From positions 25,192-89,191 of the forward strand of contig CAZUCF010000003.1 of assembly GCA_964619405.1 (NCBI GenBank): a DNA stretch of 64,000 bases, written 5' to 3'. The notes beneath the pieces were generated by a model. That model was not told the origin of the DNA, did no database searches, and was given only the letters and a program-made list of their open reading frames with translations. This stretch comes from an uncultured archaeon. GTDB lineage: Archaea > Iainarchaeota > Iainarchaeia > Iainarchaeales > JAAZKV01. The position numbers and the translations under genes were made by a program. Shown here piece after piece: positions 1 to 64,000 of this stretch; positions within the stretch are counted from its first letter, which is position 1; the number at the start of each line of letters is the position of its first letter.

Positions 1-108
1 AAAATAAATTTTGAATTTAAAAATTAATTAATAAAAAATAACTAACTAATAAAACAAAAAATTAATTAATCCAAAAAAATATTAAAATTACATTAAAAGA
101 AATCAAAT

Positions 109-1074
109 TCATTTCAATAATTCTTCTTTCAAATTATTTAGGTTTTGGCCTTCTAATATTACATAGTGTTCTGAAAAAGCTTTTTTCATTTTTTCTAATT
201 CTGTTTCATTAACCAAATCAGTTTTGTTTATTACTATTATGAATCCTTTGTCAGAAAACAGTTTTTTTAATTCGTTCAACAAGTTTTTTTGTTCTATAAT
301 TTCTTGTAATGGGTCAACAACAAATATTATTGTGCCCTTCAAATATTGGAATGCTGAAATTGCTTTTAACTCAATATTGTTTCTCGCGCTAATTGGCCTA
401 TCCAATAATCCTGGCGTGTCAATTACTTGTATTGGAACATATTTCTTGAAGAATAATCCAACATTCAATCCTTTTGTTGTGAAAGGGTATGAAGCAATTT
501 TTGGTTTTGACTCAGTTATTTTTGATAATAATGTTGACTTACCAACATTTGGTAGTCCTGCTATCAAATAAACTTCTTCGTCTGTTTTAATGCTTGGTAA
601 TTCCTTGAGTTTTTTTATTGACTCATTGTAAAAATCAATGTCTTTACCCAAACTTTTTATTAAAGATGAAACCCTACCAAAATACTCGTTAGAAATTTTT
701 TTTGCTTTGGTTCTTGAATTTGTTTCAAATTGTAATTCTTTTAACGCAACTATTTTTTCACGCCTAATATTTTTTATTACTTTAGCAACAGATGATAAAT
801 TGGAAAGAGATTTTCTTATTTTGTTTATATCAATTATAAATTTAAATAAGTCCCTGTAAAAATCAGGTAATTTGTCAATACTAGGAAAATCTGTTACAAT
901 TAACAATAATTTTTCTATTAAATATTCTGCTGAAACATCAATTTTAATAATTTCTTTTCCTTTTAAAGTATAGAAAGGCGTTTTTTGTTTTTTGTATTGC
1001 GAAGCACTTTTTCTTGCTCTTGAAAAAGCAGAGTTCAATAATTTGTCAGGAGTATCAATTGTTTTAAAATTCAT
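109..1074 (-). CDS. NOG1-family GTP-binding protein
   Basis: GTPase motifs GLPNVGKST (G1), DTPGLLD (G3), NKTD (G4). Size and N-terminal region are typical of archaeal Nog1-like GTPases. Confidence 0.8.
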   Translation of the reverse strand: MNFKTIDTPDKLLNSAFSRARKSASQYKKQKTPFYTLKGKEIIKIDVSAEYLIEKLLLIVTDFPSIDKLPDFYRDLFKFIIDINKIRKSLSNLSSVAKVIKNIRREKIVALKELQFETNSRTKAKKISNEYFGRVSSLIKSLGKDIDFYNESIKKLKELPSIKTDEEVYLIAGLPNVGKSTLLSKITESKPKIASYPFTTKGLNVGLFFKKYVPIQVIDTPGLLDRPISARNNIELKAISAFQYLKGTIIFVVDPLQEIIEQKNLLNELKKLFSDKGFIIVINKTDLVNETELEKMKKAFSEHYVILEGQNLNNLKEELLK

Positions 1075-1588
1075 TTTTTTTACCTCTTCTTCTTTTATCT
1101 AATAAAAATGCTTTTTCAACTAATTCAGGGTTTCTTTTTCTTATTGCGCTTAAAGCCCAAGGTATTTCTTGGCTCATTCTCCTTAAAAGAGTTGTTGATT
1201 CTTTTCCAGCAACCATTTGTTTTAACAAATAATTAACAGTCCAAAGAGTATCCTGAATTTCTTTCAACTCTTTTTTACTTGGTTTTCTTTTTTTATTTAA
1301 CAATTTTTTTTTTAACTCGGCTTGCTTTCTTTTCCTCTCTAACAAGTCATTCTCTGATTCTTCTTTTTTTTGGCTTTCACTTTGTTTTTGACTTAACTCC
1401 TTTTTTATCACTTTTTTTCTAACACTAGGAAACCTTTTTGGGTACAAAACTAATAAAATTTTTTTATACAATTCTCTTTTCTCAACAGGGCTCAAGTTTG
1501 ATCTTTTAACTATTTTTTTCAAATTTGTTTTTGATGAATTTTTTGAACGCGCATTATTTAAAGGATTTGCTTTTTTTCTTCTTTGCAT
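1064..1588 (-). CDS. Lys/Arg-rich hypothetical protein
   Basis: 174-aa ORF, highly basic, start overlaps the downstream GTPase gene by 11 nt. No recognisable motif. Confidence 0.4.
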   Translation of the reverse strand: MQRRKKANPLNNARSKNSSKTNLKKIVKRSNLSPVEKRELYKKILLVLYPKRFPSVRKKVIKKELSQKQSESQKKEESENDLLERKRKQAELKKKLLNKKRKPSKKELKEIQDTLWTVNYLLKQMVAGKESTTLLRRMSQEIPWALSAIRKRNPELVEKAFLLDKRRRGKKNEF

Positions 1589-1648
1589 AACATATTTAAG
1601 ATTAAGCAGTTTTTTAATCTATATCAAACACAAAGAAAGGCGTTTTTA

Positions 1649-2686
1649 ATGGAAGATTTTTACGGTAAAAAATACAAAAAGTTCATATTATTACCATTAT
1701 TCTTAACAATCATTTTTTTGATTTTAATACTCGTTTTTCCAGGAATAAGTTCTGGGATTGATTTAACTGGTGGCAATGAAATTACTTTGCGCTCTCAAAA
1801 CCCTTTGAGTGAAAAAGAAATTTATGATGTTCTAACAAACAATTTTTCTTTGAGCGAGTTAAGTATTTCAACATTATCTTCGCCGACTAGTTATGGAGCT
1901 ATAATAAGATATGGAAAAGAACCAGTTGTTTTAGAAGCAGAATCTTTGCTTTCACAAGCAGAAGCAAGTGTTGATGATGATTTAATTTCAATAGAATACT
2001 CAAAAAAAGCAATTATTCTTTTGAATGGTGAGGAAAAAGAGTATTCTAACGCAAAACTCGCTTTGCTTGACGCACAAGATGCTCTTTCTGAGTACAAAGA
2101 AAATTTTGAATCAAATTTGAAAATTGCTTTACAAGAAAAATTAAATATTGGAAACGAACTTGAGTTCCAAAGAAAAGAAGTTTCACCAACAATTGGTTCG
2201 GCAGCACTAGCCTCAATGATACAAATATCTATTTGGGGTTTTATTTTAATAACAATAATTATTTTTATTGCGTTTAGACAATTTGTTCCAACAATAGCAA
2301 TTATTTTAGCAATGGTGTTTGATATTCTCGCAGGTTTAGCAGGAATGGCTTTACTAAATATACCATTATCACTAGCAACTATCCCAGCATTATTAATGTT
2401 AATTGGTTATTCTGTTGACACAGACATAATGCTTACCTCAAGAGTACTAAAAAACAAAACTGGAACTAATGGTGAGAGAGCAACAACATCAATGAAAACT
2501 GGTTTAACAATGACTGGAACTACTCTCGCAGCATTAGCATCAATGATTATTATTTCTTATTTTTACCAAATTGATGTAATATATAATATTTCAGCAATTT
2601 TGTTATTTGGTTTGATTGGGGACCTTGTTTCAACTTGGTTAATGAATGCACCAATATTATTATGGTTTGTTGAGGGGAAAAAATGA
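1649..2686 (+). CDS. secF: protein-export membrane protein SecF
   Basis: N-terminal TM, periplasmic-type loop and C-terminal multi-TM bundle, translationally coupled to secD (ATGA overlap at 2683). ATG at 1649 preferred over the TTG at 1583. Confidence 0.75.
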   Translation: MEDFYGKKYKKFILLPLFLTIIFLILILVFPGISSGIDLTGGNEITLRSQNPLSEKEIYDVLTNNFSLSELSISTLSSPTSYGAIIRYGKEPVVLEAESLLSQAEASVDDDLISIEYSKKAIILLNGEEKEYSNAKLALLDAQDALSEYKENFESNLKIALQEKLNIGNELEFQRKEVSPTIGSAALASMIQISIWGFILITIIIFIAFRQFVPTIAIILAMVFDILAGLAGMALLNIPLSLATIPALLMLIGYSVDTDIMLTSRVLKNKTGTNGERATTSMKTGLTMTGTTLAALASMIIISYFYQIDVIYNISAILLFGLIGDLVSTWLMNAPILLWFVEGKK

Positions 2687-4287
2687 AGTTTCTAAAAAAT
2701 TGGAGAATATTATTATTGGTTGTTGCGTTAATAATATCAATAACAACTATTCTAACAATGGGCATTCCTCTTGGCCTAGACTTTGGTGGTGGAACAAGAT
2801 TTGAAATTGAATTACAAGAAGTTGTTTCACAAGAAGAAATAGCAAGAATAACAAATATTATTTCTATGCGAATTGATCCAACTGGTTTGAGGGATTACAC
2901 TATTTTTCCTATTGGCGGGCAATTCATAACAATCCAAATGTCTGAGACTGATTCAAGCGAACTTGAGAAAATAGAAGCTAGAATAAGACAACAAGGAAAA
3001 TTTGAAGCTAATCTTAATGGGCAAGTTGTTTTTACTGGAGACGAAATAAGAAGAGTATTAAGGAGTGATAACTCGTACGGAATATATAAGACGGGAGTAA
3101 ATAATTTTGAGTGGAGTTTGCCCTTTGTTCTAAATGAGACTGCTACAAAAAGCTTTACTGAAAAAACTTTTCACCAATGTTCAATAACTGGTTTTGATAC
3201 TAGTGGAAAACCAATTTATGATTGCGAGAAAACAATTTTCTTTTTGGATAAACCAGAAGCAATAATAATTATTAGTGAGGATTATTATGATAGTGATTCA
3301 GAAGAATTGTTTAATGGTAACAGGTTATTGAATATACCAATTCAAACAGAAATAGATGAAGTTATTGAAGACTCGTTATTGAATATAATTGTTTTTGATG
3401 GAAATTTGAATATTGCATTATTGGAAGAATACTTTGATAAAACAAAAAAAGCAATTGTTTCAGATGACATTGGAAACGAAACAATAATATTATTACAAGA
3501 TATTGGTTTTGAAGTAGTAAAAGAAGAAAAAAAAGATGCTCCTTGGCTTTGGAGTGTTTTGAATGCAAGACAAATAATTAGTTTGACATCAGGAATAACA
3601 AATGAAGATGTTTCTGATATTAGTCAAGCACAACAATTCTCAACTTTGAGGATTAGTGGGCAAAGAGAAACAGCCCAAGAAGCATTTGATGATTTAGAAG
3701 AATTATCTATTTTACTTGAATCAGGTTCGTTACCAACATCAGTAAAAAGTATTTCCAAGGAAACTATTACACCTTCTTTAGGACAAACATTTTTATCAAA
3801 TGTTTTACTAATGGGAGTACTAGCATTTCTAATGGTTGGGCTAATAATATTCCTAAGATATAGGATGCCAAAATTAGTTATACCAATATTCATTATTGGT
3901 GCAAGCGAAATAATAATTCTTTTGGGTTTCATCGCATTTTTTAAAAGACCATTGGACCTAGCTGCTTTTGCAGGAATAATTGCTGCAATTGGAACAGGTG
4001 TTGATTCAGAAGTAGTTATAACAGACGAAATACTTGGACGAGGAAAAAGTGTTAAAGAATCCTTAATAAAAAGAGTGAAATCAGCGTTATTCATAATAAT
4101 GACTTCTGCACTCACAATGATCGGGGTAATGGGGCCAATAATAATATTTAGGGCATCATTATTAGGTTTAGACAAATTATATGGTTTTGCTGTTGTTGCA
4201 ATAGTAGGCGCACTAGTTGGAGTATTTGTTACAAGACCAGCTTTTACAAAAATAATTGAAGATATTATAAACAAATTAGAAAAATAA
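2683..4287 (+). CDS. secD: protein-export membrane protein SecD
   Basis: 534 aa with N-terminal TM, large extracytoplasmic domain and C-terminal 5-TM region (GIIAAIGTGVDSEVVITDE). Adjacent to secF. Confidence 0.8.
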   Translation: MKFLKNWRILLLVVALIISITTILTMGIPLGLDFGGGTRFEIELQEVVSQEEIARITNIISMRIDPTGLRDYTIFPIGGQFITIQMSETDSSELEKIEARIRQQGKFEANLNGQVVFTGDEIRRVLRSDNSYGIYKTGVNNFEWSLPFVLNETATKSFTEKTFHQCSITGFDTSGKPIYDCEKTIFFLDKPEAIIIISEDYYDSDSEELFNGNRLLNIPIQTEIDEVIEDSLLNIIVFDGNLNIALLEEYFDKTKKAIVSDDIGNETIILLQDIGFEVVKEEKKDAPWLWSVLNARQIISLTSGITNEDVSDISQAQQFSTLRISGQRETAQEAFDDLEELSILLESGSLPTSVKSISKETITPSLGQTFLSNVLLMGVLAFLMVGLIIFLRYRMPKLVIPIFIIGASEIIILLGFIAFFKRPLDLAAFAGIIAAIGTGVDSEVVITDEILGRGKSVKESLIKRVKSALFIIMTSALTMIGVMGPIIIFRASLLGLDKLYGFAVVAIVGALVGVFVTRPAFTKIIEDIINKLEK

Positions 4288-4511
4288 TAGAAAATCTTTG
4301 CAAAAACCAATGCTAAATACAAGCTTATTTAATAAAAAATAATTAAAGAGAAACTAAATGATTTAAATGAAAACTAAAAAAAATTTATTAAGAAATAAAA
4401 ACAAACAAGTTATGTATAAGATTGTTTGTTAAGTAAATATTGTTAACCCAAATAAAAAACCAAAAAAGTTCTTGCAAAAAAATTAAAAATCAATTTAAAT
4501 TAAATGAACCA

Positions 4512-5000
4512 TTATATTAATTCTGAAAAGTTTTTTGCTTTCAAAATTATTTTTATAAAAAAATACCACATTGCAATAACTATCCCACTCATCACAAACC
4601 AAGTCAAAGTATGAATCAAATCAGCATCAAAACCAATCCTAGCTAATATAAGTAGAAAAAATATTCTAAAAAAATTAATTACTAATAATAAAAGAGCACC
4701 AAAAAACAAAAAATTCAATTTTTTTTTCAATAATACTTTTAAAGGCAATGTTAATCCAACCAACATAGCCACGCTAACTAAACCAGTACAAGAATTATCA
4801 ATAACGAATTTTGTGTTATTCAACAGAATCACATTACCTTGAACAAACAAACCAAGATAAGAACCGTTAATAAAAGCTAGGAAAGAATTAAAAAAGTAAA
4901 TATTAATATTCAAAACAATAAACTCTATAATAAAAAATATTAAAAAAAACTTTAAAATAAAAAATGCTAGTTCCTTATTATTTTTTTTTAATTCAAACAA
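4512..5000 (-). CDS. exosortase/archaeosortase-family membrane protein (small form)
   Basis: Polytopic membrane protein with candidate catalytic Cys in NSCTGLVS, an NffR Arg motif and a later His (IHTLTW), matching the Cys/Arg/His pattern of the family. TTG start. Confidence 0.5.
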   Translation of the reverse strand: MFELKKNNKELAFFILKFFLIFFIIEFIVLNINIYFFNSFLAFINGSYLGLFVQGNVILLNNTKFVIDNSCTGLVSVAMLVGLTLPLKVLLKKKLNFLFFGALLLLVINFFRIFFLLILARIGFDADLIHTLTWFVMSGIVIAMWYFFIKIILKAKNFSELI

Positions 5001-5006
5001 AATAAT

Positions 5007-5525
5007 TCACCAAGGCACTTTTTTTAATCCAAGTTTAAAAGCAATTACATTAGTAATTGAATGAATAAATATTGTTGCAAACAAAATTATTAATATTACT
5101 TCAATTCTTGGAATAATTACAAAAAAACTCAAAATTAAACCACCTAAAATAAAATCTATTTGATCAAAAATAACACACCTTTGCCCACTTTGAAAACCAA
5201 AACGCCTTTTAAAAAAACTTTCAACAATGTCACCTAATATTGCTCCAAAAGAAAGTAGCACAGCTAACAACAAATAATTTGGTATTACTAAAAATATGTT
5301 AGGATAAAAAAAAGCGAAAATAAAACCAGCAATTGTACCACAAAAAACCCCTGATAATGAACCCAAAATAGTTTTTCCTTTACCAAGAATTCTTTTACCA
5401 TTAATGTTTTTGTTAAAATCAATAGGCATTTTCCCATGCAATATTATTGGGGAAGCATTCGCAACATACAGTGGAATAACATAAGCTATAATAAAAATAA
5501 TTACTTCAAAATAAAAATCACTCAT
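5007..5525 (-). CDS. carS: CDP-archaeol synthase (DUF46, CarS)
   Basis: Membrane protein with ANASPIILHGKMPIDF, GKGKTILGSLSG, GDIVESFFKRRFG and DQIDFILGG, characteristic of CarS. ATG at 5525. Confidence 0.75.
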   Translation of the reverse strand: MSDFYFEVIIFIIAYVIPLYVANASPIILHGKMPIDFNKNINGKRILGKGKTILGSLSGVFCGTIAGFIFAFFYPNIFLVIPNYLLLAVLLSFGAILGDIVESFFKRRFGFQSGQRCVIFDQIDFILGGLILSFFVIIPRIEVILIILFATIFIHSITNVIAFKLGLKKVPW

Positions 5526-5543
5526 TATTAACACCAAACAATA

Positions 5544-6245
5544 TTATAATAAAACTAAACCCAATAATAAAGCAAAAATTGCTCCCGAAAAACAACCTAT
5601 TAGATTAACGTGAGTGTTATTTAAAATTTTTCTGTTTTCAAAAACATCCCCAAACAAAGAATCAACTATTGTCCCAACTAACCCAGAGCCAATTATAACA
5701 AACATTATTAAAAAATTCTTGTAAAAAGAAAAATATAATAAAGCAATTATTGTTGAACCAATTAAAGCTGCTATAAAACCAAGTACTGTTACTCCGCCAT
5801 CAGTCCCCCTTGGAACCGTTTTCAAAGTTGTTATAAGAACAGGATTTTTTTTTGAATAAAACCCTATTTCGGATGAAAGAGTATCAGATAATGCCGCTGA
5901 AATTGCTCCAAAAAAACAAAGCTCAAATATTAAACTATGCTCGGGATAAATTATTATTAATGATAAAGCAAATAATGCTGGCAAAGAGTTTCCAACAACA
6001 TTCCAAATACCCCTTCTTTCATGTTTTCTTTTCGGATAATTACTTGCAATCTCGCCAATAACAAAAAAAGTTACTACTGCGAGAAAACGCAACAATGTTG
6101 TTTCACTTGGCCCATAAGTCATTGCCGCTAAACCAACAACATTCGCAAGAATTATTCCTTCAAAATCCAATAGTTTTTTTTTGTAAGAAAAAATTGAAAA
6201 GACAAATAAGAATAATAGTATTATTGCTAATTCTAAAAAATCCAT
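5544..6245 (-). CDS. DUF92/TMEM19-family integral membrane protein (VTE6-like putative polyprenyl-phosphate kinase)
   Basis: Multi-TM protein with SDTLSSEIG and GTDGGVT motifs typical of COG1836/DUF92. Adjacent to carS. Confidence 0.6.
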   Translation of the reverse strand: MDFLELAIILLFLFVFSIFSYKKKLLDFEGIILANVVGLAAMTYGPSETTLLRFLAVVTFFVIGEIASNYPKRKHERRGIWNVVGNSLPALFALSLIIIYPEHSLIFELCFFGAISAALSDTLSSEIGFYSKKNPVLITTLKTVPRGTDGGVTVLGFIAALIGSTIIALLYFSFYKNFLIMFVIIGSGLVGTIVDSLFGDVFENRKILNNTHVNLIGCFSGAIFALLLGLVLL

Positions 6246-6257
6246 AAAATAAATTCA

Positions 6258-6848
6258 CTATTTTGACTCTGTAAAAGTTGCTTTGAAAGCAATAACCTTC
6301 TTAATCATACAGATTTTTTCAATATCTTTGAAAACATTATTTGTGAATTTACCCAAAATTAATTCTTGAACTACTTCTTCAAAATCTTTACCATTAAAAC
6401 TCATTAATTTTTCTTTCATCATTTTTCTAAGACCAGCTTTTTGAGCATTAGTTGCTTTCTTAACTGTAATCGCAACAAGAGAAACTCTTGCTTCCCCACC
6501 AATAACAGGAATACTCTCAACAACCATTACTTTACTATTGCCCCGCCTAATAAGTCTACCAATTGAGGATTTTGATAACTCAAACTTAGATATTTTTGTA
6601 TTAATATTTTGTCCTTGAATATCAAAAGTTCTAAAATAAATTGAAGTATCTCTCTTCATTCGCAAACCAGTTAATTTGTCAAGAGTAACTTTTAATGTCC
6701 TACCAGTCAAATTAATTGGTTTTTCAGCAGGAGTTTCAGCCAATACTTTTGAATCAAATATTCTAGAAGCTTTTACTAAAAACCATTTCTTTTTCTTCCA
6801 CTTGTCAACAGTTTTTCTCCTCGAACCAGTATTTTTTTCAACCACCAT
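6258..6848 (-). CDS. rps3ae: 30S ribosomal protein S3Ae (eS1)
   Basis: DKWKKKKWF...ETPA N-terminal signature, about 195 aa. ATG at 6848 (GTG at 6857 is an alternative). Confidence 0.9.
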   Translation of the reverse strand: MVVEKNTGSRRKTVDKWKKKKWFLVKASRIFDSKVLAETPAEKPINLTGRTLKVTLDKLTGLRMKRDTSIYFRTFDIQGQNINTKISKFELSKSSIGRLIRRGNSKVMVVESIPVIGGEARVSLVAITVKKATNAQKAGLRKMMKEKLMSFNGKDFEEVVQELILGKFTNNVFKDIEKICMIKKVIAFKATFTESK

Positions 6849-6956
6849 AAAAATCACTTTAACATTTCAATAAATCATCAACTTTTTCTAGTGCAATTAA
6901 TTCTTTTCCAACAAAAACCTTTTCTTTATCAATCATTAACTCAACAAAAACATTCA

Positions 6957-7373
6957 TTATCTCACCAATAAAGCAGCACTTTCAGCAGTATACTTCCAAT
7001 CAGAAGGAATTTTTCCTTTTTTAGAATAATATTTGCTTAATCTCCTTATTTTTGAAACGGTTACCTCATAACCTCTTTTAGCAGAATCATCTTTCTTGTT
7101 TTTACTCAAATGATTATTTAATAAAACACTTTTCTTAATAAGATTCAATAAGTCTTCAGGCAACTCGCCAATTAATTTGTTTTCAGCAAGGATTTGTTGT
7201 AAATGTTTTCCAGTAAGTTCCCTAACATCTCTTACGAAATACTCTTCCCTCAAAATAAGCCCTATTTTGCTTGGAGAATGACCAGCATTCGCCAAAGAAA
7301 TAATAATGTCTTCCACTTCGTCCTTAGAAATTTCTTTAGAAGATTTTTCTGTTTTCTTTGCTTTTTTAACCAT
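6957..7373 (-). CDS. rps15: 30S ribosomal protein S15 (uS15/S13e type)
   Basis: 138 aa with GHSPSKIGLILREEY and the C-terminal S15 helix region (RLSKYY). Confidence 0.9.
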   Translation of the reverse strand: MVKKAKKTEKSSKEISKDEVEDIIISLANAGHSPSKIGLILREEYFVRDVRELTGKHLQQILAENKLIGELPEDLLNLIKKSVLLNNHLSKNKKDDSAKRGYEVTVSKIRRLSKYYSKKGKIPSDWKYTAESAALLVR

Positions 7374-7503
7374 TTAAATCACTTAACCTTTCCAACCAAT
7401 TCGGCTTGGAAAAGAACATCAAAATTATAATGTATTTACTGAAAAAGAATATTTATAAATCTAATTAATCAACAAAAAATAATAAAATGAATTTTATTTC
7501 ATG

Positions 7504-8151
7504 TTAATTAATTTTGTCAATTAATCTTTCCAAGTAAACAAACAAATTAAGAGCTTGATTTTGTTTTTCTAAAATACCAGTATTAAATAATTCTTGGCTT
7601 ATCCTATAAACATCTGATAAAAAATTATTTGCTGACCTAGCAAAATGTCTTGACTTGCCAGAATCATGCATTAATATATCATGTCGATTAGAAAAAATTC
7701 TTTCCCAATCTTCACCAACTACATTAGAACAAACACTTTGTAATTCATAAAAAGAAAATTTTTTGGTAAAATCAATTACTAATTTTTTGCTTTTCTCATC
7801 ATTAAATTTTTTTTCTGGGAAAACCAAAAATTTATTGCTTTTTAAAGACCTTTTTAATTTCTCCAAATAAAACTTTTTCTCGGCTGAAGAAACAATAGAA
7901 AATCTTTTTTGAAGCGAACCCAATCTTTTTCTTGCGGAAGCCAATTCTGTTGATTCAACAGCTCTTTCAGAAGACCCCATTGAAACCCTATTAATTTCTA
8001 AAATATTTTCTGTTGCTTTAATTGACTGTTCTTTTTCAAAAATTTGTTTTTTTATTTTTTTTCTTAACATAGAAAGTCTTTCTTTTGAAACTGGTTTTGG
8101 TTTTGAAAACAACTTTGCTAAAAAATTTTGTTGAACAGGCCTTGACTTCAT
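7504..8151 (-). CDS. hypothetical protein
   Basis: 215-aa ORF in a coding-dense minus-strand block. No recognisable motif. Confidence 0.4.
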   Translation of the reverse strand: MKSRPVQQNFLAKLFSKPKPVSKERLSMLRKKIKKQIFEKEQSIKATENILEINRVSMGSSERAVESTELASARKRLGSLQKRFSIVSSAEKKFYLEKLKRSLKSNKFLVFPEKKFNDEKSKKLVIDFTKKFSFYELQSVCSNVVGEDWERIFSNRHDILMHDSGKSRHFARSANNFLSDVYRISQELFNTGILEKQNQALNLFVYLERLIDKIN

Positions 8152-8202
8152 GATAATAACATTCTTCCAATTTTTAATAAATATATGTTTTTCTAACTAA
8201 CA

Positions 8203-8787
8203 TTATAAATAACGCCCTCTTTTTTCTATTTTTTGCATCCTATCAATTAATTCTTTACTAGGGTTATAACCAGACATTACTAATTCCCAGCCATTTTTAA
8301 GAGAAGAGTGAGTAGCATTAAATGTTTTTTTGAAAACAATTAAATCGGTTGCTATGTCCTCAACTTTTTTTGAAAAAAAACCTAATCCAAAATCAATGAA
8401 AACCAATTTGTTAGAATAAATAATATTTGATGTTGTTAAATCACCATGAATTATTCCAGCACCATGAATTCTTCTTATTTCTTGGCCAGCAACAAAACAC
8501 AATTCTTTCTTGTCATCAATTATTTCTTTTAACAATTTCCCACTTATAAATTCCATTATAATCTCGCATTTTTTTTCGTTAACCGAAAATATCTGCGGCA
8601 CATTTATTTTGTTGAATAATAATTTAATTATTTTTGCCTCACTTTTTGTTCTTTTTATTCTAATAGAATCATCAAGTATTTTATTCCTATACTTTTTGGA
8701 AAGCCTTGTTTTTGAAATACTTTTTTTCCCTTGAAAAATTATTTGCTTGACTTCTGCTTCAGCACCAATTCTTTTTAATTTAACCAT
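8203..8787 (-). CDS. bud32: KEOPS complex kinase Bud32
   Basis: Small atypical kinase: GAEAEV glycine loop equivalent, HGDLTTSNII catalytic loop, IDFGL. Confidence 0.8.
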   Translation of the reverse strand: MVKLKRIGAEAEVKQIIFQGKKSISKTRLSKKYRNKILDDSIRIKRTKSEAKIIKLLFNKINVPQIFSVNEKKCEIIMEFISGKLLKEIIDDKKELCFVAGQEIRRIHGAGIIHGDLTTSNIIYSNKLVFIDFGLGFFSKKVEDIATDLIVFKKTFNATHSSLKNGWELVMSGYNPSKELIDRMQKIEKRGRYL

Positions 8788-8863
8788 AAAAAAAGAGTCT
8801 AACGAATTTATTTTAAATACCTGTTTTGTTAAAAAAATTTTTAAAAAAAGAATTTTTTTGAAA

Positions 8864-9349
8864 TTAACATGTTTCTCTTATTGAAGCTAGTAATTCTTTT
8901 GCAAAAGCATTAATTTCTTTTGTTGTTTCTAATTGGTTTTCACGCAACATTGAAACTTCGTTTGGAAGCAAAATCATTGAATTAGCGTTATCAGAGTACT
9001 TTGCAGACAAACTCAAATATGAAACAATATTCTTGTATTCTATTGTTGAACAATGATTTAAAAAATAATTTATTTGTTTTGACTCTTCAAGCGCCCTTGT
9101 AAAATAAATAAAGGCTTGTGCTGAAGCAATCTCAAAATCAAGTGCTTTTGCTAAACTACCATAACTATTGCTTCTTAATAATGAAACTTCATTCAAATAA
9201 GAGTTCATTAAATCCAAATTCGGGTTAAAAGAACTTTCAACCGAATACTCTTTTTTTAAACGCAAAAAATCGTTTTCATCAACCCCATTATTAATAGTAC
9301 AACCAAACAAAACAAAGAAAACGATTAATAATGATAATAATTTTTTCAT
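8864..9349 (-). CDS. putative secreted lipoprotein
   Basis: N-terminal signal peptide ending in the lipobox-like LFGC. Confidence 0.45.
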   Translation of the reverse strand: MKKLLSLLIVFFVLFGCTINNGVDENDFLRLKKEYSVESSFNPNLDLMNSYLNEVSLLRSNSYGSLAKALDFEIASAQAFIYFTRALEESKQINYFLNHCSTIEYKNIVSYLSLSAKYSDNANSMILLPNEVSMLRENQLETTKEINAFAKELLASIRETC

Positions 9350-9460
9350 TTAAACCATTAAATTAAGAGTCTTTCAAGTATTAAATCTTTTCTTAACAAG
9401 CAAACCACAATAATTAAAAAAATTAGTCATTTCATTAAATAAAGAAAAATGATTTAATTA

Positions 9461-10576
9461 TCAAAAGTTTTCAAAAATTTTTTTGAAAACACTTTTCCTT
9501 TTCTTTTTTAGTTCGTCTTCTTTTTGTAATTGTTCTAATAATTCTTTTTGTTTTTTACTCATTTTTTTTGGTGTTTCAACTATTACTTTTATGTACTCGT
9601 CACCAAAATCATTTGAGTTAAGAATTTTTATCCCCTTATTTTTTAATCTAAAAATTGTTCCTGTTTGTGTTCCAGCAGGAATCTTTAATTCAGCCGTTCC
9701 TTTTAATGTTGGAACTTCTATTGTTGAACCTAATGCTGACTCTGAAAAAGAAATTGGTATTTCTGCATAAATATCTTCGTCATCTCTTTTAAAAACATCG
9801 TGATTTTCAACAAAAATTATTATAAATAAGTCGCCGACACCATCTTTCCCCTCGTGCCCTTTTCCTTTTAATCTTAAATGGTTACCAGTATTTATTCCAG
9901 CTGGTATCTTTAATTTTATTTTTGTTGTTTTGTTTTCTAAACCGTTTCCATTACAATGAGAACAATTTTTTTCTGCTATTTTTCCTTTACCATGGCATTT
10001 TGGGCAAGTTGTTTGAGTTTGAAATATTCCAAAAGGAGTTCTTTGTTGTCTTATTACACGCCCTTGTCCATTACAAGTAGGGCAGGTTGTTTCTTTACCA
10101 TCTTCTGCACCAGTACCATTACAAAAAGAACATTTTTCTATTCTCTCATAAGAAATAGTTTTTTCTACTCCAAAAACAGCTTCTTCAAAACTAATACTCA
10201 AATTCAAACTAATATTTTGACCCAAATCTTTTTTCGTTCTTTTTCTCGAACCAAATATGTCCCCGAAACCCATTTCACCAAAATTGAATCCAGAAAAAGA
10301 GTTGAACAAATCTTCAAAATCAAAATCCATTCCTTGGCCAAAGCCTTGGTAACCTTGAAAGTTTTTGTAAGCGTCACCATAATTATCATAGTTTTGCTTT
10401 TTTTCTGGGTCAGATAATACTTGGTATGCTTCAACTATTTCCTTAAATTTTTTTTCTGCTTCAGGGTCCTTTGAAACATCAGGATGAAATTTTTTTGCAA
10501 GGTTTTTATAAGCTTTTTTTATTTCTTCTGTTGTCGCACTTTTTTGCAAGCCCAATACAGAATAATAATCAGTCAT
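9461..10576 (-). CDS. dnaJ: molecular chaperone DnaJ
   Basis: J-domain HPD (FHPDVS), G/F region and four CxxCxGxG repeats (CSFCNGTG, CPTCNGQG, CPKCHGKG, CSHCNGNG). Confidence 0.95.
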   Translation of the reverse strand: MTDYYSVLGLQKSATTEEIKKAYKNLAKKFHPDVSKDPEAEKKFKEIVEAYQVLSDPEKKQNYDNYGDAYKNFQGYQGFGQGMDFDFEDLFNSFSGFNFGEMGFGDIFGSRKRTKKDLGQNISLNLSISFEEAVFGVEKTISYERIEKCSFCNGTGAEDGKETTCPTCNGQGRVIRQQRTPFGIFQTQTTCPKCHGKGKIAEKNCSHCNGNGLENKTTKIKLKIPAGINTGNHLRLKGKGHEGKDGVGDLFIIIFVENHDVFKRDDEDIYAEIPISFSESALGSTIEVPTLKGTAELKIPAGTQTGTIFRLKNKGIKILNSNDFGDEYIKVIVETPKKMSKKQKELLEQLQKEDELKKKRKSVFKKIFENF

Positions 10577-10710
10577 TATTTACACCAAAAAATAAAATTC
10601 ATTAATTTTTCTAAATTATTTTTCCTAAAAATATAAAAAAGGTTTAGCTTGCTTGCCAAACCTTTGTTGAATTAATTTCAACTTCCTTTATTTTTAATAA
10701 TGATTCAATA

Positions 10711-12597
10711 TCATTTTTTAGAATCATTTTTTTCTTCAAATTCTGCATCAACAACTTTATCATCTCCTTGTGCTGCTTTGCCATCACCAGACGAAGTATT
10801 ATTTTTACTATCGCTCGGCCCAGCGTTTTGTTGTTTGTTTTGTGCTTGCTGGTAAACTTGTGAACCAATTTCTTGTAATATCTTGTTTAACGAATCCATT
10901 TTTTGTTTTACTTGTTCAGAATTCTTTGGTTCTTTCTTTATTTCTTCTTTTAATTCATTTAAACTTGATTGTATTTTATTTTTTTTCTCGTCATCCAATT
11001 TGTCTTTTAATTCTTCCAACATTTTTTCTGTACTATATATTGTTGCGTCTGCTTGATTAAATATTTCTATTTCTTGTTTTATTTTCTCATCTTCTTTTGC
11101 GTGTTCTTCAGCCTCTTTCTTCATTTTTTCTATTTCCTCGTCATTGAGCTTTGTTGACGCAACTATTTTTATACTCTGTTCTTTTCCCGTACCATTATCT
11201 TTTGCTGAAACATTTACTATCCCGTTTGCATCAATATCAAATGTTACTTCAATTTGCGGCATTCCTCTTGGGGCAGGCAATATTCCTGTTAATTGGAATC
11301 GTCCCAAACTCTTATTGTCTTTTGCTAATGGTCTTTCTCCTTGCAAAACATGAATATCAACTGTTGTTTGATTGTCAGCTGCTGTAGAAAATATTTGTGA
11401 TTTTTTTGTTGGAATAGTTGTGTTCCTATCAATCAATTTTGTTGATACACCACCAAGAGTTTCTATTCCTAAACTTAAAGGTGTTACATCTAACAACAAA
11501 ACATCTTTTACTTCACCACTTAGAACTCCTGCTTGTATTGCTGCGCCCATTGCAACACACTCCATTGGGTCAATTCCTCTTTCAGGCTCTAAACCAGTAA
11601 CTTTTTTTACAAATTCTTGTAGAACAGGCATTCTTGTTGGACCACCAACAAGTATTACTTTTGATAATTCAGCAGCAGTTATTTTAGCATCAGCTAATGC
11701 TTGTGTAATTGGTTTTTCGCACCTTTGAATTATTGGTCTTACCAATTCTTCTAATTTTGCTCTATTAATTTTCATGTTCAAATGTTTTGGGCCACTAGAG
11801 TCAGCTGTTACGTAAGGCAAGTTAATATCTGTTTCAATTGTTGTTGATAATTCTATCTTTGCTTTTTCAGTTGCTTCTCTTAGTCTTTGCATTGCCATAC
11901 TATCTTTTGATAAGTCAACACCTTCTTTTGTCTTGAATTCTTTTATTATGTAGTCTAACAATAATTCGTCCATGTCTGTCCCGCCTAATTCTGTGTCCCC
12001 CGAAGTTGATTTTACTTCAAAGACACCATCACCTAGTTCCATTATTGTTACATCTAGTGTTCCTCCACCAAAATCAAATACTAGTATTTTCGAATCGCCT
12101 TTTTTATCTAAACCATATGCTAGTGAAGCAGCAGTTGGCTCATTAATAATTCTTATTACTTCTAAACCAGCGATTGCACCAGCATCTTTTGTTGCTTGTC
12201 TTTGGTTATCATCAAAATAAGCTGGAACAGTTATAACAGCTTTTTCTACTTTGTCACCTAAATAAGATTCAGCATCTTTTTTTATTTTTTGTAATATGAA
12301 AGAAGATATTTGTTGTGGAGAATATTCTTTTCCACTTGCTTTGAATTTAAAATCTTTACCCATTTTTCTTTTTGCTTTTATAATAGTGTTTTCAGGGTTA
12401 CTAATTGCTTGTCTTCTTGCTGGTTCACCAACAAGCATTTTACCATCTTTTGTAAATGCTACAACACTTGGAAACGCTTTACCATAAACCGTGTTACCTT
12501 CTGCAGAAGGAATTATTTTTGGTTTTCCCCCTTCTAAAACTGCTGCAGCACTATTTGATGTTCCTAAATCTATTCCTATTATCTTACTCATAATCAC
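10711..12597 (-). CDS. dnaK: molecular chaperone DnaK (Hsp70)
   Basis: [35 protein letters not shown]. Confidence 0.97.
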
Positions 12598-12678
12598 ACC
12601 TCTAAAAATTATTTTTTAATTTTGAATTAAATTCAAAAAATTAATAACAACCTCGCATTTATTACAATTCAAATTATC

Positions 12679-13413
12679 TTAAACTTCATTTTCACCAAAT
12701 TTTTTTTCAATACCATCATTATTTATTTTATTAATATTATTTTCATTAAATTCTTCTTTTTTATCATCATTTATTTTATTAATATTATTTTCATCTTCTT
12801 TTTCATTAATTTCATTTTTACTTTTTTTGTTTTCTTTGTTTTTTTCAATTTCTTCAATTTTATTATTTACACTATCTTTATTTTCATAATTGAAATCATT
12901 TTTCTTTAATTCTTTTTCATCAAAATCATTTTTTTGATTTAATAAATTGTTAATACTTATTTTTGTTGTTCGCAAAACTTTGTTTTTTAATTTGTAACCT
13001 GTTGAGAGTACTTGTACTACTTGGCCTTCTTTTAAATTATTATTTGATTCTTGCATTAAACAATCCATTATTTCGTGGTCGAAATTGTCTCCAACATTAA
13101 CTTCTATTTTACTCAAACCATTTTTTCTTAATATTAAAAATAATTGTTCGTATATTTGAACAAAATCTTTGTTGTGTTTTAAACCTAATTCAAGTGAATC
13201 TAGTACTGGTAACAATTCTTCAATTGTTTGGGCTAAAACATATTCTTTGAAATCACAATTTTGTTTTTCAACTCTTTTTTGAAAATTCTCAAATTCTGCT
13301 TGAACTCTTTTCAAATCATTTGTTAATTCAATAATTCTTTTTTGTTCTTGGGTTTCTTCTTTTTCAACACTATCCTTTTGAGGCATTGTTTTCGTTGACT
13401 TGTTTTTATCCAT
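12679..13413 (-). CDS. grpE: nucleotide exchange factor GrpE with a long N/K/E-rich C-terminal tail
   Basis: Coiled-coil N-terminus plus GrpE core (AEFENFQKR; beta-domain GYKLKNKVLR). First gene of the grpE-dnaK-dnaJ order. Confidence 0.85.
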   Translation of the reverse strand: MDKNKSTKTMPQKDSVEKEETQEQKRIIELTNDLKRVQAEFENFQKRVEKQNCDFKEYVLAQTIEELLPVLDSLELGLKHNKDFVQIYEQLFLILRKNGLSKIEVNVGDNFDHEIMDCLMQESNNNLKEGQVVQVLSTGYKLKNKVLRTTKISINNLLNQKNDFDEKELKKNDFNYENKDSVNNKIEEIEKNKENKKSKNEINEKEDENNINKINDDKKEEFNENNINKINNDGIEKKFGENEV

Positions 13414-13527
13414 AATATTAAAAGCAACCCAATTCTTTTTAAATTTTATCTAACTTTGTCTAAAATATTTAAACTTTTTAAGTATTATTTAGACAAACTT
13501 ATAAATTGTTTGATTTTTTATTGTGTA

Positions 13528-14019
13528 ATGAGTAACGAGTTAATTTTGAATGAAAAGAGTAAGTTACCAGTTGTTAAAGGCACACCCGTTAAAAACTTAT
13601 TCAAAAAAAGCAATACTATTACTATTTCAAAGATAGCCATGCCCGAAAGCAATAATTTTGATGACAAACTGGCTTGGTTGTGCGCAAGCACTGGTTTTTT
13701 TGAGAATATTGATAAAAACAAGAATGCTGCTCGAATTTTTAAAGAAATTTTTTTAGCAGGAACAATAGGACAAATAGTTACAAGCACAACAATATCAGAA
13801 AGAATTGGTATGAGTAGAGGAAGCACAATAAACCATTTGAACAGACTAGTAAAATCTGGTTTGATTGAAAAAGCAGGAAAATATTATTTTACTAGACAAA
13901 AAACAATGTTGGGGATTATTGAAGAAATAGAGGATGATGTGCTACACTCTTTTTTAAGAATGAAAAAAATCGCAAAAGAAATTGATTCCAAAACAAGCCA
14001 AGTAATAAATATGAAATAA
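13528..14019 (+). CDS. winged-helix transcriptional regulator, divergent from grpE
   Basis: HTH segment ISERIGMSRGSTINHLNRLVKSGLIEK. ATG at 13528 preferred over the upstream TTG. Confidence 0.5.
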   Translation: MSNELILNEKSKLPVVKGTPVKNLFKKSNTITISKIAMPESNNFDDKLAWLCASTGFFENIDKNKNAARIFKEIFLAGTIGQIVTSTTISERIGMSRGSTINHLNRLVKSGLIEKAGKYYFTRQKTMLGIIEEIEDDVLHSFLRMKKIAKEIDSKTSQVINMK

Positions 14020-14075
14020 AAAAAAATAAATATTATAAAATAAAAACTAATTATAACACAAATAATAAAACTTGG

Positions 14076-15086
14076 TTACTTTGTTTTGTTAAAATAATCC
14101 TTGAAATGATTTTCAATTTCATTAATTGTTTTTGATAAAGCGAATTTGTTTCTCAATTTTTTTGCACCAACAAAATTTTTTGCTAAAAAAATAAAATAAC
14201 CCCTAATATCATTTATGCCAAGAGAAAAATCTTTTGCTAATTCAATATAACGCGAACCCTCTAAAAAAATATCTTTCGAACTTCTTTCCAAAACGGTTTT
14301 ATTTAATTGCATAGATTTTGATTTTAAATTATTAACAATTTTTTTACTTTTTTGTTTTTCAAATTGTTTTATTTGTTTAAACAAAAACGCGTTGCCTATT
14401 GCACTTCTACCAATCATAACAAAATCACAATTGGTTTCCTTTTTCATTTTAATATAATCTTCTAAATTATTAATATCACCATTCCCAATTATTGGAACTT
14501 TGCTCTGTTCTTTTAATTTTTTTATTTTTTTCCAATTCGTTTTTCCACCATACCCTTGTTTTCCTAACCTCGCATGCAAGCAAATAGCATTAACACCAGC
14601 TTTTTCAGCTTCTCTTGCAACCTCTAAAAAATTTTCTTTTTCTAAGCCCAAACGCATTTTTATGGTAACCGGTTTTTTTGTTGAATTTTTCATTTCTTTT
14701 ATTATATCTCTAACTAATACAGGAAATTGCATTATGTAGCAACCATATTTTCCTTTTACTGCTTTTGGGACACTACACCCCGCGTTTAAATCATAACCCG
14801 CAAAATTATTTAGCAAAGGGTTATTTTCTATAATAGAAATTGCTTGTGAAAAATCTTTTGGTTTACTACCAAACAATTGCAAAAAAACTGGTTTTTCTTT
14901 TTTATTAACAAACAACATTTTTTTTGTTTTGTTATTCTTGTGAATAATTGATTTGCAAGAAATTAGTTCAGTGTATTGTAATGAAGAACCATGTTCTTTG
15001 CAAAGAGTTCTAAAAGCAATATTAGTAAAATCGGCCATTGGAGCAAGAAAAGCACCTTTCTCTATTTTTAAAGAACCTATTTTCAT
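14076..15086 (-). CDS. dus: tRNA-dihydrouridine synthase
   Basis: FMN TIM-barrel motifs LAPMADFTN, DLNAGCSVPKA (catalytic Cys) and GNGDI. Confidence 0.85.
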   Translation of the reverse strand: MKIGSLKIEKGAFLAPMADFTNIAFRTLCKEHGSSLQYTELISCKSIIHKNNKTKKMLFVNKKEKPVFLQLFGSKPKDFSQAISIIENNPLLNNFAGYDLNAGCSVPKAVKGKYGCYIMQFPVLVRDIIKEMKNSTKKPVTIKMRLGLEKENFLEVAREAEKAGVNAICLHARLGKQGYGGKTNWKKIKKLKEQSKVPIIGNGDINNLEDYIKMKKETNCDFVMIGRSAIGNAFLFKQIKQFEKQKSKKIVNNLKSKSMQLNKTVLERSSKDIFLEGSRYIELAKDFSLGINDIRGYFIFLAKNFVGAKKLRNKFALSKTINEIENHFKDYFNKTK

Positions 15087-15143
15087 AAATAATATTTAAA
15101 TCAAAAGGTTTAACAAAATGGCCAAATAATTTTTTACACAAAT

Positions 15144-18100
15144 CTATTCAACAATGGTTTTAGCAGAAGGATATTCAATATCATTTGAATCTTTTGTGTA
15201 TTCTAAAAGCGTGTTTGAATTCAAAACAAGTAAAGTATTGTATTCGTCAGCAGCAAAGTACTTTCCTTCTGCCACAAAATCAGGCGGCCACATTGTCGCC
15301 GAAACACTATCTCCTTGTTCGAAAGGCGTGCTATCATAATCTTGAGAACACCCAACTTTGGTTTTCAATTTTGTAATAGTCTGGCCATTATAATCTTTTG
15401 CAAAAATACTTGTTGCTTCCCCATACAACCCATAATAAGATGTGGACCCAAACCCAGCAGTACTTGTATTTTGAATTGGTGCATGATAAGTATGATCAAC
15501 ATTATAACACATTCTTCCACGTGTATAACCATCATTTACATAGTCGGTATAAACTTTATGCAATGGTGATTCAAGAATAACCCAGTATAAATTTTTTGAT
15601 GGTTTTACCTTTATAACTTTTGTAATTGTTAAATTTTCTTTGTCTCGCAAGTCAAATATTTCTTGTTTTTCAATGAATTCTAAACCAGAATTTAGTCTTA
15701 GTGTTTTTGGATATCCTTCTTCATCAACCATAAACCAAATGTTTCCATTAATATCAATAAAATCAACTTCGTTTTGTTTGTAAATGACATCAATTTTACT
15801 TCTTTCATATTTATTTTGTTTTACATAATTTTCTTTTGAATTATTTAGAGTATAAACTTTTTTTCTTTCAAGAACACACCCATCATCTATATCAACTTCA
15901 GAAATACAAGGAACAATGTTTCCGTCAATAATTTTCATTTTTGTTTCTCCAACACAATCAATTTCTTTACCTGCTACTTTTATTGCATAAACAGAACTTC
16001 CATCAATTTCTTTTATCCAATAATTTCCTTGGTCATCTTTTAATGGGCTTGAGTATTTTTCATCAAATTTGCAATCAATCAAATTAATCTTTTTCATGTC
16101 CTCTATTATGTCATTAATATTTGTGTTGTTATCCAATTGTTCAGGTGCAGGTGTTCTTGCAAAACAAGCATTTCTTTGATCCTCATCAGGAATAGGAACA
16201 CAATAATTAGCATCAGCATAATACTGTGCAAGATTTCTTAGAACAAAAGTTAAATCATAATCACGCAGATTTTTGTTTAATATATTTTCCAAATTGTATT
16301 CTGCAAGAATTTCCTTATTTTTGTCAACCACTTTTATACAAGCAATTCCCGCATAATAATCAAACGGAAAAGAATCATAACAAGGATCAATATAATTATA
16401 GTGTTTTGCAATATTTAGAAGAATTTTTGCTTTATCTTTTACATTAATATTAAGGCTATTTGTAAAACTGAGCGCATCTTTACTAAACAAACCAGTAAAA
16501 GAATCAAAATTTGTTATACAAGAAGAAATCTTTAAAACATCATTCCCCCATAGTTTACAATTTTCTAAAGAAAATCCATTAACATCGATTGAATCTGAAG
16601 GGAAATTAAAATTAATTGGATTTGAAGGGATATTATTCACTGACAAAAAAGCTAAATTAACAGGGGCAATAACTTGAACTGTTTTTTCCTTATTTAAATC
16701 TTCTAAATTTATTTTAAAAGAATTAAAGCCTTGAGGGGATTTTATAACTAATTCATAATTATCAAATTCAGTAAAGATAAAGTCACCATACTTCCAATTT
16801 GTATCAAGAACTTTTATTGTTTCATTTAAACTCGATGCCAGAATTAAACCAGTTGGCACAATAGTCAAAGGAGGACCAGAATTAATTGTAACAAATTCAG
16901 GAATACTTCCAATTTGATTAGGATCTATTCTCCAATAAACATAAGGAGAATTTTCCGGTTGCCATGCCCCCCATCCATTAATATTTTCTGTAATATGTTC
17001 CAATGAAGACCCCATAACCCCATAACCAATCCCATTTTCAGAAATCAATCCCGCATGCTCATCATTAACCACAATATCACCCGGCAGAGGCATTTCATTT
17101 GGAGCTAATCTTCTTAACCCTGGCAATTCTTGAGCAGAATTAAATACATTTACAGTATAGGCGGGCAAATAATATCCAACTGTCTCGCCAAAAAAATCTA
17201 TTGCAGGCGAACTAGAAAAAGGTAAATTAACCCCCCAACCAGAGTAAATATCATAAGGAAATAAATTACATTTGTACCCAAAAAAAGGATGATTATACAC
17301 TGATTGATGAGCCCACCCCAAAGAACCTTCATAATATTTTGCTAAGATAGTAAATAACGCCCCATAAGCAAATTCTTCAGAAGATAAATTTTTTAAATTT
17401 GCCAGAATTTGAGGAGAATAATCTAATGAATACATACTTAAAACATCTATTAATTTTTGTAAAGCCTCACTACCCCCACCACTATTTTTAAAATCATTAA
17501 ATGCATTTACCAAATGATCAAAAACAACATCTTTGTTTAATCCTGCAACAAGGCTACCAAAACTTTTTTTTGGCCAAATATTAAATGATTTAAATTTTAT
17601 AGAAATTCTTGGCGCTGGCTTGTCCGCATTCCACCACGAATGCACTTTAGACATTTCCCCCACATACTTGCATTTTCCGTTCGCACAAACTTTTTTTGCA
17701 ATTCCTTCTTGTACCCAAATTCCTTTTGTTTCATTAAAATACCATAAAGGCATTTGGTTTGGAGCATTGTTTTGTTGTGCTTCATCTATTTGGAAAGTTA
17801 TTTTTGCACTTGTCCCATTTTTAAAATCCAAATTGTTTCCTTTTTCGTCTTGAGCAATTATTTTTGCAAAACCATAACTAACAAAAGCAGTTTCTAATCC
17901 GTTCTCATCTATCCCTTCAAGTTCTCCTGGAAAATATTGCATGTCTCCTTGTGTGTTAGGATTAAAACCAGTTACAGATAATTCAGCTTCTTCTGGAACA
18001 ATATTTGTACCAAGTATTACCAAGTCTTCACCATTTAATTCTACTTCAACAATTTTATCAGAAACAATATTGTTTGCATTCAAATCAATCTTTTCAAAAT

Positions 18101-18794
18101 CATTCATTAGAGCCATTATTACATCAAGCTCTTGATCCATACAAGAATTAATTTTTTTGTGTAATGGAACAAAGCCTTCTTTTGAAAAATTTAATGTAAA
18201 TTCATCTTTGCATTGTAATTCTAAAGAATAAGTGTTGTCATTTAATTTTGAAGATTTTATTGTCGCACCAGTTGCAGTTATTATTGTGTTAGAAAAGTTG
18301 GTTGATTCTCCAAAAATAATTCCAGAAATTTGTATTTGTTGAACAGGTGCAAAAAGATTTGGAATATTTATTATTGGAATATCAATATTTGGAATAATTG
18401 ACCCAATATCAGTCCCAAATAGTGGCGCAATAAATAACATTGCTAAACCAAAAAAAATAAAGCAAAGCAATACTCCTAAAACAAAACCAATTTTCCTAAA
18501 AACGCTTTTTAAAAAAAACTCTTTTTTTAAATGATGTTTAAAAACTTTTTTTTGCTTAATATTAAATTCATTCAATAATAAAGCAGTATCATTTTGACTT
18601 AAATCAAAATCATAAATTTTTTCTAATTTTTCAGAATCTTTTGTCAAATTAATCTTTTTTACAATTTCGTAAAAACCAATTATTTCTCTTAATTCATTAG
18701 GCGGCAAGTTTTCAAACGCCGAAATCAACTCAAATTTTGTAACACCTAGTTTAACGGATTTTAATATATCTTGTTTGATTTTATTATTTAACAA
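15144..18794 (-). CDS. large membrane-anchored extracellular protein (1216 aa), function unknown
   Basis: Single N-terminal TM (VLGVLLCFIFFGLAMLFIAPLF) after a roughly 95-aa cytoplasmic head, then a long Cys-containing ectodomain. A possible NlpC/P60- or CHAP-like segment (PGDIVVNDEHAGLIS) is only weakly supported. Confidence 0.6.
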   Translation of the reverse strand: MLNNKIKQDILKSVKLGVTKFELISAFENLPPNELREIIGFYEIVKKINLTKDSEKLEKIYDFDLSQNDTALLLNEFNIKQKKVFKHHLKKEFFLKSVFRKIGFVLGVLLCFIFFGLAMLFIAPLFGTDIGSIIPNIDIPIINIPNLFAPVQQIQISGIIFGESTNFSNTIITATGATIKSSKLNDNTYSLELQCKDEFTLNFSKEGFVPLHKKINSCMDQELDVIMALMNDFEKIDLNANNIVSDKIVEVELNGEDLVILGTNIVPEEAELSVTGFNPNTQGDMQYFPGELEGIDENGLETAFVSYGFAKIIAQDEKGNNLDFKNGTSAKITFQIDEAQQNNAPNQMPLWYFNETKGIWVQEGIAKKVCANGKCKYVGEMSKVHSWWNADKPAPRISIKFKSFNIWPKKSFGSLVAGLNKDVVFDHLVNAFNDFKNSGGGSEALQKLIDVLSMYSLDYSPQILANLKNLSSEEFAYGALFTILAKYYEGSLGWAHQSVYNHPFFGYKCNLFPYDIYSGWGVNLPFSSSPAIDFFGETVGYYLPAYTVNVFNSAQELPGLRRLAPNEMPLPGDIVVNDEHAGLISENGIGYGVMGSSLEHITENINGWGAWQPENSPYVYWRIDPNQIGSIPEFVTINSGPPLTIVPTGLILASSLNETIKVLDTNWKYGDFIFTEFDNYELVIKSPQGFNSFKINLEDLNKEKTVQVIAPVNLAFLSVNNIPSNPINFNFPSDSIDVNGFSLENCKLWGNDVLKISSCITNFDSFTGLFSKDALSFTNSLNINVKDKAKILLNIAKHYNYIDPCYDSFPFDYYAGIACIKVVDKNKEILAEYNLENILNKNLRDYDLTFVLRNLAQYYADANYCVPIPDEDQRNACFARTPAPEQLDNNTNINDIIEDMKKINLIDCKFDEKYSSPLKDDQGNYWIKEIDGSSVYAIKVAGKEIDCVGETKMKIIDGNIVPCISEVDIDDGCVLERKKVYTLNNSKENYVKQNKYERSKIDVIYKQNEVDFIDINGNIWFMVDEEGYPKTLRLNSGLEFIEKQEIFDLRDKENLTITKVIKVKPSKNLYWVILESPLHKVYTDYVNDGYTRGRMCYNVDHTYHAPIQNTSTAGFGSTSYYGLYGEATSIFAKDYNGQTITKLKTKVGCSQDYDSTPFEQGDSVSATMWPPDFVAEGKYFAADEYNTLLVLNSNTLLEYTKDSNDIEYPSAKTIVE

Positions 18795-18806
18795 TTTTCC
18801 ACCTAA

Positions 18807-20837
18807 TTATTTAATCATTATTGCATCAATTGCAAAAGCACCATTCTCATTAACAATTATTGGGTTCATTTCTATTTCTTTTATTTCTGGATAAGTTAAA
18901 GACAAATTTGAAACAGCTTTAATTACTTTTTTTAGTGAATCAATATCATATTTCTTTTTTGTTCGCGCGCCTTTTAAAACAGCTGTTCCTTTTACTTCTT
19001 CAAACATTTCTTCTATATCAGAGTCATTTATTGGAGCAATTTTTTGTGAAACATCCTTCATTATTTCAACAAATATTCCTCCTAAACCAAAAGTAATTAT
19101 TTTTCCGAATTCGTTTGTAATACTTGAAACAAGAACTTCTTGCCCCCAAATCATTTCTTGTAAGGCAATTTGTTTTGGTTTATTCATTTTTACAAGAATT
19201 TTTTGCATTTCAAAAAATATTTTTTTTGCTTCTTCTTTATTAACAATATTCCATTTTACTAAACCCAAATCGGTTTTGTGTGGTATTCCCGAAGAAGCTT
19301 TCATTGCTATTGGGAAAATAAATTTGTTTATTTGCTCATCAAACTCTTTTTCGTTTTCAACAAACTCGGTTTTACAAGTTTTGATTCCAAACTCATTTAA
19401 AATAGAAAATGCTTGCTTCATGTTTATTACAGAATTTTTTTTGATTAAATTAATTGTTTCTTGTTTTGGAACAATTTTTTGTTCAAAATTTTTTAACACT
19501 TTTTTTGATGAATCATACGCTCTTAAACGAGAAAGAGCTTTTATCCCTCGCTCAGGAGTATCAAATTCTACTATCCCATTTTCTCTAAAATGCCTTCTCG
19601 CATTACTAACTGCTGTTCCACCCAAAAAAGAACATAATATGGGTAAGCGCGAATTTAGTTCAACAATAATATCTGCTACTCTATCAGGATCAGTCATGCT
19701 TTGTGGTGTCAATAAAACATATAATAAATCAACATTTGCATCGTCTTGTAAAACTGTTAAAGCAGTTCTATAATCAATTGGTTTTGCATCCCCAATTAAA
19801 TCAAGTGGGTTAGAAGGATTTGGATTAATTTCTTTTACAATTTCAATGGTTTTCTTACTAAACATTGGTAAAGTAAAGTTATGATTTGATGCTGAATCAG
19901 CAGCTATTACTCCTGGACCACCAGCGTTTGTTACAACTGCTAAACGAAAACCATTTGGCTTTTTTAATTTTGAAAGTATTTTAGCCATGTCAAAAAAACC
20001 TTCTATTGAATTCATTCGAATTATGTTAGCTTTTTTGCAAGCAACTGAAAATATATTATCATCAACACTTAATGCTCCTGTGTGAGATGACGCTGCTTTC
20101 ACTCCTTCAGCACTCCTACCTGATTTCAATAATATTACCGGTTTCTTTTTTGCTAGAGCATAAGCTGATTTTAAAAAATCTGAATTATTTTTTACTGATT
20201 CCATGTAAACAAAAACTGCTTTTGTTTTTGGATCACTTGCAAGATAATTAAAATAAGAGCATTCACTCAAAAAAGATTTGTTTCCTGTTGAAATAAACTT
20301 GCTAAAACCAACTTTTTCTTTTCTAGCCCAATCTAATATTGCAGTACAAAGTGCACCACTTTGTGATACTAAAGCAATATCTCCTTTTGCAGGAAAGTTT
20401 GCTGAGAACGAAGCGTTCAAACCATTTTCACTATTAATTATTCCAAGAGTGTTTGGCCCAACAACATTCATTTCATTTTTTTCAACAATTTGTTTTATTT
20501 GTTCTTCGATTTTTTTTCCATCTTCACCAGTCTCACTAAAACCAGCTGTTATTATTACAACATTTTTAACATTTTTTTTAGCACAATCTTCAATTACACT
20601 TAAAACAAATTTTGATGGAACAACAATAATGGCTAAATCAATTTTCTTATTTATTTTTGTGATTGATGGAAACGCATCAATACCCAAAATTTTGTTTTCT
20701 TTTAAATTGATAGGATAAATTGGCCCTGAAAAATTCGCGTCAATAAGATTTTTTACTATAGCATAACCTACTTTTCCAGGAGCATTACTAGCACCAATTA
20801 TTGCAACGCTCTCTGGTTCAAACATTTTTTCTAGCAT
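18807..20837 (-). CDS. acd: acetate--CoA ligase (ADP-forming), fused alpha/beta
   Basis: N-terminal CoA-binding domain (VAIIGASNAPGKVG), succinyl-CoA-synthetase-like ligase domain and C-terminal ATP-grasp, 676 aa. Confidence 0.85.
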   Translation of the reverse strand: MLEKMFEPESVAIIGASNAPGKVGYAIVKNLIDANFSGPIYPINLKENKILGIDAFPSITKINKKIDLAIIVVPSKFVLSVIEDCAKKNVKNVVIITAGFSETGEDGKKIEEQIKQIVEKNEMNVVGPNTLGIINSENGLNASFSANFPAKGDIALVSQSGALCTAILDWARKEKVGFSKFISTGNKSFLSECSYFNYLASDPKTKAVFVYMESVKNNSDFLKSAYALAKKKPVILLKSGRSAEGVKAASSHTGALSVDDNIFSVACKKANIIRMNSIEGFFDMAKILSKLKKPNGFRLAVVTNAGGPGVIAADSASNHNFTLPMFSKKTIEIVKEINPNPSNPLDLIGDAKPIDYRTALTVLQDDANVDLLYVLLTPQSMTDPDRVADIIVELNSRLPILCSFLGGTAVSNARRHFRENGIVEFDTPERGIKALSRLRAYDSSKKVLKNFEQKIVPKQETINLIKKNSVINMKQAFSILNEFGIKTCKTEFVENEKEFDEQINKFIFPIAMKASSGIPHKTDLGLVKWNIVNKEEAKKIFFEMQKILVKMNKPKQIALQEMIWGQEVLVSSITNEFGKIITFGLGGIFVEIMKDVSQKIAPINDSDIEEMFEEVKGTAVLKGARTKKKYDIDSLKKVIKAVSNLSLTYPEIKEIEMNPIIVNENGAFAIDAIMIK

Positions 20838-20890
20838 TATAAATTAAACTCTTTTGACTATTAAATACTTATCTTAACAAATTATTTTAA

Positions 20891-22576
20891 TTAAAAAAGC
20901 ACTCCTTTGTTTTGAATACAATTCCCAAACATGTCAATTGGGTTTGCTCCTGCCCCAAACATTGGAAGAATGTTTGATTCTTCTTCAATTAAACAATCAA
21001 GGATTGTTGTTTCATCATTATTTATTGCATTAATAATTCCTTGTTTTATTTCACTTGGTTTTTCAATTGTTATTCCATTAAGCATGTAAGCTTCAGCAAG
21101 CTTAGCAAAATCAGGGCTTTTTTGTAAATGAGTGTGAGAATACCTTTTATCTAAAAACAATTCTTGCCATTGTCTAACCATCCCAAGATAAGAATTATTA
21201 AAAATTATTTGAGTAGTGTTAATGTTTTCAATTTTGCAAGTTGCTAGTTCTTGTGAAACCATTGCAAAGCTACCATCCCCATCAATGTTAATTACTTTTT
21301 CTTGCGGAGCAGCGATTTTTGCTCCAATTGATGCTGGAAAACCATAACCCATTGTTCCACTACCCCCAGACGTAATGAAAGTATTTGGGAGACTTCTTTT
21401 TAGGAAGTGCATTGCAAACATTTGGTGTTGGCCTGTCCCAGTAGTAACAATATCTTTTTTTTCAAGAACCATGTTTAATTCGTGAATAATTTTTCTTGGA
21501 TCAATTTTGTTTGAATTAATATCAATGTTGCAATTACATTCTTTGATAAAATTTTTTATTTTTTCTTGCCAAACATTATTTTTTTTAGAACTAAAGTTGA
21601 TTATTTTTATTAATTCTTTAAGAATTATTTTTGCATCACCCATAAGAGCAATCTCGTTTTTAACATTTTTATTAATTTCTTTTTTATCAATTTCTATTTG
21701 AATTATCTTTGCTTTTTGCGCAAAAAATTTTGTGTTTCCTGTTACCCTATCACTAAACCTACAACCAATAGAAATTATTACATCAGCATTAGCAATTGCA
21801 TAATTAGCAATTTTTTTTCCATGCATTCCAATTACTCCTAAAGCTAAAGGGTTTTTCTCATCAAAACAACCTTTTCCCATTAATGTTGTTGCAACAGGAA
21901 TATTTAAGCCAGAAGAGAGTTGATTTAATTCATTAATAGCCATTGAAGAAATTGTTCCACCACCAGCAATTATTACTGGACGCTCTGCTTCCAAAATTTC
22001 TTTTGAAGCTTTTTTTATATTATCAAAATCAATAATTGTTTTATCAAAAATTGTTCTTGAATTTTTTTGTTTGTCCGCGTTTTGCATTTGAATATCTTTT
22101 GGAATGTCAATTAGAACTGGACCTCTTTGTCCAATCATCGATGTTTGAAAAGCATTATTTATTATTGATTCTATTTGTTCAGCAGAATTAATTCTAAAAC
22201 TTTTTTTTGTAATTGGCTTTGCAATATCAACAATATTTGTTTCTTGGAATGTTCTTTTACCAGTTAGAGTTGTCGGAACGTTTCCTGTTAAAGCAATTAA
22301 CGGAACAAAATCCATGTAAGCAGTCATTATACCAGTAATTAGATTTGTAGAACCGGGGCCAGAAGTAGCCATGCAAACACCTGGTTTTTGTTTTATTCTT
22401 GCATAAGCATCAGCAGCATGAGCAGCTGCTTGTTCGTGCCTAACCAAAATATGTCTTATTTCTTCTTGGTTAAGTAATTCATCATAAATTGGAATGGTGC
22501 TTGCCCCAGGAATCCCAAATATTATTTCAGTTTTATTATCAATTAATATTTGAATTATTTTTTTCGCACCATGCAT
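20891..22576 (-). CDS. ilvB: acetolactate synthase large subunit-like ThDP enzyme
   Basis: ThDP-binding motif IDGDGSFAMV...IFNNSYLGMVRQWQ. N-terminal pyrimidine-binding domain with the conserved Glu (HEQAAAHAADAYAR). Confidence 0.8.
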   Translation of the reverse strand: MHGAKKIIQILIDNKTEIIFGIPGASTIPIYDELLNQEEIRHILVRHEQAAAHAADAYARIKQKPGVCMATSGPGSTNLITGIMTAYMDFVPLIALTGNVPTTLTGKRTFQETNIVDIAKPITKKSFRINSAEQIESIINNAFQTSMIGQRGPVLIDIPKDIQMQNADKQKNSRTIFDKTIIDFDNIKKASKEILEAERPVIIAGGGTISSMAINELNQLSSGLNIPVATTLMGKGCFDEKNPLALGVIGMHGKKIANYAIANADVIISIGCRFSDRVTGNTKFFAQKAKIIQIEIDKKEINKNVKNEIALMGDAKIILKELIKIINFSSKKNNVWQEKIKNFIKECNCNIDINSNKIDPRKIIHELNMVLEKKDIVTTGTGQHQMFAMHFLKRSLPNTFITSGGSGTMGYGFPASIGAKIAAPQEKVINIDGDGSFAMVSQELATCKIENINTTQIIFNNSYLGMVRQWQELFLDKRYSHTHLQKSPDFAKLAEAYMLNGITIEKPSEIKQGIINAINNDETTILDCLIEEESNILPMFGAGANPIDMFGNCIQNKGVLF

Positions 22577-22804
22577 AGTTTACACATCCATAAAATTTTC
22601 ACGCACACAAAAAAAGATTTTTATATGTGCTTTAAGCTAAGACCAAGACAACCAGAAGTAGATTTAGTATTGTCTCAAAATTAATCATAGTTATATTGCT
22701 TTTTTTGTATTTAAAAACAATAACAAAAATTAGGTGTAACAAAAAATACATCTTGTTTTTAATAACAAATTAACTAAAAGAAAAATTAAATAAAATACTT
22801 TAAA

Positions 22805-23006
22805 CAAAAAAAATCAATTAACAAAAATAATTAACAAAAAAAATCAATTAACAAAAATAATTAACAAAAAAAATCAATTAAAAAAAAGAATTTGTTAAAA
22901 TAAAAAAAATAATTAATAAAAAATTAATTCATAAAAAAATAAAATTAACAAAAAAAATCAATTAAAAAAAAGAATTTGTTAAAATAAAAAAAATAATTAA
23001 TAAAAA
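22805..23006. repeat. nested AT-rich tandem/direct repeats
   Basis: 30-bp unit acaaaaaaaatcaattaacaaaaataatta at 22805 and 22835, with a partial third copy. A roughly 59-bp unit (aacaaaaaaaatcaattaaaaaaaagaatttgttaaaataaaaaaaataattaataaaaaa) occurs at about 22864 and 22947. Confidence 0.75.
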
Positions 23007-23021
23007 AATTGTTGAAAAAGA

Positions 23022-23174
23022 TTATTCTTCTTCAGCAAAGGCTTTTATTTCATCAAAGTTTTCTACTATTAGCCTTGCTTTTCCTTTTCCAAATTGAAAA
23101 GGATATTTATCATCTTCAGCTCTCATTAATTTTATTAATTTGTTTCCTTTGAACTCACCATATTCTACAACCAT
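23022..23174 (-). CDS. small PC4/YdbC-like (p15 coactivator fold) protein, 50 aa
   Basis: Hand-translated ORF absent from the track: MVVEYGEFKGNKLIKLMRAEDDKYPFQFGKGKARLIVENFDEIKAFAEEE. The pattern F.G...i.l...(6-8)..F.FG..KA..i.....I..F resembles the prokaryotic PC4-like family. Confidence 0.4.
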   Translation of the reverse strand: MVVEYGEFKGNKLIKLMRAEDDKYPFQFGKGKARLIVENFDEIKAFAEEE

Positions 23175-23304
23175 TAAAACACCTCTTTAAAATAATGGGT
23201 TAAACAAACCTTAAAAAAGTAATCTTCTCAAATGCATTTCTTGTAAAAACGATTAATAAAACAACTAATTTATTAAATTCAAATACTTTATTCTTTTGAT
23301 AATT

Positions 23305-24333
23305 ATGAATGCGTTTAACAACAAAAAGTATTTGGAAAAAGAATTTGTTGAAATAAAAAAAAGAATCCAAAAATTTGATAAAACATATATTGAGATTGGT
23401 GGACACTTGTTAACTGATAATCATGCTAAAAGAGTTTTGCCAGGATATAATCCAAAAAACAAATTAAAATTAATAAAAAAATTGCCCAACAAGGGTTTTG
23501 TTTATTGTGTTAATGCTAATACTCTTGACAAGGGAAAAACTTGGGGTAACACTACAAAAACAATTGAAGAAATTTCTTTAAAAGAAATTGAATTATTAAA
23601 AAAAGAAGGTTTAGAATTGTTATGTGTAGTACTTAGCTTGTACTCACACGCAAAAAAGTCATCAACCTTCAAAAAAAAATTAGAGAAAAAAGGTTATCTT
23701 GTTTTAACAACAAAAAAAATAAAGAATTACCCAAATAACTTAAAAGAAATAATGGGCAAAAATGGTTTTGAAAAACAACCCTTTCTTGAAACTAAAAAAA
23801 ATAATATTATTGTTACTGGTATTGGAGCAAATAGTGGTAAATTGTTTTTTTGCCTTTCACAAGTATTCCATCAAACAAAAAAAGGCGTTAATGCGGGTTA
23901 TTTTAAAATAGAGACTTTTCCAGTTTGGAATCTCTCATTAGACCATGAGTTAAATTTGGCTTACGAAGCAGCAACAGCAGACATACAAGACAAACTAACA
24001 ATTGATAAATTTCACAAAAAAAAATATGGAATTTTAGCTGTTAATTATAACAGAGATATTGAGGCTTTTAGTGTTCTAAAAAAATTAATTAACAAAATTA
24101 CTAGAAAAGAAAACAAGATGAGAAAATATTTTTCTCCCACAGACATGGGAATAAATTTTGTTAAAAACGGGATTATTGATGATGAAAAAGTTAGAGAATC
24201 TTCAAGAAAAGAAATTTTGTGGAGAAAAAAAAATTTTGAGAAAAAATTTAAAGAAAAACAAGTTAATAAAAAAACTTTGGAAAGAATGAATGAAATTATT
24301 AAAAAAATAAATAAAAAAAAATTAAATTCTTAG
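23305..24333 (+). CDS. DUF1846 (UPF0371)-family protein, short form
   Basis: N-terminus FNNKKYLEKE...IEIGGHLLTDNHAKRVLPGYNPKNK matches the characteristic DUF1846 start. ATG at 23305. Confidence 0.55.
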   Translation: MNAFNNKKYLEKEFVEIKKRIQKFDKTYIEIGGHLLTDNHAKRVLPGYNPKNKLKLIKKLPNKGFVYCVNANTLDKGKTWGNTTKTIEEISLKEIELLKKEGLELLCVVLSLYSHAKKSSTFKKKLEKKGYLVLTTKKIKNYPNNLKEIMGKNGFEKQPFLETKKNNIIVTGIGANSGKLFFCLSQVFHQTKKGVNAGYFKIETFPVWNLSLDHELNLAYEAATADIQDKLTIDKFHKKKYGILAVNYNRDIEAFSVLKKLINKITRKENKMRKYFSPTDMGINFVKNGIIDDEKVRESSRKEILWRKKNFEKKFKEKQVNKKTLERMNEIIKKINKKKLNS

Positions 24334-24370
24334 TACATACTAATAATAATTGAAAGAATTTAATATTATT

Positions 24371-24973
24371 ATGAATATTAAAAAAATCACTGCAATAGTT
24401 CACCCATTATTTCATGAAAAACAATCTTTTGTTGAAAATAACAATAAAATACAAGAAAAAATTGCTAAACACCAATTTGGAACAATGGGACAACTAGTAA
24501 ATAATTCTCAAAATTCAGAATTAGTTGTTTTTGTTAAAACAAATTTTATTAAAGGAACAAGCTTATACAAACAACAAGAAAGATTTGTTAGATGGGCACA
24601 AAAAAAAATTGGAAATAGGTTTATTAGCACAGCATATGATTTTGGAAGCCCTTTAAAAACAAGGAGTAATTCTTTTTACTTGACACAAGCACAATTATTT
24701 AAATTTTCTTTTGCTTCACGAGTAAAAATTAATCTTACTGGTGAATTAAAGGATTCTGGGCAATGCATTAACCAGACTTTTAAAAATTTGGAAGAGATTT
24801 TAAAGAGAAAAGGAATCAAAAAAATACAAAAAAATGTTTTACCGAGTGCAAAAAGTTTTAGACAAGCTAGCGCAATTTCTATTGGTTTAATGAAAAAAAG
24901 GTTAAGAGAGTTTTCACAATGGAGAAGAAAACAAACACCAAAAAAAAAATCAAAAAAATTATTAAATAAATAA
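24371..24973 (+). CDS. hypothetical protein
   Basis: ORF with a basic C-terminus. No motif recognised. Confidence 0.35.
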   Translation: MNIKKITAIVHPLFHEKQSFVENNNKIQEKIAKHQFGTMGQLVNNSQNSELVVFVKTNFIKGTSLYKQQERFVRWAQKKIGNRFISTAYDFGSPLKTRSNSFYLTQAQLFKFSFASRVKINLTGELKDSGQCINQTFKNLEEILKRKGIKKIQKNVLPSAKSFRQASAISIGLMKKRLREFSQWRRKQTPKKKSKKLLNK

Positions 24974-25157
24974 AAAAAAACTTAATTGAACTTATTTAAA
25001 ATAAAAAAAATAATTAAAAATTTAATATGAAAAATAAGATTAAATAAAAACTTAGATTAGTACTCAATTATTCAAGTAGCCAATTAAAAAAATATTTTTC
25101 ACTATTTGAAATATACTAAACACTTAGCTTTTAAGCACATATAACATTTTATTTATT

Positions 25158-26636
25158 ATGAAAGAAGAATGTGGTGTTTGTGCTTTTGTTGGAGAAAACG
25201 CTGAGAAAAACATTTATTTGATGCTTGTTCAATTACAACATAGGGGCCAATTATCCGCAGGAATGACTACTTTTCACCCTAATGAAAAACACTTGTTGAA
25301 AACGCATAAAGGACTTGGTTTAGTAAATAGTTCTTTCAAAGCATTTGATGAAAACAAATTTAACCAATTATTAGAAAAACATAAATCAAAAAGAGGTATT
25401 GGTCATGTTAGGTACTCTACTATTGGTCAAGACGAATTAGAATTTGCTCAACCTTTTGAGAGAGAGCATGGTAAGAAAAAAAGGTGGTTTGCATTTGCTT
25501 TTAATGGAAACATAGCAAATTACTCGGAATTAAAAAAAGATTTAGAGGAAAGCGGGTATCACTTAATACGAGAAACAGACACTGAAATTATTCAACATTT
25601 GATTTCAAAATACTCTAAAGAAGAACCAAATAATCTTAGAAATGTTTTTCAAAGAATAGCAGAAAAAATTGATGGTTCTTATTCAATTGTTTTTATTAAT
25701 GCTGAAGGAACGATTGTTGCTTTGCGTGACCCGCTCGGAATAAAACCATTGTGTTATGCCAAAAAAAATAATGAGGTTGGTATTGCTAGTGAGAGTGTTG
25801 CTCTTGCAAATGTTGGTTTTCATGAGATAAAAGAAATTTTGCCCGGAGAAATTATAATAATTGATAAAAAATTAATTAAACAAAATTATTTCAAATCAGA
25901 AAAAAAAGCTTATTGCATGTTTGAATGGGTTTATTTCGCTCACCCAGCATCCGAAATAGAAAACAAACTCGTTTACAATGTCAGATATAATTTGGGTAAA
26001 GAACTAGCAAAATTAGAAACACAAAAGATTGATAAGAATTGTGTTGTTGTGCCTGTCCCTGATTCAAGTAAACCAGCAGGAGATGGTTTTGCAGAGCATT
26101 TAAATTTGCCTTCAAAAGAAGGTTTGATTAGGAACCGTTATTTGGGTAGAACATTTATTGAAACAAAGGATAGAGCAGATAAAGTAAGACAAAAATTTAG
26201 TATTGCAAAAGAAGTTTTTGAAAACAAAAAAGTTTTTTTAGTTGACGATAGTATTGTAAGAGGCAACACAATGAAAAATCTTATTAATTATATAAAAGAA
26301 TTTGGGAAACCAAAAGAAATTCATGTTAGAATTTCTTGTCCAGAAGTAATGTTCCCTTGTTTTTATGGAGTAGACATGGGTTCAAAAAAAGAGTTTATCG
26401 CAAATGATAAATTAGGAAGACAAAAAAGAATTGAAGAAGTGAGAAAAGAAATTGGAGTAGACTCTTTAATTTACCAACCAATAGAAAACCTCGTTAAAGT
26501 TATTGGTTTAAAAGAAAAAGATTTGTGTTTAGCATGCTTAAATGGTAATTATCCAACAAAAAAAGGTTTAGAATTAATGAAAAAAGACGATTTTAATGTG
26601 AATTACCACACCCTAAAGGGTGTGGCTTCTTTATGA
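25158..26636 (+). CDS. purF: amidophosphoribosyltransferase
   Basis: N-terminal nucleophile Cys (MKEECGVCAF), PRTase loop VFLVDDSIVRGNT. The last 10 codons run into an IS-end hairpin. Confidence 0.9.
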   Translation: MKEECGVCAFVGENAEKNIYLMLVQLQHRGQLSAGMTTFHPNEKHLLKTHKGLGLVNSSFKAFDENKFNQLLEKHKSKRGIGHVRYSTIGQDELEFAQPFEREHGKKKRWFAFAFNGNIANYSELKKDLEESGYHLIRETDTEIIQHLISKYSKEEPNNLRNVFQRIAEKIDGSYSIVFINAEGTIVALRDPLGIKPLCYAKKNNEVGIASESVALANVGFHEIKEILPGEIIIIDKKLIKQNYFKSEKKAYCMFEWVYFAHPASEIENKLVYNVRYNLGKELAKLETQKIDKNCVVVPVPDSSKPAGDGFAEHLNLPSKEGLIRNRYLGRTFIETKDRADKVRQKFSIAKEVFENKKVFLVDDSIVRGNTMKNLINYIKEFGKPKEIHVRISCPEVMFPCFYGVDMGSKKEFIANDKLGRQKRIEEVRKEIGVDSLIYQPIENLVKVIGLKEKDLCLACLNGNYPTKKGLELMKKDDFNVNYHTLKGVASL

Positions 26637-27190
26637 TGCGCGTTTAGTACGCGCTTAGGTTTGTTTGATGGATATCTTCTTGGTTTTTAACGTATTGTTT
26701 GGTTGTTTCTAAATCTACTGAACCAATACTTCGATAAAATTTTCCTCTGCTCCACATGTGTCCTTTTGTGTATCTATTTCTTAGATTTGGATGTTTTTTG
26801 AAATACTCGTATGATGATCTTCCTTTCAACAAATTTGTTGCTTTTGCTAAACTGATTTCTGGATTTACATGCACTACCATATGCACGTGATCTGGCATAA
26901 CTGCTAACTCCTCTATTCGCATTTTATGTTCTTTTGCAATTTGTTGCAAAATATTTTCCATATCTTCTTTACTACCCTCTTTTCTAAAAACGTTAAATCT
27001 ATATTTAGGACACCACTCTATATGATATACACATTGATAGATTGCGTGGGCTCCGCTCACTAAATCATTCATGTTTGAAAAACTCCTGTGCAGTTCCAAA
27101 GTGGCGCGGCAGCGCCACGCTGCGCAAAAAAGATACTACTTAGAAATAGATAATTAGCTCGCTTTCATCCGCACCTTAAAAGGTGCAGTT
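26606..27190 (-). mobile_element. IS200/IS605-family element carrying tnpA only (boundaries approximate)
   Basis: A Y1 HUH transposase gene is flanked by GC-rich subterminal hairpins in an AT-rich context: ccacaccc-taaa-gggtgtgg (26606..26625), gcgcg-tttagta-cgcgc (26638..26654), gtggcgc-ggca-gcgccac (27101..27118) and gcacc-ttaaaa-ggtgc (27171..27186). Confidence 0.7.
26644..27072 (-). CDS. tnpA: IS200/IS605-family Y1 transposase TnpA
   Basis: YHIEWCPKYR, HUH motif PDHVHMVVHV, C-terminal catalytic Tyr region (TKQYVKNQ). ATG at 27072 (TTG at 27099 is an alternative). Confidence 0.85.
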   Translation of the reverse strand: MNDLVSGAHAIYQCVYHIEWCPKYRFNVFRKEGSKEDMENILQQIAKEHKMRIEELAVMPDHVHMVVHVNPEISLAKATNLLKGRSSYEYFKKHPNLRNRYTKGHMWSRGKFYRSIGSVDLETTKQYVKNQEDIHQTNLSAY

Positions 27191-27257
27191 TTCTCGCTCG
27201 ACTAGATAATTAAAAATATTTGATAGAATTTTAAATTCTTCACACACAAAATACTTA

Positions 27258-28022
27258 ATGGAAAAAATTGCTATTGTTAGTTCCTTACAAGACGAAGCTG
27301 GAAAAAACATTGCTGAACAATTAAAAAAAATAGGAATACCAAAATGGGCTAATTATTATGATTTTGAAGAAGATTCTATTTTTCTACCATTAGAAAGAGT
27401 TAGGGAAGAAAATATTATTGTTCTTTCAAAACACCAAAGTGTCGCTGGGAAAAAAAGTTTAACAACCCACTCAATAGGAAATTTTTCTAAAGCAGAATTT
27501 GGTGGAAAAGAAAGAACTCTTTGTGGAGCACTAGCAAAAACAAATACAAATTTTTTAAGAGAATTAAATACAAAAAATAAATTCGTTAATGAAGAATTCT
27601 TGGTTTGTTATGAGGCAACACACCACGGGCCCTTTACAAACAAAAATGTTTCTTTTATTGAACTTGGTAGTTCCTTAACAGAGTGGAATAATGAAGAATA
27701 CGCAAAAATTATTGCTGAAACCGTTGTTAATGTTACTTTAAAAAAAAACAATGATAAAATAGTTATTGGTTTAGGTGGAGGACATTATGCACCAGACTTT
27801 AGCAAACTTGCTTTGAGAAAAAATTATTCTTTTGGACATATTTGCCCACAATACGCACTTGATTTTTTGGATGAAGATTTATTAGAACAAATGATTTCTA
27901 AAAGCAAGGCCGAGCAAATAGTTCTTGATTGGAAAGGATTAAAACAAAACAAGGAGAAAGTTGTTTCTTTGTGTGAAAAATCTGGTTTAGGGTTTGAGAG
28001 AGTTCAAAGATTATTGAAATGA
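27258..28022 (+). CDS. dtdA: archaeal D-aminoacyl-tRNA deacylase (DTD2)
   Basis: Roughly 250-aa archaeal DtdA architecture with the YEATHHGP motif and GLGGGHYAP. Confidence 0.8.
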   Translation: MEKIAIVSSLQDEAGKNIAEQLKKIGIPKWANYYDFEEDSIFLPLERVREENIIVLSKHQSVAGKKSLTTHSIGNFSKAEFGGKERTLCGALAKTNTNFLRELNTKNKFVNEEFLVCYEATHHGPFTNKNVSFIELGSSLTEWNNEEYAKIIAETVVNVTLKKNNDKIVIGLGGGHYAPDFSKLALRKNYSFGHICPQYALDFLDEDLLEQMISKSKAEQIVLDWKGLKQNKEKVVSLCEKSGLGFERVQRLLK

Positions 28023-28179
28023 AAAATATTAATTAATAATTCTAACTTATCTTTTTTCTTTTCTTATTTTCTAACTCAATCAAATAATTTTGATTTAAGA
28101 TCAGTCCAATACATTTTAGGAATTGTTACCCCAGTAAGAACGGTCCCTGTTTAAAAAAATAAAATTTATTAGAAAAAAA

Positions 28180-29421
28180 CTATTCTAAAAGCCACTTCCA
28201 AACTGGCTTAACAACAATCTTTACACCATCAACAACAAACTCTCTTTCTTGATCATAAGTCAAAAGCAACCCCCTCTTCAACTTATAACTCTTACAAGCC
28301 TCAACCAAACCACTAACTTCTCTTTTTTCATTCTCTTCATTCAAAGAATAACAAACCTGAATCGCCCTAACAATTTTCAAACCCTTTTTTATTACAAAAT
28401 CACACTCTTTCTTTTCTCTATGATAAAACACTTCATTATCCCTTGACTTCAAATCAATTAAAACAAGATTTTCTAATGTTGAACCATTATTTTCAGAAAA
28501 TTTAAATCCAACTTCTTTTAAAAAACCAATATCTGAAGAATAAAATTTTCTAGAATTCAAAATTTGTTTCTTATACGAATAATTAAATTTCCTCACTTCA
28601 ATAAAAAGAAAAGAATTCAAAAAATACCCCAAATATTTCTTAACAAGACTTTTAGAAGAAATTCCTGCCACTTCACCCATTTTTGAATAGGAAATATCTC
28701 TTCCAACCGCATTAATTAAATAAGTTGCAAGAATTTTAAGTTCCTCAACATTTTGTAAACTATACCTTGAAACAATATCCCTATAAAAAATATCAGAATA
28801 ATACTGTTTAATTAAAAAAGAATCATTTTCTTGTACTACAAGTGGAAAACCACCTAACAAAAAATAAGATTTAAAAGCACGTTTTATAGATGCTAATTTA
28901 CTTGTTGAACTAAAATCACTTGGAATATTTCTAAACCTAAGAAATTCCTTAAAAGAAAAAGGACTTAAATAAACCACAATATTTCTACCAGTTAATGCTG
29001 TTGCTATTTCTGAACTTAATAATTTAGCATTTGAACCGGTAACAAATATTTTAATGCCTTGTTCATACATTCTATTCAAAAATTTTTCCCAACCAGGAAT
29101 CACTTGAATTTCATCAAAATAAAAAACAAAATCCTTAGGATTTGATTCTAAAAAAAGCTCAAAAAGTGAATTAAAATCATCTGAGGAAAAATTAACAACC
29201 CGCTCATCATCAAAATTAAAATACAAAAAATCTTTTTTTAACTCTTTATTAATTAACTGTAATAAAGTAGATTTGCCACACCGCCTAATACCAGAAATAA
29301 TAACAATTTGTCTAGTCTTTAATAATTTAGATAAATCTAAATCTCTTTTAATTAATGGTTTATTTTTTAAGAAAAATTCTTTTTGATCAGCCATTATTAG
29401 TTTTAATTTTTCTTTATCCAC
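28180..29421 (-). CDS. AAA-family ATPase with C-terminal DUF4143-like domain
   Basis: Walker A GIRRCGKST, Walker B-like FYFDEIQ, about 410 aa. This is the AAA_14/DUF4143 architecture common in archaea. Confidence 0.75.
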   Translation of the reverse strand: MDKEKLKLIMADQKEFFLKNKPLIKRDLDLSKLLKTRQIVIISGIRRCGKSTLLQLINKELKKDFLYFNFDDERVVNFSSDDFNSLFELFLESNPKDFVFYFDEIQVIPGWEKFLNRMYEQGIKIFVTGSNAKLLSSEIATALTGRNIVVYLSPFSFKEFLRFRNIPSDFSSTSKLASIKRAFKSYFLLGGFPLVVQENDSFLIKQYYSDIFYRDIVSRYSLQNVEELKILATYLINAVGRDISYSKMGEVAGISSKSLVKKYLGYFLNSFLFIEVRKFNYSYKKQILNSRKFYSSDIGFLKEVGFKFSENNGSTLENLVLIDLKSRDNEVFYHREKKECDFVIKKGLKIVRAIQVCYSLNEENEKREVSGLVEACKSYKLKRGLLLTYDQEREFVVDGVKIVVKPVWKWLLE

Positions 29422-29694
29422 ACAAATAGTAAAGAACGATTGATATATAAATCTTTCTTTCTAAAAGAACGCTTTTAATACTATTAAATCATGAAAAAAT
29501 ACAAACCACCATTCTTCACTGTGCCAAACATTTAATGTTTTTTTATATTCAAAAACTGAAAGTTTTTGATTTTTAAAATCACCAGATTTTAATCCTTCAA
29601 AAACTAACAAGGCATCATTAGAATCTATAAAAACACCTTATCTTAAATAGTATAAAAACACTCCACGAGTGCCATACCAGTAAAACAATTAAAA

Positions 29695-30942
29695 TTAACC
29701 AATATTTTTTAAAAACTCTTTTTTTATCCTAAAACAATTCGCATGCTTAAAATGTCCAAAATAAGAAGCTTTAGTTGATTCGAATTGCTTTTTATCAAAA
29801 TCATCTAACTCTTTATTTTTTACTAATTCATTATAACTACTTATTTTTTTCTTGAAATTTGTTAAAACCCTTTTTCTCACATAAACAGAATAAGGTCTTA
29901 TAATATAACCAAGAAAATCAATCCCATTAGTTAGAGGTAAAAGAATTGATTCTTTTTTCAAATCAAGTAGCAAATTACTTTTAACAAAAAACAAAATCCT
30001 AAAAAAACAATCTAACAAAAAACTTTTGCTTTTTGAAAGCAAAATAAAATCATCAACATACCTAACATAATGTTTGATTCTCAATTTTTGTTTTATAAAA
30101 AAGTCAAGTTCGTGCAAATAAATATTGGCAAAAAACTGGCTGGAATAATTACCAATAGGCAAACCCTTGTTTTTTTCTGTATTGAATAAAGATTTGTGTT
30201 TCGGAATTTTTTCCCAATATTTTTCTCTTGATTTTTTAACAAAATTTTCTTGAGGACAAGAAAAAACAATTATTTTTAACAGAAAAATTAATTCTTCTTT
30301 TTGATTAAAAGAAAACAAATCAGAAGAGACAACTCTCTTTTTTATTAATTTAAAGAGTATTTTCTTATCAATACTCATAAAAAAATTCTGTACATCTAGT
30401 TGTAAAAAATAACCCCTTTTATAAGATTTCGAACTATTCTGATAGGATTGAGTAAACTTTTTTAAACACTTAACTGCTTTATGCGTTCCTTTCCCTTTTC
30501 TACAAGCATAACTATCAAAAATAAACCTTTTCTCATAAATCTTTTCTAATTCTTTTACCAAAATATGGTGGACTATTCTGTCTCTAAAATCAGCTGCAAA
30601 AATTTCTCTTGGTTTTGGTTTTAAAACAACAAAACAAACAGAACGCCTCGGAACATAAGTCTTATTGTTTAAAAAAGAATGTAAATCGAAAAGATTTTGC
30701 TCTAAGTTCTTTTCAAACTTTAAAGCATTACTATTATTTCTTTTTCCTTTCCTACATTCCTCGTAAGCTCTGTAAATGTTTTCTATCCCAAGGATTGTGT
30801 CTTTTTCCGAACGAACACACCTAACTCCGTTGTTGTTGTCGTTAGTCTTATTGTCGTTGTTGATATTACCATTGTTGGAATTCAAGTTGTAAGCGTTACT
30901 AGTATTACTAGGAACAGTAGAACTATTTTGTGGAATATTCAT
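29695..30942 (-). CDS. diversity-generating retroelement reverse transcriptase
   Basis: RT motifs LDVQNFFMSI, the DGR-specific GLPIGNYSSQFFANIYL, YVRYVDDFILL and IDFLGY. The first roughly 46 codons of the only ATG-initiated frame are the template repeat itself. Confidence 0.9.
   Translation of the reverse strand: MNIPQNSSTVPSNTSNAYNLNSNNGNINNDNKTNDNNNGVRCVRSEKDTILGIENIYRAYEECRKGKRNNSNALKFEKNLEQNLFDLHSFLNNKTYVPRRSVCFVVLKPKPREIFAADFRDRIVHHILVKELEKIYEKRFIFDSYACRKGKGTHKAVKCLKKFTQSYQNSSKSYKRGYFLQLDVQNFFMSIDKKILFKLIKKRVVSSDLFSFNQKEELIFLLKIIVFSCPQENFVKKSREKYWEKIPKHKSLFNTEKNKGLPIGNYSSQFFANIYLHELDFFIKQKLRIKHYVRYVDDFILLSKSKSFLLDCFFRILFFVKSNLLLDLKKESILLPLTNGIDFLGYIIRPYSVYVRKRVLTNFKKKISSYNELVKNKELDDFDKKQFESTKASYFGHFKHANCFRIKKEFLKNIG
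30804..30918 (-). repeat. DGR template repeat (TR)
   Basis: Aligns with 31599..31710. It is adenine-rich on the coding strand (AAC/AAT codons, translating to NSNNGNINNDNKTNDNNNGVRCVRSE), and the 3' 26 nt are identical to the VR. Confidence 0.85.
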
Positions 30943-31145
30943 AACTAAAAAAACCTCAGTCTTAATAGTGTCTTTTTCGCCTCACAAATTTTTTTTGGCA
31001 TATGGCTTTCCACATCAAAAAGCACCTAACCATTAAACACTCTTATCCCAAAGGATAAAATTCTGGGCACAATTCTGTTTGCTTTCTAACAACTTTGTTG
31101 TTAGTACCCACTAAATTAGTGAGAATAAATTACTAACACACTTTT

Positions 31146-31490
31146 TTATTGGACACTATTACTCCAACCATTTGCTTGCTTTGCTAAATCAACTATTAAA
31201 CCAGTTGAATAAATATAAGAATTAAAATTATGAAAAACCTTCGCTTCCTTACACAAACGAACAATCATTTTTAATTCCTCAACCAAAACAACCAACTCTC
31301 TTAAAACAATTTTTTTATCAACAAGAGAATTTGCTTTTGCAATACAAACACATATTTCTCTACTCTTATTTCTCAAATCACTTCCAAGAGTATATTTATT
31401 ATACCTAGAAAAATTCTTCACAATCTTTTCAAAATACAATGCTAAATCAAACGCTTTCTTATAAATCGACAAACTATCATATTGAGCCAT
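31146..31490 (-). CDS. avd: Avd-like accessory variability determinant (four-helix-bundle / 23S rRNA IVS protein family)
   Basis: 114 aa with a predicted helical-bundle sequence, MAQYDSLSIYKKAFDLALYFEKIVKNFSRYNKYTLGSDLRNKSREI, typical of the family. It lies between the target gene and the TR. Confidence 0.7.
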   Translation of the reverse strand: MAQYDSLSIYKKAFDLALYFEKIVKNFSRYNKYTLGSDLRNKSREICVCIAKANSLVDKKIVLRELVVLVEELKMIVRLCKEAKVFHNFNSYIYSTGLIVDLAKQANGWSNSVQ

Positions 31491-31515
31491 ACACAAACAC
31501 CACTTTAAAATTTTC

Positions 31516-31536
31516 GTGCCGCGCCCTTTCGGGCAC
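31516..31536 (-). other. GC-rich GNRA-tetraloop hairpin downstream of the VR
   Basis: The minus strand reads GTGCCCGAAAGGGCGCGGCAC. GCCC-GAAA-GGGC forms a 4-bp stem with a GAAA loop (an alternative is a 5-bp GTGCC/GGCAC stem). It sits 58-78 nt after the target stop codon. Confidence 0.4.
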
Positions 31537-31593
31537 TTTCTTTTTTCATCTCCCACTTAACCTCTAAACATAAAATTTTAAATCATCAAATTT

Positions 31594-32652
31594 TTAACTT
31601 TCCGAACGAACACACCTAACTCCGAACTTGTCGTCGCTAGTCTCATAGGCGGAGAGGATACCATCGAAGGAATTCAGGTAGTACGCGTAACCAGTAGAGC
31701 TAGGAACAGTGGTGCTTGACCAATAACCAAAACAAGTCGAATTCCAACCAGTTTGAGTAAAAACACTATTCAAATAACTCGAAGAAGGGTAACTCATGTC
31801 AGGCAAAGTTGCTAACTCAACAAAAGAAGGAACTCTCCAGTCACCAACACTAGAACCGTCAGTCAAACCATCAACACCATTAGCAAGAGTACTACAATAA
31901 CTCAAAGCACTCTCCCCACTCTCCCAAGTAACAGTCTTACAAGTACCCCCACTCATTCTATGATTCTTCTGCCAACACAAACCAGTATGATTATCTAAAA
32001 CAGTCCCACCACCACAACCATCAGCAGTATAACTTTTTGCAGTACCATCCTGCTCTTTATCATCCAAATCCCCAACATCATAACTAGTTGTTTGACCACT
32101 ATGAAGTTCAACCGCAAAAGGGCATTGATCAGCTAACATATTAGCATTAACAGTGTAAGGCGTGCAATCAAAAAAAACTTTTGAAGGATAACGCTCTGTT
32201 TTTGTCAAACCTTGACGAGTAACATAAGTAACAACCAAATCCTCTTGCAAAATCTTTCCTTCCTCACACACTGTTTCAGCATCAACTACAAAATACTTTG
32301 AACCACCCTGAGCCAAATCCTCTGAAAACAAAACCTCTTCACCACCAAGCTCAATCTTACTAATAGTCAAAATATTGCCAGTATTATTCAACAACTTAAC
32401 AGCAAACTCTCCATCACTATTAACCATTGACTCGGTAACACCAATACTAGAAGACATTACAGCCAACTCACTAGAATCGCTAGAAACACTAGAACCAGAA
32501 TCAAGAAAACCAACTAACAAACCAACAACCACAAGAGAAATAACAATAACAACACCAATTATTACAAGGTATTCTATGGTTCCTTGTCCTTTAGAATTTT
32601 TAACAAAACACTCACCAAAAAACATTTTAACTACACCCCTAAAAAAAACCAT
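31594..32652 (-). CDS. DGR target: type IV pilin-like (class III signal peptide) protein with C-terminal DUF1566/C-type-lectin-fold variable domain
   Basis: N-terminus KGQGTIEYLVIIGVVIVISLVVVGLL (archaeal prepilin-like). C-terminus GLCWQKN...DWRVPSFVELATL...YWSST...FGVRCVRSES (DUF1566-like), ending in the VR. Confidence 0.85.
   Translation of the reverse strand: MVFFRGVVKMFFGECFVKNSKGQGTIEYLVIIGVVIVISLVVVGLLVGFLDSGSSVSSDSSELAVMSSSIGVTESMVNSDGEFAVKLLNNTGNILTISKIELGGEEVLFSEDLAQGGSKYFVVDAETVCEEGKILQEDLVVTYVTRQGLTKTERYPSKVFFDCTPYTVNANMLADQCPFAVELHSGQTTSYDVGDLDDKEQDGTAKSYTADGCGGGTVLDNHTGLCWQKNHRMSGGTCKTVTWESGESALSYCSTLANGVDGLTDGSSVGDWRVPSFVELATLPDMSYPSSSYLNSVFTQTGWNSTCFGYWSSTTVPSSTGYAYYLNSFDGILSAYETSDDKFGVRCVRSES
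31599..31710 (-). repeat. DGR variable repeat (VR)
   Basis: 112 nt at the 3' end of the target CDS are homologous to the TR. Mismatches fall overwhelmingly at TR adenines. Confidence 0.85.
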
Positions 32653-32681
32653 TTTTATTAATAAAACAAAAGAACATTCAC

Positions 32682-32699
32682 ATATATATATATATATAT
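32682..32699. repeat. (AT)9 dinucleotide microsatellite
   Basis: atatatatatatatatat lies 30-47 nt upstream of the target gene's ATG at 32652. Confidence 0.9.
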
Positions 32700-32951
32700 T
32701 TGTTTGAAAAATTGGAAAAAAATTATTTTACCCAACACTTCACTTCAAAACCCATTCTTTTAATCACAATTCTCACTTTTTTTATAATTGCCCAAATCCT
32801 TCAAATCCAATAATAAAAAACCACTAATTTTTGGTTTTGATTTAAATGATTTCGCAAACAAAATTTATCCAACCACGAGTTTAATCAAAAAATAATTAGT
32901 ATAATTACAATTATATTATCAAACTGTTTTTTTATCAAAAAAATAATCAAA

Positions 32952-33908
32952 TCATTTTATTGATTGGATTTTTTTTATTATTTTTATAAGAAATGATAAA
33001 AGATTTTCTTTAAATACAACATAATCTTTTTTGTTCAACTCAATAAGCAACAATAATTCTATATCATCATCACTTTTTAAAAAATCTTGGGTTTTTTCTT
33101 GGAGTATTTTAATTGATCTTAAAAGATGCTTATCAACATATTGAATAAAACCCTCTGAACTTAAAACCTTCCTTTTAATTAAGCTAGTATTTATTTTATT
33201 TAAAGGACAAAGTTTGTCAAGAAGATACAAATCAAGAATATCCCTTTCTTTTAAAGTATTTCTAGTCAAAATCGCGCGTACCTTTTCAAGCATCACTTCA
33301 CGAATATCATATTGGAGAATACTTACCTTTACAAGATCATAATTTATTACATTGAGTCGCTTTTTTTCAACCCCCAAAAATTCAGCAAAATTAAACAAAC
33401 TATCTTCCTTGCATTTAAATACCAAATCTTCAATAAAATTAATCTCAATCTTAACCACTTCTTCATTTGAATTAATAAGAGAGGTATAATACAAATACAA
33501 TTTGTACACTGAGCGATCATTCAAAATTTTTACATATTTTGCATTTGTTCTACTAGTCTGAAAATCAAAACCGTTTTGATCAGCAATTTTTTTAAACGCT
33601 TCAATAAGAGGAATAATAGTTTTCTTTATCCTAGCTTCACGCGTTTTTCCTTTCAAAAGACGAATTTCTTTAGAATCCTTATGAGTAAAATCAAGATCCA
33701 CACTAATACGATGATAATTTAGATATTTTTTTGTAAGAAGCGTTCCACCTTTAAAAATAAGTCCTTGTAATTGAGTTTCTTGTGTTTTTAATTTTTGATA
33801 AGAACTAAGAACTTTAGAAAGCACATAATCTTTCTCAATAGATTCAAGAGAAATATTTTTCTTACTTTGAATTAATTTTCCATAAATAGCAAACTCTGTT
33901 TTATCCAT
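32952..33908 (-). CDS. AbiEii/AbiGii-family nucleotidyltransferase toxin (type IV TA)
   Basis: FKGGTLLTKKYLNYHRISVDLDF nucleotidyltransferase signature, about 318 aa. Overlaps the upstream partner gene by 8 nt. Confidence 0.75.
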   Translation of the reverse strand: MDKTEFAIYGKLIQSKKNISLESIEKDYVLSKVLSSYQKLKTQETQLQGLIFKGGTLLTKKYLNYHRISVDLDFTHKDSKEIRLLKGKTREARIKKTIIPLIEAFKKIADQNGFDFQTSRTNAKYVKILNDRSVYKLYLYYTSLINSNEEVVKIEINFIEDLVFKCKEDSLFNFAEFLGVEKKRLNVINYDLVKVSILQYDIREVMLEKVRAILTRNTLKERDILDLYLLDKLCPLNKINTSLIKRKVLSSEGFIQYVDKHLLRSIKILQEKTQDFLKSDDDIELLLLIELNKKDYVVFKENLLSFLIKIIKKIQSIK

Positions 33909-34521
33909 TTAATTCAACCTTTGCTTTTAAAAAGCTTGGAACTTTTAACAAATATTTTTTTAATTTTTGTTTATTTTTCTTATCTAGCAAATCTAAAGGA
34001 ACTTTCTTTTTATAATAAACAAAATCAATAATAGTTTTTTCAATGTCGGAATAATTCCAAACAATATTTTGAGAATTTTTTAACTCACAAACACCAAAAA
34101 AAAGATCTTTACGCATTTTTTTGAACAAAAACACTTGATTAAATATATTAAAAGAACCAGAAAATTTAGAATTAATAATAATTGTCCTGTTTATTGCTTG
34201 CCAAACAACTTTATTTTGCACAAGCGCACTTTCAAGTCCTAAATACCAATCAATATTTAATTCATTTAATATAATATACATCATTTCCAAAGGAGCCATT
34301 TTATTAAAATCTTTCTCAACTTCCTCAGCATCCCTTACATAATAATATTTTTTCCAAACATATAATATTTTTTTTGACTCACGAAGACTCCTAAACAAAG
34401 CAAAAGTAGAACAAGAATTAATCGTTTGATTTAAATGTGAACAAATTTCTTTTTTTGAAACAACTTTCTTTTTAAGACCATCAAGTGCTTGACGTGCAAG
34501 AAGATTATCATCAAGAGTCAT
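33901..34521 (-). CDS. putative AbiEi-like antitoxin/transcriptional regulator
   Basis: 206-aa ORF immediately upstream of, and translationally coupled to, the AbiEii-like gene. The call rests on position and size, not on a clear motif. Confidence 0.45.
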   Translation of the reverse strand: MTLDDNLLARQALDGLKKKVVSKKEICSHLNQTINSCSTFALFRSLRESKKILYVWKKYYYVRDAEEVEKDFNKMAPLEMMYIILNELNIDWYLGLESALVQNKVVWQAINRTIIINSKFSGSFNIFNQVFLFKKMRKDLFFGVCELKNSQNIVWNYSDIEKTIIDFVYYKKKVPLDLLDKKNKQKLKKYLLKVPSFLKAKVELNG

Positions 34522-34686
34522 ACAAACAAATAACCTTATTAAACTTATAAATATGTCGTTTCAAAAAAAACGTAAATAACCGTTTTTTTAATAACAAAAA
34601 AATAATGCTTTTATTTAATACAAACACAAACCAAAAGCTTTCTTATAAATTGGTAAAGAATCGTATTGAGCTATAAAAAAATAATT

Positions 34687-36699
34687 TTAATACAAATTAT
34701 CAAATATTTTTTTGCCATCATTTTCTTCCAAGAATTTTTTTCTCTCATTCACATACTCTTGTATTTTTTTTGCTATGTCTGGAGTAACGTGTTTGAATCT
34801 TCCTTGTATCATTAAATATTCTTCAACAGGAATTTGCGTTGGCTTTGCACTTAATTTTAGAACACCTTCTTCAATCTCGTATATGGGTGAAACCCACGAG
34901 TCAAGCGCTTTTTTTGCAACGTCAATAGTACTACTTGGATCTATTTTCCACCCTGGAATACAAGGAACTAAAACATGTAAAAAACTCGGACCATTCACTT
35001 TCAAAGCTTTTTCTACTTTGCTTTTCAAATCAATTAAATTTGTTACACTAGCAGTTGCAACATAATTTAATCCGTGGGCTGCAACAATAAAAGGCAAGGG
35101 TTTTTTTGGTTGTTGTTTTCCTTTAATTATTTTTCCTGCTGGGCTAGTAGTAGTGCTTGCATAAGGGAATGTTGCTCCGCTTCTTTGTATTCCCGTGTTA
35201 TGTACTACTATTCCGTTTGCTATAAAATTGTGTTCTCCTTCTACTCGCAAGTCAAGTGTTGGCTCTACTCCCTTTTTTTCTATTGAAATAATTTTTTTTG
35301 TTTCAAAGTACTCGTTCCCAAATAAATAATTTCTTTGTTTGTTTTGGTTAGCATATTTTAGTAATGCTCCTTGTTTTGAACTAAAACAAACATAACCATA
35401 TGTTGATTCTTTTAGCAATGCTCTTTTTACTACGAGAGTTCCTTCTTTTTTTGTTTGTGAATGAATTTTTCCAACTCGCACATCCATTGTTTGAAGTAAT
35501 AGTCTTAATGTTCTTAAAAGTTCAAAACTTGCTGAAACATACCTATTACTTTTTCCTATTTTGTATCCGTCAGAAAGCATTAATCCTTCAACAAAAGCTT
35601 CTTTTTCTTTTAATGGCAGAGTAAAAACCCATTGTGGAATTATTTTGTTTTTTGCGCCTTTTCCAAAGCCAAGGGAATCAAAAAACTTTGCTACGTTTAT
35701 TGAATTAATATGTAATTCATTATCATTTTCGCTTAAACAATTACTCCACAACAAGTTTTCTATTAATTGTTTTGCTTCTTTTCTTCCTTTAATTTTTTTT
35801 GGGAGAGCAAAACCAACTTCGGCCTTGTTTATTCTCGTCCAACCATCTCCAACATATATTCCAAGTAATTTCATTAATTCAATGGAAGAATTTTCTGGCA
35901 AATTAACTTCATTTATTTTGTTAACTTTATAATCACCTTTTTTTGATAAAACTATTTTAGAAAAATTAAATGGTTTTCCTTCTAAACCTTTTTTTAGTGA
36001 AACTATTTCGTCCCCAATTTTTAATTCTTCAACCATTTTCCAAACGAAATTGTTTTGCCCTTGTTTTCCATTTCTTTGTAGTACTAAGAAGGGATGATTT
36101 CCTGTTGCTTTTATTGTGTTTGAATTAGTATTAATTTCAAAAACTCTTTTTTTACCATTATCAAATACTCCAACACATTTTTTTAGAACTAGTTCATTTG
36201 TTTTTTGACCGAAAGCATAAACTTCGTCCCCAACATTTATTTCAGTAATTTTTTTAAGTCCGTCTTTTGTCATTATTAATGCGTCTAAAGCCAAGCAATT
36301 CATGTAAGCTTCATTGTCAGTTACAATATACAAAATTTTGTGGCCTCTTTCTACTGCTCCTGAAAGTGCTCCAAATCCAATGTCAAACATTGCTCCGTCT
36401 CCGCCCATCGCAATAACGTTTGTTTCTTTATCTCCTTTCGTATTTAATGCTGCCCTGATTCCTGATGCTACTGCTGCTGCGTTTTCAAATGCGCAGTGCA
36501 CGAATGGAATTTCCCAACTTGTTTCTGGATATGGTGTTGAAACTACTTCCATGCAACCAGTTGCTTGTGCTACAATTGTTTTTCTTCCAGCTGCTTTTAG
36601 TATGTGTCTTAGGGCTAGTGCTTCTCCGCACCCAGCGCATGCCCTGTGCCCGCTTGCAAAAAGTTCTTCTTCATTAATTCCCATTACAGCCATAATCAT
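34687..36699 (-). CDS. porB: pyruvate/2-oxoacid:ferredoxin oxidoreductase beta subunit, interrupted by an intein
   Basis: Exteins carry [16 protein letters not shown] and DNEAYMN|TGIQRSG (ThDP site). The mature size would be 303 aa. Confidence 0.85.
35197..36297 (-). mobile_element. intein (367 aa) with LAGLIDADG homing-endonuclease domain in PorB
   Basis: Starts with Cys ([13 protein letters not shown]), ends ANGIVVHN, followed by +1 Thr. LAGLIDADG motifs are [10 protein letters not shown] and [11 protein letters not shown]. Confidence 0.85.
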
Positions 36700-36744
36700 C
36701 CACCAATAATTAATTTTTTAATAAAAATATTTTTTTGACTTAAA

Positions 36745-37902
36745 TTATTTGAGCCAAACTCCTTTCCCACCTTTTTCTAATATTTCAAATGCTTTTTTTA
36801 TCCTTACAATGTCAATGTCTCTTCCACCTAAACCAGAAATAAATCCTTCTACTTTTACTTTTTCATCTTTTAGGGCTGCTTTTACATCTAATGTAATTGC
36901 TCCTTCGCTTCCAAGTGAAACGTGTCTATCAATTATTCCCACTACTTTAAGATTTTTGCAAGCATTAATTATTTCTTTTACAGGGAAAGGCCTAAATGTT
37001 TTTAGTTTTATTAAACCAACTTTTTTTCCTTTACTCCTTAATTCTTCTACTACTACTCTTGCTGTTCCAACGCTTGTTCCGTTTGCTATTAATGCATATT
37101 CTGCATCATTCATTTCTATTAATTCTATTAAACCATTTCCATAACTTCTACCAAAAACACTAGCAAATTCTTTGTGAACTAGCGGAATTTCTTTTAATGC
37201 TTCTTGCATAGCTATTTGTTCGTGTTCGTGGAATTCAAAAAAACTATTTGGGAATGCTATTGGCCCAAAAGTTTTTGGATTATTTGTGTCCAAAATATCT
37301 TTTGGATTGTATTTTGGTAAGAATGAATCAACTTTTTCTTGTTCTTCTATTTGTACTGGTTCATAAACATGGCTTAATGCAAAACCATCAATACAAACCA
37401 TTACAGGCAAGGAAACATTTTCTTTTTCTGCTATTTTGTAAGCCATTAAAATTGTGTCAAACGCTTCTTGGCTTGATTCACAATACATTTGTATCCAGCC
37501 TTGGTCGCGTTCACTCATTGCGTCAGAGTGATCATTCCAAATATTTATTGGACCACTAATAGTTCTGTTTGCTACACTCATTACTGCTGGAAACCTTGAT
37601 GCCGAAATAATTGGGAGTATTTCGTGCATTAATGCTATTCCGTTTGATGCACTTGCAGTGAATGCTCTTACGCCTGTTGCATAAGCTCCAAATAATGCAC
37701 TTGCAGCACTATGCTCTGATTCAACATTAATCATTTCTGCTTTTAATTCTCCGTCATTAATAAATTCACTAATTTTTTCTGGTACAAGAGTACTTGGTGT
37801 TATAGGGTACATGGGGCAAACTTTTGGCCTGCAAAGTTTTACTGCTTCCGCAATCGCATCACTCCCACTTATTACAATTTTTTTAACCATGCATTTCACC
37901 AT
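36745..37902 (-). CDS. porA: pyruvate:ferredoxin oxidoreductase alpha subunit
   Basis: 385 aa, N-terminal GSDAIAEA...YPITPST and the context of a G-D-A-B operon. Confidence 0.9.
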   Translation of the reverse strand: MVKCMVKKIVISGSDAIAEAVKLCRPKVCPMYPITPSTLVPEKISEFINDGELKAEMINVESEHSAASALFGAYATGVRAFTASASNGIALMHEILPIISASRFPAVMSVANRTISGPINIWNDHSDAMSERDQGWIQMYCESSQEAFDTILMAYKIAEKENVSLPVMVCIDGFALSHVYEPVQIEEQEKVDSFLPKYNPKDILDTNNPKTFGPIAFPNSFFEFHEHEQIAMQEALKEIPLVHKEFASVFGRSYGNGLIELIEMNDAEYALIANGTSVGTARVVVEELRSKGKKVGLIKLKTFRPFPVKEIINACKNLKVVGIIDRHVSLGSEGAITLDVKAALKDEKVKVEGFISGLGGRDIDIVRIKKAFEILEKGGKGVWLK

Positions 37903-37941
37903 TAATTTTTTTCTTCAAAAATAAATTTTTTTTAATTAAAA

Positions 37942-38220
37942 TTATTTTTCCTCCACTTTGTGACTAATACATCTTACTGGGCACACTTTTTCACAGATTA
38001 AGCATCCTTTACAATAATCATAATTTATTTCAAAGAACCCGTCTTTTGTTTTTCTTATTGCTCCATCAGGACAATTCATCCAACATTTACCACACTTAAT
38101 ACATTTTGATTTATCAATTGATGGTTTAAATGTTCTCCAGTCACCAGTCTTATATTTTTTTGTTGAACCGGGTTCTCTAATCACTGCACCTTTACTAAAA
38201 CCTAATTTTTTTTCAATCAT
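37942..38220 (-). CDS. porD: pyruvate:ferredoxin oxidoreductase delta subunit (2x[4Fe-4S])
   Basis: CIKCGKCWMNCP and CKGCLICEKVCP cluster motifs. Confidence 0.85.
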   Translation of the reverse strand: MIEKKLGFSKGAVIREPGSTKKYKTGDWRTFKPSIDKSKCIKCGKCWMNCPDGAIRKTKDGFFEINYDYCKGCLICEKVCPVRCISHKVEEK

Positions 38221-38756
38221 TCTTTGCCACCCGCCGATTTGTAAACTTTTCTAATTGCTTCTAAATTTTTTTCTATGATTGGTCCTTTTGAACCCATTTG
38301 TTCATAAATTGCTTTTTCAAGTCCAACAAGAGACACTTCTTTTGTTACTGCAGCAAATGCTCCAAGAGCAGCAATATTTACAAATGGTTTACCAATTTCT
38401 TCAAGAGCAATTTTTGTAATATCAACGCACACAACTTTTGCTTTTGTTTTTATATTAAGTTCTTCTGGTTTTTTATTTGAATTAATTATTATTGTATCAA
38501 AAACATTTTCTGTTAAACCATTTAGAAGAGTTGCATCAAGAACTATTGCATAATCTGCTTCATAAACTTGTTCTCGTAGATTTATTTTTTGTTCATCAAT
38601 TCTTGCATAACTTCGAACAGGTGCACCCATTCTTTCAACACCAAAATTTGGGAAAGCTTGAGAAAATTTTCCATCAATAAACGCAGCAATTGCTAGTACT
38701 CTTGAAGAAGTTACTGCTCCTTGGCCACCTCTCCCCAAAAAAATTATTTGTTTCAT
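38217..38756 (-). CDS. porG: pyruvate:ferredoxin oxidoreductase gamma subunit
   Basis: GRGGQGAVTSSRVLA motif. ATG at 38756. Confidence 0.85.
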   Translation of the reverse strand: MKQIIFLGRGGQGAVTSSRVLAIAAFIDGKFSQAFPNFGVERMGAPVRSYARIDEQKINLREQVYEADYAIVLDATLLNGLTENVFDTIIINSNKKPEELNIKTKAKVVCVDITKIALEEIGKPFVNIAALGAFAAVTKEVSLVGLEKAIYEQMGSKGPIIEKNLEAIRKVYKSAGGKE

Positions 38757-38910
38757 TTTATCACAAAAATTTTTAATATAACAATAAACCAAAACTTTAG
38801 TTTAACTAACATTTTAATTCAATAAATGTTAAAAAAGTAATGTATTTCAATTATAAAAAGTTAATTCAACAAAGTTTAAAAAGCAAACTAACAGACGAAA
38901 TTGTATTCGT

Positions 38911-39393
38911 TTATTGACGAACAGGGTTTATTTCTTTCCAATAAATTCTGTCACCAAATTGTGTCCTTGAATTAAAACCCATTCTTTTTAATACATTAAA
39001 TCCACCAGTTGCTTCAAATCTAACATAATTCACTCCGGCTTTTTTTAATACATCAAGTGCTTCTGCAACAATTTGGGTATAAAGTCCTTTTTCTCGCATT
39101 GTTTTTTTGACAAAAGCATCTGAAAAACTCGCTTGCGAGTAATCACCAATTCTTTGTATTTTAATATTTAGTTTTCCTATTTCAGAACCATTTCTTTCAA
39201 GACTAATTAATACTGAATTTTTTTTTGGGTAAAAAAAAGTTTTTTGTTTTATTGGTTTTCCAACACCCCTTATTATTCTTTCATGAAAATTTGGTCTTGC
39301 ACCAACACTATTTTTTTTAACCACACTTTTTTTTTGTTTAATAGAAACGTGCATCCCACTAAATTTTTTTGGAACTATTTTTTTTATAGGCAT
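38911..39393 (-). CDS. hypothetical protein (possible minimal GNAT-like fold)
   Basis: A basic N-terminus, then REKGLYTQIVAEALDVLKKAGVNYVRFE, which weakly resembles a GNAT acetyl-CoA-binding core. Confidence 0.3.
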   Translation of the reverse strand: MPIKKIVPKKFSGMHVSIKQKKSVVKKNSVGARPNFHERIIRGVGKPIKQKTFFYPKKNSVLISLERNGSEIGKLNIKIQRIGDYSQASFSDAFVKKTMREKGLYTQIVAEALDVLKKAGVNYVRFEATGGFNVLKRMGFNSRTQFGDRIYWKEINPVRQ

Positions 39394-39395
39394 AA

Positions 39396-40208
39396 TTATA
39401 ACTTGATTTTTGTACTTTTTATTTCTTTTCCGAGTAAAGAATTTTCTAGATTCTTTTCAACAAACAAAGAAAATATTTCAGCGGGAACCCCGCTAAGTGT
39501 TTCAGCTAATTTTTCTAATTTTCCTTTCATTCCACCAGTAACATCAACTGAATTAGATTCTCCACATTGATTTAGAACTTCTTCTAAATTTTCTTTATTT
39601 ATTTCTTCAATTAAAATAGCACTTAAATCAATTTTGGGGTCTGCTGTAAAAATTCCATCAACATCTGTTCCCATCAAAACTTTTTTTGGAGCCAAATGTT
39701 TTGCTGTTTGCGCAATTACTTGGTCGCCCGACATTACACTCCACCCAAAACTTTTATCAGGAACCATTGTCCCAGTAGTTATTGGAATTATTCCTTCTTC
39801 TAAACATTTTTTGTATTCTTCTAAATTAAACGAGATTACTTTTCGTTCGTTTTGAACACAAATATCTGTTCCTAAAATTAGTTTTGATTTTATTCCAAAT
39901 TTTTCAAGTGCTTTAATTGTTTCATTTCCAACATAAGCACAATCTTTTTTTGTTTTTTCTACACCTTCTTCTTGTTCTCGCGTTTCTATTTTTCCATTTA
40001 AATTATAATTTACAACATTAGTGTGTCCAAATGGCCCAACACCACAAACAAGAATTATTTTTAAATCAGGATTTTTATCAAGTGCATTTTTTATTTCTTT
40101 GGCTGAGCGATTTAGAATTTCATAATTCATTTCAAATTTATTATCAGCTTTTTTTGTGATTGAAGAACCACCAAGTTTTAGAATTACTAAGTTATCCAAA
40201 ATAATCAC
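39396..40208 (-). CDS. ipk: isopentenyl phosphate kinase
   Basis: Amino-acid-kinase fold, VILKLGGSSITKK, GVGPFGH. Lies in the mevalonate cluster. Confidence 0.8.
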   Translation of the reverse strand: MIILDNLVILKLGGSSITKKADNKFEMNYEILNRSAKEIKNALDKNPDLKIILVCGVGPFGHTNVVNYNLNGKIETREQEEGVEKTKKDCAYVGNETIKALEKFGIKSKLILGTDICVQNERKVISFNLEEYKKCLEEGIIPITTGTMVPDKSFGWSVMSGDQVIAQTAKHLAPKKVLMGTDVDGIFTADPKIDLSAILIEEINKENLEEVLNQCGESNSVDVTGGMKGKLEKLAETLSGVPAEIFSLFVEKNLENSLLGKEIKSTKIKL

Positions 40209-40597
40209 TCAAATTCAATTGTCCCTTCTTCACCATTTACTTTTGCTTTCTTTACATCTTTTAATTTTTCAATATCAATTTTATCAATGCATGAAATTTC
40301 AGAAATTATTGCTCCAACAGCAACTATTGTTTCACATTCTTTATTCACTAAAGCTAACGGAGCTGTTCCTTGTTTTTTCATTCGATATAGTGCATAACTT
40401 CCAACAGTTGAACCTTTCCCTTGAGGAAAAACTAAAACTTTCCCAGTAATACATACCCCTTCAAGCGGGTGACCGCTTTCTGCAACTATTCCAGTATCTG
40501 GATTCACTCCTCCAAAAAAACTAATTCCTTCTGTTGTATAAAGTACTTCGCCTTCTGCTTTTCCTTTTGCAATTGTTCTTCCTTTTAGTGTACTCAT
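40205..40597 (-). CDS. aconitase X swivel-domain protein (DUF126): phosphomevalonate dehydratase small subunit
   Basis: About 130 aa, GKAEGEVL...SFFGGVNP...FPQGKGSTVG. ATGA overlap with the large subunit. Confidence 0.75.
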   Translation of the reverse strand: MSTLKGRTIAKGKAEGEVLYTTEGISFFGGVNPDTGIVAESGHPLEGVCITGKVLVFPQGKGSTVGSYALYRMKKQGTAPLALVNKECETIVAVGAIISEISCIDKIDIEKLKDVKKAKVNGEEGTIEFE

Positions 40598-41778
40598 TCT
40601 ACCACTTCTCCACATGCTTCTTTTACTAAGTTTTCAATTGACATTATTTTTACTTTAAAATTATTTTTTGCTGCTCCATAATAACATCCTTTTGCTGAAT
40701 CTGTTGCTAAACACTTAAAGCGTCCTTTTATTGGTGCTACTACACAGCAGGTATCACACGCAAATTTTGCTCCAGCTTCTTCTATTATTTTTACATAACC
40801 AATTTCTTCTGCTTGTTTTTTTATTGGTCTAGCAGTTGTAACCCAAAATTCTTTTACAACTTTTTTTCCTTCTAAGAGTTTTGCTAATTTTTCAAGTTCT
40901 TTTAAACTACAATGTGGACAACCAACACTCACAAAATCAACTTCACAATTATCATTTAAACTCGCAAGTGCTTTATCAATTTCTTCTTTTGTAACAGTAA
41001 TTGACTCGTCTGGAACTTGCGTTTTGTTTGGAGTTAAACCCTCCATGTGAAATATTGCTGCTCCACCATATGTTGCAATACTCGCTCCAAATGATTTTAA
41101 TTCTTCTACACTTGCCTCTTTTATTCCAACAATATAAGCTGGTTTGTTTTTTATTTTTTCTCCAATTACTTTTCCAAGTGCCCCAAAATATTCTGTTCCT
41201 TTGATTTTTGTTTCTACACTTACTTTTACTTTTGCAGCTCTGTTTTCATCTAAATGCATTCCATAAAGAGGAGTTTTTCCTGTTAATGCAGAAGCTAAAG
41301 CACTTGGCCCGCCTTCCCTGTTTGTGTATGCTCCAAGAACTGAGTTACAATATGCAACAGCACTACTTTCACTCCAAGCAACATGTTGACCTTCTTTAGG
41401 TTTATTTCCAATAAAATATGGTGTGCAAGTACAAGTTGTTTTTACACCCATTTGTGCAAATGAATCAATTACTGCTTTTTGTTTTTCTGCGAATTCTTTT
41501 GTCATTCCAAGAGCTTCCCAATTTTCAAGGTCCATTCCTGCTGGATTAAGCGTTGTTAAAACTTTTACGCGTCCATCTTTTGCAAGTTCTGCTAAGTATT
41601 CTAGACCAGCGTCCCCTAAATTATCATAACTTACTCCTGCAATTTGTACGCTTGTAACATCAACTAGTTTTTCTGCACCATAAATTTCTCCAAGGGCAAT
41701 TAATATTTCCATTGATTTTTTTACAGCATTTCCTTCTTTTCCATCAGCCATTTCTTGTTCTTGTTTTGTTAATAACAT
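40594..41778 (-). CDS. aconitase X catalytic-domain protein (DUF521): phosphomevalonate dehydratase large subunit
   Basis: 394 aa, a DUF521-like sequence with Cys ligand candidates (TCTCTPY, GCPHCS, ACDTCCVV). Mevalonate cluster context. Confidence 0.75.
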   Translation of the reverse strand: MLLTKQEQEMADGKEGNAVKKSMEILIALGEIYGAEKLVDVTSVQIAGVSYDNLGDAGLEYLAELAKDGRVKVLTTLNPAGMDLENWEALGMTKEFAEKQKAVIDSFAQMGVKTTCTCTPYFIGNKPKEGQHVAWSESSAVAYCNSVLGAYTNREGGPSALASALTGKTPLYGMHLDENRAAKVKVSVETKIKGTEYFGALGKVIGEKIKNKPAYIVGIKEASVEELKSFGASIATYGGAAIFHMEGLTPNKTQVPDESITVTKEEIDKALASLNDNCEVDFVSVGCPHCSLKELEKLAKLLEGKKVVKEFWVTTARPIKKQAEEIGYVKIIEEAGAKFACDTCCVVAPIKGRFKCLATDSAKGCYYGAAKNNFKVKIMSIENLVKEACGEVVE

Positions 41779-41851
41779 TTTTTCACCAAAAAAATTTACA
41801 ATAAATTTATTACAATTATTTTAAATTAATTTTATAAACCACTTTAAAATC

Positions 41852-43138
41852 TTATAAATAATCTTTAATATTATATTCTGGAAATTTTTGTTTTGTCATT
41901 TCACAAACCCTATTAAGCGGCATTGTTAAATCAAATCCTGCTTTACAAGTGAGTCTTGTATTTGGATCACCACTTGGATCAAGTGAAGAACCTTTTTCTC
42001 CAGGAAAAGTATACAAATCTTTATCTGCTTGAAATCTTGTAGCCATTGCCCATTCTACTTCTAGTGGATTATAGATATTTATATCTTTATCAACTACAAA
42101 AAAATGTTTTCCACTAGTGTGCCCTTTCATTGCAGCAAGAATCGCATTTTTTCCTTCTTCATCACTTTTTTTATTTATTTTTATTAAAACATGTAACCAA
42201 CTTGTTCCTCCAGGATTAACTGAAACATCAACTATATCTATTCCTGATTTTTTTACTTCTTGGAAAACAGTTGGTTCTCTTGGCATCCCCATTAATATTT
42301 TATGTTCAAACCCACCAGGAAGTAATGCATGGTAAATATAATTTGGTCTTGTGTAAATTTTTTCAACTGTAAATGTTGGTTCTTCTCTTATTATGTCTGG
42401 TGTTTCGGTTAGATCAACAAATGGACCTTCACTATGTTTTTGATTTAGACTTAAAGTTCCTTCCATTATTATTTCTGCATCTGCTGGAAGAATTGCATCA
42501 AAAGTTTTTGCTTTTATTACTTTGATTGGTTTTAGAGTATTTGCAATTGTTAATTCATTAACTCCTATTGGAGGAGCCATTGCAGCAGCTAAAAGTGTTT
42601 CTCCTCCGCAACCAATACAATATGCAGCTTTTACTTCCCCATTATTTTTTTTAAGAATTTCCATTGTGTTTCTTTCAAGAATTCTAAGAACGATTTTATT
42701 TTTATCAAATACCATCCCTCTATGAAAGCATACATTTTGTCCTAGTTCAGAATCTTTTACTATTATTATTCCTGAAGAAACATATGGCCCACCATCTGCC
42801 TTTGTATGTGTTAAAATTGGAATTTTTTCAAGATCTACTTCTTGATCTTGGTGGTCTGTATTTGTTACAACTTCTGGTTCGCTTGGTTTTTTTAGAGCAT
42901 TAATCATTTTTGGAACAAGATCTTTTACTTTACACTTAAGATATTTTGCTACTTTTTCTTTTGAGGCAAAAACATTTACCGCTACGCGGTTTTCATTTTC
43001 TTTTACGTTTTCAAAAAGAATCATTTCGTCTTTTGTAGAATGAACTATTCCACTTAACTCTAAATTTTTTGATACTTCTTTTGTTATTCTTATTTCGGCA
43101 TTATTTTCAACAAATTCTCTCAGGGTCATTGTTTCCAC
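41852..43138 (-). CDS. UbiD-family decarboxylase (anhydromevalonate phosphate decarboxylase candidate)
   Basis: 428-aa UbiD-like protein, adjacent to and overlapping ubiX and next to the AcnX genes. Confidence 0.7.
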   Translation of the reverse strand: METMTLREFVENNAEIRITKEVSKNLELSGIVHSTKDEMILFENVKENENRVAVNVFASKEKVAKYLKCKVKDLVPKMINALKKPSEPEVVTNTDHQDQEVDLEKIPILTHTKADGGPYVSSGIIIVKDSELGQNVCFHRGMVFDKNKIVLRILERNTMEILKKNNGEVKAAYCIGCGGETLLAAAMAPPIGVNELTIANTLKPIKVIKAKTFDAILPADAEIIMEGTLSLNQKHSEGPFVDLTETPDIIREEPTFTVEKIYTRPNYIYHALLPGGFEHKILMGMPREPTVFQEVKKSGIDIVDVSVNPGGTSWLHVLIKINKKSDEEGKNAILAAMKGHTSGKHFFVVDKDINIYNPLEVEWAMATRFQADKDLYTFPGEKGSSLDPSGDPNTRLTCKAGFDLTMPLNRVCEMTKQKFPEYNIKDYL

Positions 43139-43683
43139 CTGTTATAATTATTATTTTTTATCCCTAATAAGTCTAACGCTTTTCCAATAATAAAATCTTC
43201 TAAATCACTTATCTGTTTTGGTTTTCCATAAAAACCTGGACTAAGAGGAAAAATTATCCCACCATATTTTGATATTGTCGCTAATTGTTCTAAGCATGGC
43301 CCGCTCAAAGGAGTTTCTCTTAAACCAATTATTAATGGTTTTTTGTATCGGAGCATTATGTCAGCGCACCTTGTAATGAGGGTTGATGTGTGAGCATTAG
43401 CTATTTCTGAAATTGTTTTTACTGATGCTGGAATTATTATCATTCCATCTATTAGAAAACTTGAAGAAGATATTTTTGCAGCCATATCTTTGTTTGAATA
43501 ATTTTTGGAAGCTAATTTTTTTAATTCTAAAATTTTTTTGTTTGTTTCTTGTTCAAAAACTTTTTCTGCCCACTCGCTAATAATTAAGTGTGTTTCAATT
43601 TTTTGTTTTTTTAATTCTTTTAGTAAAGCAAGTGCATAGTTTGTTCCACTCGCACCAGTTACTCCGACAATAATTTTTTGCAT
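43126..43683 (-). CDS. ubiX: flavin prenyltransferase UbiX
   Basis: IIVGVTGASG, PASVKT. About 185 aa. Confidence 0.85.
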   Translation of the reverse strand: MQKIIVGVTGASGTNYALALLKELKKQKIETHLIISEWAEKVFEQETNKKILELKKLASKNYSNKDMAAKISSSSFLIDGMIIIPASVKTISEIANAHTSTLITRCADIMLRYKKPLIIGLRETPLSGPCLEQLATISKYGGIIFPLSPGFYGKPKQISDLEDFIIGKALDLLGIKNNNYNRWKQ

Positions 43684-43717
43684 AAAAATAACCAAAACTA
43701 AAATTAATTAAAAAAAT

Positions 43718-44653
43718 TTAACTTATTTTTGCTTTTATTAGAGAATAATTTTTTGCTTGTAGTAATTCAAAGATTTTGTTTTGCTGTTGTTCTGTTTCAC
43801 ACAATATTATTACATTGCCCCCACAACCAGCACCAGTAACTTTTGCTCCCAAGCAATTCTCAAATGTAGCTGTTTTAATTATTTCTTCTGCTTCTTTGCA
43901 AGAAACACTTATTTTTCTTAGTAATTCTTGGTTCTGGTTCATTAGGTTACCAATTTCTTTTAGGCCACCAAATTTTAATTCTTGTTTTGCTTTTACAACA
44001 ATTTTTTTGTAATCTGAAAAAATTTTTTCAAATTCTTTTTTGTTTTCTTCTTTTTTCTTTGCAACCATTTCAACTATTTGTTTTGTACTCTCTTTTTTTA
44101 CTCCTGTGTCAACAACTAACAAGTATAATGTTTTAGCACACTTCAATAATTTAATATTGTTTTTCCCACCACCCTTGTTTTTTTCGAAAAGGATTGTTGT
44201 CCCATATGTTGCACAAGTATTATCTATTCCTGATGGGGTACCATGAGAAACTTTCTCGCATTCAAATGCTAAATCATTTATTTCTTCTTCTTTTAAATCC
44301 AAATTTAAGTGTTGTGATGTTGCGCGAGCCATTGCTACTGCTAGTGAAGCTGACAAACCCATTCCACCGCCAGGAACAGCGTTACCAGAAAAAGTAATTT
44401 TTATTTTGTTTAAACCATATTTTTCTATTATTGGTTTGAATATTCTGCTTTTAATGTGCTCTGGATTCTTTTTAATGTCAATTTTTTCTTTAAAGAATAC
44501 TGGGTCGTCTATAATAATCGTATCATCGTTTATCGGAGCAATTTTTATTTCAACGAACCTGTCTATTCCTGATGCTATTCCTGGTAAACCATAGACAACA
44601 AAGTGTTCTCCGAACAAAATTATTTTTGAATAACCTTTTCCTATTGCAACCAT
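43718..44653 (-). CDS. mvk: mevalonate kinase
   Basis: GHMP kinase motifs KIILFGEHFVVYG, VPGGGMGLSASLAVA, KVTGAGCGG. Confidence 0.85.
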   Translation of the reverse strand: MVAIGKGYSKIILFGEHFVVYGLPGIASGIDRFVEIKIAPINDDTIIIDDPVFFKEKIDIKKNPEHIKSRIFKPIIEKYGLNKIKITFSGNAVPGGGMGLSASLAVAMARATSQHLNLDLKEEEINDLAFECEKVSHGTPSGIDNTCATYGTTILFEKNKGGGKNNIKLLKCAKTLYLLVVDTGVKKESTKQIVEMVAKKKEENKKEFEKIFSDYKKIVVKAKQELKFGGLKEIGNLMNQNQELLRKISVSCKEAEEIIKTATFENCLGAKVTGAGCGGNVIILCETEQQQNKIFELLQAKNYSLIKAKIS

Positions 44654-44740
44654 TTTATCACTAAAAAATTAATTAAAAATTATAAACTATTTAATATTAA
44701 ATTGGTTAAAAACAATTAAAAAAAGTTGTTTTTAGATTAA

Positions 44741-45157
44741 TCAGAATTTTGGCCTAAACTTTGTTCCGTAGTGGATTACGCCTTTTTCTCCACTCTTATA
44801 AAATTTTTTGAAAACTGCTTCTACTTCTAAACCAATTTTTAGTTCTTCGTATTTGCAATCAATTATTTGTGCTGTCATTCTTGCTCCTTCTACCAAATCA
44901 ATTATTGCAATAGAGTAAGGTGTTTGTTCTGAAAAGAATTCTGGACCAGAATGTATTTGTGTGAATGAAACTATTCTTCCTTTCCCAGAGAATTGCATTT
45001 CAGCGTAATCAAGGTTTCCGCAAGTACACAAACCTTTTTTTTCAAAGTATGTTGCGCCACACTTTGTACACTTGTAACCTGTTAATTTGTATCTGTCTGA
45101 ATAATTTCTCCACCTTATTATTGAGCTTTCTCTAAACATTTTTATTACCTCTAACAT
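44741..45157 (-). CDS. DUF35 OB-fold/zinc-ribbon protein (thiolase-HMGS scaffold)
   Basis: Zinc ribbon CTKCGATYF...CTCG followed by an OB-fold region. Typically partners archaeal thiolase and HMG-CoA synthase. Confidence 0.75.
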   Translation of the reverse strand: MLEVIKMFRESSIIRWRNYSDRYKLTGYKCTKCGATYFEKKGLCTCGNLDYAEMQFSGKGRIVSFTQIHSGPEFFSEQTPYSIAIIDLVEGARMTAQIIDCKYEELKIGLEVEAVFKKFYKSGEKGVIHYGTKFRPKF

Positions 45158-45161
45158 TAAT

Positions 45162-45467
45162 TTATTTTTTGTTTGTTCTAATTATTGCTCTCCTAATTTT
45201 TTGGTTTAAACGTGGTTTTCTTAATTCTACTGCTTTTTGTCTTCTTTGTTTTGCAATTGATTCCAAATACTCTTTTTTATTTTTCTTTGTTTGAATGTGA
45301 TCACTCTGAAGATTATCAAAAATCTTTTCAGATGTTTGACTTGCTCTTTTCAAAGAATTTGCTCTCAATTTTCTTGTTATTGCAATTCTTTTTGAAATAT
45401 TCTTTGTTTTCCCTGCTAAAGCATACTTGCTTATTCTTCTTGTTCTTGGAATACTCATTTCAATCAA
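45162..45467 (-). CDS. highly basic hypothetical protein (101 aa)
   Basis: ORF between thiolase and the DUF35 gene. Arg/Lys-rich with no motif. Confidence 0.3.
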   Translation of the reverse strand: MIEMSIPRTRRISKYALAGKTKNISKRIAITRKLRANSLKRASQTSEKIFDNLQSDHIQTKKNKKEYLESIAKQRRQKAVELRKPRLNQKIRRAIIRTNKK

Positions 45468-45527
45468 ACCTCATTAAAACTTTTATTATAATGTTTTTTT
45501 TTATTTTAATATATTTTTAATTTAATA

Positions 45528-45689
45528 TTACTTCAACCTCTTAAAAACATGCACGCAAGCTGTTGCCCCGGAACGGCTTGCTCCGTTCACACGCGCACTG
45601 TCTTCGCAAGCTCGACAGAGCTTATTCAAATCAAAAAAAAAACATTTTACTTCAACCTCTTAAAAACATGCACGCAAGCTGTTGCCCCG
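45528..45689 (-). repeat. 43-bp direct duplication of the thiolase 3' end flanking a 76-nt GC-rich insert
   Basis: ttacttcaacctcttaaaaacatgcacgcaagctgttgccccg occurs identically at 45528..45570 and 45647..45689. The intervening 45571..45646 contains the hairpins gaacgg-cttgct-ccgttc and ctgtc...gacag. Confidence 0.85.
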
Positions 45690-46804
45690 CTTCCACCAAC
45701 ATTGTGTGTTACTCCCACTGTTGCATTTGTTACTTGTCTTCCTTTTGCTTCGCCCCTTAATTGCATTGTTGCTTCTATTGCTTGTTTTACTCCTGTTGCT
45801 CCAACTGGATGTCCACAAGCTTTTAAGCCACCACTCGTATTTATGGGGTGTTTTCCATCAAAGTAAGTTTCCTTGTTTTCATATAATTTGTATGCTTCGC
45901 CTTCTTTTGCAAAACCAAGTGCTTCAACAGCCATTACTTCTGCAATAGTAAAACAATCATGAACCTCTGCAAAACTAATTTCTTTTGTTGTTACGCCTGC
46001 TTGTTTGTATGCTTGTTCTGCAGCAGTTTTTCCAGCAGGAATTGCTGTTAATGTTTTTCTTCTAGCTAAGGATAATGAGTCAGTTGCTAATCCTGAACCA
46101 GTAATATAGACTTCTGAATTCATTTTTTTTGCTACTTCTTCTTTTGCAATTATTATTGTTGCAGCTCCATCAGTTACTGGAGAACAATCAAATAATCGTA
46201 GTGGGTCAGCAACCATTGTTGAAGAAAGTACTGTTTCTTTTGTTATTTCTTTTTTGAATTGACAATAAGAATTGCGTGCTCCATGAAAATGATTTTTTAC
46301 GCTAACCTCTGCAAGTAAATCTCTTGTTAAATTAGGGTATTTGTTCATGTAAGAGTTTGCTAGTAAAGCATATAACCCAGGAAAAGTTAGCCCATTAAAT
46401 CCTTCTAGTTCTTCATCACCAGCACCCATGAGTGCTGTTGTTACTTGGCTAACGTCAACATCAGTCATTTTTTCTACACCATTAACCATCACTATTTCTG
46501 CTTGTCCACTTTCTATTGCATTTATTCCTTCGCGCAGTGCTATTGCCCCTGATGCACAAGCTCCTTCTACCCTAATACTTGGTTTATCTAAATTAAGGTT
46601 TTCTGTTGCCATTGCGCCGACATGGACTTGACCTGACAAAGAATCACCTAACATGTTTCCAGTGAACATTGCGTCTATTTGCTCTGGAACAATTTTTGCG
46701 TCATTAATTGCTCTTAATTGCGAATCCAATAATAATTCTCTTAGGCCTCTATCCCAAATTTCCCCGAACTGGGTAATTCCTATTCCTAGTACTCCTACTT
46801 TCAT
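45647..46804 (-). CDS. acetyl-CoA acetyltransferase (archaeal thiolase)
   Basis: Active-site Cys VEGACASG, GHPVGATG, NVGGSGA. Confidence 0.9.
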   Translation of the reverse strand: MKVGVLGIGITQFGEIWDRGLRELLLDSQLRAINDAKIVPEQIDAMFTGNMLGDSLSGQVHVGAMATENLNLDKPSIRVEGACASGAIALREGINAIESGQAEIVMVNGVEKMTDVDVSQVTTALMGAGDEELEGFNGLTFPGLYALLANSYMNKYPNLTRDLLAEVSVKNHFHGARNSYCQFKKEITKETVLSSTMVADPLRLFDCSPVTDGAATIIIAKEEVAKKMNSEVYITGSGLATDSLSLARRKTLTAIPAGKTAAEQAYKQAGVTTKEISFAEVHDCFTIAEVMAVEALGFAKEGEAYKLYENKETYFDGKHPINTSGGLKACGHPVGATGVKQAIEATMQLRGEAKGRQVTNATVGVTHNVGGSGATACVHVFKRLK

Positions 46805-46931
46805 ACAACCGCCCAGCCGGTTGACGTCTGTATTTTGCTATTGCAAAATTTTTTGTCAACTTTATAATCATTCATAAATATTACCTAATTTTTTAAAAAA
46901 AATTCTTTTGATAAAACTTTTTTTAAAAGTT

Positions 46932-47969
46932 TTAATGTATCGTCTCCATGTGTTTTCTGTATTTTGAATAAGTTAAATATTCTTTTCTATTAACATAATC
47001 CTCTGTTGTTCTTGCTTTTTTTTGTGCTTCCAAAATTTTTTTTGTGCAAGTAAGAATAAATGCGTCTGAACCAGAACCTGAACCATAACTTGTGACTAAT
47101 ATTTTGTCTCCTGGTTTTGCTACATCAAGAACACAAGCAAGTCCTAATAACGATGAACCCGAGTAAGTGTTACCAATTTTTTTTACTATTAAACCTGTTT
47201 CTAATTGTTCTTTTGTTACACCAAATATTTTTGCAACAGCTTCTGGAAATTTTCCGTTCGGCATGTGGAATACAACAAAAGAAAAATCTTTCATTTCCAT
47301 TTTACTTTTTTCTAAAATCATTTTTGTTGCACTAACAACGTGTTTAAAGTAAGCTGGTTCTCCAGTAAATCTTCCCGCGTGTGCAGGATAAGGTTGTAAT
47401 GCTCTCCTCCAAAAATCGGGAGTGTCAGAAGTAAATGAACATGTGTAATCAATTGTTGCTATTGCTTCTTCATTGCTTCCTATTAGGAATGCGGCTCCAC
47501 CTGCTGCTGCACTATATTCAAGTGCGTTCCCTGGTTCTGCTTGACTAGTATCTGCTCCAATTGACAAACCATATTTAATCATTTTTGAATCAACTAAACC
47601 ACAATTAATTTGTATTGTTGCTGAACCAGCTTTGCACGCAAACTCTGTGTCAACAGCCATGTAATCGTTTCCTAAATTAAGAGCTTCTCCAACAATTGAT
47701 GATGATGGTTTTACAGCGTAAGGATGACTTTCTGAACCAATGTAAATTGAACCAATTTCTTTAGAATTAATTTCTGCTCTTGCAATAGCATTCCTTGCTG
47801 CTTCCGTTGAAATTGTTATTGTGTCCTCGTCTTTTCCTGGAACACTTTTTTCAGTTAAACCAAGTCCTGCTTTTATAGCACTAGGGTTATCATTATTAAC
47901 TAAAGCAATTTCTTCTGCTGTTATCCTGTATTTTGGGATATAACTTCCCCAACCAATTATGCCAGCCAT
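46932..47969 (-). CDS. hmgS: hydroxymethylglutaryl-CoA synthase
   Basis: GIIGWGSYIPKYRI start, catalytic Cys in EFACKAG, FHMPNGKF. ATG at 47969. Confidence 0.9.
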   Translation of the reverse strand: MAGIIGWGSYIPKYRITAEEIALVNNDNPSAIKAGLGLTEKSVPGKDEDTITISTEAARNAIARAEINSKEIGSIYIGSESHPYAVKPSSSIVGEALNLGNDYMAVDTEFACKAGSATIQINCGLVDSKMIKYGLSIGADTSQAEPGNALEYSAAAGGAAFLIGSNEEAIATIDYTCSFTSDTPDFWRRALQPYPAHAGRFTGEPAYFKHVVSATKMILEKSKMEMKDFSFVVFHMPNGKFPEAVAKIFGVTKEQLETGLIVKKIGNTYSGSSLLGLACVLDVAKPGDKILVTSYGSGSGSDAFILTCTKKILEAQKKARTTEDYVNRKEYLTYSKYRKHMETIH

Positions 47970-48000
47970 AAATATTACCAACTTGTAACTCTTTTTAATA

Positions 48001-49281
48001 CTAATTGCTTTTAATTTCACTCAAAATTTTTTCTGCACTCGCTTGATTCACTTCTTTTAATTCAATCATTTTTTGTGCTATTAAATCAATTTCTTTTCCT
48101 TTTGCACCTGCCCCAACAGCAATGTTTTTTGCATGTAACTTCATGTGCCCTGATTGTATTCCTGTTGTTGCTATTGCTCTTAATGCAGCAAAGTTTTGTG
48201 CTAAACCAACTGAAGCAATAATACTTGCAAGGTCAGTTACTTTTTTTAAACCAAGTATTTTCGCACTAAGTTGGGCTACTGGGTGAACTTTTATTGCACC
48301 ACCAACTAATCCTAAAGCTAATGGAATATCTATTTCACCAACCAAGTCTCCATTCTTATTTTTATAATATTTTGTTAGCGGAGAATACTTTCCTTCAAAA
48401 CAAGCAAATGCGTGTGCGCCAGCTTCTATTGCTCTAAAATCATTTCCTGTTGCAATTACTACTGCATCAATACCATTCATTATTCCTTTGTTGTGTGTTG
48501 CACACCTAAAAGGAGTTGCTTTTGCTAGCTCATACAAATCAAGTATTCTTTCAATTACTTCACTTCCTTTCATTACTCCTTTAGTGCTTTCTCCTATTTT
48601 TTCTTTTGTCCAAATTGTTTTTGATTGTGTTCTCCTATAAACTGCTAGGTTAGAAATTATTCTTGCAACATGTGTTCCACCAGAAATTTCTTCAATAGTG
48701 TGAGTTATTTTTTCAAGCATTGTATTTATTGCATTAGCACCCATAGCGTCACCCACGTTTACTAAAAGTTGTAATTCAATCATTTTCCCTCTTTCGGTTT
48801 CCAAAATATTTACTATTAAGTCACGTGGCCCGCCACCAAATTTAACCAATATTGGATCAACTTTTCTTGCTTCCAACAAAATTTTTTCTTTGTTCTCAAG
48901 AATTCTTTTTTTTGATTCTTCAACATTTTTTAAATTAATTAATTGTAATTGTCCAATCATTATTTGTTCATCACAAGAAGTTGTGAAACCACTAGAGAGT
49001 TTTGCTGCATTACTTGCTGCTGCAATAACGCTTGGTTCTTCTATAGCAAAAGGAATAACATATTCTTTCCCATTAATAACAAAATTTGTTGCTAAACCCA
49101 AGGGCAATGGAAATGTTCCAACAACATTTTCTATCATCCTGTTCGCTATCTCAAATGGTAGTGGCCCTTCTTTTTCTAAAAACAATTTTTCTTCATTTGT
49201 TAGAGAAAATTCTTTTGCAAGAATTTCTTGTCTTTCCTCAACAGTTTTTTTATAGTATCCTTCAAAACTTTTTTTATCCAT
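48001..49281 (-). CDS. hmgR: hydroxymethylglutaryl-CoA reductase (class II-like)
   Basis: About 426 aa, soluble, FEGYYKKTVEERQ start, EEPSVIAAASNAAK, DAMGANAINT, HMKLHAKN. Confidence 0.85.
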   Translation of the reverse strand: MDKKSFEGYYKKTVEERQEILAKEFSLTNEEKLFLEKEGPLPFEIANRMIENVVGTFPLPLGLATNFVINGKEYVIPFAIEEPSVIAAASNAAKLSSGFTTSCDEQIMIGQLQLINLKNVEESKKRILENKEKILLEARKVDPILVKFGGGPRDLIVNILETERGKMIELQLLVNVGDAMGANAINTMLEKITHTIEEISGGTHVARIISNLAVYRRTQSKTIWTKEKIGESTKGVMKGSEVIERILDLYELAKATPFRCATHNKGIMNGIDAVVIATGNDFRAIEAGAHAFACFEGKYSPLTKYYKNKNGDLVGEIDIPLALGLVGGAIKVHPVAQLSAKILGLKKVTDLASIIASVGLAQNFAALRAIATTGIQSGHMKLHAKNIAVGAGAKGKEIDLIAQKMIELKEVNQASAEKILSEIKSN

Positions 49282-49362
49282 AAACAACACCCCAACAAAA
49301 TAATAAAAACAAATATAATACTACAAAAACTTTTAACCAAATTTATTGAAACAAATTTTTAA

Positions 49363-50706
49363 TTATTCTTTCTCCTTGTTTTTTGCTAACTCGCTTTCAA
49401 TCAAATCTTTTTGTTCTTTCAAATCTTTTTCCTCATCAATTTTTTTTAAGTAAGCAATCATTTCTCTTGCAGCATCCCTTCCTTTTGCAATTGCTTCTAT
49501 AACTGTTTTTGGGCCGTGAACACAATCTCCTGCTGCAAAAACATTTTTTATTTTTGTTTGATTTTTTTTGTTGACCTCAATACAACCGTTTTCAATATCA
49601 CGCAAAGGTTTTTTCACTTCGTCTTTGTCGTGTTCTTGACCTATTGCCACAATCACTTTGTCTGCTTCAATAAAACCTTTTTCACCATTAGTATAACATA
49701 CTTTTGATACTTTTTCATTATTTTCACTTGATTCGAATTTGTCAACTGAATAACCAAATAAAAAGTTTACTCCTTCTTCTTCTGCTTCCAAATAATCTTT
49801 TGGTGAAACACTCTTCTCAGCGTCTCCTCTTTTTGAAATTGTAATGCAATCAACTTTTGCTCCTAATCTTATAGCACTTCTTGCAGCATCAATCCCAACA
49901 TACCCTGCTCCAATAACAACTACTTTTTCTCCTGGTGAAACTAGTGGAACATTATTCTGGTTCAAGTTAACAAGGAATTTCATTGCCGAAACAATTCCTT
50001 TTAAATCTGCACCAAGAATATTTAATTTTTTTGATGAACCAACTCCTGTTCCAACAAAAACAACATCAAATTTTTTTGATAACTCTTCTATTGATTCCTC
50101 AGCTATTTTTGAATTGGGTTCAAAATCAATTCCTAGTTCGTGCAACATTGTTAATTCTCTTGAAACAGTTTCTTTTGGCAAACGAAATTCTGGAACACCA
50201 TATTTTATTACACCCCCAAAAGAATTTGACACCTCAAACACACTAACATTTAGTCCTTCTAAAGCAAGGTAAGCTGCTGCTGTTAACCCTGAGGGGCCAG
50301 AACCAATAATAGCAACTTTTTTGCCATTTAGTTTTCTTCCTTCTGGTAGCGACGCTTTGTCCCCAATAAATCTTTCCAAACCACCAATGTTAATTGGGCC
50401 TTCTTTTGTTTTTGATAGAATGCATGAACCCTCGCATTGTTTTTCCTGTTGGCAAATCCTACCACAAATACTTGGGAAAAAATTTTTTTCCCTGATTATT
50501 TCTGCAGCGTCTTGTAATCTCCCTTCTTTAAAAGCTTTAATGAAAGCAGGAATATTTACTCTTGCTGGGCAACCCTCAACGCACTTTGGTTCCTTGCAAT
50601 TCAAACAACGATTCGCTTCTCGCATTGCTTGTTCTTCATTAAAACCAATTTCTACTTCTTTAAAAGAATTTTTTCTATCATCAATACTGATTTTTGGAAT
50701 CTGCAT
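49363..50706 (-). CDS. glutamate synthase small subunit-like NAD(P)H oxidoreductase (GltD/SudA family)
   Basis: N-terminal Fe-S Cys clusters (CLNCKEPKCVEGCP; CGRICQQEKQCEGSC) and two dinucleotide folds (IIGSGPSG, VIGAGYVG). Confidence 0.8.
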   Translation of the reverse strand: MQIPKISIDDRKNSFKEVEIGFNEEQAMREANRCLNCKEPKCVEGCPARVNIPAFIKAFKEGRLQDAAEIIREKNFFPSICGRICQQEKQCEGSCILSKTKEGPINIGGLERFIGDKASLPEGRKLNGKKVAIIGSGPSGLTAAAYLALEGLNVSVFEVSNSFGGVIKYGVPEFRLPKETVSRELTMLHELGIDFEPNSKIAEESIEELSKKFDVVFVGTGVGSSKKLNILGADLKGIVSAMKFLVNLNQNNVPLVSPGEKVVVIGAGYVGIDAARSAIRLGAKVDCITISKRGDAEKSVSPKDYLEAEEEGVNFLFGYSVDKFESSENNEKVSKVCYTNGEKGFIEADKVIVAIGQEHDKDEVKKPLRDIENGCIEVNKKNQTKIKNVFAAGDCVHGPKTVIEAIAKGRDAAREMIAYLKKIDEEKDLKEQKDLIESELAKNKEKE

Positions 50707-50997
50707 TATCACACCAAGCCTTTGAAAACAAAATAAATAATTTCTCACCAGAAAATGTTTCTCTTTAATTCAAACACTCTATTAAACAAAGGTTAAGTCA
50801 ATATATAAAAACCTTTCCAAAAGACGAAAATTGTTTCGTTGATTGACGATTAATATTTTTTTAATGAATTCTAATTAAAATCAAATAAAATAAAAAAAAT
50901 AAAATTAATGATAACCAAAAAAAAACAAAAAAAGATTTTAAAAGCATTTTTTGTTTCAAAGCAAATGAATTTTTTTTTTTGTTAAACAACAAATTTT

Positions 50998-52425
50998 TTA
51001 TGTGCACCCAGTGATAATACCACTTTCAATTGAGACTTGACAAGTAGTAGAACAATCACTTGCTGTACAAAGCCAATAACTACTAGTATCATCTATGCCT
51101 TGGTTTCCACTTGATGACTTAAAGCTAGTGCCAGTTTGTATATCCCCACTCGCATAAATCCCACCAGTAGCATTTACAGCATAAGTATTATCAGTTAATT
51201 GAACACTATTAGCACCATCACTAAAATTACTAGTGCCTGAAACATTTAATGCGTATGTTCCATCATGCATAACAACATTAGTTGTTCCACTATTAAATTG
51301 ACTCATTCCAGTAGCATTTACAGCATAAGTACCATCAGCCAAAGTAATATTATTACTTGAACCATCTTCTAAATAACCAGCATAACCATTAACACCCAAA
51401 CTAGCTTTATAACTACTATTATAAAATATTCCTGCTGCCGAACCATCAGAAAGTATTGCTATATTACTATTTGGGTCCACACTATAAATGTTTTGTGTTC
51501 CATCTAATATTTTTAAGGTAGAAAACCCATCAGTAAACAAACCATACTCTGTCCCATTATATAATTCAACAGCATCACTACCCACATTCAAATAACTTGT
51601 GTACAAACCATATTCTGTGTAAATTCCGTCAGCCGGGTCATCAAACCAATCAAAAACGGTTTCATCGTTTGTACTAACTAATCGTGTTGCCATAATTCTG
51701 TGTGTTTTTATTGGATTTTGGGTTTCCCAAAAATAACTCTCCCCTCCAAAATCTCCTTTTAAAAATGAAACATCCCCACCAATACTAATTTCTCCAAACA
51801 TCCCAGTTCCTGTTGTAGTTAAACCATTAGTACCTAAATTAACATCAGTAGTAGCACCAGTATAAGTAACATAACCACTCAAATCGGGTTGTGTGCTTAA
51901 ACACTCTTGCACGTTATTTGCTTCAATACAAATGAGTGAGTTTGATGCCCCTTCAAAAAAAAGTGTTCCTGAAGTAATACTACTTTTTTTGCCAGGCATT
52001 AAGTCAAAGCCACCACTATCAAAAATTGATTCAGAATTTCCTACTTGGTAATGAAAGAAAACATCGCTGTAAGAGCATTCTCCTTCACAATCCCCTATGT
52101 TTGGAATAAAAACTGTTTTCTTTTCTTCTGGTAAAAAAATCATTGGTTCATCCACTAAAACTTGTTTTGAACCAATAGAATAACCAGCAAAATAAATTGG
52201 GTGTAATAAATTATTCTTCATAACAATTAATGCGTCACCATTATTATCAACAATAGCCTCAAGAATTGCTATGGAACCAACTCCCCACTCTTGTTTGTTT
52301 TGCATTGTAGAAACTGGTCCAAAAAAACCAAAAAAATTTGTGATTAAAGCAGTAGCAATTAAAGCAATTGTTATAACCGCACCAATTATTGCTAAGTACT
52401 CTATTGTTGATTGTGCTCTTGACAT
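50998..52425 (-). CDS. type IV pilin-like (class III signal peptide) secreted protein, 475 aa
   Basis: N-terminus MSRAQSTIEYLAIIGAVITIALIATALI is paralogous to the DGR target N-terminus. The C-terminal region is Gly/Thr/Ser/Asn-rich and repetitive. Confidence 0.6.
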   Translation of the reverse strand: MSRAQSTIEYLAIIGAVITIALIATALITNFFGFFGPVSTMQNKQEWGVGSIAILEAIVDNNGDALIVMKNNLLHPIYFAGYSIGSKQVLVDEPMIFLPEEKKTVFIPNIGDCEGECSYSDVFFHYQVGNSESIFDSGGFDLMPGKKSSITSGTLFFEGASNSLICIEANNVQECLSTQPDLSGYVTYTGATTDVNLGTNGLTTTGTGMFGEISIGGDVSFLKGDFGGESYFWETQNPIKTHRIMATRLVSTNDETVFDWFDDPADGIYTEYGLYTSYLNVGSDAVELYNGTEYGLFTDGFSTLKILDGTQNIYSVDPNSNIAILSDGSAAGIFYNSSYKASLGVNGYAGYLEDGSSNNITLADGTYAVNATGMSQFNSGTTNVVMHDGTYALNVSGTSNFSDGANSVQLTDNTYAVNATGGIYASGDIQTGTSFKSSSGNQGIDDTSSYWLCTASDCSTTCQVSIESGIITGCT

Positions 52426-52613
52426 TACACCACATTAATAATAACAATTTAAAGTATAATAATTTTTCTAAAGAAAAAAAGCAAGGAAAAAAATTTAAAA
52501 AATATTATTAAAAAACAAAAAATAAATATTGTTTATAAAAAACAAAAATTAATTCAATTAAAATTAATGCTTTCAAAAAAATTATTATAAATAGAATTAT
52601 TTTAAACACAAAT

Positions 52614-53666
52614 TTATTGTTGCAACCAATCTTTTAATTTTCCAAGAACCACAAATTCTTTTTTTTGTAAATCAATAGTATTTTTGCAACCAGATAAAAA
52701 CGAAGCTATTTCCATTTCTTTCTTAAAATTTTTTAAATAACTTTTTACTCCTAAAAAACCATTTTTTTGTTGTTCTTTTAAAATTGGCAAAGCATTTCCA
52801 ACCATGTCAGCTCCAAGAACAATTGATTTTACTGCTTCAAGACCATTTCTTATTCCACCAGAAGCAACAATCTTTTTGTCAGAATGAGAAATAGCATTTT
52901 TTGTTTCTATAACACTTACTGCTGTTGGAACCCCTATATCCCGAAACATTTCTCCAAAACTTTTTTTGTGCCTTAACGCATCTACTCTTGTCCAACTTGT
53001 GCCCCCAGCACCTTCTACATCAATTGCTTTTATTTTTGTTTTAGCTAAGTGTTTTGCAATTTCAAAATTTATTCCATGCCCCACTTCTTTTACATATACT
53101 GGAACAGAAATTTCTTCAGAAAACAAGCCTATTTTTTCTATTAAATTTGAAAAATTTGTGTCGCCCTCTGGTTGCATTGCTTCTTGTGCTGAATTAATGT
53201 GTATTGCTAGAGCATCAGCTTCTATTTTTTGTAATACTTCATTTATTTTTTTAGGAGAATAATTATTTAATTGAGCAACGCCAAGGTTTCCTGCAAGAAA
53301 AATGTCGGGTGCTACGCCTCTAACATAATAAGTGTTTGTTAGTCCTGGTTTTTCAATCATTGCACGCATGCTTCCAAGCCCCATGCCAACACCTATTTCT
53401 TGACACGCTTTCGCAATATCTAAGTTAACTTTTTTTGATATTTGTGCTCCACCCGTAATAGCTGAAACCAAGAAAGGAAAAGAAAAATTTTTTCCAAGAA
53501 AATTTGTTGATAAATCTACTTCTCCTAAATCAATTTCTGGTAAAGAAAAATAATCAAGTTCAACATATTCAAGCAAAGTCGTTTTATCTTTAAATGAAAC
53601 ATCTTTTTGTGTACACAAGTTTAAATGATCTACTTTTCTTTTTTCTGTTTGTGATACCATAGACAA
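52614..53666 (-). CDS. fni: type 2 isopentenyl-diphosphate delta-isomerase
   Basis: KRKVDHL start, FMN TIM-barrel, ASGGIRNG. Confidence 0.9.
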   Translation of the reverse strand: MSMVSQTEKRKVDHLNLCTQKDVSFKDKTTLLEYVELDYFSLPEIDLGEVDLSTNFLGKNFSFPFLVSAITGGAQISKKVNLDIAKACQEIGVGMGLGSMRAMIEKPGLTNTYYVRGVAPDIFLAGNLGVAQLNNYSPKKINEVLQKIEADALAIHINSAQEAMQPEGDTNFSNLIEKIGLFSEEISVPVYVKEVGHGINFEIAKHLAKTKIKAIDVEGAGGTSWTRVDALRHKKSFGEMFRDIGVPTAVSVIETKNAISHSDKKIVASGGIRNGLEAVKSIVLGADMVGNALPILKEQQKNGFLGVKSYLKNFKKEMEIASFLSGCKNTIDLQKKEFVVLGKLKDWLQQ

Positions 53667-53740
53667 GTAAAGAATTAAACTTATTTAAATTGTTTTGTTT
53701 ACTCAAAAGTTTTAAAACTTGTAACAAACAATACTTATTC

Positions 53741-54670
53741 ATGAACAAGGCAGGGCAACAAAAACTAAAACAAAGATTGCTTGATAAGAAACACAGCATT
53801 GTAACACATAATTGGTTAGTTAATGGTGAGCAAAAAGAGCGAACTATTTCAAGAAGAATTGTTAGCAACGAAAAAATGCGGGACAGAGTGAACAGAGTAA
53901 TGCGTGCTAGTTTTTCTGCAAAAACAAGACAAAGAAACAAAAAAAGTTTTAAAGAAGGTAATAACGCAATAATTTTTTTTAACAAAAAACGGGGCCATGC
54001 TGTAAAGGTTTTTGGGCAAGGCTCAATAGGAGACCATTATTCTAAAACAAGGACTTTTCAACAAAATTTATCTTATTGTCTTGCAATGATTAATGGTCAA
54101 ACGATTTCAGAACTAGATTCTAACATTAAAAAGATTAGGGCGCGAGTAAAAAGAATGAAGTCAAGTAAAATTAATCCAAATAGTTTTGATCCAAAACCAG
54201 AGACAATAATTAGACAATTAATCCAAGAAAAAAAAGAGGTTTTGGTTTTACAACAAGAAAAACTAAAGGATTCTTTTTGGAATAGTAAGCCATTAAAAAA
54301 AGGGTATATTCCTTTTGTTTATTCTATAAGAACACCAAAAATATTTTCTGAACACAGATTAAAAAGTAGAGAATACGCTGTTTCAATGGAGTATGTTAGA
54401 GGGCCAAATTTAAGTGAGTTGTTAGAAGCATTAGATAAAAAAGTTAGAACCAAGACTGGTAGGAACGCTGAATTGTTTTTGAAACAAAACAAATTAGATA
54501 AAGAAGAAACCAGAGTAAAAATTACTGAGATAAGCAAGGCCATAAATAATTCTGTTTTACCAAGAACACAAAATACTGTTACCCCTTTTATTCCAAGATT
54601 AGATTCTTTTATTGTTGAAGGAATTGATCGGTTTGGGAATTTTAAACTGGTTCTTGTTGATAATGCATAA
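53741..54670 (+). CDS. hypothetical protein
   Basis: Basic N-terminus. A possible kinase-like segment (SMEYVRGPNL) is too weak to call. Confidence 0.35.
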   Translation: MNKAGQQKLKQRLLDKKHSIVTHNWLVNGEQKERTISRRIVSNEKMRDRVNRVMRASFSAKTRQRNKKSFKEGNNAIIFFNKKRGHAVKVFGQGSIGDHYSKTRTFQQNLSYCLAMINGQTISELDSNIKKIRARVKRMKSSKINPNSFDPKPETIIRQLIQEKKEVLVLQQEKLKDSFWNSKPLKKGYIPFVYSIRTPKIFSEHRLKSREYAVSMEYVRGPNLSELLEALDKKVRTKTGRNAELFLKQNKLDKEETRVKITEISKAINNSVLPRTQNTVTPFIPRLDSFIVEGIDRFGNFKLVLVDNA

Positions 54671-54761
54671 CAATAAAAAAATTATTTAAAAAAAACTAAT
54701 TAGCATTTGAGACTAATTAAAAATCAAGATAAAAAAATAATTTAATTACTTATGCTATTAA

Positions 54762-57239
54762 TCAAATTTTTCTGTCAACTAAATATTCAGCAAATTTTTT
54801 TAGGATTTTTTTTGCATTACTTTCTTTTAAAACAGAATCAATTTCGCTCCAAGCTTCTTCAACCATTTTTTCTGCAATTTTTTTTGAGTAATCAATCCCA
54901 TCGTATTTATTTATTATATCAAGTGCTTCTTGTAATTCTTTTTCTTTTGTTGTGTGAGAATCAAGAATTTCTATTAACCTTTTCTTGTCTTCTTTAGAAG
55001 CAACTTCAAGTGTTCTTATCACAATCAAAGTTCTTTTTCCCTCATGAATGTCTCCACCAATAGAACCTTTTTTTTCTTTAAATTCTTGTTCAGTTAACTC
55101 TAGAATATCGTCTTGTATTTGGAAACCCACTCCAATAATTTGGCCAAAATTCCCAAGTGCTTCAAACTGTTTTTTTGTTGAATTACCAATTATTGCTCCT
55201 AATTGGCAAGCAAATTTTGTTAGAACCCCTGTTTTTGATAAACACATATTTAAGTATTGTGACTCGTTAGGAGTAAAGCCACCATGGTGCCAAGCAATAT
55301 CCCAAACTTGCCCAGAACAAACCCTAAGCATTTCTTTAATATACAAATCATAAATTTGTAATTTTTTTTCATTAGAAAAAGAAAAATCATTATTCATTAT
55401 TTTTATCATTGGCCAATAATACATTATTGTTCCTGTGTTAACAGCAGTGTCAACACCAAATTTTTTGTGAGTGCAGGGTTCTCCTCTTCTTGATTTTGAA
55501 TCATCTTCCACATCATCTTGCATCAAAGTATTGTGGACTATTATCCCATTACAAATATATGAGTGTGTTTCTTCTACTTCAATATCAAATGTTTGAATTG
55601 GCTCTCCTTCTATTATTTCTCTTACTTCAACAAAGCCTATTTTTTCAAAATCAGTTTGTTCTGGCATGAAAGGCACTTTTTCTTTTTGTCTTAAAGTTAC
55701 TTGTCTAACAAATTGTCTTGATAATCTTTGAGTGTTAGTTGTTGATTCTGAACCAATTTCTTGAGCAACTCTTTCTGTTGAACTAACATCAAAACCAAAA
55801 AGAACGGATTCTTTTTTTATTGAATTAGAAAAGTGCTTGTTTGAAATAATTTTTTTATTAATGTTGCTTGTAACAAAACCAAGGCTATCTAATAACATTT
55901 TCATTTGAGTCATTAGCTCTTCGTTTGCACAATCAAAACACACGTACCCTTTTTTGTTAATGTGTCCATCTGAATCAATATATCCTTTAATAAAAGCTAA
56001 TTTGTGTTCTCTTGGAAGAGAAAAAACCCAATTAGGAATATTTATTTCTAAATGATTTTTTTTTAAACCCAAGTAATCAAATAAATTTGCTAGTGCAGTT
56101 GAACAAAGAGTAATTCTTTCTTTATACTGCGATGGCTCAGATTCAAATACTTTCTTTGCTAGCAAAACATATTCTTCCCTGCCTTCAATATTTTTTGGTA
56201 AGCATAATTCAACCTTGTCTTTCGCAATATGACCATCACCAATTATTAAACCACAAATTTGTGCTAGTTCTTTAGTCATCATTGTTGGAATAACATATCT
56301 ATCTTTAAAATTTTTTTCAAAAAAAGGAATTTCTGGAAGAACTCCTTCATCAGAATACACATTTTTTCCAACAACTAACAAATCACCTTTTTCCAATTTT
56401 TTTGCCCTAACCCATTTAAACTCTATTTTTGGTTGTTCGAACACACATTGTTTTTTTTCAAAATTATTCCAGTCTAAACCATATTCTTCAACTAAATAAT
56501 CAACGAACTCTTCAGGCAAGTAACAATTTTTATAACCCCTAATTGAATTAAAAATTGCTCTTGAATTTAAACCACCAAAATCACTTTTTTTAAATGCTTC
56601 TTTAACTAATGAAAAAGTTGATTGTTTTTTGGCACGAGCTTTTTCTTCAATTAGACACAATGTTTTTTTGTTTACTTTATAATGAAATTTTTGTTCTTTT
56701 TGAACTGATAAAAACGGGTGCTCTTCAGTTACACTAATAGTTCTATTATTACTAATTACTTTTAAAACTTTTTTTACACCATTGTCGTGCTTAAAAGAAA
56801 CTCTTCTTTCTTTTATTCTACCAAATTTGTCAACTGACAAAACATAATCTCCGATATTAACATCTTTAATTTTTTTTGGCGAGCCATCAGCCATCCAAAC
56901 TAAAGCATTTTCGTCAACACAACCATTGTGAATTAACTCTACTATTGGTGCTAATTTTAAACCATCGCCCCATTTTCCACCAACCGATTCTGCACAAATA
57001 CAAGTTAGTATTGGCCTAAATCTTTTTCCTCCTCTGTCAAGCAAATCCCAAATTGGTTCATTACAACCAGCCGAGTAAGCATTTAAATCTAATTCAAAAA
57101 CAGTTTTTCCTAATGCATTTTCAACCCATTCTTTTATTGCTTTTCTGGGAATAAATTTTTCTAATTCTTTTTCAATAATCGGAACTTCTTTTTTTAAAAA
57201 GGATTTTATATCCATTTTTGTGTCTTTTTCTGAAACCAT
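54762..57239 (-). CDS. idsA: geranylgeranyl diphosphate synthase (polyprenyl synthetase), interrupted by an intein
   Basis: Exteins carry GGKRFRP, ELIHNG|TLMQDDVEDD (first Asp-rich motif) and FQIQDDILE (second). The mature size would be 361 aa. Confidence 0.85.
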   Translation of the reverse strand: MVSEKDTKMDIKSFLKKEVPIIEKELEKFIPRKAIKEWVENALGKTVFELDLNAYSAGCNEPIWDLLDRGGKRFRPILTCICAESVGGKWGDGLKLAPIVELIHNGCVDENALVWMADGSPKKIKDVNIGDYVLSVDKFGRIKERRVSFKHDNGVKKVLKVISNNRTISVTEEHPFLSVQKEQKFHYKVNKKTLCLIEEKARAKKQSTFSLVKEAFKKSDFGGLNSRAIFNSIRGYKNCYLPEEFVDYLVEEYGLDWNNFEKKQCVFEQPKIEFKWVRAKKLEKGDLLVVGKNVYSDEGVLPEIPFFEKNFKDRYVIPTMMTKELAQICGLIIGDGHIAKDKVELCLPKNIEGREEYVLLAKKVFESEPSQYKERITLCSTALANLFDYLGLKKNHLEINIPNWVFSLPREHKLAFIKGYIDSDGHINKKGYVCFDCANEELMTQMKMLLDSLGFVTSNINKKIISNKHFSNSIKKESVLFGFDVSSTERVAQEIGSESTTNTQRLSRQFVRQVTLRQKEKVPFMPEQTDFEKIGFVEVREIIEGEPIQTFDIEVEETHSYICNGIIVHNTLMQDDVEDDSKSRRGEPCTHKKFGVDTAVNTGTIMYYWPMIKIMNNDFSFSNEKKLQIYDLYIKEMLRVCSGQVWDIAWHHGGFTPNESQYLNMCLSKTGVLTKFACQLGAIIGNSTKKQFEALGNFGQIIGVGFQIQDDILELTEQEFKEKKGSIGGDIHEGKRTLIVIRTLEVASKEDKKRLIEILDSHTTKEKELQEALDIINKYDGIDYSKKIAEKMVEEAWSEIDSVLKESNAKKILKKFAEYLVDRKI
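55530..56921 (-). mobile_element. intein (464 aa) with LAGLIDADG endonuclease in GGPP synthase
   Basis: Cys1 (CVDENALVWMADGS), C-terminal CNGIIVHN, +1 Thr. LAGLIDADG motifs are ICGLIIGDGH and FIKGYIDSDGH. Confidence 0.85.
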
Positions 57240-57408
57240 TTTACCAAAAAATATTATGACACAAGTAGTTAAAAAGATAACATTTTTACAAAAAAAATAA
57301 CAAAACTATGAAAACAATTAAATCAAAAAGACTACAAAAATATAAAAAAATTATTTAAAAAAAAGTAATATGAATCAAAAAAATAATAGTTATTTAAAAA
57401 AGTAATAG

Positions 57409-60400
57409 TTATTTTTCGCTTAATTGTTCTTCAAGTATCTTATTGAGTAATTCTAAAAATTCATCTAATCTTTCAGATGGTATTTTCATTCCGGCTGCTA
57501 TTGAATTGTGCACAATTAAACCATTCGCCATAAAATTTTTTGTTTTTGGGATAGATAAGTCAAGAAAACCATTTTTATACCCCAAACTTTTTTTTGATTT
57601 AATCTCATAAAATGTTAAATGCTGGCTATTAACTATTTTGTCTAACCACTTAATTTTATTTAAACAATCTATGGGTATTTTGTACTTATTTTTTAAAATC
57701 GGATAAATAAAATATTTATTTAAAGAATGATAATTCATTCTTTTAGTTTTGATTCTTGAATATAACACATTATAATCAAATAATTCTCTTGAAATATTAT
57801 TTTGTTTTATAAATTTTCGCATAAACCCATAAGTTATTGGTGAAAACAACATTGAATTTCTTTTTTTCTTTGACTGTTTTTTTATTATTTTTTTTAACAA
57901 AATATCTTTTTTCCCATTTTGTGTAAAACCTATTTTCTTTTGAAATATTTTAATGGAATCAAAATCAGTAATATCTAAAACAAATGATCTTTTTGAATTA
58001 AATTTATTTGTTTTTTTTGTTTTAACTTCTCTAAAATTAGATTTTACTCCAAATCTCAAAAGAAGTATTTGAACTGTTTTAAGTAAATATTCATCCACTA
58101 GCCTTATCATAATAAATCTATCAAAAACACAGGCTTCTGCATCGAACAAACCACTAATATAACTTGCTAAAATATTATTTTTCGAAATCATTATTTTTTT
58201 TGGGACATTTAAATTACCAGTCAGTAATTTGAGTTCGGGAAAATTTTTTTCAAAAAATCGGCACAAATCCGCAGAATAAATACGTATTTTTTTATAATTA
58301 CCCATATCAATTAAAGTTGATTTTAAAGAAAAATTGTTTAAAATTGATTTTTGAAATTTTTCTAAAATTTTTCTATCTGATTCTTTAGCTTCAATTCTTT
58401 TTTTACCAATATTTCCGTCACTTTGAATATAACCAAGAAGCCAAGCTATTTCGAAATTTAGTTTGTTTGAATTACAAACAAACTTTTTTTCAATAAATTG
58501 TGAATAAAAATACTTTTTTGATATTTTGAGTAATGAAAGATACTCAATTAAATGACTTTCAATAATTTTGTGTGACCTAAACTGTTCTAAAGCATTAATA
58601 CTACACAAATTATTTTCAAATGACAAGAGTTTGTTTGTTAATTCTTTTTTTGATAATTTTAATTTTAAACGTTTATTTTTTAAAAAGTTCGAACTTTCTT
58701 TCTTTAAATAAATAAATTTATTATTTATTAATTTAATATCTTGTCCCGCAAAAGGAATTTTTTTGACACCCAAAACAAAATCTTTTTCCAACAAATCTTT
58801 AGCTTTTACTTCAACTAAACTAAAATTTTCAAATTTAAAAAAACGGTGTTCTTCTGAAGAAATTATTTCTGTATTTTTTGTTTTAAATGAAATGGTTTTT
58901 TTCTTTTTTGATACAAAAACTTTATCGCATTTTGAATTTATTAAATTAAAATTAGAATTACTTAACAAATAGTCTGTTTTTATTATTTCTGATATTTTAC
59001 AAATTTCCCCTCTTTTTTTTTGAACTAGTGTGTCAGGATGCAAACAATGGCCACCACCTTGAACTCCAATAATCTCTTTTTCTATTTGTTTAAAGGCTTT
59101 ACCTAAATTAAGGCCTTTTCTAATGAGTGCTTGGGTGCCTCTACCAGAAACTTTTATTGTATTATCTTCGTTTCGTGCTAAAGCGATTATTGGTTTGTCT
59201 TCATTTATTACTGAACCATATAACATGCCAGCAATTATTCCTACAAGAGAATCTTGTATTGCGTCTTTTGCATCAAAAAAATAAAATGACTTTTTTTCTT
59301 CAACACCATTAGCATTAACAAATTCAATTCCTTTTCTTAATTCTCTTTTGTGTTCTTCTATAAGCAATAATAATTTTCCATAATAACTATTTGAACTCCT
59401 ATTCCCCAAACAAACTTGTAATGCTACTTCTGGCATAGCATGTCTACCTGCAGAATTACAAGCTGTTGCAAATTCTTTTGCATCGCGCAAAGGACTTTTT
59501 AATAATTCTTTTTCAAGAGTATAAACTTCTCCAATCAAAGATTGTATTTTCCATTCGGGAACCCCTTGTTCTGACAAATGAATTATTAGAGCAGAAGAGA
59601 GTACTTGCTTTTGTTCTATTGAAAGATCTTCATATGAAAGCCACTCATCATTAAAAGAGTCTTTTAATGGAATATTATTTTGTTTCAAAAAAGCAACACA
59701 ATTTTCTTCGCTTGCTGTTAACCCAGGAATAATTGGTGAAGAAGAAAACATTAGAAATGATACTAGTGGCCGAGAAATTCTACCATATAATCTCAAATCA
59801 TTTTTAACAAAAAGAATTTTTTCTTTTACAGCAATATCAATTATTTTTCTATTCAAACCAATTAGTTTTCCTGAAAAATCTTGCATGTCCCCAACAGCAC
59901 CAACAATAGCCAAACCAGATAAATCAACATTTTTTTTATTTAATGCAAGAGCAAAAAAGAATGCTGTTCCAGAACCGCTTAACTCTTTTCCGCCATCAAT
60001 ACCATAAAATAATGGGTTAATGTGCCGCGGAATTTTTGTTCCAAGAGTAATCAAAAAATCGTTTTCAGATTCTTTATTTTCAATACTTTGATTTTTTTTT
60101 CCTTGCGTAACGGAATCGGGCTCACCACAAGACCAGATCGCCCGTACGGAATCGGGCTCACCACAAGACCGGATCGCCCGTACGGAATCGGGCTGGTGGT
60201 GATCCAAAATAAATAAATTTTTTTTGCCCAAACCATTAATTAAATGGTCTAATTGGCCCGAACCAAAATCTACAAACAAATATGTTTTTCCAAGTTTTTT
60301 TATTTCATCAATGTTTTCTTTGTATAATTGTTTTAAACACAAGTGCGTTACTTTTTTTCCTTCTCTTTCCAACGCTTTTATTGCTATTGCTCCACTTGTA

Positions 60401-60513
60401 ATACCATCAGCGTCATAATGATGAATAACCACTATTGAATCACTATGTTTTATCTCACAAGCAAATTTTTCTAAATCTAAAAAAAAATTTTCTTCAAACC
60501 TTTGTTCAACCAT
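57409..60513 (-). CDS. RecJ/GAN-like DHH-family nuclease, interrupted by an intein and carrying a 24-aa repeat insertion
   Basis: DHH motifs HHYDADG, DFG and LDHH. The DHHA1 motif GGGH|SIAAG is split by the intein. The mature size would be 520 aa. Confidence 0.8.
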   Translation of the reverse strand: MVEQRFEENFFLDLEKFACEIKHSDSIVVIHHYDADGITSGAIAIKALEREGKKVTHLCLKQLYKENIDEIKKLGKTYLFVDFGSGQLDHLINGLGKKNLFILDHHQPDSVRAIRSCGEPDSVRAIWSCGEPDSVTQGKKNQSIENKESENDFLITLGTKIPRHINPLFYGIDGGKELSGSGTAFFFALALNKKNVDLSGLAIVGAVGDMQDFSGKLIGLNRKIIDIAVKEKILFVKNDLRLYGRISRPLVSFLMFSSSPIIPGLTASEENCVAFLKQNNIPLKDSFNDEWLSYEDLSIEQKQVLSSALIIHLSEQGVPEWKIQSLIGEVYTLEKELLKSPLRDAKEFATACNSAGRHAMPEVALQVCLGNRSSNSYYGKLLLLIEEHKRELRKGIEFVNANGVEEKKSFYFFDAKDAIQDSLVGIIAGMLYGSVINEDKPIIALARNEDNTIKVSGRGTQALIRKGLNLGKAFKQIEKEIIGVQGGGHCLHPDTLVQKKRGEICKISEIIKTDYLLSNSNFNLINSKCDKVFVSKKKKTISFKTKNTEIISSEEHRFFKFENFSLVEVKAKDLLEKDFVLGVKKIPFAGQDIKLINNKFIYLKKESSNFLKNKRLKLKLSKKELTNKLLSFENNLCSINALEQFRSHKIIESHLIEYLSLLKISKKYFYSQFIEKKFVCNSNKLNFEIAWLLGYIQSDGNIGKKRIEAKESDRKILEKFQKSILNNFSLKSTLIDMGNYKKIRIYSADLCRFFEKNFPELKLLTGNLNVPKKIMISKNNILASYISGLFDAEACVFDRFIMIRLVDEYLLKTVQILLLRFGVKSNFREVKTKKTNKFNSKRSFVLDITDFDSIKIFQKKIGFTQNGKKDILLKKIIKKQSKKKRNSMLFSPITYGFMRKFIKQNNISRELFDYNVLYSRIKTKRMNYHSLNKYFIYPILKNKYKIPIDCLNKIKWLDKIVNSQHLTFYEIKSKKSLGYKNGFLDLSIPKTKNFMANGLIVHNSIAAGMKIPSERLDEFLELLNKILEEQLSEK
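57505..59046 (-). mobile_element. intein (514 aa) with LAGLIDADG endonuclease in the RecJ-like protein
   Basis: Cys1 (CLHPDTLVQKKRG), C-terminal ANGLIVHN, +1 Ser. LAGLIDADG motifs are LLGYIQSDGN and YISGLFDAEA. Confidence 0.85.
60111..60205. repeat. GC-rich 36-bp tandem repeat (2 full units plus a partial) inside the RecJ-like CDS
   Basis: cggaatcgggctcaccacaagacc[a/g]gatcgcccgta at 60111 and 60147, with a partial copy at 60183. About 61% GC. Encodes VRAIRSCGEPDS/VRAIWSCGEPDS directly after LDHHQPDS. Confidence 0.9.
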
Positions 60514-60637
60514 AAAAAATTAATTGAGAAAAAATATTATAAATTGGAACAAAGTGTTGTGCCGAGCCCACCTTTCGAATTATTTAAACAAATTATAAAA
60601 AAGCACTTTTAAATTACTTTCAGTACAATAATTTGCT

Positions 60638-61936
60638 ATGGGATTTTTTAACAATGTTTTTGGTAAAAAAAATGAAACCGAAGAAATAATAACTAATTTT
60701 GATTTATTACCAACCTTAATTCAAAAAAATTTTGAAGCCGAAACACGAGATTTAGAATTAGAATCTGCAAAAATAATAAGCGAATTAAAATACTTGCATG
60801 AAAAGGGAAAAAGTATTTTAATCGATATTCAAAAAAAAGAATTAGATGAAAAAGAAAATAATCGTTTTAATAAAGCAGCTTTAACATCAAAAAAACAAAT
60901 TGAAAACCAATTAGCAAAAGCTCTTGAAAAAATTAATCCTGAAAAAGCAGGAAGTGAGATTGATGAAATAAGAGCGTATTCTAATGAAAGTTATTTTTTG
61001 ATAATAACTGAAATAAACTCTTTTAGAAAAAATATTGCTTACACAAGTGTTTATTTGAAAGACGAAATGAAGTTACTCGGGCAAACACTCCAAGAAATAA
61101 TTAATAAATTAACACAGTTAAACAAAAACTTTTCAGATAAAAAATATATTTTTGAATTTGAGAAAATAAAAAAAAGACTTGAAAAAATATGTGAAGAAAA
61201 AAGCGAAATAAAAAAAATTGATGAACTAATAAAAAAAAAGCAAGCAGAAATAGAAACAAAAAATATTGAACTAAAAAAAATTGAACAACAAATTTTTGAA
61301 CTCAATAAGAGTCCTGAAATAATTGAATTAAATAAAATTGAAGAAGAACGTGCCAAAATAGCTGGAGAAAAACAACAATTAAAAACAGAAGTTTCTTCAA
61401 TGTTGTCAACAATCGACAAACCATTACAAAGATTTAATGCACTAGTAAAAAACAAGAGATGGTTACTAAGCAATGAAAAAGAATTACTTTTAGATGGTTT
61501 TATTAATAACCCTTTAATCGCATTAAAAAAAGATGTTAATGGAAAAATATTCAAAGAAATATTAATTGAAATAAAAAAAGCTATTGATGATGAAAAAATT
61601 GATTTGAAAGAAAAGGAAAGAGAAAAGCGAATTGATGCTTTACAAGAATTAATTGCATTTGATTTTTTTGAAAAAGTTTTTTGGAAATTAAATGAAATAC
61701 AAAAACGACAAAATGAAATTGAAGCAATAATAAAAAATAATACATATACTAAACTACACTCTAATTTAGAAAATAAAAAAAATGATTTTTTAAAAGAAAT
61801 TGAAAATATTCAAGAATCAAAAAAAATTGAAGAAACCAAAAAAGAAAAAATACTTGATTTTATTCAACAAGAAGAAGAAAAAATAATTAATTTTAGTCAA
61901 AAAATACTAGATAAAAAAATAAGAATTGAAGAATAA
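60638..61936 (+). CDS. coiled-coil hypothetical protein
   Basis: 432 aa, Lys/Glu/Ile-rich with heptad-like character throughout. Confidence 0.45.
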   Translation: MGFFNNVFGKKNETEEIITNFDLLPTLIQKNFEAETRDLELESAKIISELKYLHEKGKSILIDIQKKELDEKENNRFNKAALTSKKQIENQLAKALEKINPEKAGSEIDEIRAYSNESYFLIITEINSFRKNIAYTSVYLKDEMKLLGQTLQEIINKLTQLNKNFSDKKYIFEFEKIKKRLEKICEEKSEIKKIDELIKKKQAEIETKNIELKKIEQQIFELNKSPEIIELNKIEEERAKIAGEKQQLKTEVSSMLSTIDKPLQRFNALVKNKRWLLSNEKELLLDGFINNPLIALKKDVNGKIFKEILIEIKKAIDDEKIDLKEKEREKRIDALQELIAFDFFEKVFWKLNEIQKRQNEIEAIIKNNTYTKLHSNLENKKNDFLKEIENIQESKKIEETKKEKILDFIQQEEEKIINFSQKILDKKIRIEE

Positions 61937-62001
61937 AATAAGCTATTTTTAACAAAAAATCTCGATTTTTAAGGTTTTCTAATAAGATTAATATTAATAA
62001 C

Positions 62002-62595
62002 ATGGATGAAAAAGATAAACAAATAAAATTAAGCAAATTCTTATTACAAAAATATGCTGATTTAATAAATGAGCGTGAGCAACGAACAATTGGAGAAATA
62101 AAATCATTGGTTGATGGAACCGATTTGAGTATACAAACAATAATACAAGATTTCAAAGAAAACACTTATTCTTTTGAAGATGATTATTTAAATTCAATAA
62201 AAAAAGTGTATAATTATATTAGAGAAGAAATAGATTTTACTGAAATTAATTTGGGAATAAATTATTGGTTAAATGCAAAAGAAGTAATGGAATTAAAAAT
62301 AACTGATGACGAAGACCTAGCAGTATTTACTTGTTCAATAATGAAAGCTTTAGGCGATAATAAGGCAGATGTTGTAATAGCTGAACTTGATGACTTAACA
62401 ACACATGCATTCGTTACAACCGAAATAAATGAAAATTTTTTAATATTGGATCCAGCACAAAAAAAAGATTTTGAAACATTTTTTGGAAAAAAACCAGATA
62501 TTTTGAGAAAATACACATTTAATGGCCAAAAAATAAAAAAGTTTTTGTATAGGTTTAACTCAGAAAAATACGAACAGTTTTTGGACGAAGAATAA
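62002..62595 (+). CDS. hypothetical protein
   Basis: 197-aa ORF with an ATG start. No motif recognised. Confidence 0.4.
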   Translation: MDEKDKQIKLSKFLLQKYADLINEREQRTIGEIKSLVDGTDLSIQTIIQDFKENTYSFEDDYLNSIKKVYNYIREEIDFTEINLGINYWLNAKEVMELKITDDEDLAVFTCSIMKALGDNKADVVIAELDDLTTHAFVTTEINENFLILDPAQKKDFETFFGKKPDILRKYTFNGQKIKKFLYRFNSEKYEQFLDEE

Positions 62596-62846
62596 AACAC
62601 AGAAAAACTAATTATCAGCAAAAACAAATAACTTTCCCAAATGTATACATTCTTAAAAAAACAATAAGTATTAATGCCTAAACACACTATTGAAATAATA
62701 CAAGCGAGAATGAAAAAAATTTATGAAACAATTGCTGTGGCAGAAGGAATGAAGAGGAGATTATTTTTTTAAAACAATTTAGTTAAACAATTTAGAGTGG
62801 TTTATAAACCCTACTAATATATTTTTTTTTACTAATTGGTGGTAAA

Positions 62847-63032
62847 ATGGTTGTTGTGAATGATCCAGATAAGTGCGTTTATTGTGGTGGTTGTGTAGGT
62901 GTTTGCCCAGTACAAGCTCTAACTCTAAAAGACACTAGAATAATTATTGATAAAAGCAAGTGTATTAATTGCGGGGCATGTGTTAGCATTTGTCCTGTTG
63001 GAGCAATGAGAATTGAAAAGGTGAATAAATGA
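62847..63032 (+). CDS. 2x[4Fe-4S] ferredoxin
   Basis: CVYCGGCVGVCP and CINCGACVSICP. Overlaps the downstream reductase start (ATGA). Confidence 0.85.
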   Translation: MVVVNDPDKCVYCGGCVGVCPVQALTLKDTRIIIDKSKCINCGACVSICPVGAMRIEKVNK

Positions 63033-64000
63033 CTGATTATGATGTTATAGTTGTTGGAGCAGGACCAGCTGGTTTGTGTGCCGCAATAGAATTAATGAAA
63101 GAGAAGACAAGTGTATTAGTTGTTGATAGGAAGCAAGAAATTGGTTGCCCTAAAAGGTGTGCTGAGGGACTAAGTTTGAGATGGTTCAAAAAAATGAATA
63201 TTACTCCAAAAAAAGAATGGGCAGTTCAAGAAATAAAAGGTGCTGAATTATATTCCCCTAATGGAAAAAGCATTAAAATGAAATCAAAAACACCACAAGG
63301 ATATATTCTTGAAAGAAAAATGTTTGAAAAATACTTGGCTATAGAAGCAGTAAAAAAAGGAGCCAAAATTTTAATGAAGAATCAGGTTGTTAGTGCTGAA
63401 AGAAAGAATGGTAGAGTTGAATTAATAATAGAAGAAAACAAGGAAAAAAAAAGAGTGAGTTGTAAAATAGTTGTTGCTTGTGATGGAGTTGACTCTCTAA
63501 CAGCAAAAATGCTTGGATTAAATACTAAATTGGATTTAAGTGAAACTGATTCAGGATACCAATACGAAATGACTGGTGTGAAAGGTTATGATGAAGACGT
63601 ATTACACTTATTTTTTGGAAAAGATATTGCCCCAAGAGGATACATTTGGATTTTCCCAAAAAGAAAAGGAACAGCAAATGTAGGCATAGGAATAGGAGCA
63701 TATGAAAAAGAAACAGCAAAGTATTATCTTGATAAATGGATAGCTGAACAAACTGGATTAAAAAATGGTTCAATAATAGAGGTTAACGCAGGAGTTATTC
63801 CTGTTGGAGGTTTTTTAGAAAAAATGCAAGCAGATAATTTATTAGTTGCTGGAGATGCTGGACACATGGTTGACCCAATTCATGGCGGAGGAATCGGAAT
63901 CGCGATGGAAGGCGGCAGACTAGCTGGAAAACACGCTTTAATCGCATTAAAAACAAATAAATTTAGTGAAGAGGATTTGAAAAAATACACTGAAGAATGG
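63029..64000 (+). CDS. geranylgeranyl reductase family protein (digeranylgeranylglycerophospholipid reductase), 3' end beyond the window
   Basis: Hand-translated: MTDYDVIVVGAGPAGLCAAIEL (FAD fold), CPKRCAEG, later AGDAGHMVDPIHGGGI. The ORF is open to the window end. Confidence 0.85.
   Translation, partial: MTDYDVIVVGAGPAGLCAAIELMKEKTSVLVVDRKQEIGCPKRCAEGLSLRWFKKMNITPKKEWAVQEIKGAELYSPNGKSIKMKSKTPQGYILERKMFEKYLAIEAVKKGAKILMKNQVVSAERKNGRVELIIEENKEKKRVSCKIVVACDGVDSLTAKMLGLNTKLDLSETDSGYQYEMTGVKGYDEDVLHLFFGKDIAPRGYIWIFPKRKGTANVGIGIGAYEKETAKYYLDKWIAEQTGLKNGSIIEVNAGVIPVGGFLEKMQADNLLVAGDAGHMVDPIHGGGIGIAMEGGRLAGKHALIALKTNKFSEEDLKKYTEEW

Follow-up and report, generated by a model that had tools for sequence, protein, structure and literature searches.

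A gene-complete diversity-generating retroelement with a pilin-like target protein and a covarying spacer RNA in a DPANN archaeon

Introduction

Does a group of minus-strand features in the chromosome of an uncultured archaeon constitute a diversity-generating retroelement (DGR) and, if so, which protein does it diversify and by what arrangement of its RNA? [quoted passage not shown] On re-check the coordinates given there for all five were correct, and every named component is present and passes an independent test; "complete" holds for gene content, to which we limit the claim. The order on one strand is target-VR / avd / structured spacer / TR / RT (Table 1), and we regard the locus, with a probability of about 0.85, as a chromosomal DGR of a DPANN archaeon.

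The host assignment follows from the flanking archaeal genes (mevalonate pathway, CarS, S3Ae, DTD2, DHH-CID) and from the best named matches, including an AcnX 85% identical to a Diapherotrites protein. Named relatives of the RT, the target and AcnX belong to Diapherotrites, Iainarchaeum, Woese-, Pace- and Nanoarchaeota. Together these support a DPANN (Diapherotrites/Iainarchaeota-like) archaeon, as had been proposed. The accompanying remark that DGRs are rare in archaea was half right: they are a recognised and prominent feature of DPANN lineages (PMC5758913, PMC8867640), and the present case is therefore not exceptional.

Table 1. Features of the locus, in window coordinates
Feature	Position	Strand	Description
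Target	31594..32652	-	ORF of 352 aa; NCBI gene call from second Met, 32625, 343 aa
Class III (type IV prepilin-like) signal peptide KGQGTIEYLVIIGVVIV	32527..32595	-	Pfam PF04021, E 1e-4
Pilin-like beta-sandwich	32158..32451	-	After N-terminal helix; Foldseek
Lcl_C (DUF1566) lectin-type domain	31606..32007	-	Pfam PF07603, E 8.6e-20; VR at C-terminal end
VR	31599..31710	-	112 nt; stops one codon short of target stop codon
IMH-like VR 3' end	31599..31624	-	26 nt identical to TR 30804..30829
TTTGATGATTT motif	31580..31590	-	VR 3' flank; conserved beside VRs of relatives
avd	31146..31490	-	114 aa from conserved MAQYDSL start
avd-TR spacer	30943..31145	-	Conserved structured RNA, several covarying hairpins
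"Organiser" strand GUGCUUUUU-GA-UGUGGAA	31009..31025	-	5' half pairs with TR 3' edge, 3' half with TR 5' flank
Second exact copy of GAAAAAGACAC	30968..30978	-	In spacer; conserved in relatives
UUCCACA	30929..30935	-	Partner of organiser 3' half; 11 nt 5' of TR; RT codons 3-5
TR	30804..30918	-	115 nt
AAAAAGACAC	30797..30806	-	Partner of organiser 5' half; TR 3' edge
RT ORF	29695..30942	-	415 aa
Conserved RT domain start	30801	-	Residue 48; directly after TR
IGNYSSQ	30136..30156	-	SQ-type motif 4 of RT
YVDD	30049..30060	-	RT motif

Results

Among solved structures, the best match to the RT is bRT of the Bordetella phage DGR (PDB 8ub7; E 7.6e-36, 127 bits), in an alignment that begins at RT residue 48, whereas group II and retron-type RTs reach at most 38 bits (E 6.8e-9 or worse) in the PDB search. 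The enzyme is thus of the DGR type, as had been claimed from its DGR-clade motif and YVDD, both of which were located; the ORF also matches Pfam RVT_1 (E 9e-16) and is full length relative to its relatives, with 100% coverage. The avd product belongs to the Avd family. Pfam bAvd (E 5.1e-9, 37 bits, under the curated cut-off of 40) and NCBIfam DivGenRetAVD (E 5.1e-9, likewise under its cut-off) both match over the full model length, and bAvd matches 9/9 aligned Avds. The AF2 model has the four helices expected from the earlier description and resembles 2rld (Foldseek TM 0.84) and 2gsc (TM up to 0.76); no PDB sequence match was found for Avd, profile search included.

The best alignment of TR and VR needs one 3-nt gap, the VR lacking TAA, AAT or ATA opposite TR GGTAATATC (around 30866-30868). 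Its 112 aligned columns contain 23 mismatches, 19 at TR adenines, 3 at T (30907, 30892 and 30885) and 1 at C (30832). Mismatches thus affect 19/42 adenines versus 4/70 other bases (Fisher one-sided p = 9.5e-7), and every mismatched adenine is at codon position 1 or 2. The adenine count of the earlier note was reproduced exactly, and the tabulation by TR base that it had proposed gave the enrichment it predicted; the four non-adenine mismatches and the 3-nt VR deletion had been left out. The identity of the 3'-most 26 nt was confirmed, as was the composition of the TR (TVPSNTSNAYNLNSNNGNINNDNKTNDNNNGVRCVRSE), which has 14 AAY codons; of its 44 adenines, 39 precede the invariant 26 nt. A 25-mer shared by TR and VR occurs at two sites only in the window (0 expected by chance), and no further VR was found in the 64 kb. 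The strict criterion of Paul 2015 allows at most 2 non-A mismatches per 100 bp (PMC4372165), and the present pair would fail it.

The TR lies inside the RT ORF and in the same frame as the VR, a placement on which the earlier note was silent. No ATG, GTG or TTG start is found between the TR and the RT domain, and a conserved ATG lies 8 codons 5' of the TR. The overlap of TR and RT ORF is kept across lineages down to 58% RT identity. In one of these relatives (L022) the TR is read in a different frame, so that the TR-encoded peptide itself is probably not what selection acts on.

The target is a modular protein that resembles archaeal type IV pilins and ends in a variable lectin domain. The extra C-terminal module resembles modular type IV pilins. 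P0140 corresponds to the target from M10 onward with 100% identity, and the AF2 model of the target has a pLDDT of 77. Relative to the presumed cleavage site, residue +1 is Q and residue +5 is E; the PF04021 score of the signal peptide, 22.6 bits, falls about 1 bit short of the cut-off (23.7), and the [AG]QGTIEYLVII motif is kept in about 30 homologues in the family alignment and in the L005 target. Top Foldseek PDB matches are archaeal type IV pilins and archaellins (6w8u, 8fk7, 8q30, 9eq7; E 2e-5 to 9e-4). The PF07603 match spans profile positions 1-117 of 117, and Foldseek aligned the target with the Legionella Lcl C-terminal domain 8q4e (TM(target) 0.61, rmsd 4.1). This domain architecture is common to about 40 homologues, the closest being 66-67% identical; no variants of the present VR or target were found in the collections searched, where the target forms a singleton cluster.

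The signal peptide and the pilin-like fold of the protein that carries the VR domain make it probable that the variable surface is exposed on the outside of the cell or on a pilus, where it would plausibly serve attachment to host cells or other ligands. No pilus assembly genes were found in the window, and no archaeal pilin is described as a DGR target in the literature searched. A bacterial parallel is provided by Bacteroides type V pilus adhesins, which are DGR targets (bioRxiv 10.1101/2024.11.15.621889).

The spacer between avd and TR covaries, with 19 pairs changed on both sides compared with 10.9 +/- 1.9 in shuffled alignments (0/500) and 2-7 in slid controls. The fold of the whole avd-TR RNA is no better than shuffles (z = -0.05), and no Rfam family matches the window or the avd-TR region. 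A covarying RNA strand 5' of the TR, which we call the organiser and which lay beyond the earlier note, forms a helix with each flank of the TR. The two helices and the GA linker between them are retained in 14/14 related elements, the second helix in 6 sequence variants with a single register. The duplex with UUCCACA (-9.5 kcal/mol, equalled by 0/300 shuffles) shows compensatory changes in L021/L025, L022/L023 and L009/L024/L027, and it is a candidate cDNA stop duplex. The helix at the TR 3' edge is unremarkable in energy, being equalled by about 10% of shuffles. Its pairs are invariant in the close group, and its covariation therefore rests on one between-group change, from GUGC:G(A)CAC to GUUUC:GAAAC in L024. 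The first unpaired template base past this helix is G30807. There are 3 copies of GAAAAAGACAC in the window (0.08 expected), and the spacer copy could compete for the organiser strand.

Relatives whose RTs are 58-89% identical share the layout of the present element, and their TR/VR pairs are cleaner. Mismatches are at adenines only in L003 (16), L009/L026 (19), L022 (21), L027 (10) and L019 (10), and the same cassette with such A-only pairs is found in more than 10 lineages. All relatives have cleaner pairs than the present one with its 4 non-A mismatches and codon indel: theirs have 0-2 non-adenine mismatches and mostly no indel. In a sister lineage represented by the near-identical contigs L006 and L007, avd, spacer and TR are identical, and the VRs differ at 20 positions, all of them TR adenines, as well as by a codon deletion in L007. 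VR turnover has thus demonstrably occurred there; in the present organism the DGR may be active today.

Discussion

The element is a good example of a known system, the DGRs of DPANN, and not a new kind; two variant features of this otherwise known kind of DGR merit follow-up. Like the prototype of Bordetella phage BPP-1 (mtd-VR / avd / TR / Sp / brt), it has four parts in the same order, adenine-specific mismatches, a VR at the 3' end of a ligand-binding domain and a TR/VR pair with a shared 3' end. The BPP-1 RT is the closest solved relative of the present one, and its Avd is of the same family. The organiser resembles the BPP-1 Sp RNA in pairing with both TR flanks across a 2-nt gap, since in the phage RNP Sp57-58 separate a TR:Sp duplex from the avd:Sp duplex that follows (bioRxiv 10.1101/2023.10.23.563531). 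Unlike phage-borne BPP-1, the present element is cellular and archaeal, and no relatives were found in IMG/VR. Its organising strand is 5' of the TR, whereas that of BPP-1 is a downstream spacer; there is no TR-RT spacer, the TR being inside the RT ORF, no GC-rich hairpin was found 3' of the VR, and the shared 26 nt contain no IMH/IMH* difference. The target is a pilin-like Lcl_C protein rather than the Mtd tail-fibre protein. A published class also has the TR inside the 5' end of the RT ORF, that classification being one of annotations only.

Most probably, a complex of RT and Avd binds an RNA that runs from the avd-TR spacer through the TR into the beginning of the RT gene. The organiser strand would pair with both TR flanks and loop the TR out, which could bring the TR 3' edge, at about G30807, into the active site of the RT. 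The RT would then copy the TR into cDNA with misincorporation opposite adenines, and the cDNA would replace the VR, presumably homing via the shared 26-nt 3' end. Up to 14 AAY and other A-containing codons might thereby be recoded, allowing some 1e23 different proteins that vary over the ~37 C-terminal residues of a lectin domain that the pilin-fold protein and its class III signal peptide would probably carry to the surface or a pilus. On the target side, the TTTGATGATTT motif is a candidate recognition element, or it may form part of the avd promoter.

Might the locus not be a DGR, the RT being of group II intron or retron type and lying beside a chance or recombinational duplication of a gene 3' end? 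NCBIfam lacks a model for DGR RTs, and the top-scoring model there is one for group II intron RTs; the score of 96 bits is far under that model's cut-off of 300, bRT is by far the closest solved relative, SQ-type motif 4 and an Avd gene are present, and no Rfam match such as a group II intron RNA occurs in the window or the avd-TR region. With adenine-specific mismatches (p about 1e-6) and A-only pairs in more than 10 lineages, we find this barely credible, and it is refuted so far as sequence analysis reaches. Only slightly less improbable is a non-biological pattern arising from an assembler that swapped or merged TR and VR. Related contigs (L005, L006, L019, L025, L027) do often break within VR or TR, and L020 has VR-like sequence at its TR locus; against this, a 2.5-kb contig assembled independently by Logan from SRR11845624 matches 28839..31368, TR and flanks included, with 100% identity, the present TR agrees with the consensus TR of relatives, and the VR is in frame and ends an intact target gene.

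The DGR could instead be gene-complete and now inactive here, its VR a fossil of past mutagenic homing that drifts by ordinary mutation. The contrast with the A-only pairs of L003, L009, L019, L022 and L027 favours such decay, as does the lack of VR variants for this organism in the collections searched. T30892 is found in the present TR alone and the VR retains the ancestral G, and the TR therefore seems to have changed after the VR was last rewritten. Yet RT, Avd, TR and target ORF are intact, the VR indel is in frame, all AAY codons are kept, and the TR is 96-97% identical to those of L019, L007, L003 and L021 compared with 80-86% for the cassettes overall. Active DGRs are known to produce, or to be accompanied by, non-A substitutions (23% of DGRs) and 3n indels beside AAC/AAT runs (7%), above all in the CPR/DPANN set (PMC5758913). 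A codon deletion is present in L007 too, whose lineage has VR turnover. We consider inactivity unlikely. Somewhat less unlikely is a role of the spacer RNA in translational or transcriptional control of the RT, and not in the priming and termination of cDNA: it might, for instance, mask the RT start or end transcription of avd. RT codons 3-5 do pair with the organiser 3' half, a covarying hairpin just 5' of the ATG covers a GAGG, and the first two hairpins lie past the avd stop codon, where a terminator would be expected. Against this reading, the organiser pairs with the TR 3' edge as well, the GA linker is invariant in 14/14 elements, and the TR-3' helix, the 2-nt linker and the TR-5' helix follow one another as in the Bordetella phage RNP (bioRxiv 10.1101/2023.10.23.563531). 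The two roles are mutually compatible.

As far as Paul et al. 2017 is represented in the papers that cite it (PMC5758913, PMC8867640), the DPANN/CPR DGRs share the host group of the present element. To the same group belong the "CPR set" of Wu et al. 2018 and an archaeal clade in Roux et al. 2021 (PMC8144416). The genomes are likewise small and AT-rich, and several non-A substitutions with a 3n indel, as in the present pair, are reported by Wu et al. to be frequent in the "CPR set". In published surveys, archaeal and CPR targets are described as mostly without recognisable transmembrane or other conserved domains and as "entirely uncharacterized" (PMC8144416, PMC8867640), whereas a class III signal peptide, a pilin fold and Lcl_C are recognisable in the present target family; targets of this sort may already appear in Paul et al. 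2017. A hydrophobic N-terminal helix after a class III signal peptide (Q+1, E+5) and a beta-sandwich body are common to the target and to archaeal type IV pilins and archaellins (6w8u, 8fk7, 8q30, 9eq7); the target is a candidate for filament incorporation. The Legionella pneumophila DGR and the "category d / CLec2" targets (DUF1566, DUF823, Fib_succ_major; PMC5758913) likewise have the VR in a DUF1566/Lcl_C-type domain ending ...GVRCVR, in proteins predicted to be surface-exposed. Legionella LdtA is a bacterial outer-membrane lipoprotein, whereas the anchor or export module here is an archaeal type IV prepilin-like N-terminus.

An adenine-specific TR/VR pair

Judged from sequence and structural models, the locus carries the defining DGR features that were tested: a DGR-type RT, adenine-specific TR/VR divergence, a VR that ends a lectin-type domain, and an Avd. 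The target, avd and RT open reading frames lie exactly where an earlier note had placed them on the minus strand, and their coordinates are collected in the table below. A repeat finder recovered TR and VR in two blocks, with an offset of 3 nt between them, and the alignment of the two repeats contains one 3-nt gap, VR having no codon opposite TR GGTAATATC. The repeats mismatch at 23 positions, of which 19 fall at TR adenines, three at thymines (30907, 30892 and 30885) and one at a cytosine (30832). Tallied by TR base, 19 of 42 adenines are mismatched as against 4 of the 70 other bases (Fisher p = 9.5e-7), and the adenine enrichment proposed earlier is upheld. The earlier count of 19 substitutions at adenines was exact, but the four mismatches at other bases and the codon deletion had gone unmentioned. 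All mismatched adenines occupy codon position 1 or 2. Formal alignment also reproduced the identical 26-nt 3′ end, directly beyond which divergence begins, and VR ends one codon before the target stop. The reported richness of TR in AAY codons is borne out by a count of 14; with 39 adenines upstream of the invariant end, TR has a coding capacity of roughly 1e23 protein variants, and one AAG codon can turn into a stop.

Coordinates of the cassette, its RNA elements and neighbouring features
Feature	Position	Strand	Remark
Target CDS	31594..32652	minus
VR	31599..31710	minus
avd	31146..31490	minus
Organiser strand	31025..31009	minus	GUGCUUUUU-GA-UGUGGAA
Partner of organiser 5′ half	30806..30797	minus	AAAAAG(A)CAC, TR 3′ edge
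Partner of organiser 3′ half	30935..30929	minus	UUCCACA, 11 nt upstream of TR
TR	30804..30918	minus
RT ORF	29695..30942	minus
TTTGATGATTT	31580-31590		~10 nt downstream of VR
GAAAAAGACAC	30968-30978; 30797-30807		exact 11-mer, either side of TR
(AT)n tract	32683-32700		~18 nt
IS200-like Y1 transposase	26644-27099		adjoins DGR
AAA_14/DUF4143 ATPase	28180-29421		adjoins DGR
AbiEii toxin	32952-33908		adjoins DGR
ORF overlapping AbiEii, upstream	33901-34521		may be AbiEi partner
Genes with inteins	34687-36699; 54762-57239; 57409-60513		LAGLIDADG or Hint
Isoprenoid cluster	39396-49290; 52614-57239
ORF, 1216 aa	15144-18794		no Pfam match at E <= 1e-5
ORF, 475 aa	50998-52425		no Pfam match at E <= 1e-5

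No difference of the IMH versus IMH* kind was found within the shared 26 nt. Because these residues are identical in TR and VR, any element determining in which direction transfer runs has to sit in the flanks, for example at TTTGATGATTT. This motif recurs beside the VRs of related cassettes on other contigs (L002, L006/L007, L009 and L019), with a variant form beside that of L003, and it could serve recognition on the target side or belong to the avd promoter. A GC-rich inverted repeat downstream of VR is present in BPP-1, the Bordetella phage prototype, and in many DGRs, and is not universal. A GC-rich hairpin is absent 3′ of the VR described here, where there is only a 7-bp A/T stem that is no better than shuffles and is not kept in L003 or L009. 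The 64-kb window contains no further occurrence of a 25-mer from the shared 3′ end, and no further VR-like copies or remote targets.

The reverse transcriptase and Avd

The RT carries both of the motifs read from it earlier, IGNYSSQ (of the motif 4 type [I/L]GxxxSQ) and YVDD, which align with IGSLTSQ and YMDD of bRT, the Bordetella phage DGR enzyme. It matches Pfam RVT_1, and its best PDB relative is the same phage RT (8ub7, E 7.6e-36, 127 bits), with group II and retron-type RTs next at E 6.8e-9 or worse. NCBIfam has no model for DGR RTs, and its group II, retron and Drt models scored far below their cut-offs. By these comparisons the enzyme appears to be of DGR type.

The RT gene adjoins TR without a spacer and its ORF runs through TR, a layout known as 'group 3' of DiGReF (PMC3521204). 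The alignment with bRT begins at RT residue 48, the codon directly after TR, and no ATG, GTG or TTG occurs between TR and this residue. All close relatives, and likewise the group with 58% identity, have a conserved ATG 8 codons 5′ of TR. Annotations of many of the more distant bacterial relatives give RTs of ~540 aa with an N-terminal Lcl_C match, and these annotations are the same effect of a TR inside the ORF. We considered, and rejected, a conserved protein domain formed by the TR-encoded N-terminal extension. In one related cassette (L022) TR is read in a different frame, and the more distant relatives L018, L030 and L034 have their own ATG after TR, so the TR-encoded peptide is probably not under selection.

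The proposed Avd, described earlier as a four-helix bundle, drew support from profile matches and from its model. Pfam bAvd and NCBIfam DivGenRetAVD both match it over the full model length at E 5.1e-9, below the curated cut-offs, and all nine Avd sequences tested from related cassettes match bAvd (best 8.5e-13). AlphaFold predicts four helices (pLDDT 68), and the best structural matches of the model are pentameric bundles of the 23S-IVP/S23 family, 2rld (TM 0.84) and 2gsc. The Bordetella protein was reportedly compared with this same family when its structure was solved. PDB searches with the single sequence and with a profile gave no meaningful match.

VR turnover in related cassettes

In cassettes whose RT is 58-89% identical, the order target, avd, spacer, TR-RT is common to all, and the TR/VR pairs are cleaner. 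Mismatches at adenines number 16 in L003, 19 in L009/L026, 21 in L022, 10 in L027 and 10 in the partial VR of L019, with none at other bases; L002 has 17 and a single other mismatch, at the edge. Metagenome and GTDB scans returned no relatives above 86% nucleotide identity, and the window does not itself come from a GTDB species representative. In L006 and L007, which represent two samples of one sister lineage, avd, spacer and TR are identical, and 20 of 20 differences between their VRs lie opposite TR adenines; the L007 VR additionally lacks one codon in the AAC run. This is direct evidence of mutagenic turnover in the sister lineage.

Several irregularities were seen among these contigs. 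L005, L006, L019, L025 and L027 begin or end within VR or TR, as is expected of assemblers at repeated hypervariable sequence, and the breaks point indirectly to heterogeneous VRs in the samples concerned. Apart from VR, the otherwise identical L006 and L007 differ in a tight group of 10 substitutions within the RT gene (L006:1045-1083 versus L007:1882-1920), which starts exactly where a further contig, L008, ends and looks like a strain-recombination or assembly junction. The TR locus of L020 (~470-560; RT 82% identical) carries VR-like A-to-N substitutions and a frame-breaking 1-nt insertion. Either it is a TR/VR assembly chimera or TR itself has been mutagenized, a conceivable event given that IMH does not differ from IMH* in this clade.

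For the window's own element, exact look-ups of RT, Avd and target returned only one identical contig, of 2.5 kb, in the Logan assembly of read set SRR11845624, which ends before VR. The target is a singleton whose next homologue is 66-67% identical. We rejected the idea that both third-position T mismatches represent TR drift confined to the window, since T30907 is common to the TRs of L019, L020 and L021. T30892 is unique to the window's TR, with VR keeping the G found in all other TRs, and the remaining two non-adenine changes are on the VR side. Such differences suggest that some time has elapsed since the last homing event, and with T30892 among them they are what would speak for an element that has fallen quiescent at this locus. 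We nonetheless consider quiescence unlikely. RT, Avd and target all have intact ORFs, and TR is 96-97% identical to related TRs as compared with 80-86% for cassettes overall; the TR figure is a per-segment value from a strict local aligner, of a kind reliable only for short segments. Moreover, according to Wu et al. (PMC5758913), 23% of DGRs show non-A substitutions and 7% show indels; most of these indels have a length divisible by three and lie next to AAC repeats, and they are particularly common in the CPR/DPANN set. The present pair does not pass the strict filter of Paul 2015 (at most two non-A changes per 100 bp; PMC4372165) but is within the range reported by Wu 2018.

A candidate RNA organiser upstream of TR

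The 203-nt spacer between avd and TR shows block-wise conservation, and the hairpins into which it folds carry compensatory changes. From the avd stop to TR+130, 19 predicted pairs are changed on both sides, compared with 10.9 +/- 1.9 in column shuffles (0/500 reach 19) and 2-7 in slid controls, in a test that favours structure because the fold came from the same alignment as was tested. Global stability of the 451-nt avd-TR RNA is no better than that of shuffles, so that the structural signal is one of covariation only, and no Rfam family matched at gathering or E-value thresholds. One short strand of the spacer, termed here the organiser, is predicted to pair with both flanks of TR through its two halves, which are separated by a GA linker. 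Both helices and the linker are found in 14/14 elements, including relatives of 58-63% identity. The second helix occurs in six sequence variants in one register (among them UGUGGGG/CCUUACA, UAUGGAA/UUCCAUA and UGCGAAC/GUUCGCA). The first is A/U-rich and energetically unexceptional, with a between-group change from GUGC:G(A)CAC to GUUUC:GAAAC in L024. The window contains three copies of GAAAAAGACAC against 0.08 expected; the pair on either side of TR is conserved in relatives, and the upstream copy might rival the TR 3′ edge as a pairing partner of the organiser.

In the Bordetella phage RNP, the Sp RNA forms a template:primer duplex with the 3′ end of TR and, two nt later, pairs with sequence 5′ of TR to give the avd:Sp 'cPRT Stop' duplex (bioRxiv 10.1101/2023.10.23.563531). 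The order of helices and the 2-nt gap are alike in the two systems, whereas the organiser strand is upstream of TR and Sp is downstream of it. By analogy, we infer that the organiser may be a permuted version of the phage RNA scaffold, in which case the priming nucleotide would lie in the GA linker or next to it. A role of the pairings in translational control of RT is a live alternative, since they also cover the start of the RT ORF. A permuted scaffold, if confirmed, would show the RNA framework for DGR reverse transcription to be permutable around its template, and would matter for computational finding of DGR RNAs and for DGR engineering.

A pilin-like target with a variable lectin domain

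The target contains an Lcl_C/DUF1566 domain (E 8.6e-20) that ends in VR, and an N-terminal class III signal peptide whose PF04021 score of 22.6 bits (E 1e-4) falls just short of the 23.7-bit cut-off. An [AG]QGTIEYLVII prepilin motif is conserved across the alignment of target homologues. Such homologues number ~170 and come nearly all from uncultured archaea; two have a precomputed PF04021 match and one is named UPF0333. Forty aligned homologues have in common the prepilin motif, a beta-rich body that is itself conserved, and a variable domain at the C-terminus, in which scaffold residues are fixed and positions opposite AAY codons vary freely. The AF2 model of the target has a pLDDT of 77 overall and 84-91 over residues about 70-165. 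With Foldseek, the N-terminal half matched archaeal type IV pilins and archaellins (6w8u, 8fk7, 8q30 and 9eq7; E 2e-5 to 9e-4) at modest TM scores of 0.34-0.48, target-normalised, and the C-terminal half matched the Legionella Lcl C-terminal domain (8q4e, TM 0.61). A PDB sequence search with the target gave no meaningful match, and the 64-kb window contains no gene for a prepilin peptidase or assembly ATPase. Motif and model together mark the family as a recognisable prepilin-type protein with a predicted pilin fold and a DUF1566 lectin, of which the last ~37 residues would be rewritten. An (AT)n tract precedes the target start codon by about 30-45 nt both in the window and in L005 (~6995-7010), and may be an archaeal TATA-type promoter of the gene.

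DPANN archaea are already recognised as carriers of DGRs (PMC5758913, PMC8867640, PMC8144416), and the DUF1566 carried by the window's target is a standard DGR target domain ('category d'); on both counts the locus is of an already known kind. The targets of DPANN DGRs have been called uncharacterised and without recognisable domains (PMC8144416, PMC8867640). The literature searched yielded no link of DGRs to archaeal pilins; Paul et al. 2017, which lies outside it, may bear on this. A target family of prepilin type with a pilin fold and an RNA organiser upstream of TR, both as predicted here, go beyond the surveys consulted. Our most far-reaching reading, less likely than not at a probability of roughly 0.35, is that a DPANN clade combines a permuted DGR RNA with a modular archaeal type IV pilin whose lectin module is diversified by the DGR. 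If true, DGRs and pili in archaea would for the first time be linked in concrete molecular terms, giving a direct handle on how DPANN cells vary host attachment. The locus and its many homologous targets lend a concrete, checkable form to the attachment role presumed for DPANN DGR targets. Its small size (3 kb), the many relatives whose TR/VR pairs are clean and the VR turnover seen in a sister lineage make the cassette a good candidate for reconstitution.

Genomic neighbourhood and host

The cassette is flanked by a POR operon and the D-aminoacyl-tRNA deacylase gene, with genes of mobile or defence type adjoining it, among them a transposase, an ATPase and a toxin gene. Related cassettes have quite different neighbours (Lon protease, LAGLIDADG endonuclease, Bro-N protein), and the cassette therefore seems mobile or sited in variable regions. 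An IMG/VR scan found no viral relatives of the cassette, and tRNA scans for integration sites returned nothing. In one strain an identical 102-bp sequence lies downstream of RT and upstream of the target (L003:2477-2578 and L005:6516-6617), and the L005 copy adjoins a 100-aa ORF resembling the C-terminus of an IS5-type transposase. That cassette may be bracketed by mobile-element repeats; no repeats akin to these flank the cassette of the window.

The window has a GC content of about 29%. Named relatives of RT and target are Diapherotrites, Iainarchaeum and Woese-, Pace- and Nanoarchaeota, and AcnX finds its best named matches in Diapherotrites (85%) and Iainarchaeum (75%). Other archaeal genes encode CDP-archaeol synthase, ribosomal proteins S3Ae and S13/S15, NOG1, an archaeal D-aminoacyl-tRNA deacylase and a DHH-CID protein. 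Three genes contain inteins, with the POR beta subunit, polyprenyl synthetase and the DHH/DHH-CID (GAN/RecJ-like) protein as hosts. Archaeal mevalonate genes are present for the large and small AcnX subunits, an IPK-type kinase, a UbiD-type decarboxylase, HMG-CoA synthase and reductase, and mevalonate kinase. The isoprenoid cluster is almost complete, and also includes a thiolase, an FMN-dependent IDI-like enzyme and polyprenyl synthetase. Many DPANN genomes lack lipid biosynthesis, and a near-complete mevalonate cluster is notable for a genome of this group.

Follow-up and report, generated by a model that had tools for sequence, protein, structure and literature searches.

The window analyzed here, a 64,000-nucleotide stretch of archaeal DNA, carries a chromosomal diversity-generating retroelement (DGR) of a DPANN archaeon. 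The element appears to have a complete set of components, which are arranged in the order target gene with variable repeat (VR), avd, template repeat (TR) and reverse transcriptase (RT), and all features described below lie on the minus strand. The target gene (31594..32652) encodes a protein of 352 amino acids, in which an N-terminal domain is situated between a signal peptide and a C-terminal domain. The N-terminus matches the archaeal class III (pilin-like) signal peptide (Pfam Class_IIIsignal, E=1e-4), and the C-terminus is an Lcl_C/DUF1566 lectin-like domain (Pfam Lcl_C, E=8.6e-20) that ends in the VR. This repeat (31599..31710), delimited by its alignment to the TR, comprises 112 nucleotides and the final 37 target codons. 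With Lcl_C (PF07603) spanning residues 216-349 and the VR residues 314-350, the VR is located at the C-terminus of the lectin-like domain. PF07603 is present in most of the 186 homologues of the target.

Between the VR and avd resides a GC-rich hairpin (GTGCCC-GAAA-GGGCGC, 31516..31536) that was recognized by folding and alignment, and that is retained in the alignment of two relatives, L060 and L062. An Rfam scan of the cassette produced nothing at E <= 0.1. The putative accessory protein Avd (31146..31490) has 114 amino acids when read from the ATG at 31490, and its reading frame is open to a GTG at 31556. It matches the full length of two profiles at scores below their cut-offs, bAvd (E=8.6e-9; 36.3 bits versus a cut-off of 40) and DivGenRetAVD (E=8.8e-9; 35.6 bits versus a curated cut-off of 80), and PF22296 is annotated on homologues that are 96% identical to it. 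A relic of a second avd is found just past porB (34617..34673), where 19 codons, with ATA replacing ATG, are followed by a stop.

The TR (30804..30918), delimited by its alignment to the VR, is 115 nucleotides long, includes 44 adenines and sits in frame within the 5' end of the RT open reading frame (29695..30942). This frame encodes 415 amino acids, and the sole ATG upstream of the RT domain is at 30942. The motifs IGNYSSQ and YVDD can be read in the translation, and the match to RVT_1 (E=9e-16) is above the cut-off, as expected of a DGR-type RT. NCBIfam, which has no DGR-RT model, yields weak matches to other RT families only.

Differences between TR and VR

The resemblance of TR to VR is far beyond chance. 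A blastn comparison of the two gives E = 3.6e-20, and their common 24-nucleotide 3' end occurs twice in the window versus zero expected occurrences. The 3' ends are identical over 27 nucleotides (CGGAGTTAGGTGTGTTCGTTCGGAAA...) and the flanks diverge beyond, as for an IMH-like element. In an exact alignment, 19 of the 42 aligned template adenines differ in the VR (10 to T, 5 to G and 4 to C). Thus, 19 of the 23 substitutions fall at TR adenines, which make up 42 of the 112 aligned positions, and the mismatches have the adenine bias of a DGR.

However, the repeats match neither at all other sites nor in length. Differences occur at 4 of the 70 aligned non-adenine sites: AGT/AGC (T at TR 30907, C at VR 31699), GCT/GCG (T at 30892, G at 31684), TTG/CTG (T at 30885, C at 31677) and AAC/AAG (C at 30832, G at 31627). 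In addition, the TR codon AAT (30865..30867) has no counterpart in the VR, such that GGT-AAT-ATC in the TR corresponds to GGT-ATC in the VR, with the gap between VR positions 31660 and 31659. A gap-free alignment is ruled out, because MAFFT and local dynamic programming agree on a 3-nucleotide gap at GGT[AAT]ATC. Apparent similarity 5' of ACTGTT involves a 4-nucleotide gap and many mismatches, and was judged to lie outside the repeat.

The exact alignment therefore reproduces the 19 adenine-site differences, the four non-adenine mismatches and the missing AAT codon given in a preliminary description of this DNA. That description also counted three synonymous third-position changes. Three of the four changes are indeed synonymous, but TTG/CTG is a first-position change, which leaves only two synonymous third-position changes; AAC/AAG is at a third position and exchanges Asn for Lys. 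The bias toward synonymous changes among the four is not significant (expected synonymous fraction 0.35, p about 0.1), nor is the clustering of non-adenine differences toward the 5' side (p about 0.08).

Comparison with sister elements

The window pair is an outlier against sister elements. Nine clean sister TR/VR pairs together have 2 non-adenine mismatches in 624 sites and no gaps, versus 4 in 70 in the window (Fisher p = 0.0012; Poisson p about 9e-5). The non-adenine count of the window VR is of the same order as that of the VRs of two relatives that have lost TR and RT, L060 and L062, the latter with a truncated TR; these differ from the TR consensus at 2-3 non-adenine positions. Variation in VR length recurs in the family (G022a -3, L062 +18, P0017 +2 aa).

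Examination of derived states among relatives, which the preliminary description had proposed, assigns each difference to one of the repeats. The sister TRs L026, L027, L028/L032 and L029 all have GCG, as does the window VR (31684), and only the window TR has GCT. Thus, the window TR changed at 30892 after the VR was last written at this site. The other three differences (31627..31699), namely AGC at 31699, CTG at 31677 and AAG at 31627, are derived on the VR side, because the nearest sister TRs (L026, L027 and L028/L032) have AGT, TTG and AAC, which is the state of the window TR. The same applies to the codon loss. No sister TR or VR lacks the codon that is missing from the window VR, and 11 of 11 homologous target proteins have it as well; it reads AAC in the sister TRs and AAT in the window TR. 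The window TR is 97% identical to that of L026, and the two RT genes are 82% identical at the nucleotide level. The AGC and CTG states also appear in the more distant L029 TR, and AGC in the L062 VR. Therefore, these two states may not be new mutations in the window VR.

Origin of the non-adenine differences

The preliminary description regarded the DGR as possibly decaying, a suggestion that is not borne out. The target gene, putative Avd, A-rich TR and RT are all intact, the TR is still 97% identical to that of L026, and sequence comparison indicates that the RT is under purifying selection, its own branch included. Pairwise dN/dS values against sister RTs are 0.15-0.20, and the private changes on the window RT branch (26 synonymous and 21 non-synonymous) are no more relaxed than those of the sisters. 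Because the machinery is intact and appears to be under selection, the element appears to be quiescent or rarely active, rather than degenerating.

Our preferred explanation, which we hold tentatively, is that the DGR is intact and that a long time may have passed since template-derived cDNA last replaced its VR completely. After the last complete homing event, ordinary mutations would have built up on both repeats. The TR would have acquired one silent G>T change, and the VR two silent T>C changes, one C>G change at a hypervariable codon and a deletion of one codon. The VR-side changes would have been made after homing and not during it, and the assembled VR and TR presumably belong to the same molecule. 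That drift has occurred since the last homing event, as proposed in the preliminary description, is demonstrated at the GCT/GCG site by the mutation of the TR. For the three VR-side substitutions, drift is only the likeliest source, because the sister elements are almost error-free at non-adenine sites (2/624 versus 4/70). If the two silent VR changes represent drift, the synonymous divergence of the VR is 0.08 (95% CI 0.01-0.30); that of the window RT branch is 0.13. As a counterpoint, drift implies a surprisingly long idle time for an RT that is still under purifying selection. Moreover, RT slippage is the usual explanation for indels opposite AAC codons (PMC5758913), and such indels recur in this family.

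In an alternative that has some, although limited, plausibility, the RT itself introduced the three VR substitutions and dropped the codon when the VR was last rewritten. The substitutions would reflect misincorporation opposite U or C and the codon loss slippage at GGTAATATC, the G>T change in the TR alone would be later drift, and the DGR may be fully active, as the purifying selection on its RT would suggest. Such departures are already documented across DGRs: Wu et al. 2018 (PMC5758913) found that 23% of DGRs have non-A-to-N substitutions and that TR and VR differ in length in 7%, with 74% of indels adjoining AAC, and several non-adenine changes often occurring in CPR DGRs. The missing codon (AAT here, AAC in sisters) sits inside a TA..TA microrepeat, and VR lengths are variable in G022a, L062 and P0017. 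In G022a, the TR has perfect AAC repeats at the gap and the VR has lost them, which favors slippage on the template. However, sister RTs that are 57-83% identical are associated with only 2 non-adenine mismatches in 624 sites. For a single pass over 70 sites to produce three errors, p would be about 0.0015. Misincorporation by bRT-Avd at U, C and G is likewise near baseline, at 0.3-1.6% (PMC7826257), and RT error leaves the TR-side change unexplained.

A further alternative of about equally limited plausibility, to which several contigs point, is that the VR and TR derive from different co-existing cassette alleles, in which case the non-adenine differences would be those between two TR lineages. 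Recombination could have imported a lectin-domain/VR segment beside a resident TR-RT, or the metagenome assembler could have joined two strains within a conserved stretch of avd. In Logan contigs from sibling runs, the genes porB-AbiEi-AbiEii and the first ~566 nucleotides of the target are almost identical to those of the window, and the sequence diverges from about 32085 onwards. An alternative allele of part of the target gene (31765..32085) is thus seen in the sibling-sample contigs L055 and L056, the latter with 45 mismatches and an 18-nucleotide indel, and the ~5 kb to the left of the divergent region are identical in both. Contigs of five runs, with flanks 99.7-100% identical to the window, all end in or at the border of the cassette (32912, 32666, 32650, 31992, 31765, 31368 and 30172). 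One of the contigs, L054, matches the window at 100% identity from the RT and TR as far as 31368, where it breaks off within avd. An RT look-up returned one contig, identical to the window and stopping within avd. The AGC state is also available in other lineages.

However, TRs of the subclade formed by the window element and L026 are nearly identical, and a donor from this subclade would explain GCG only, and not AGC, CTG, AAG or the missing codon. Over its 3'-terminal 27 nucleotides, the VR is identical to the window TR, but L028 and L029 depart from it. In addition, the window cassette appears coherent, because its lectin-domain allele clusters with those of L060 and L062, and the Avd of these two relatives is 96% identical to that of the window. 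A homology search for the VR of the alternative allele (L055/L056) with the C-terminal fragment produced nothing closer than 75%, and searching for exact copies of the target protein and of three Avd start variants yielded no same-strain contigs with a VR. A more specific proposal, which we consider quite doubtful, is that the locus may be a swap site at which co-existing strains exchange lectin-domain/VR modules before one shared TR-RT. If so, the imperfect VR would be a foreign module, adopted recently and not yet rewritten by the resident DGR, and recombination and mutagenic homing would be two layers of diversification acting on one pilin-like protein.

The preliminary description also raised the possibility that the cognate VR lies elsewhere in the genome and that the window VR is an old, secondary target. 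Although remote targets are known in other DGRs (PMC5758913) and the assembly is 89% complete, so that a small fraction of the genome is unseen, this is very improbable, because blastn(-short), an adenine-wildcard search and tblastn over all 36 contigs of the 958-kb assembly revealed no further VR copy and no second Lcl_C domain, RT or full Avd, the 24-nucleotide 3' end has only its two occurrences within the window, and across 185,579 species genomes this end identified only one orphan target, in the same genus. Two weak wildcard matches on contigs C13 and C14 were rejected for lack of blastn support, and a search of viral contigs with the 24-nucleotide repeat end found none.

Relationship to known DGRs

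DGR detection filters usually discard TR/VR pairs with non-adenine mismatches and indels, or else RT infidelity is blamed wholesale for such irregularity. Near-identical sister templates make it possible to assign each difference to the TR or the VR, and at least part of the irregularity proves to be ordinary mutation that followed the last homing event. The methodological gain is modest and involves no new mechanism, but it offers a rough clock for the idle time of an intact DGR.

The element resembles the DGRs of DPANN/Nanoarchaeota with the variable protein AvpA that were described by Paul et al. 2015 (PMC4372165) in having an archaeal host with a tiny AT-rich genome, the arrangement target-avd-TR-RT, a C-terminal VR in a lectin-like fold and adenine-biased TR/VR mismatches. 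However, these authors set a limit of 2 non-adenine mismatches per 100 bp, a filter that the window pair would fail, with 4 in 112 and a codon gap. The window target also differs, as it is a DUF1566/Lcl_C protein that starts with a class III signal peptide. Wu et al. (PMC5758913) accept cases with non-adenine changes or indels as DGRs with non-canonical differences, and the window pair shares with them non-A-to-N substitutions and indels of 3n nucleotides opposite AAC-type codons. Unlike those cases, the differences in the window have been polarized by means of sister TRs, and one is a mutation of the TR. RT error therefore cannot account for all of the irregularity.

Legionella pneumophila LdtA (DUF1566/CLec2 "category d" of Wu et al.) similarly has a C-terminal VR in DUF1566/Lcl_C and ends in ...VRCVR, although that DGR is bacterial, its target is a lipoprotein and its RT belongs to a different lineage, and the window element has its TR inside the RT frame. 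Bordetella phage BPP-1 (mtd-avd-TR-brt) has the same parts in the same order, identical VR and TR 3' ends and a GC hairpin downstream of the VR. [quoted passage not shown] The irregularity of the window pair is of a known kind, as non-adenine mismatches and indels opposite AAC are already documented, and the element is an ordinary DPANN-type DGR.

Cassette organization and the repeat pair

On its minus strand, the window carries a complete DPANN-type DGR; the assembly spans 958 kb in 36 contigs (28% GC). The target ORF (32652..31594) encodes a protein of 352 amino acids that carries an archaeal class III signal peptide and, at its C-terminus, an Lcl_C/DUF1566 domain; the ORF ends in the 112-nt variable repeat (VR, 31710..31599). 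An avd-like gene (31490..31146; 114 aa, four-helix bundle) lies 3' of the target and is separated by a 203-nt spacer from the RT ORF (30942..29695), which encodes 415 amino acids with an RVT_1 domain and the motifs IGNYSSQ and YVDD. The VR is repeated as a 115-nt template repeat (TR, 30918..30804) within the 5'-terminal part of the RT ORF.

The TR lies about 27 nt past the sole ATG of the RT ORF (region 30804-30942) and shares the frame of the VR. The same arrangement is present in at least 12 relatives (loci L026, L028, L031-L034, L016-L021 and L002); in L029 and L030 the TR frame within the RT ORF differs, yet is open.

MAFFT and local dynamic programming gave the same alignment of the two repeats, in which 19 of the 42 aligned template adenines differ. 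Differences also occur at 4 of 70 aligned non-A sites (TR/VR: AGT/AGC, GCT/GCG, TTG/CTG and AAC/AAG), and the TR codon AAT (in GGT-AAT-ATC) is missing from the VR. The final 27 nt of the 3' ends are identical, and a common 24-mer is present in two copies in the window, versus none expected. The preliminary description of these differences was accurate, except that TTG/CTG, which it counted among the synonymous third-position changes, is synonymous but lies at a first position.

Polarity and frequency of the differences

The TRs of the closest sister elements, L026 (RT 83% identical in amino acids), L027 and L028/L032 (RT 76-77%), are nearly identical to that of the window; the L026 TR differs at 3 of 115 positions. 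At the GCT/GCG site, all sister TRs read GCG, as do L029, L030 and L031; T is derived in the window TR, and the VR kept the ancestral G. At the other sites, AGT, TTG and AAC are the state of the closest sister TRs, matching the window TR, so AGC, CTG and AAG are derived states of the window VR. As a caveat, the more distant L029 TR reads AGC and C-TC and the VR of L062, a relative with a truncated TR, reads AGC, so two window VR states recur elsewhere in the DGR family. The codon missing from the VR is AAC in sister TRs; all sister TRs and VRs have it, as do all 11 homologous target proteins compared, so the deletion lies on the VR side. Comparison with related genomes, the check proposed for deciding which repeat is derived, thus assigns one site to the TR, and three sites plus the deletion to the VR.

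Genome and metagenome searches produced a comparison set of 14 listed TR/VR pairs or TRs (G010 and L033 are identical), with RTs 55-83% identical. Nine clean pairs (G029a, G010=L033, G022a, G035, G022b, L029, L032, L034 and, in part, L026) mismatch at 2 of their combined 624 non-A sites, and the only gap is a loss of 3 nt from an AAC repeat in G022a. The window, at 4/70, is an outlier against this clean baseline (Fisher p = 0.0012; Poisson p about 9e-5). One pair, G029b (L021, 650-760), has four non-A mismatches to its own TR and a 2-nt insertion inside the VR that frameshifts the target, and is therefore a truly decayed sister element.

Origin of the differences

The preliminary interpretation is borne out in part: at least one difference is drift of the TR after homing, as the preliminary description had proposed for all of them. 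This origin holds for the GCT site, and the VR-side differences are most likely also drift, with RT error or slippage, or mixing of haplotypes, as possible sources. If the two silent VR-side changes represent drift, synonymous divergence of the VR at non-A-templated sites is 2/24.3 = 0.08 (95% CI 0.01-0.30), and that on the window RT branch is 26/204 = 0.13. These values imply, as a rough estimate, a long idle time for the VR, and this is hard to square with continued selection on the RT. In relatives that lack an RT, fossil VRs carry two to three non-A differences from the TR consensus, the same order as in the window.

Non-canonical mutagenesis, in which RT error or slippage made the VR-side substitutions and the codon loss, is a less probable reading. 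Wu et al. (2018) counted 23% of DGRs with non-A-to-N differences and 7% with a difference in length; 74% of the indels adjoin AAC and were ascribed to RT slippage, and several non-A changes were noted in CPR DGRs (PMC5758913). The codon missing here is exactly this AAC-type indel, and VR length varies repeatedly within the window's DGR family. However, sister elements are almost error-free at non-A sites, and for bRT-Avd misincorporation at U, C and G is close to baseline (PMC7826257).

Two relatives have unusual repeats. The L062 VR (about 330-400) contains an 18-nt insertion in which the TR segment GGT-AAC-ATC-AAC-AAC seems to recur with its own, different A-site substitutions; it looks like what template re-copying or a duplicated TR might produce. 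In L027 (470-570), the repeat by the RT is bordered left and right by TR-type sequence, but its interior has many A-to-N changes as well as a 1-nt insertion that shifts the ATG into another frame. The explanation is either mutagenesis of the TR itself or a chimeric assembly.

Slightly less probable still is that the window VR and TR come from different co-existing cassette alleles. The porB-AbiEi-AbiEii region is found at 99.7-100% identity on Logan contigs from three sibling and two later runs, and the contigs of all five runs break within the cassette or at its border. Sibling-sample contigs L055 and L056 match the window without difference for about 5 kb (porA/B, AbiEi, AbiEii and the first 566 nt of the target); from about 32085 onwards they carry a different lectin-domain allele (Lcl_C, window about 31765-32085) of about 80-86% identity, differing also by an 18-nt indel. 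Contig L054, which holds RT and TR, shows no difference from the window and ends within avd at 31368. These contigs show that several cassette haplotypes co-exist. However, a same-subclade donor would account for the GCG site alone, and the lectin-domain allele of the window clusters with those of relatives that have a 96%-identical Avd.

A cognate VR elsewhere in the genome, the alternative offered originally, is highly improbable, having no evidence in support: in the assembly, neither blastn-short, nor a search treating every TR adenine as a wildcard, nor tblastn with target, RT and Avd queries turned up another VR, Lcl_C domain or RT. Their sole extra match is a 19-codon avd relic (34673..34617, minus strand), located 14 nt past porB, with the AbiEi/AbiEii pair downstream of it. 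The relic shares 77% identity with the beginning of the live avd, has ATA for ATG and is followed by a stop; it suggests that the locus once held another cassette or was rearranged. Among 185,579 species (one genome each), the 24-nt repeat end is found only in an orphan DUF1566 target of a genus-mate (L067, JABHJM010000051.1, a Candidatus Iainarchaeum MAG), as its VR end, without avd, TR or RT; a Kae1/TsaD-like gene comes next.

Integrity of the element and decay among relatives

The window RT is full length, with pairwise dN/dS of 0.15-0.20 against L026, L027 and L028. Outgroup-polarised private changes on its branch comprise 26 synonymous and 21 non-synonymous, a ratio below that of the L026 and L027 branches. 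The TR retains 44 adenines and shares 97% identity with the L026 TR, against 82% nucleotide identity between the RT genes. A GC hairpin past the VR is conserved in relatives. Because genes and template are intact and constrained, "decaying", as the element had been called, is the wrong word.

Real decay is found within the DGR family and takes other forms. In L060, L061 and L063-L065, Avd stops short at ...VVLVEE, an ATPase gene comes next, and TR and RT are absent; this layout of target-VR, cut Avd and ATPase_2/DUF234 gene recurs across unrelated studies. P0193 is a fusion of an Avd N-terminus with the C-terminal 40 residues of an RT. In L035 (536-949), all that precedes the RT is a stump: a VR-like repeat reduced to its 3' half and joined in frame with a truncated RsmI-like methyltransferase gene.

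TR/VR irregularity of the type seen in the window is already known (PMC5758913). The window pair would fail the stricter TR/VR filter of PMC4372165.

Follow-up and report, generated by a model that had tools for sequence, protein, structure and literature searches.

A DGR that probably diversifies the lectin-like head of a type IV pilin-like protein in an Iainarchaeota archaeon

Organization of the DGR locus

The window analysed here, by which we mean the whole 64-kb stretch of DNA, comes from an archaeon of the Iainarchaeota/Diapherotrites (DPANN). It contains a chromosomal and complete DGR whose parts lie in the order target/VR, hairpin, avd, TR and RT, as summarized below.

31594..32652, minus strand: DGR target gene, 352 aa (ORF; Pfam Lcl_C and Class_IIIsignal)
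31599..31710, minus strand: variable repeat (VR), occupying the final 37 codons of the target (blastn versus TR)
31599..31623, minus strand: IMH-like, invariant 3' end of the VR, GGAGTTAGGTGTGTTCGTTCGGAAA (direct reading)
31521..31536, minus strand: GC-rich hairpin, GTGCCC-GAAA-GGGCGC, between VR and avd (DNA fold)
31146..31490, minus strand: avd, accessory variability determinant, with a product of 114 aa if translation starts at the ATG at 31490 (Pfam bAvd)
30804..30918, minus strand: template repeat (TR), rich in AAY codons (blastn versus VR)
29695..30942, minus strand: DGR reverse transcriptase, RT (RVT_1, E=9e-16)

The target ORF contains KGQGTIEYLVIIGVVIVISLVVVGLLV, CWQKN, DWRVPSFVELATL, YWSST and GVRCVRSES, and every sequence feature that a first-pass annotation had listed for it was recovered in its place. 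Its true start is probably the second Met, at 32625, which would give a protein of 343 aa; this 343-aa form is NCBI protein P0001 (a database protein, 100% identical). The avd ORF, which stays open to 31556, matched Pfam bAvd at E=8.6e-9 with 36.3 bits, a score below the curated cut-off of 40. Its product is 64-67% identical to that of the gene at the same position in three related loci (L001, L004 and L005), with identities of up to 89% in metagenome cassettes. DNA folding of the 111-nt region holding the hairpin gave z=-2.5. L004 and L005 have the same hairpin 3' of their VR, and L001 has a related one; the hairpin presumably acts in homing, by analogy with the BPP-1 DGR.

The RT displays the motifs IGNYSSQ (aa 263) and YVDD (aa 295); an IGxxxSQ-type motif together with YxDD marks RTs of the DGR clade. 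Its best sequence match in the PDB was 8ub7_A, a 328-aa entry named 'Reverse transcriptase' (E=1.8e-35), presumably the RT of the Bordetella phage DGR. This entry ranked far ahead of group II intron and retron RTs, the group II intron RTs of the PDB matching at only ~1e-9. The RTs adjoining homologous targets are 57-60% identical to the one described here. The TR overlaps the RT gene, lying in frame within the 5' end of its ORF, and given that this in-frame placement is conserved, the RT may carry in its N-terminal part an Asn-rich copy of the C-terminus of the target.

Genes neighbouring the cassette encode AbiEii, an AAA_14/DUF4143 ATPase and an IS200 transposase. We rejected a viral origin, as the family profile retrieved no relative from IMG/VR and the neighbours are not phage genes. 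The first-pass annotation had viewed the target as a putative host-attachment device of an episymbiotic archaeon; the window also encodes a mevalonate-pathway gene cluster and a CDP-archaeol synthase, and strict host dependence should therefore not be assumed.

Adenine-biased divergence of the template and variable repeats

Aligned by blastn at E=1e-20, the TR and VR form the sole such pair within the 64-kb window, in which neither a second VR nor a remote target was found. Adenines of the TR account for 19 of the 23 TR/VR substitutions (binomial p=1.7e-5). The 25 nt of the IMH-like end are identical in the TR (30804-30828), their adenines unmutated. Across the family, positions templated by A-containing TR codons are hypervariable, at 2.39 bits versus 1.01 (p=4e-4). 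A target-avd-TR-RT cassette with clean A-biased TR/VR pairs is also found in L001, L004 and L005, and the same cassette is present in L095, L098, L107, L108 and L114.

On this anatomy, an Avd-RT complex would reverse-transcribe TR RNA, misincorporating specifically at adenines, and the cDNA would take the place of the target's final 112 nt, guided by the 25-nt IMH-like end and the conserved downstream hairpin. Roughly 25 codons, 14 of them AAY, would be re-randomised in this way, the 37 adenines allowing roughly 10^22 possible DNA variants. The codons concerned are predicted to form the C-terminal strands and loops of the DUF1566/C-type-lectin-like head described below.

The target is a modular pilin-like protein

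The target consists of three modules, namely a class III leader with its helix, a beta-sandwich and a DUF1566/Lcl_C head.

32587..32625, minus strand: short positively charged leader, MFFGECFVKNSKG (direct reading; PF04021 match)
32503..32586, minus strand: hydrophobic alpha-1 helix, QGTIEYLVIIGVVIVISLVVVGLLVGFL, aa 23-50, predicted mature N-terminus and pilin core helix (AF2 helix)
32446..32502, minus strand: Ser-rich low-confidence linker, aa 51-69 (AF2 pLDDT below 50, model residues 39-58)
32164..32445, minus strand: beta-sandwich, the pilin globular domain, ~95 aa (aa 70-163; AF2 pLDDT about 87)
31597..32043, minus strand: DUF1566/Lcl_C C-type-lectin-like head, aa 204-352 (Pfam PF07603; AF2; Foldseek)

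The first-pass annotation had read the protein as a class III signal peptide fused to a CLec domain. Both elements are indeed present, but the fusion is not direct, since a complete pilin module (the helix plus the ~95-aa beta-sandwich) lies between them. Pfam Class_IIIsignal (PF04021) covers aa 20-42 at E=1e-4 and 22.6 bits, just below the gathering threshold of 23.7. The leader motif is K21-G22/Q23-G-T-I-E27, followed by a 28-aa hydrophobic stretch, and a prepilin peptidase would be expected to cleave after G22, at the position of the slash. The Q at +1 and the E at +5 agree with the QXSXEXXXL-type motif of DUF361 (PMC2910488). The prepilin-type character that had been assigned to the N-terminus is borne out by its conservation: none of 43 homologues departs from Q, G, T, E and L in the helix motif, no other segment of the protein is as conserved as the helix (lowest column entropy, 0.73 bits), and [KR][GA]-QGTIEYL followed by a hydrophobic helix is nearly invariant in ~60 homologues. 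PF04021 matched 35 of the 43 family members, and PF07603 all 43.

The beta-sandwich carries a Cys pair (C120 and C154) that is invariant in the 43 homologues, and conserved Cys pairs would fit an extracytoplasmic location. In AlphaFold modelling followed by Foldseek comparison with the PDB, the best fold matches for the helix plus beta-sandwich were archaeal T4P, namely 6w8u (E=8.4e-5), 8fk7 (E=7e-4) and 8q30 (E=2e-3), with a low TM to pilins (0.40, normalised on the target) and a high rmsd. The full-length AF2 model was only moderate (pLDDT 75). No sequence-level match to the globular domains of known archaeal pilins was found, and NCBIfam returned no match for the target, for a 475-aa paralogue or for a short 162-aa pilin, both of which are discussed below.

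The variable repeat closes a lectin-like head

Lcl_C/DUF1566 (PF07603) covers aa 216-349 at E=8.6e-20 with 71.6 bits, versus a cut-off of 34.9, and the AF2 model of the head reached a pLDDT of 87.8 and a pTM of 0.83. Its top Foldseek match in the PDB was 8q4e, the Lcl-CTD (E=1.6e-3, TM 0.58). Snake-venom CTLDs (snaclecs), mannose-receptor CTLDs and invasin ranked lower, with E weaker than 1.6e-3 and TM of 0.4-0.6, and matches in BFVD comprised phage DUF1566 proteins and herpesvirus C-type lectins. The family profile retrieved 8q4e from the PDB at E=3e-8; this profile was required, as a single-sequence phmmer search of the PDB with the head gave noise only. The Lcl-CTD (DUF1566) has been described as a C-type-lectin-like fold (PMC11162425). 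The CLec fold proposed for the C-terminus is supported by these closest matches, but a likeness to the DGR variable proteins named alongside it (Mtd and TvpA) was not detectable: Mtd, TvpA and AvpA were absent both from the top 50 Foldseek matches in the PDB and from the profile search of the PDB.

When Lcl is aligned through the profile, its residues K380, K385 and K391, which bind glycosaminoglycans, fall opposite AAC codons of the TR, and its S371, A372 and S390 fall opposite ACT and AGT codons. By homology to Lcl, the variable residues may lie on an exposed, ligand-binding face.

Family members, paralogues and pilus assembly genes

The pilin module joined to an Lcl_C head defines a conserved DPANN family of at least 43 full-length members, about half of which adjoin the same Avd-RT cassette. 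In six loci (L008, L086, L087, L101, L115 and L130) no RT was found within 8-10 kb of the family member. The heads seen on the pilin module include Lcl_C, GLUG, DUF2341/Big_7, laminin-G-like domains and unknown repeats. The window itself holds a further protein of this modular design.

50998..52425, minus strand: 475-aa paralogue of the target, likewise modular and pilin-like; its head differs and is unannotated, and it lacks a VR (alignment to the target)

This paralogue begins MSRAQSTIEYLAIIGAVITIALIA and aligns to aa 20-113 of the target with 31% identity (E=1e-11), in agreement with the earlier reading of it as a protein with a pilin-like N-terminus and without a VR. It had no match in Pfam or NCBIfam. 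Its gene is flanked by IDI2 on one side and by an oxidoreductase plus HMG-CoA reductase on the other, a syntenic slot that in L086 is occupied by a pilin-Lcl_C gene.

The first-pass annotation had proposed a search for prepilin peptidase and pilus ATPase genes. Pfam analysis of ~45 ORFs, together with regular expressions for the Walker A motif of T2SSE and the GxGD motif of the peptidase, revealed no prepilin peptidase, T2SSE or T2SSF in the 64-kb window; the T2SSE and T2SSF genes were found only in relatives, beside paralogues. Paralogues bearing the same module adjoin T2SSE and/or T2SSF at five loci (L063, L075, L146, L143 and L156), none of which showed a prepilin peptidase either. At L075 the paralogue is a stand-alone protein of 162 aa next to both T2SSE and T2SSF, and at L146, L143 and L156 modular paralogues of 525 to 1092 aa adjoin T2SSE/T2SSF.

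Proposed mechanism of display and alternative explanations

Taken together, the TR/VR bias, the matches to PF04021 and PF07603 and the AF2/Foldseek results uphold the central claim of the first-pass annotation, that the DGR diversifies a type IV pilin-like protein with a DUF1566/CLec variable domain. We consider it probable that this complete DGR diversifies the lectin head of a modular type IV pilin-like adhesin that is displayed via a pilus-like filament. The target would be made with its class III leader and inserted through Sec, after which prepilin peptidase would cut between G22 and Q23. The conserved hydrophobic alpha-1 helix and the beta-sandwich pilin domain would then hold the protein, most likely for loading into a type IV pilus-like filament by a T2SSE/T2SSF-type machine. 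Because the target is bulky, it would probably be a minor, tip or decorating subunit, its variable lectin head facing outward and binding changing ligands.

Display at the cell surface without a filament strikes us as somewhat unlikely. The leader and helix would in that case only anchor the protein or form a bindosome-like oligomer, and the head would serve as a cell-surface receptor. Archaeal proteins that are not pilus subunits do carry class III signal peptides, among them Sulfolobus sugar-binding proteins (the bindosome), other substrate-binding proteins and proteases (PMC2910488). Moreover, the ~300 aa that follow the helix would be bulky for a major pilin, and no assembly genes lie beside the DGR-linked members examined (the window, L001, L004 and L005). 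However, helix conservation that is the highest in the protein, with Q+1 and E+5 invariant, would be unusual for a simple anchor; a pilin-type beta-sandwich follows the helix; and modular paralogues that are equally large reside inside T2SSE/T2SSF operons.

We likewise questioned whether the DGR is a fossil or dormant, such that the cassette diversified the target in the past, homing ended and the VR is now an ordinary coding sequence. The present VR allele is not a pristine product of the present TR, because the residual TR/VR differences comprise four non-A substitutions and one 3-nt gap, which leaves the VR one codon shorter than both its own TR and the family consensus. All four non-A differences fall at third codon positions, and three of the four are synonymous. 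Stages of decay are also evident in relatives, as L088, L089 and L096 retain only a truncated avd and lack an RT. Even so, we regard a fossil DGR as unlikely, as none of RT, avd, TR, IMH-like end and hairpin is disrupted, catalytic motifs are kept and sister cassettes display TR/VR patterns that are nearly clean and A-only; retrohoming may be ongoing. No Logan contig of the same population spans 31368-31765, which would weakly fit a heterogeneous VR; since these contigs also break at 31992, 32650, 32666 and 32912, we rejected the breaks as proof of VR hypervariability and treat them as suggestive only. Finally, an ordinary Sec signal peptide or signal anchor whose resemblance to a pilin is coincidental would accommodate the target's sub-threshold Class_IIIsignal score and the lack of an NCBIfam match for it, but is very improbable in view of a motif that is invariant across the family (with PF04021 in 35/43 members), a fold match to archaeal pilins and the linkage of paralogues to T2SSE/T2SSF at five loci.

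Relation to known systems

A close precedent for the cassette and its target class is the DGR of Legionella pneumophila with its target LdtA, of the 'CLec2' DUF1566 class (Wu 2017, PMC5758913). Both systems are DGRs with Avd, TR and RT, in both a DUF1566-type C-type-lectin-like domain ends in the VR, and the variable domain of LdtA is displayed on the cell surface, as that of the target would be. LdtA is a bacterial outer-membrane lipoprotein, whereas in the DPANN host the scaffold is archaeal, built of a class III leader followed by a pilin helix and a beta-sandwich. The Type V pilus tip adhesins of Bacteroides (bioRxiv 10.1101/2024.11.15.621889) embody the same concept, being pilus-associated adhesins whose ligand-binding end is varied by a DGR. 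In contrast to the Type V pili of Bacteroidota, which are built from lipoprotein precursors by strand exchange, the target possesses a type IV pilin-type module and is a putative filament subunit.

DGRs of DPANN and CPR organisms (Paul et al. 2017; for the Nanoarchaeota protein AvpA, Handa 2016, PMC5006420) also occur in small-genome archaea and have CLec-fold targets; AvpA had no detectable likeness to the target in sequence or in fold ranking. Yan 2019 (PMC6642488) credits Paul 2017 with the finding that DUF1566 targets bearing putative transmembrane segments have 'putative pilin structures' attached to them. A class III leader, a beta-sandwich pilin domain and a link to T2SSE/T2SSF went unmentioned in the DGR literature searched, Paul 2017 standing outside that search.

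Archaeal DUF361/PF04021 proteins and the Pyrobaculum/Sulfolobus T4P (6w8u, 8fk7 and 8q30) share with the target a short leader, [KR]G/Q, E at +5, a hydrophobic helix and a beta-sandwich. Known archaeal pilins are ~130-180 aa long and have no extra head, whereas the target adds a connector and lectin head of ~190 aa. Type IV pilins with grafted modules are exemplified by PilB and PilC of Streptococcus sanguinis, which carry vWA and lectin modules; like the target, they place a C-terminal binding module on a complete pilin module. These are bacterial proteins and are not known to be hypermutated. Among solved structures, the Legionella Lcl-CTD (8q4e; PMC11162425) comes closest to the head, and its glycan-binding residues align to the VR segment; it differs in having a collagen-like stalk, in forming trimers, in lacking disulfides and in not being a DGR target.

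Implications for DPANN surface display

DGRs are thought to help small-genome, partner-dependent microbes track changing surfaces. Little has been documented about the way in which DPANN cells present such variable proteins, and the locus and its family supply a concrete, testable display model. Tentatively, the 'QGTIEYL' pilin module might serve Iainarchaeota and other DPANN as a general scaffold into which interchangeable adhesin heads are plugged for display on one type IV pilus, with about half of the lectin-headed members reprogrammed by DGRs; if so, this could be the first hypervariable, retroelement-programmed adhesive pilus in archaea. Pilin-like DUF1566 targets in DPANN/CPR and DGR-diversified Bacteroides pilus adhesins were already known; the value of the present locus lies in refinement and testability. 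The family also offers a natural series for target gain and loss, comprising intact cassettes, cassettes with truncated avd and cassette-free members.

GC content of the target

The target had been noted as markedly richer in GC than the RT gene, which we confirmed (0.389 versus 0.255); with a gene mean of 0.30 +/- 0.04, it has the highest GC content of 41 genes. This contrast is not evidence of foreign origin, because it is compositional and because the GC3 of the RT (0.204) is like that of the rest of the genome; horizontal transfer as the source of the high target GC was rejected on these grounds. Most of the excess resides at codon positions 1 and 2 and so reflects amino-acid composition, GC2 being 0.44 in the target and the pilin-like paralogue alike. 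The adenine-depleted VR, with a GC3 of 0.54, raises the GC content of the target further.

The target gene lies in a complete DGR

The 352-aa target ORF and the cassette downstream of it share one strand, as listed below (TR, template repeat; VR, variable repeat; L-numbers denote loci or contigs of related genomes or metagenomes).

Features of the DGR cassette
31594..32652 (-), target ORF, 352 aa
31599-31710 (-), VR, blastn E=1e-20 to TR
31521-31536 (-), GC-rich hairpin GTGCCC-GAAA-GGGCGC after the VR, kept in L004 and L005 (L001 has a related hairpin)
31146..31490 (-), avd-like gene downstream of target, Pfam bAvd E=8.6e-9
30804-30918 (-), TR downstream of target, repeat match to VR
29695..30942 (-), RT gene downstream of target, Pfam RVT_1 E=9e-16

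By blastn, TR and VR form the sole such repeat pair within the 64-kb window. Nineteen of their 23 substitutions fall at TR adenines (p=1.7e-5), and the 3' 25 nt of the TR are identical to the VR, adenines included, for which reason we called this end IMH-like. The RT bears the motifs IGNYSSQ and YVDD, and its top relative in the PDB was 8ub7_A (328-aa RT; E=1.8e-35), with group II intron RTs at ~1e-9. Since the TR/VR pair, IMH-like end, hairpin, avd and RT were all found, the DGR is real and complete. An NCBI protein 100% identical to the target is 343 aa long, begins at the second Met and is encoded on a 97-kb contig. At its 5' end the RT ORF includes the TR, which is read there in the VR frame (30804-30942). 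Because in-frame RT start codons exist only upstream of or inside the TR, the target C-terminus would recur, as an Asn-rich copy, at the start of the RT (MN..NSNNGNINNDNKTNDNNNGVRCVRSE). This in-frame arrangement is kept in 5 sister cassettes, homologous target-avd-TR-RT loci (L001, L004, L005, L098 and L108); the TRs of L095 and L114 also overlap the RT ORF, but in a different frame.

The 4 non-A differences between TR and VR in the window all occupy third codon positions (3 are synonymous), and all raise VR GC relative to TR. Compared with its own TR and the family consensus, the VR also lacks one codon (31599-31710 vs 30804-30918). These differences and the missing codon suggest that the present VR allele drifted after the last homing event, or that the cDNA had a deletion. 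Sister TR/VR pairs were cleaner, with 19 A and 1 other difference in both L001 and L005; L001 (8869-8986) likewise shows a 3-nt gap. The flanking genes are present in five Logan assemblies of this population (98.7-100% identity), and none of the Logan contigs L080-L085 spans the VR, hairpin and avd 5' end (31368-31765). Since these contigs additionally break at 31992, 32650, 32666 and 32912, the gap is weak evidence for VR heterogeneity.

The target is modelled as a pilin module with a lectin-like head

The first-pass annotation had described the target as a class III signal peptide fused to a C-type-lectin domain. Both ends are present, as are all motifs that it quoted from the 352-aa translation of 31594..32652, but it missed a beta-sandwich lying between them. 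The leader reads K21-G22/Q23-G-T-I-E27 (predicted cleavage after G22), and Pfam Class_IIIsignal (PF04021) matched aa 20-42 with E=1e-4 (22.6 bits; cut-off 23.7), as well as 35 of the 43 family members. Class III signal peptides of the DUF361/PF04021 type are EppA-processed and follow QXSXEXXXL with Q at +1 (PMC2910488), a type that the target leader fits with its +1 Q and +5 E. The segment [KR][AG]-QGTIEYLVII... is nearly invariant across ~60 full-length homologues. Column entropy in the helix (0.73 bits; 43-member family) is the lowest anywhere in the target, a level of conservation that would be expected for a filament-core helix, unlike a mere membrane anchor.

An AlphaFold2 model built with the 43-sequence family alignment starts with a long N-terminal helix and continues through a Ser-rich, disordered linker into the beta-sandwich (~95 aa; pLDDT ~87) and a C-terminal domain. 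Compared with the PDB, the whole model matched the Pyrobaculum arsenaticum pilus 6w8u best (E=8.4e-5), then P. calidifontis 8fk7 (E=7e-4) and the Sulfolobus AAP filament 8q30 (E=2e-3), with FlaF/FlaG and archaellins lower. As modelled, the target joins a grafted head to a complete pilin module.

The DUF1566 lectin-like C-terminus proposed earlier was borne out by Pfam (Lcl_C/DUF1566 on aa 216-349; E=8.6e-20) and by AlphaFold2 and Foldseek, which led to Lcl and CTLD structures. Modelled alone, the C-terminal 168 aa reached pLDDT 87.8 and pTM 0.83. Of the solved structures, 8q4e, the C-terminal domain of Legionella Lcl, came nearest to them (TM 0.58 and E=1.6e-3 by Foldseek; E=3e-8 by family profile). 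Further PDB matches were snake-venom C-type-lectin-like proteins, mannose-receptor CTLDs and invasin, and those in BFVD were phage DUF1566 proteins and herpesvirus C-type lectins. The profile alignment puts the sulphated-glycan-binding Lcl residues K380, K385 and K391 opposite AAC codons of the TR, and S371, A372 and S390, which also bind sulphated glycans, opposite ACT and AGT codons. Positions with A-containing TR codons averaged 2.39 bits of column entropy vs 1.01 for others (43 members; Mann-Whitney p=4e-4). This alignment and the high entropy argue, indirectly, that the VR would be exposed on the head.

The pilin module recurs beside pilus assembly genes

Other carriers of the module adjoin T2SSE and/or T2SSF.

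Pilin-module genes beside assembly genes
L075: 162-aa stand-alone pilin, no head; beside T2SSE, T2SSF
L063: single gene, truncated at contig end; beside T2SSE
L146: two proteins of ~525 aa, GLUG/M26_N heads; beside T2SSE, T2SSF
L143: proteins of 1092 and 583 aa, DUF2341 plus Big_7 heads; beside T2SSE
L156: three proteins of 551-597 aa, unannotated heads; beside T2SSE

This adjacency is the strongest, though indirect, argument that the large 'QGTIEYL' proteins would be pilus-machine substrates. Membrane-anchored or bindosome-like display of the target is a less probable but serious alternative; class III leaders also occur on non-filament proteins, namely bindosome sugar-binding proteins and proteases (PMC2910488). 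The search proposed earlier for a prepilin peptidase and pilus ATPase came up empty in the 64-kb window (no T2SSE, T2SSF or prepilin peptidase), and no prepilin peptidase was present in any related locus retrieved.

The 475-aa paralogue at 50998..52425 (-) does share the pilin module, as had been claimed (E=1e-11). It is flanked by IDI2 on one side and by a Fer4_20 oxidoreductase and HMG-CoA reductase on the other, and in L086 the same slot is occupied by a pilin-Lcl_C gene (10001-10981). One chromosomal slot thus holds different heads, unknown repeats in the window and Lcl_C in L086, which suggests that heads may be swapped on a fixed scaffold. An exosortase/archaeosortase-like small membrane protein is encoded at 4512-5000 (PF09721 E=6e-6, just over cut-off); a weaker match (E=1e-3) in L156 (5091-5693) lies among modular pilin genes and the T2SSE ATPase.

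DGR linkage is found in about half of evaluable pilin-Lcl_C genes

Relatives of the pilin module numbered 157 in GTDB species genomes, frequently with many in one genome, and 243 additional ones came from metagenomes; the IMG/VR viral contigs scanned yielded none. We sorted full-length pilin-Lcl_C genes by neighbourhood into three groups, with L091 apart.

Neighbourhoods of pilin-Lcl_C genes
Avd-TR-RT cassette adjoining (or as much as the contig reaches): window, L001, L004, L005, L095, L097, L098, L107, L108, L111, L114
Truncated avd alone, without RT: L088, L089, L096
RT absent over 6-10 kb, or up to the contig end: L008, L086, L087, L093, L101, L115, L130
Separate case: L091, avd-RT pair ~3 kb away from target

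DGR linkage was seen in roughly half of evaluable cases, and cassette RTs, where readable, were 57-73% identical to the window RT. Since pilin-Lcl_C genes also occur without an RT nearby, the scaffold-plus-lectin architecture exists independently of the DGR. L087 and L090 encode one identical database protein, P0012. The avd remnants (L088 2419-2598, L096 1459-1638, L089 1170-1238) are the first 23-60 codons, 83-92% identical to the window avd and without RT, and look like decayed DGR cassettes.

DGRs with DUF1566 targets are already known in DPANN/CPR. Paul 2017, as relayed by Yan 2019 (PMC6642488), mentions DUF1566 targets that have putative transmembrane segments and bear 'putative pilin structures', and one of the rare VR-bearing domains in a 2024 survey (PMC11661182) is a GspG-type pilin. 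In the literature searched, we found no DGR tied to class III signal peptides or archaeal type IV pilin modules. The target locus is a well-resolved further case of DGR-diversified DUF1566 proteins carrying pilin-like parts.

Composition and genomic surroundings

Target GC (0.389) is the highest of 41 genes (mean 0.30 +/- 0.04) and, as noted in the first-pass annotation, exceeds that of the RT gene. The excess lies chiefly at codon positions 1 and 2, with a GC2 (0.44) equal to the paralogue's. The VR is adenine-depleted, with GC3 0.54; RT GC3 (0.204) is host-like. The DGR occupies a small accessory island (26644-34521). On its upstream side are an AbiEii toxin (32952-33908) and a partner of 206 aa (33901-34521), on its downstream side is an AAA_14/DUF4143 ATPase (28180-29421), and an IS200-type Y1 transposase (26644-27099) is close by. 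An ORF of 1216 aa (15144-18794) had zero Pfam or NCBIfam matches.

Ribosomal protein S3Ae had Candidatus 'ainarchaeum' as its top named match (76% identity), placing the organism in Iainarchaeota/Diapherotrites. A host-attachment role for the target is conjecture, and obligate episymbiosis should not be assumed because the window encodes a mevalonate-pathway cluster, GGPP synthase and CDP-archaeol synthase; this member of DPANN may synthesise its lipids itself. The cluster (39396-54670) includes HMG-CoA synthase and reductase, thiolase, mevalonate kinase, IDI2 and isopentenyl-phosphate-kinase-like, UbiD/UbiX-like and aconitase-X-like genes, called from ORF translations and synteny with Pfam-annotated L086; CDP-archaeol synthase (5007-5537) was the one lipid gene here scanned against Pfam. 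GGPP synthase (54762-57239) has 825 aa vs 361 aa for the L086 polyprenyl synthase, and its putative intein was called from this size difference alone, not from Pfam. Intein_splicing matched the pyruvate:ferredoxin oxidoreductase TPP subunit (34687-36699) and, together with LAGLIDADG, a 1034-aa DHH/RecJ-like protein (57409-60513) whose L086 counterpart has 481 aa.

Follow-up and report, generated by a model that had tools for sequence, protein, structure and literature searches.

The question raised by this locus is what kind of element splits the cofactor-binding motif of a metabolic oxidoreductase, and whether that element behaves as a mobile one. Replication, repair, and nucleotide-metabolism proteins are the textbook hosts of inteins; the first-pass annotation of the window (the whole 64,000-nucleotide stretch of DNA from an uncultured archaeon that was analyzed) placed one in PorB, the beta subunit of pyruvate:ferredoxin oxidoreductase (PFOR). 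Its description of the reading frame was reproduced: a 670-aa PorB precursor is encoded on the minus strand at positions 34687 to 36699 and carries a 367-aa insertion that begins CLALDALI, ends GIVVHN, is followed by Thr, and contains two LAGLIDADG motifs. The insertion comprises precursor residues 135 to 501 (35197 to 36297, 1,101 nt), and a protein identical to the 670-aa precursor is present in public data (P0001). All features described below lie on the same strand.

The exteins and their genomic context make it likely that the host gene is porB, encoding the beta subunit, which binds ThDP and [4Fe-4S], of a PFOR made up of four subunits (porC-D-A-B) in a low-GC DPANN archaeon of the Iainarchaeota/Diapherotrites type. 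Directly upstream of porB, in the order porC-porD-porA, lie genes for the gamma subunit (porC/porG, 38217 to 38792; TIGR02175, 178.6 bits against a cut-off of 81), the delta subunit, a ferredoxin-like protein with two [4Fe-4S] clusters (porD, 37942 to 38220; NF040684, 118 bits; TIGR02179, 99 bits against a cut-off of 60), and the alpha subunit of the same operon (porA, 36745 to 37902; NF040682 PorA_Arch, 498.7 bits); an intein-free relative has the identical order. When the insertion was excised in silico, the remaining 303 aa gave one uninterrupted match to the PorB model NF008819 (positions 3 to 297 of 300), in agreement with the earlier claim that removal leaves a normal beta subunit, whereas in the unspliced 670-aa protein this match is broken in two at 134/135. 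The spliced protein scores 390 bits, under the PorB equivalog cut-off of 405, and pyruvate specificity is thus likely rather than established; PorB is nonetheless the top model, with VorB second at 318.6 bits. The ThDP-binding domain PF02775 is also recognized (78.6 bits), its GDG-X(24-27)-N motif being present as G100-D101-G102-X26-N129, and the spliced product matches the beta subunit of the Methanosarcina acetivorans PFOR structure (9bt4_C) with an E value of 2e-84.

The N-extein (residues 1 to 134, 36298 to 36699) covers PorB model positions 3 to 134, includes the CAGC Fe-S cysteine motif and the GDG sequence, and ends in VTDNEAYMN; the C-extein (residues 502 to 670 plus the stop codon, 34687 to 35196) resumes the model from position 134 on, starting at Thr+1 (TGIQRSGAT). 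The first-pass annotation had placed the insertion inside DNEAYMN/TG, within the ThDP/Mg-binding loop. That junction was recovered, and its position can be refined: DNEAYMN/TGIQRS is cut between Asn134 and Thr, at the C-terminal edge of the ThDP motif and 5 residues past the Mg-ligand position Asn129. In the alignment with Desulfovibrio africanus PFOR, the stretch from G100 through N129 and on to the -1 residue Asn134 (36298 to 36402) brings Asn134 opposite Asn996 (DTEVYSN/TGGQ), a substrate-pocket residue of that enzyme, with residue roles taken from PMC5020499. The exteins share GDG-X26-N, YMNTGxQ, and the Fe-S cysteines with 9bt4_C and with domain VI of the D. africanus enzyme (1b0p); the two solved proteins, however, are contiguous across the Asn/Thr bond, whereas the loop of the window PorB is broken by 367 residues.

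Profile searches, conserved residues, and a structural model support the identification of the insertion as a class-1 intein in which a Hint splicing domain encloses a LAGLIDADG homing endonuclease, with a predicted capacity to splice. The Hint blocks and splice-junction residues on which the first-pass annotation had made its intein call depend were both found. Pfam Intein_splicing (PF14890) matched with an E value of 3e-17 (63.3 bits, cut-off 35.8), TIGR01445 with 34.8 bits (cut-off 24.5), and TIGR01443 with 28.4 bits (cut-off 15.6), and the NCBIfam model for intein-containing DnaB was the top intein-type match. Cys1, T65, H68, D349, H356, H366, N367, and the flanking Asn-1 and Thr+1 are invariant in 120/120 homologues; Gly+2 and Gln+4 of the C-extein are invariant as well. 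Domain boundaries were set by comparison with a natural mini-intein, P0033. The N-terminal part of the Hint domain (intein residues 1 to 118, 35944 to 36297; TIGR01445) contains block A with Cys1 and block B, T65-x-x-H68, which reads T65-G-N-H68 in this copy; its C-terminal part (residues 310 to 367, 35197 to 35370; TIGR01443) contains blocks F and G with the invariant D349, H356, H366, and N367.

Between the two parts lies the putative endonuclease (approximately residues 119 to 309, 35371 to 35943), a segment that is absent from P0033. Its first motif, LLGIYVGDG (residues 144 to 152, 35842 to 35868), contains the predicted catalytic Asp151, kept in 117/120 homologues, and its second, VEGLMLSDG (residues 236 to 244, 35566 to 35592), contains Asp243, kept in 119/120. 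Since Pfam LAGLIDADG_3 (PF14528) scored just under its cut-off on the window copy (22.0 versus 22.5 bits), the endonuclease call is based on these motifs, on homologues, most of which have a precomputed PF14528 match, and on the fold. The AlphaFold2 model of the intein (pLDDT 89.7, pTM 0.88) has the TliVMA intein as its best fold match (TM 0.74) and also matches PhoVMA, PI-PkoII, PI-SceI, and PI-PfuI; the endonuclease part matches I-DmoI, and the order of helices and strands predicted over residues 139 to 306 agrees with the alpha-beta-beta-alpha-beta-beta-alpha endonuclease fold.

The relation to characterized inteins is one of common architecture at low sequence similarity. TliVMA/PhoVMA (7qsu, 7qss, 7qst), PI-PkoII (2cw7), PI-PfuI (1dq3), and PI-SceI (1vde) share the domain plan and the class-1 catalytic residues of the PorB intein, with TM scores of 0.66 to 0.74 and E values down to 1e-22, while sequence identity is merely 13 to 21%. 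Their hosts are a V-ATPase, DNA polymerase, and ribonucleotide reductase, whereas PorB is a ThDP oxidoreductase, and the PorB intein (367-aa model versus 454 aa) has no counterpart to the separate DNA-recognition region seen in PI-SceI. For the splicing domain, the top sequence matches among solved structures are the Ssp DnaB mini-intein (1mi8) and other DnaB/GyrA mini-inteins, with which blocks A/B and F/G align; these lack an endonuclease and reside in replication proteins, and the PorB intein differs in both respects. The closest relatives outside PorB are metagenomic proteins, namely inteins of SufB (P0243, P0252, P0265) and of S8 subtilases (P0269, P0277), which have the same domain order and 30 to 35% identity over the full 367 aa. 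SufB, like PorB, is a nonreplicative, Fe-S-related host. Both groups are nevertheless set apart from the PorB family by score (at most 252 bits versus 446 bits within the family) and by host and insertion site.

Comparison with intein-free PorB sequences, which the first-pass annotation had proposed as a check, revealed a close empty allele. The protein P0121, encoded at locus L001 in a matching operon context, is 93% identical to the spliced PorB; the spliced window coding sequence and that of L001 are both 912 nt long and align gaplessly across the junction, exact to the codon, the empty site of L001 reading ATTGTAACTGACAATGAGGCTTACATGAAT before the junction and ACAGGAATTCAAAGAAGCGGAGCAACGTTT after it. 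Such similarity between an empty and an occupied allele implies that the intein was gained or lost recently within the clade. In total, 116 full-length relatives (identity up to 93%) are intein free, and on a neighbor-joining tree of 232 exteins such empty alleles are mixed with occupied ones, the state changing no fewer than 30 times. The same PorB site is also occupied by the mini-intein P0033, from which the endonuclease is deleted, and by P0245, a copy with a decayed endonuclease.

The close homologues of the window copy are labeled Candidatus ainarchaeum/Iainarchaeum, Diapherotrites, and archaeon ADurb.Bin336, and the family extends far beyond them. Hundreds of database proteins carry a PorB intein at this site, and so do at least 268 species-representative genomes of both domains, including DPANN archaea, Heimdall- and Bathyarchaeia, Omnitrophota, Planctomycetia, Cloacimonadota, and other bacteria, the bacterial and archaeal labels being those of metagenomic binning and possibly in part erroneous. 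A scan of IMG/VR with a PorB-intein profile for a viral vector returned only distant inteins (at most 30% identity over the full length), none of the PorB type.

We consider it very probable, from sequence and structural modeling, that porB harbors a self-splicing, bipartite class-1 intein that homes as a site-specific endonuclease and has moved between distantly related anaerobes. According to this model, translation of porB would yield the 670-aa precursor in which the intein separates Asn134 from Thr and thereby divides the ThDP/substrate pocket; such a precursor would be no working enzyme. Splicing would follow the standard four-step chemistry, beginning with an N-S acyl shift at Cys1, continuing with attack of Thr+1 on the thioester (trans-esterification), releasing the intein upon cyclization of Asn367, aided by His366 and the block B/F residues, and ending with an O-N shift that joins the exteins into a 303-aa PorB reading EAYMN-TGIQRS across the junction. 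The free 42-kDa intein, as the presumed endonuclease, would cleave intein-free porB alleles within the conserved sequence coding for YMN/TGxQ, and repair from an occupied allele would copy the intein in; through such homing the element would persist and spread. Empty sites, full-length inteins, copies with decayed endonucleases, and mini-inteins would then represent stages of a cycle that includes transfer between distantly related anaerobes.

Substitution rates bear on how mobile the element is. The dN/dS ratio of the endonuclease domain is 0.04 to 0.15, and in the pairs of the window copy with L004 and L005 its omega is about 0.1, pointing to purifying selection. In three close pairs, the dS of the intein is 2- to 4-fold below that of its own exteins. 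When the window copy is compared with its nearest relatives, intein dS is as high as extein dS, and since dS is saturated (~1) in these closest pairs, they lend no support to recent mobility of the window copy. Intein identity exceeds extein identity in ~90% of pairs, a contrast that is inflated, since the homologue sets were picked by similarity to a query that was more than half or entirely intein. Intein and extein distances are weakly correlated (rho 0.15 to 0.26), whereas the corresponding values are 0.49 between the N- and C-exteins and 0.58 between the Hint and endonuclease parts; judged by these distances, the history of the intein is partly decoupled from that of the exteins. The GC content of the intein (29.4%) equals the window mean (29.4%), with the exteins at 38%, and this equality carries no signal of recent arrival and reflects merely amelioration.

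Some of these values would also suit a fixed, immobile intein that splices and is inherited vertically with an endonuclease that is dead in this lineage, and that is kept since an imprecise deletion from the active-site loop would be lethal. The equally high dS of intein and exteins in the window copy's closest comparisons, a GC content at the genome average with no sign of recent arrival, and the LAGLIDADG_3 score slightly under its cut-off are all compatible with such an element. We regard it as unlikely, however: both catalytic Asp residues and their flanking motifs are intact in the window copy, the low omega of the window-L004 and window-L005 pairs is at odds with a dead endonuclease, and the 93%-identical empty allele argues for recent gain or loss within the clade. 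Patchy occupancy, the variant forms, dN/dS, and the decoupling of intein from extein history are instead consistent with an active homing element.

It is conceivable that host-level selection, instead of selfish mobility, could underlie the strong conservation of the intein. The host would in that case keep the splicing intein as a posttranslational switch, and conservation would come from host benefit and not from homing, a proposal that we rate as slightly less probable still than a fixed intein. Its more specific form, in which the switch holds back the maturation of PFOR, an oxygen-labile enzyme, until reducing or cofactor-replete conditions prevail, for example via a Cys1-Cys41 disulfide, appears to us just as doubtful. 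Cys41 is invariant in PorB inteins (120/120 homologues and 10/10 representatives) whereas among 137 related inteins of other hosts, 113 have Val at this position; the PorB intein shows higher conservation than the surrounding enzyme, it occupies a redox enzyme's active site, and redox- and temperature-gated inteins are on record, the RadA intein being an example of conditional splicing (PMC4760082). On the other hand, many close relatives lack the intein, and mini- and decayed variants exist, which is the pattern of a parasite and not of a required regulator; the catalytic residues of the endonuclease are conserved even though a splicing switch needs none. The idea that the PorB-specific Cys41 pairs with Cys1 under oxidizing conditions and blocks splicing, such that PFOR matures only in a reduced cell, is offered as a speculation of equally low probability; if true, host benefit would help to explain both the higher conservation of the intein relative to the enzyme around it and its retention at one site in archaeal as well as bacterial phyla.

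That there is no intein at all, the insertion being a lineage-specific domain, a BIL/PT-HINT-type domain, or an assembly artifact and the 670-aa protein either the mature form or a pseudogene product, is highly improbable: the PT-HINT and Hint matches that would favor it are weak and below threshold (25.3 bits for PT-HINT, where the cut-off is 27.7, and 16.4 bits for Hint_2, where it is 28.4), leading us to reject a PT-HINT/BIL identity, whereas the intein-specific models are passed, every splice-junction residue is present and invariant, the interrupted active-site loop is contiguous in solved PFOR structures, the insertion is codon exact relative to empty alleles, and the intein-containing frame is intact on more than 100 independent contigs. 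BIL and PT-HINT domains occur in variable or secreted proteins, usually without +1 nucleophile ligation, and a conserved active-site loop with Thr+1 disfavors the BIL reading as a host site too.

IMG auto-annotation already names some PorB-intein genes "POR beta subunit/intein/homing endonuclease," and some gene callers label intein-bearing PorBs "hypothetical," "LAGLIDADG endonuclease," or "polymorphic toxin HINT protein." In a full-text literature search, no paper was found that connects inteins to pyruvate or 2-oxoacid:ferredoxin oxidoreductases, and the Thiomargarita and Nanoarchaeota papers do not mention a PFOR/PorB intein; nor does the main text of the Novikova 2016 intein survey, whose supplementary tables may hold an entry. 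The remark of the first-pass annotation that such an oxidoreductase is not a classic host was accordingly fair, while the impression of rarity that it gave was mistaken, given the hundreds of database proteins, the species-level genomes, and the IMG labels. The PorB intein is already auto-annotated and is widespread among uncultured anaerobes, archaeal and bacterial alike, but no published description of it was found.

These observations add PorB to the intein catalogue as a well-populated, nonclassical host and bear on how uncultured lineages are annotated and their metabolism reconstructed. For protein engineering, they provide a compact new intein/endonuclease pair with a defined candidate target site. 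Empty sites, full-length inteins, decayed-endonuclease copies, mini-inteins, and doubly invaded PorBs form a natural series in which the homing cycle and cross-domain transfer may be followed, centered on an abundant intein that occupies the active site of an enzyme of central carbon and energy metabolism in anaerobes and that is common to DPANN and Asgard archaea and several bacterial phyla.

The porB precursor is a single long ORF of 670 aa (34687..36699, minus strand), in which residues 135 to 501, encoded by the 1,101 nt at 35197..36297 (minus strand), form a 367-aa insert beginning with CLALDALI and ending with GIVVHN; the translated flanks read ...VTDNEAYMN before the insert and TGIQRSGAT... 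after it. Two LAGLIDADG-type motifs can be read within it, LLGIYVGDG (intein residues 144 to 152) and VEGLMLSDG (residues 236 to 244). When the insert is deleted, the remaining 303 aa match the NCBIfam PorB model in a single stretch (positions 3 to 297 of 300, 390 bits), whereas with the intein present the match splits at residues 134/135. The first-pass annotation had described an insert of this length and position, ending in these sequences and followed by Thr, with two LAGLIDADG motifs, whose removal leaves a 303-aa beta subunit; every element was reproduced, and the observation is confirmed in full. As 390 bits falls just under the equivalog cutoff of 405, PorB is the best name (VorB scores 318.6 bits), with pyruvate as the likely substrate. 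Directly upstream, on the same strand, lies porA (36745..37902), preceded by porD (37942..38220) and porC/G (38217..38792), and from sequence the porC/G-porD-porA-porB cluster is assigned as a four-subunit pyruvate:ferredoxin oxidoreductase (PFOR) operon. Elsewhere in the window, the region 18807..22576 (minus strand) is consistent with a fermentative module leading from pyruvate via acetyl-CoA to acetate.

The closest solved structure to the spliced protein, the PFOR beta subunit of Methanosarcina acetivorans (9bt4_C, E=2e-84), reads VDNEAYMNTGIQRS uninterrupted, while the window PorB is split there by the intein. The ThDP motif of the window protein is G100-D101-G102-X26-N129, and DNEAYMN|TG aligns with DTEVYSN|TG of Desulfovibrio africanus PFOR (1b0p), so that Asn134, the -1 residue, is the equivalent of Asn996, once chain index and residue number are allowed to differ by one. 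In the D. africanus enzyme, Asn996 lines the pocket for the pyruvate methyl group and rotates upon substrate binding, and the GDG motif and downstream Asn of PFOR have been assigned to Mg2+ binding (PMC5020499). The first-pass placement of the insert inside the ThDP/Mg-binding loop is thus correct and can be refined: the splice junction lies five residues past the Mg-ligand position, directly after the substrate-pocket Asn134. We infer that the unspliced precursor would be unable to form the substrate pocket.

The first-pass annotation had also proposed an HMM search for Hint-domain blocks. The insert alone scored above the cutoffs of three intein models, Pfam Intein_splicing (63.3 bits; cutoff, 35.8), TIGR01445 for the N-terminal region (34.8 bits; cutoff, 24.5), and TIGR01443 for the C-terminal region (28.4 bits; cutoff, 15.6); matches to the PT-HINT, Hint, and Hint_2 models were all under their cutoffs, and LAGLIDADG_3 scored 22.0 bits (cutoff, 22.5). 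The class-1 residue set is full: Cys1, T65-x-x-H68 in block B, D349 and H356 in block F, H366-N367 in block G, and Thr+1. All of these residues, and Asn-1 as well, are invariant across 120 aligned database homologues, of which 117 retain the first LAGLIDADG aspartate (D151) and 119 the second (D243). The AlphaFold2 model of the intein, built with 15 diverse homologues as input, is confident (mean pLDDT, 89.7; pTM, 0.88), and its predicted fold resembles those of endonuclease-bearing inteins, with TliVMA as the best PDB match (E=1e-22, TM 0.74) and PhoVMA, PI-PkoII, PI-SceI, and PI-PfuI among the further top matches. By part, mini-inteins match the splicing portion and I-DmoI matches the endonuclease portion; when only sequence is compared, the Ssp DnaB mini-intein and PI-PkoII come closest among solved structures. 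Sequence and modeled fold together identify the PorB insert as an intein.

Searching with the spliced extein recovered intein-free PorBs of 299 to 305 aa with up to 93% identity (P0121), many of them labeled Diapherotrites, Candidatus ainarchaeum, or "archaeon." The contig encoding P0121 (L001) has the same order, porC-porD-porA-porB, and farther upstream it encodes an amino-acid kinase. Its porB aligns with the window's spliced coding sequence 912 nt to 912 nt, with zero gaps across the junction, at 86% nucleotide identity, rising to 92% over 30 nt on each side of the junction; by this alignment, which the first-pass annotation had recommended, the PorB intein is read as an insertion when set against empty alleles that exist today. 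Directly downstream of porB, the window carries an AbiEii-type nucleotidyltransferase toxin gene (32952..33908, minus strand; PF08843, 68 bits) and, overlapping it on the upstream side, the gene for a 206-aa partner with zero Pfam matches (33901..34521, minus strand), in a region (32952..34521) of very low local GC (0.19 to 0.29), whereas L001 has an HD-domain gene in this place. Nearby, the N-terminal part of a 352-aa ORF (31594..32652, minus strand) includes a segment, KGQGTIEYLVIIGVVIVISLVVVGLLV, which by eye looks similar to the type IV pilin-like signal peptides of archaea.

Among 741 proteins matching the full-length query at E<=1e-10, the best 120 all contain the intein; nearly all are 650 to 700 aa, and the five shorter ones (479 to 636 aa) are the mini-intein P0033 or incomplete gene calls. 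With a profile run over a single genome per GTDB species, a relative was found in at least 268 genomes, and the site x-Y-M/Q-N|C...HN|T-G-x-Q-R-S is shared by all but one of the 77 parsed from the best 80 of these, the odd N-side flank, HDTNVV, being a regular-expression artifact and not another site. Record titles name archaea (Iainarchaeum, Woesearchaeota, Nanoarchaeota, Aenigmatarchaeota, Heimdallarchaeota, Bathyarchaeia) and bacteria (Omnitrophota, with many records that include an 85-kb single-cell contig, Planctomycetia, Cloacimonadota, Aerophobetes, Clostridia, Chloroflexi, Parcubacteria), labels that derive from binning and may in some cases be wrong. That all 29 bacterial-labeled species genomes are mislabeled is unlikely: they come from unrelated studies, and the nearest neighbors of their exteins are mostly bacterial-labeled too.

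When the intein alone was searched exhaustively with HMMER against 1.84 billion representatives, the best full-length matches were two PorB clusters (446 and 437 bits), followed by a sharp drop to the next full-length match in another host (252 bits, 33% identity). Where a host domain outside PorB could be identified among the lower matches checked, it was that of SufB or of a subtilase-family protease, whose inteins are related but score well below the PorB clusters; two others were intein domains alone, and a few further ThDP proteins were also present. Of these ThDP proteins, P0257 and P0250 are PorBs that carry two inteins each: the first, endonuclease-bearing, directly follows GDG(A/G)| (C...LNGN|SYDIG), and the second, a mini-intein in P0257, occupies YMN|TG. 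PorB thus offers inteins at least two sites, one on either side of the ThDP motif.

Two other inteins lie in the 64-kb window. An 825-aa polyprenyl (GGPP-type) synthetase (54762..57239, minus strand) is a second metabolic host, and its intein, too, includes a LAGLIDADG endonuclease (Intein_splicing, 51.8 bits; LAGLIDADG_3, 44.4 bits); the junction, ...VELIHNG|CVDENA...GIIVHN|TLMQDDVEDD, falls a few residues ahead of the first Asp-rich motif for Mg/diphosphate binding. The third, likewise endonuclease-bearing (69.1 and 67.4 bits), lies within the GGGH motif of a 1,034-aa DHH/DHHA1/DHH-CID protein (RecJ/GAN-like; 57409..60513, minus strand), at ...GVQGGGH|CLHPDT...GLIVHN|SIAAG; around residue 110 of this ORF, a short peptide is duplicated in tandem, DSVRAIRSCGEP / DSVRAIWSCGEP.

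Every stage of the homing cycle is represented at the YMN|TG site of PorB: empty alleles, full-length copies with an intact endonuclease, a copy with both LAGLIDADG aspartates substituted (P0245; GIFIASG, GMTNTNG), and the natural mini-intein P0033, without about intein residues 119 to 309. In descending order of extein identity to the window protein, the alleles are empty (0.93), occupied (0.89), empty (0.87), empty (0.87), and occupied (0.86), alternating onward, and intein state changes at least 30 times on a neighbor-joining tree of 232 exteins. The endonuclease domain is under purifying selection, with dN/dS of 0.04 to 0.15 in ten close pairs, much like the 0.03 to 0.16 of the exteins. 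In three pairs (L017/L019, L073/L078, and L048/L059), intein dS (0.29 to 0.74) is below that of the extein of the same gene (1.05 to 2.1), which suggests an exchange of the intein later than the divergence of the host genes; dS is saturated in most pairs, the window's own included. Intein identity exceeds extein identity in 87 to 93% of pairs, those between archaeal and bacterial labels included (60% versus 50%), a result biased because the homologues were selected with queries made up largely or wholly of intein. Distance matrices of the two host-protein halves correlate well (rho 0.49), as do those of the two intein domains (rho 0.58), compared to only rho 0.15 to 0.26 for intein versus extein, these histories being compared by neighbor-joining and identity measures. 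An archaeal-labeled PorB (L016; nearest extein, 64%) and a Cloacimonadota genome have inteins that are 81% identical, and the intein of a Bathyarchaeia PorB (nearest extein, 55%) is 76% identical to a Clostridia-labeled one. The PorB intein thus appears to be, or to have recently been, mobile, with apparent spread across domains.

By analogy with established intein chemistry, Cys1 would undergo an N-S acyl shift, Thr+1 would carry out trans-esterification, Asn367 would cyclize, and an O-N shift would yield the spliced product ...EAYMN-TGIQRS...; the freed intein would then cut the conserved DNA of empty porB alleles, and repair would copy it in. This mechanism departs in nothing from that of standard inteins. 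As a general rule, inteins occupy the ligand-binding regions that are most conserved in a protein, where the target DNA is invariant and imprecise loss is lethal, and the PorB site fits this rule. Position 41 (36175..36177, minus strand) is Cys in every PorB intein examined, and of 137 related inteins in other host proteins, 113 have Val there; that Cys1 and Cys41 might form a redox gate on maturation of the oxygen-labile PFOR is an appealing but improbable reading, the patchy distribution of the intein speaking against a required regulatory role.

As an intein with an endonuclease, the element is of an entirely known kind. No description of a PFOR/PorB host and this site was found in the searchable literature, and both appear undescribed, though automated annotation already flags such genes: IMG names several [quoted passage not shown] and in NCBI others are called "hypothetical," "LAGLIDADG family homing endonuclease," or "polymorphic toxin-type HINT domain-containing protein." What takes the PorB intein beyond the routine is its host in central metabolism, its position in the active site, its abundance, and its apparent spread across domains.
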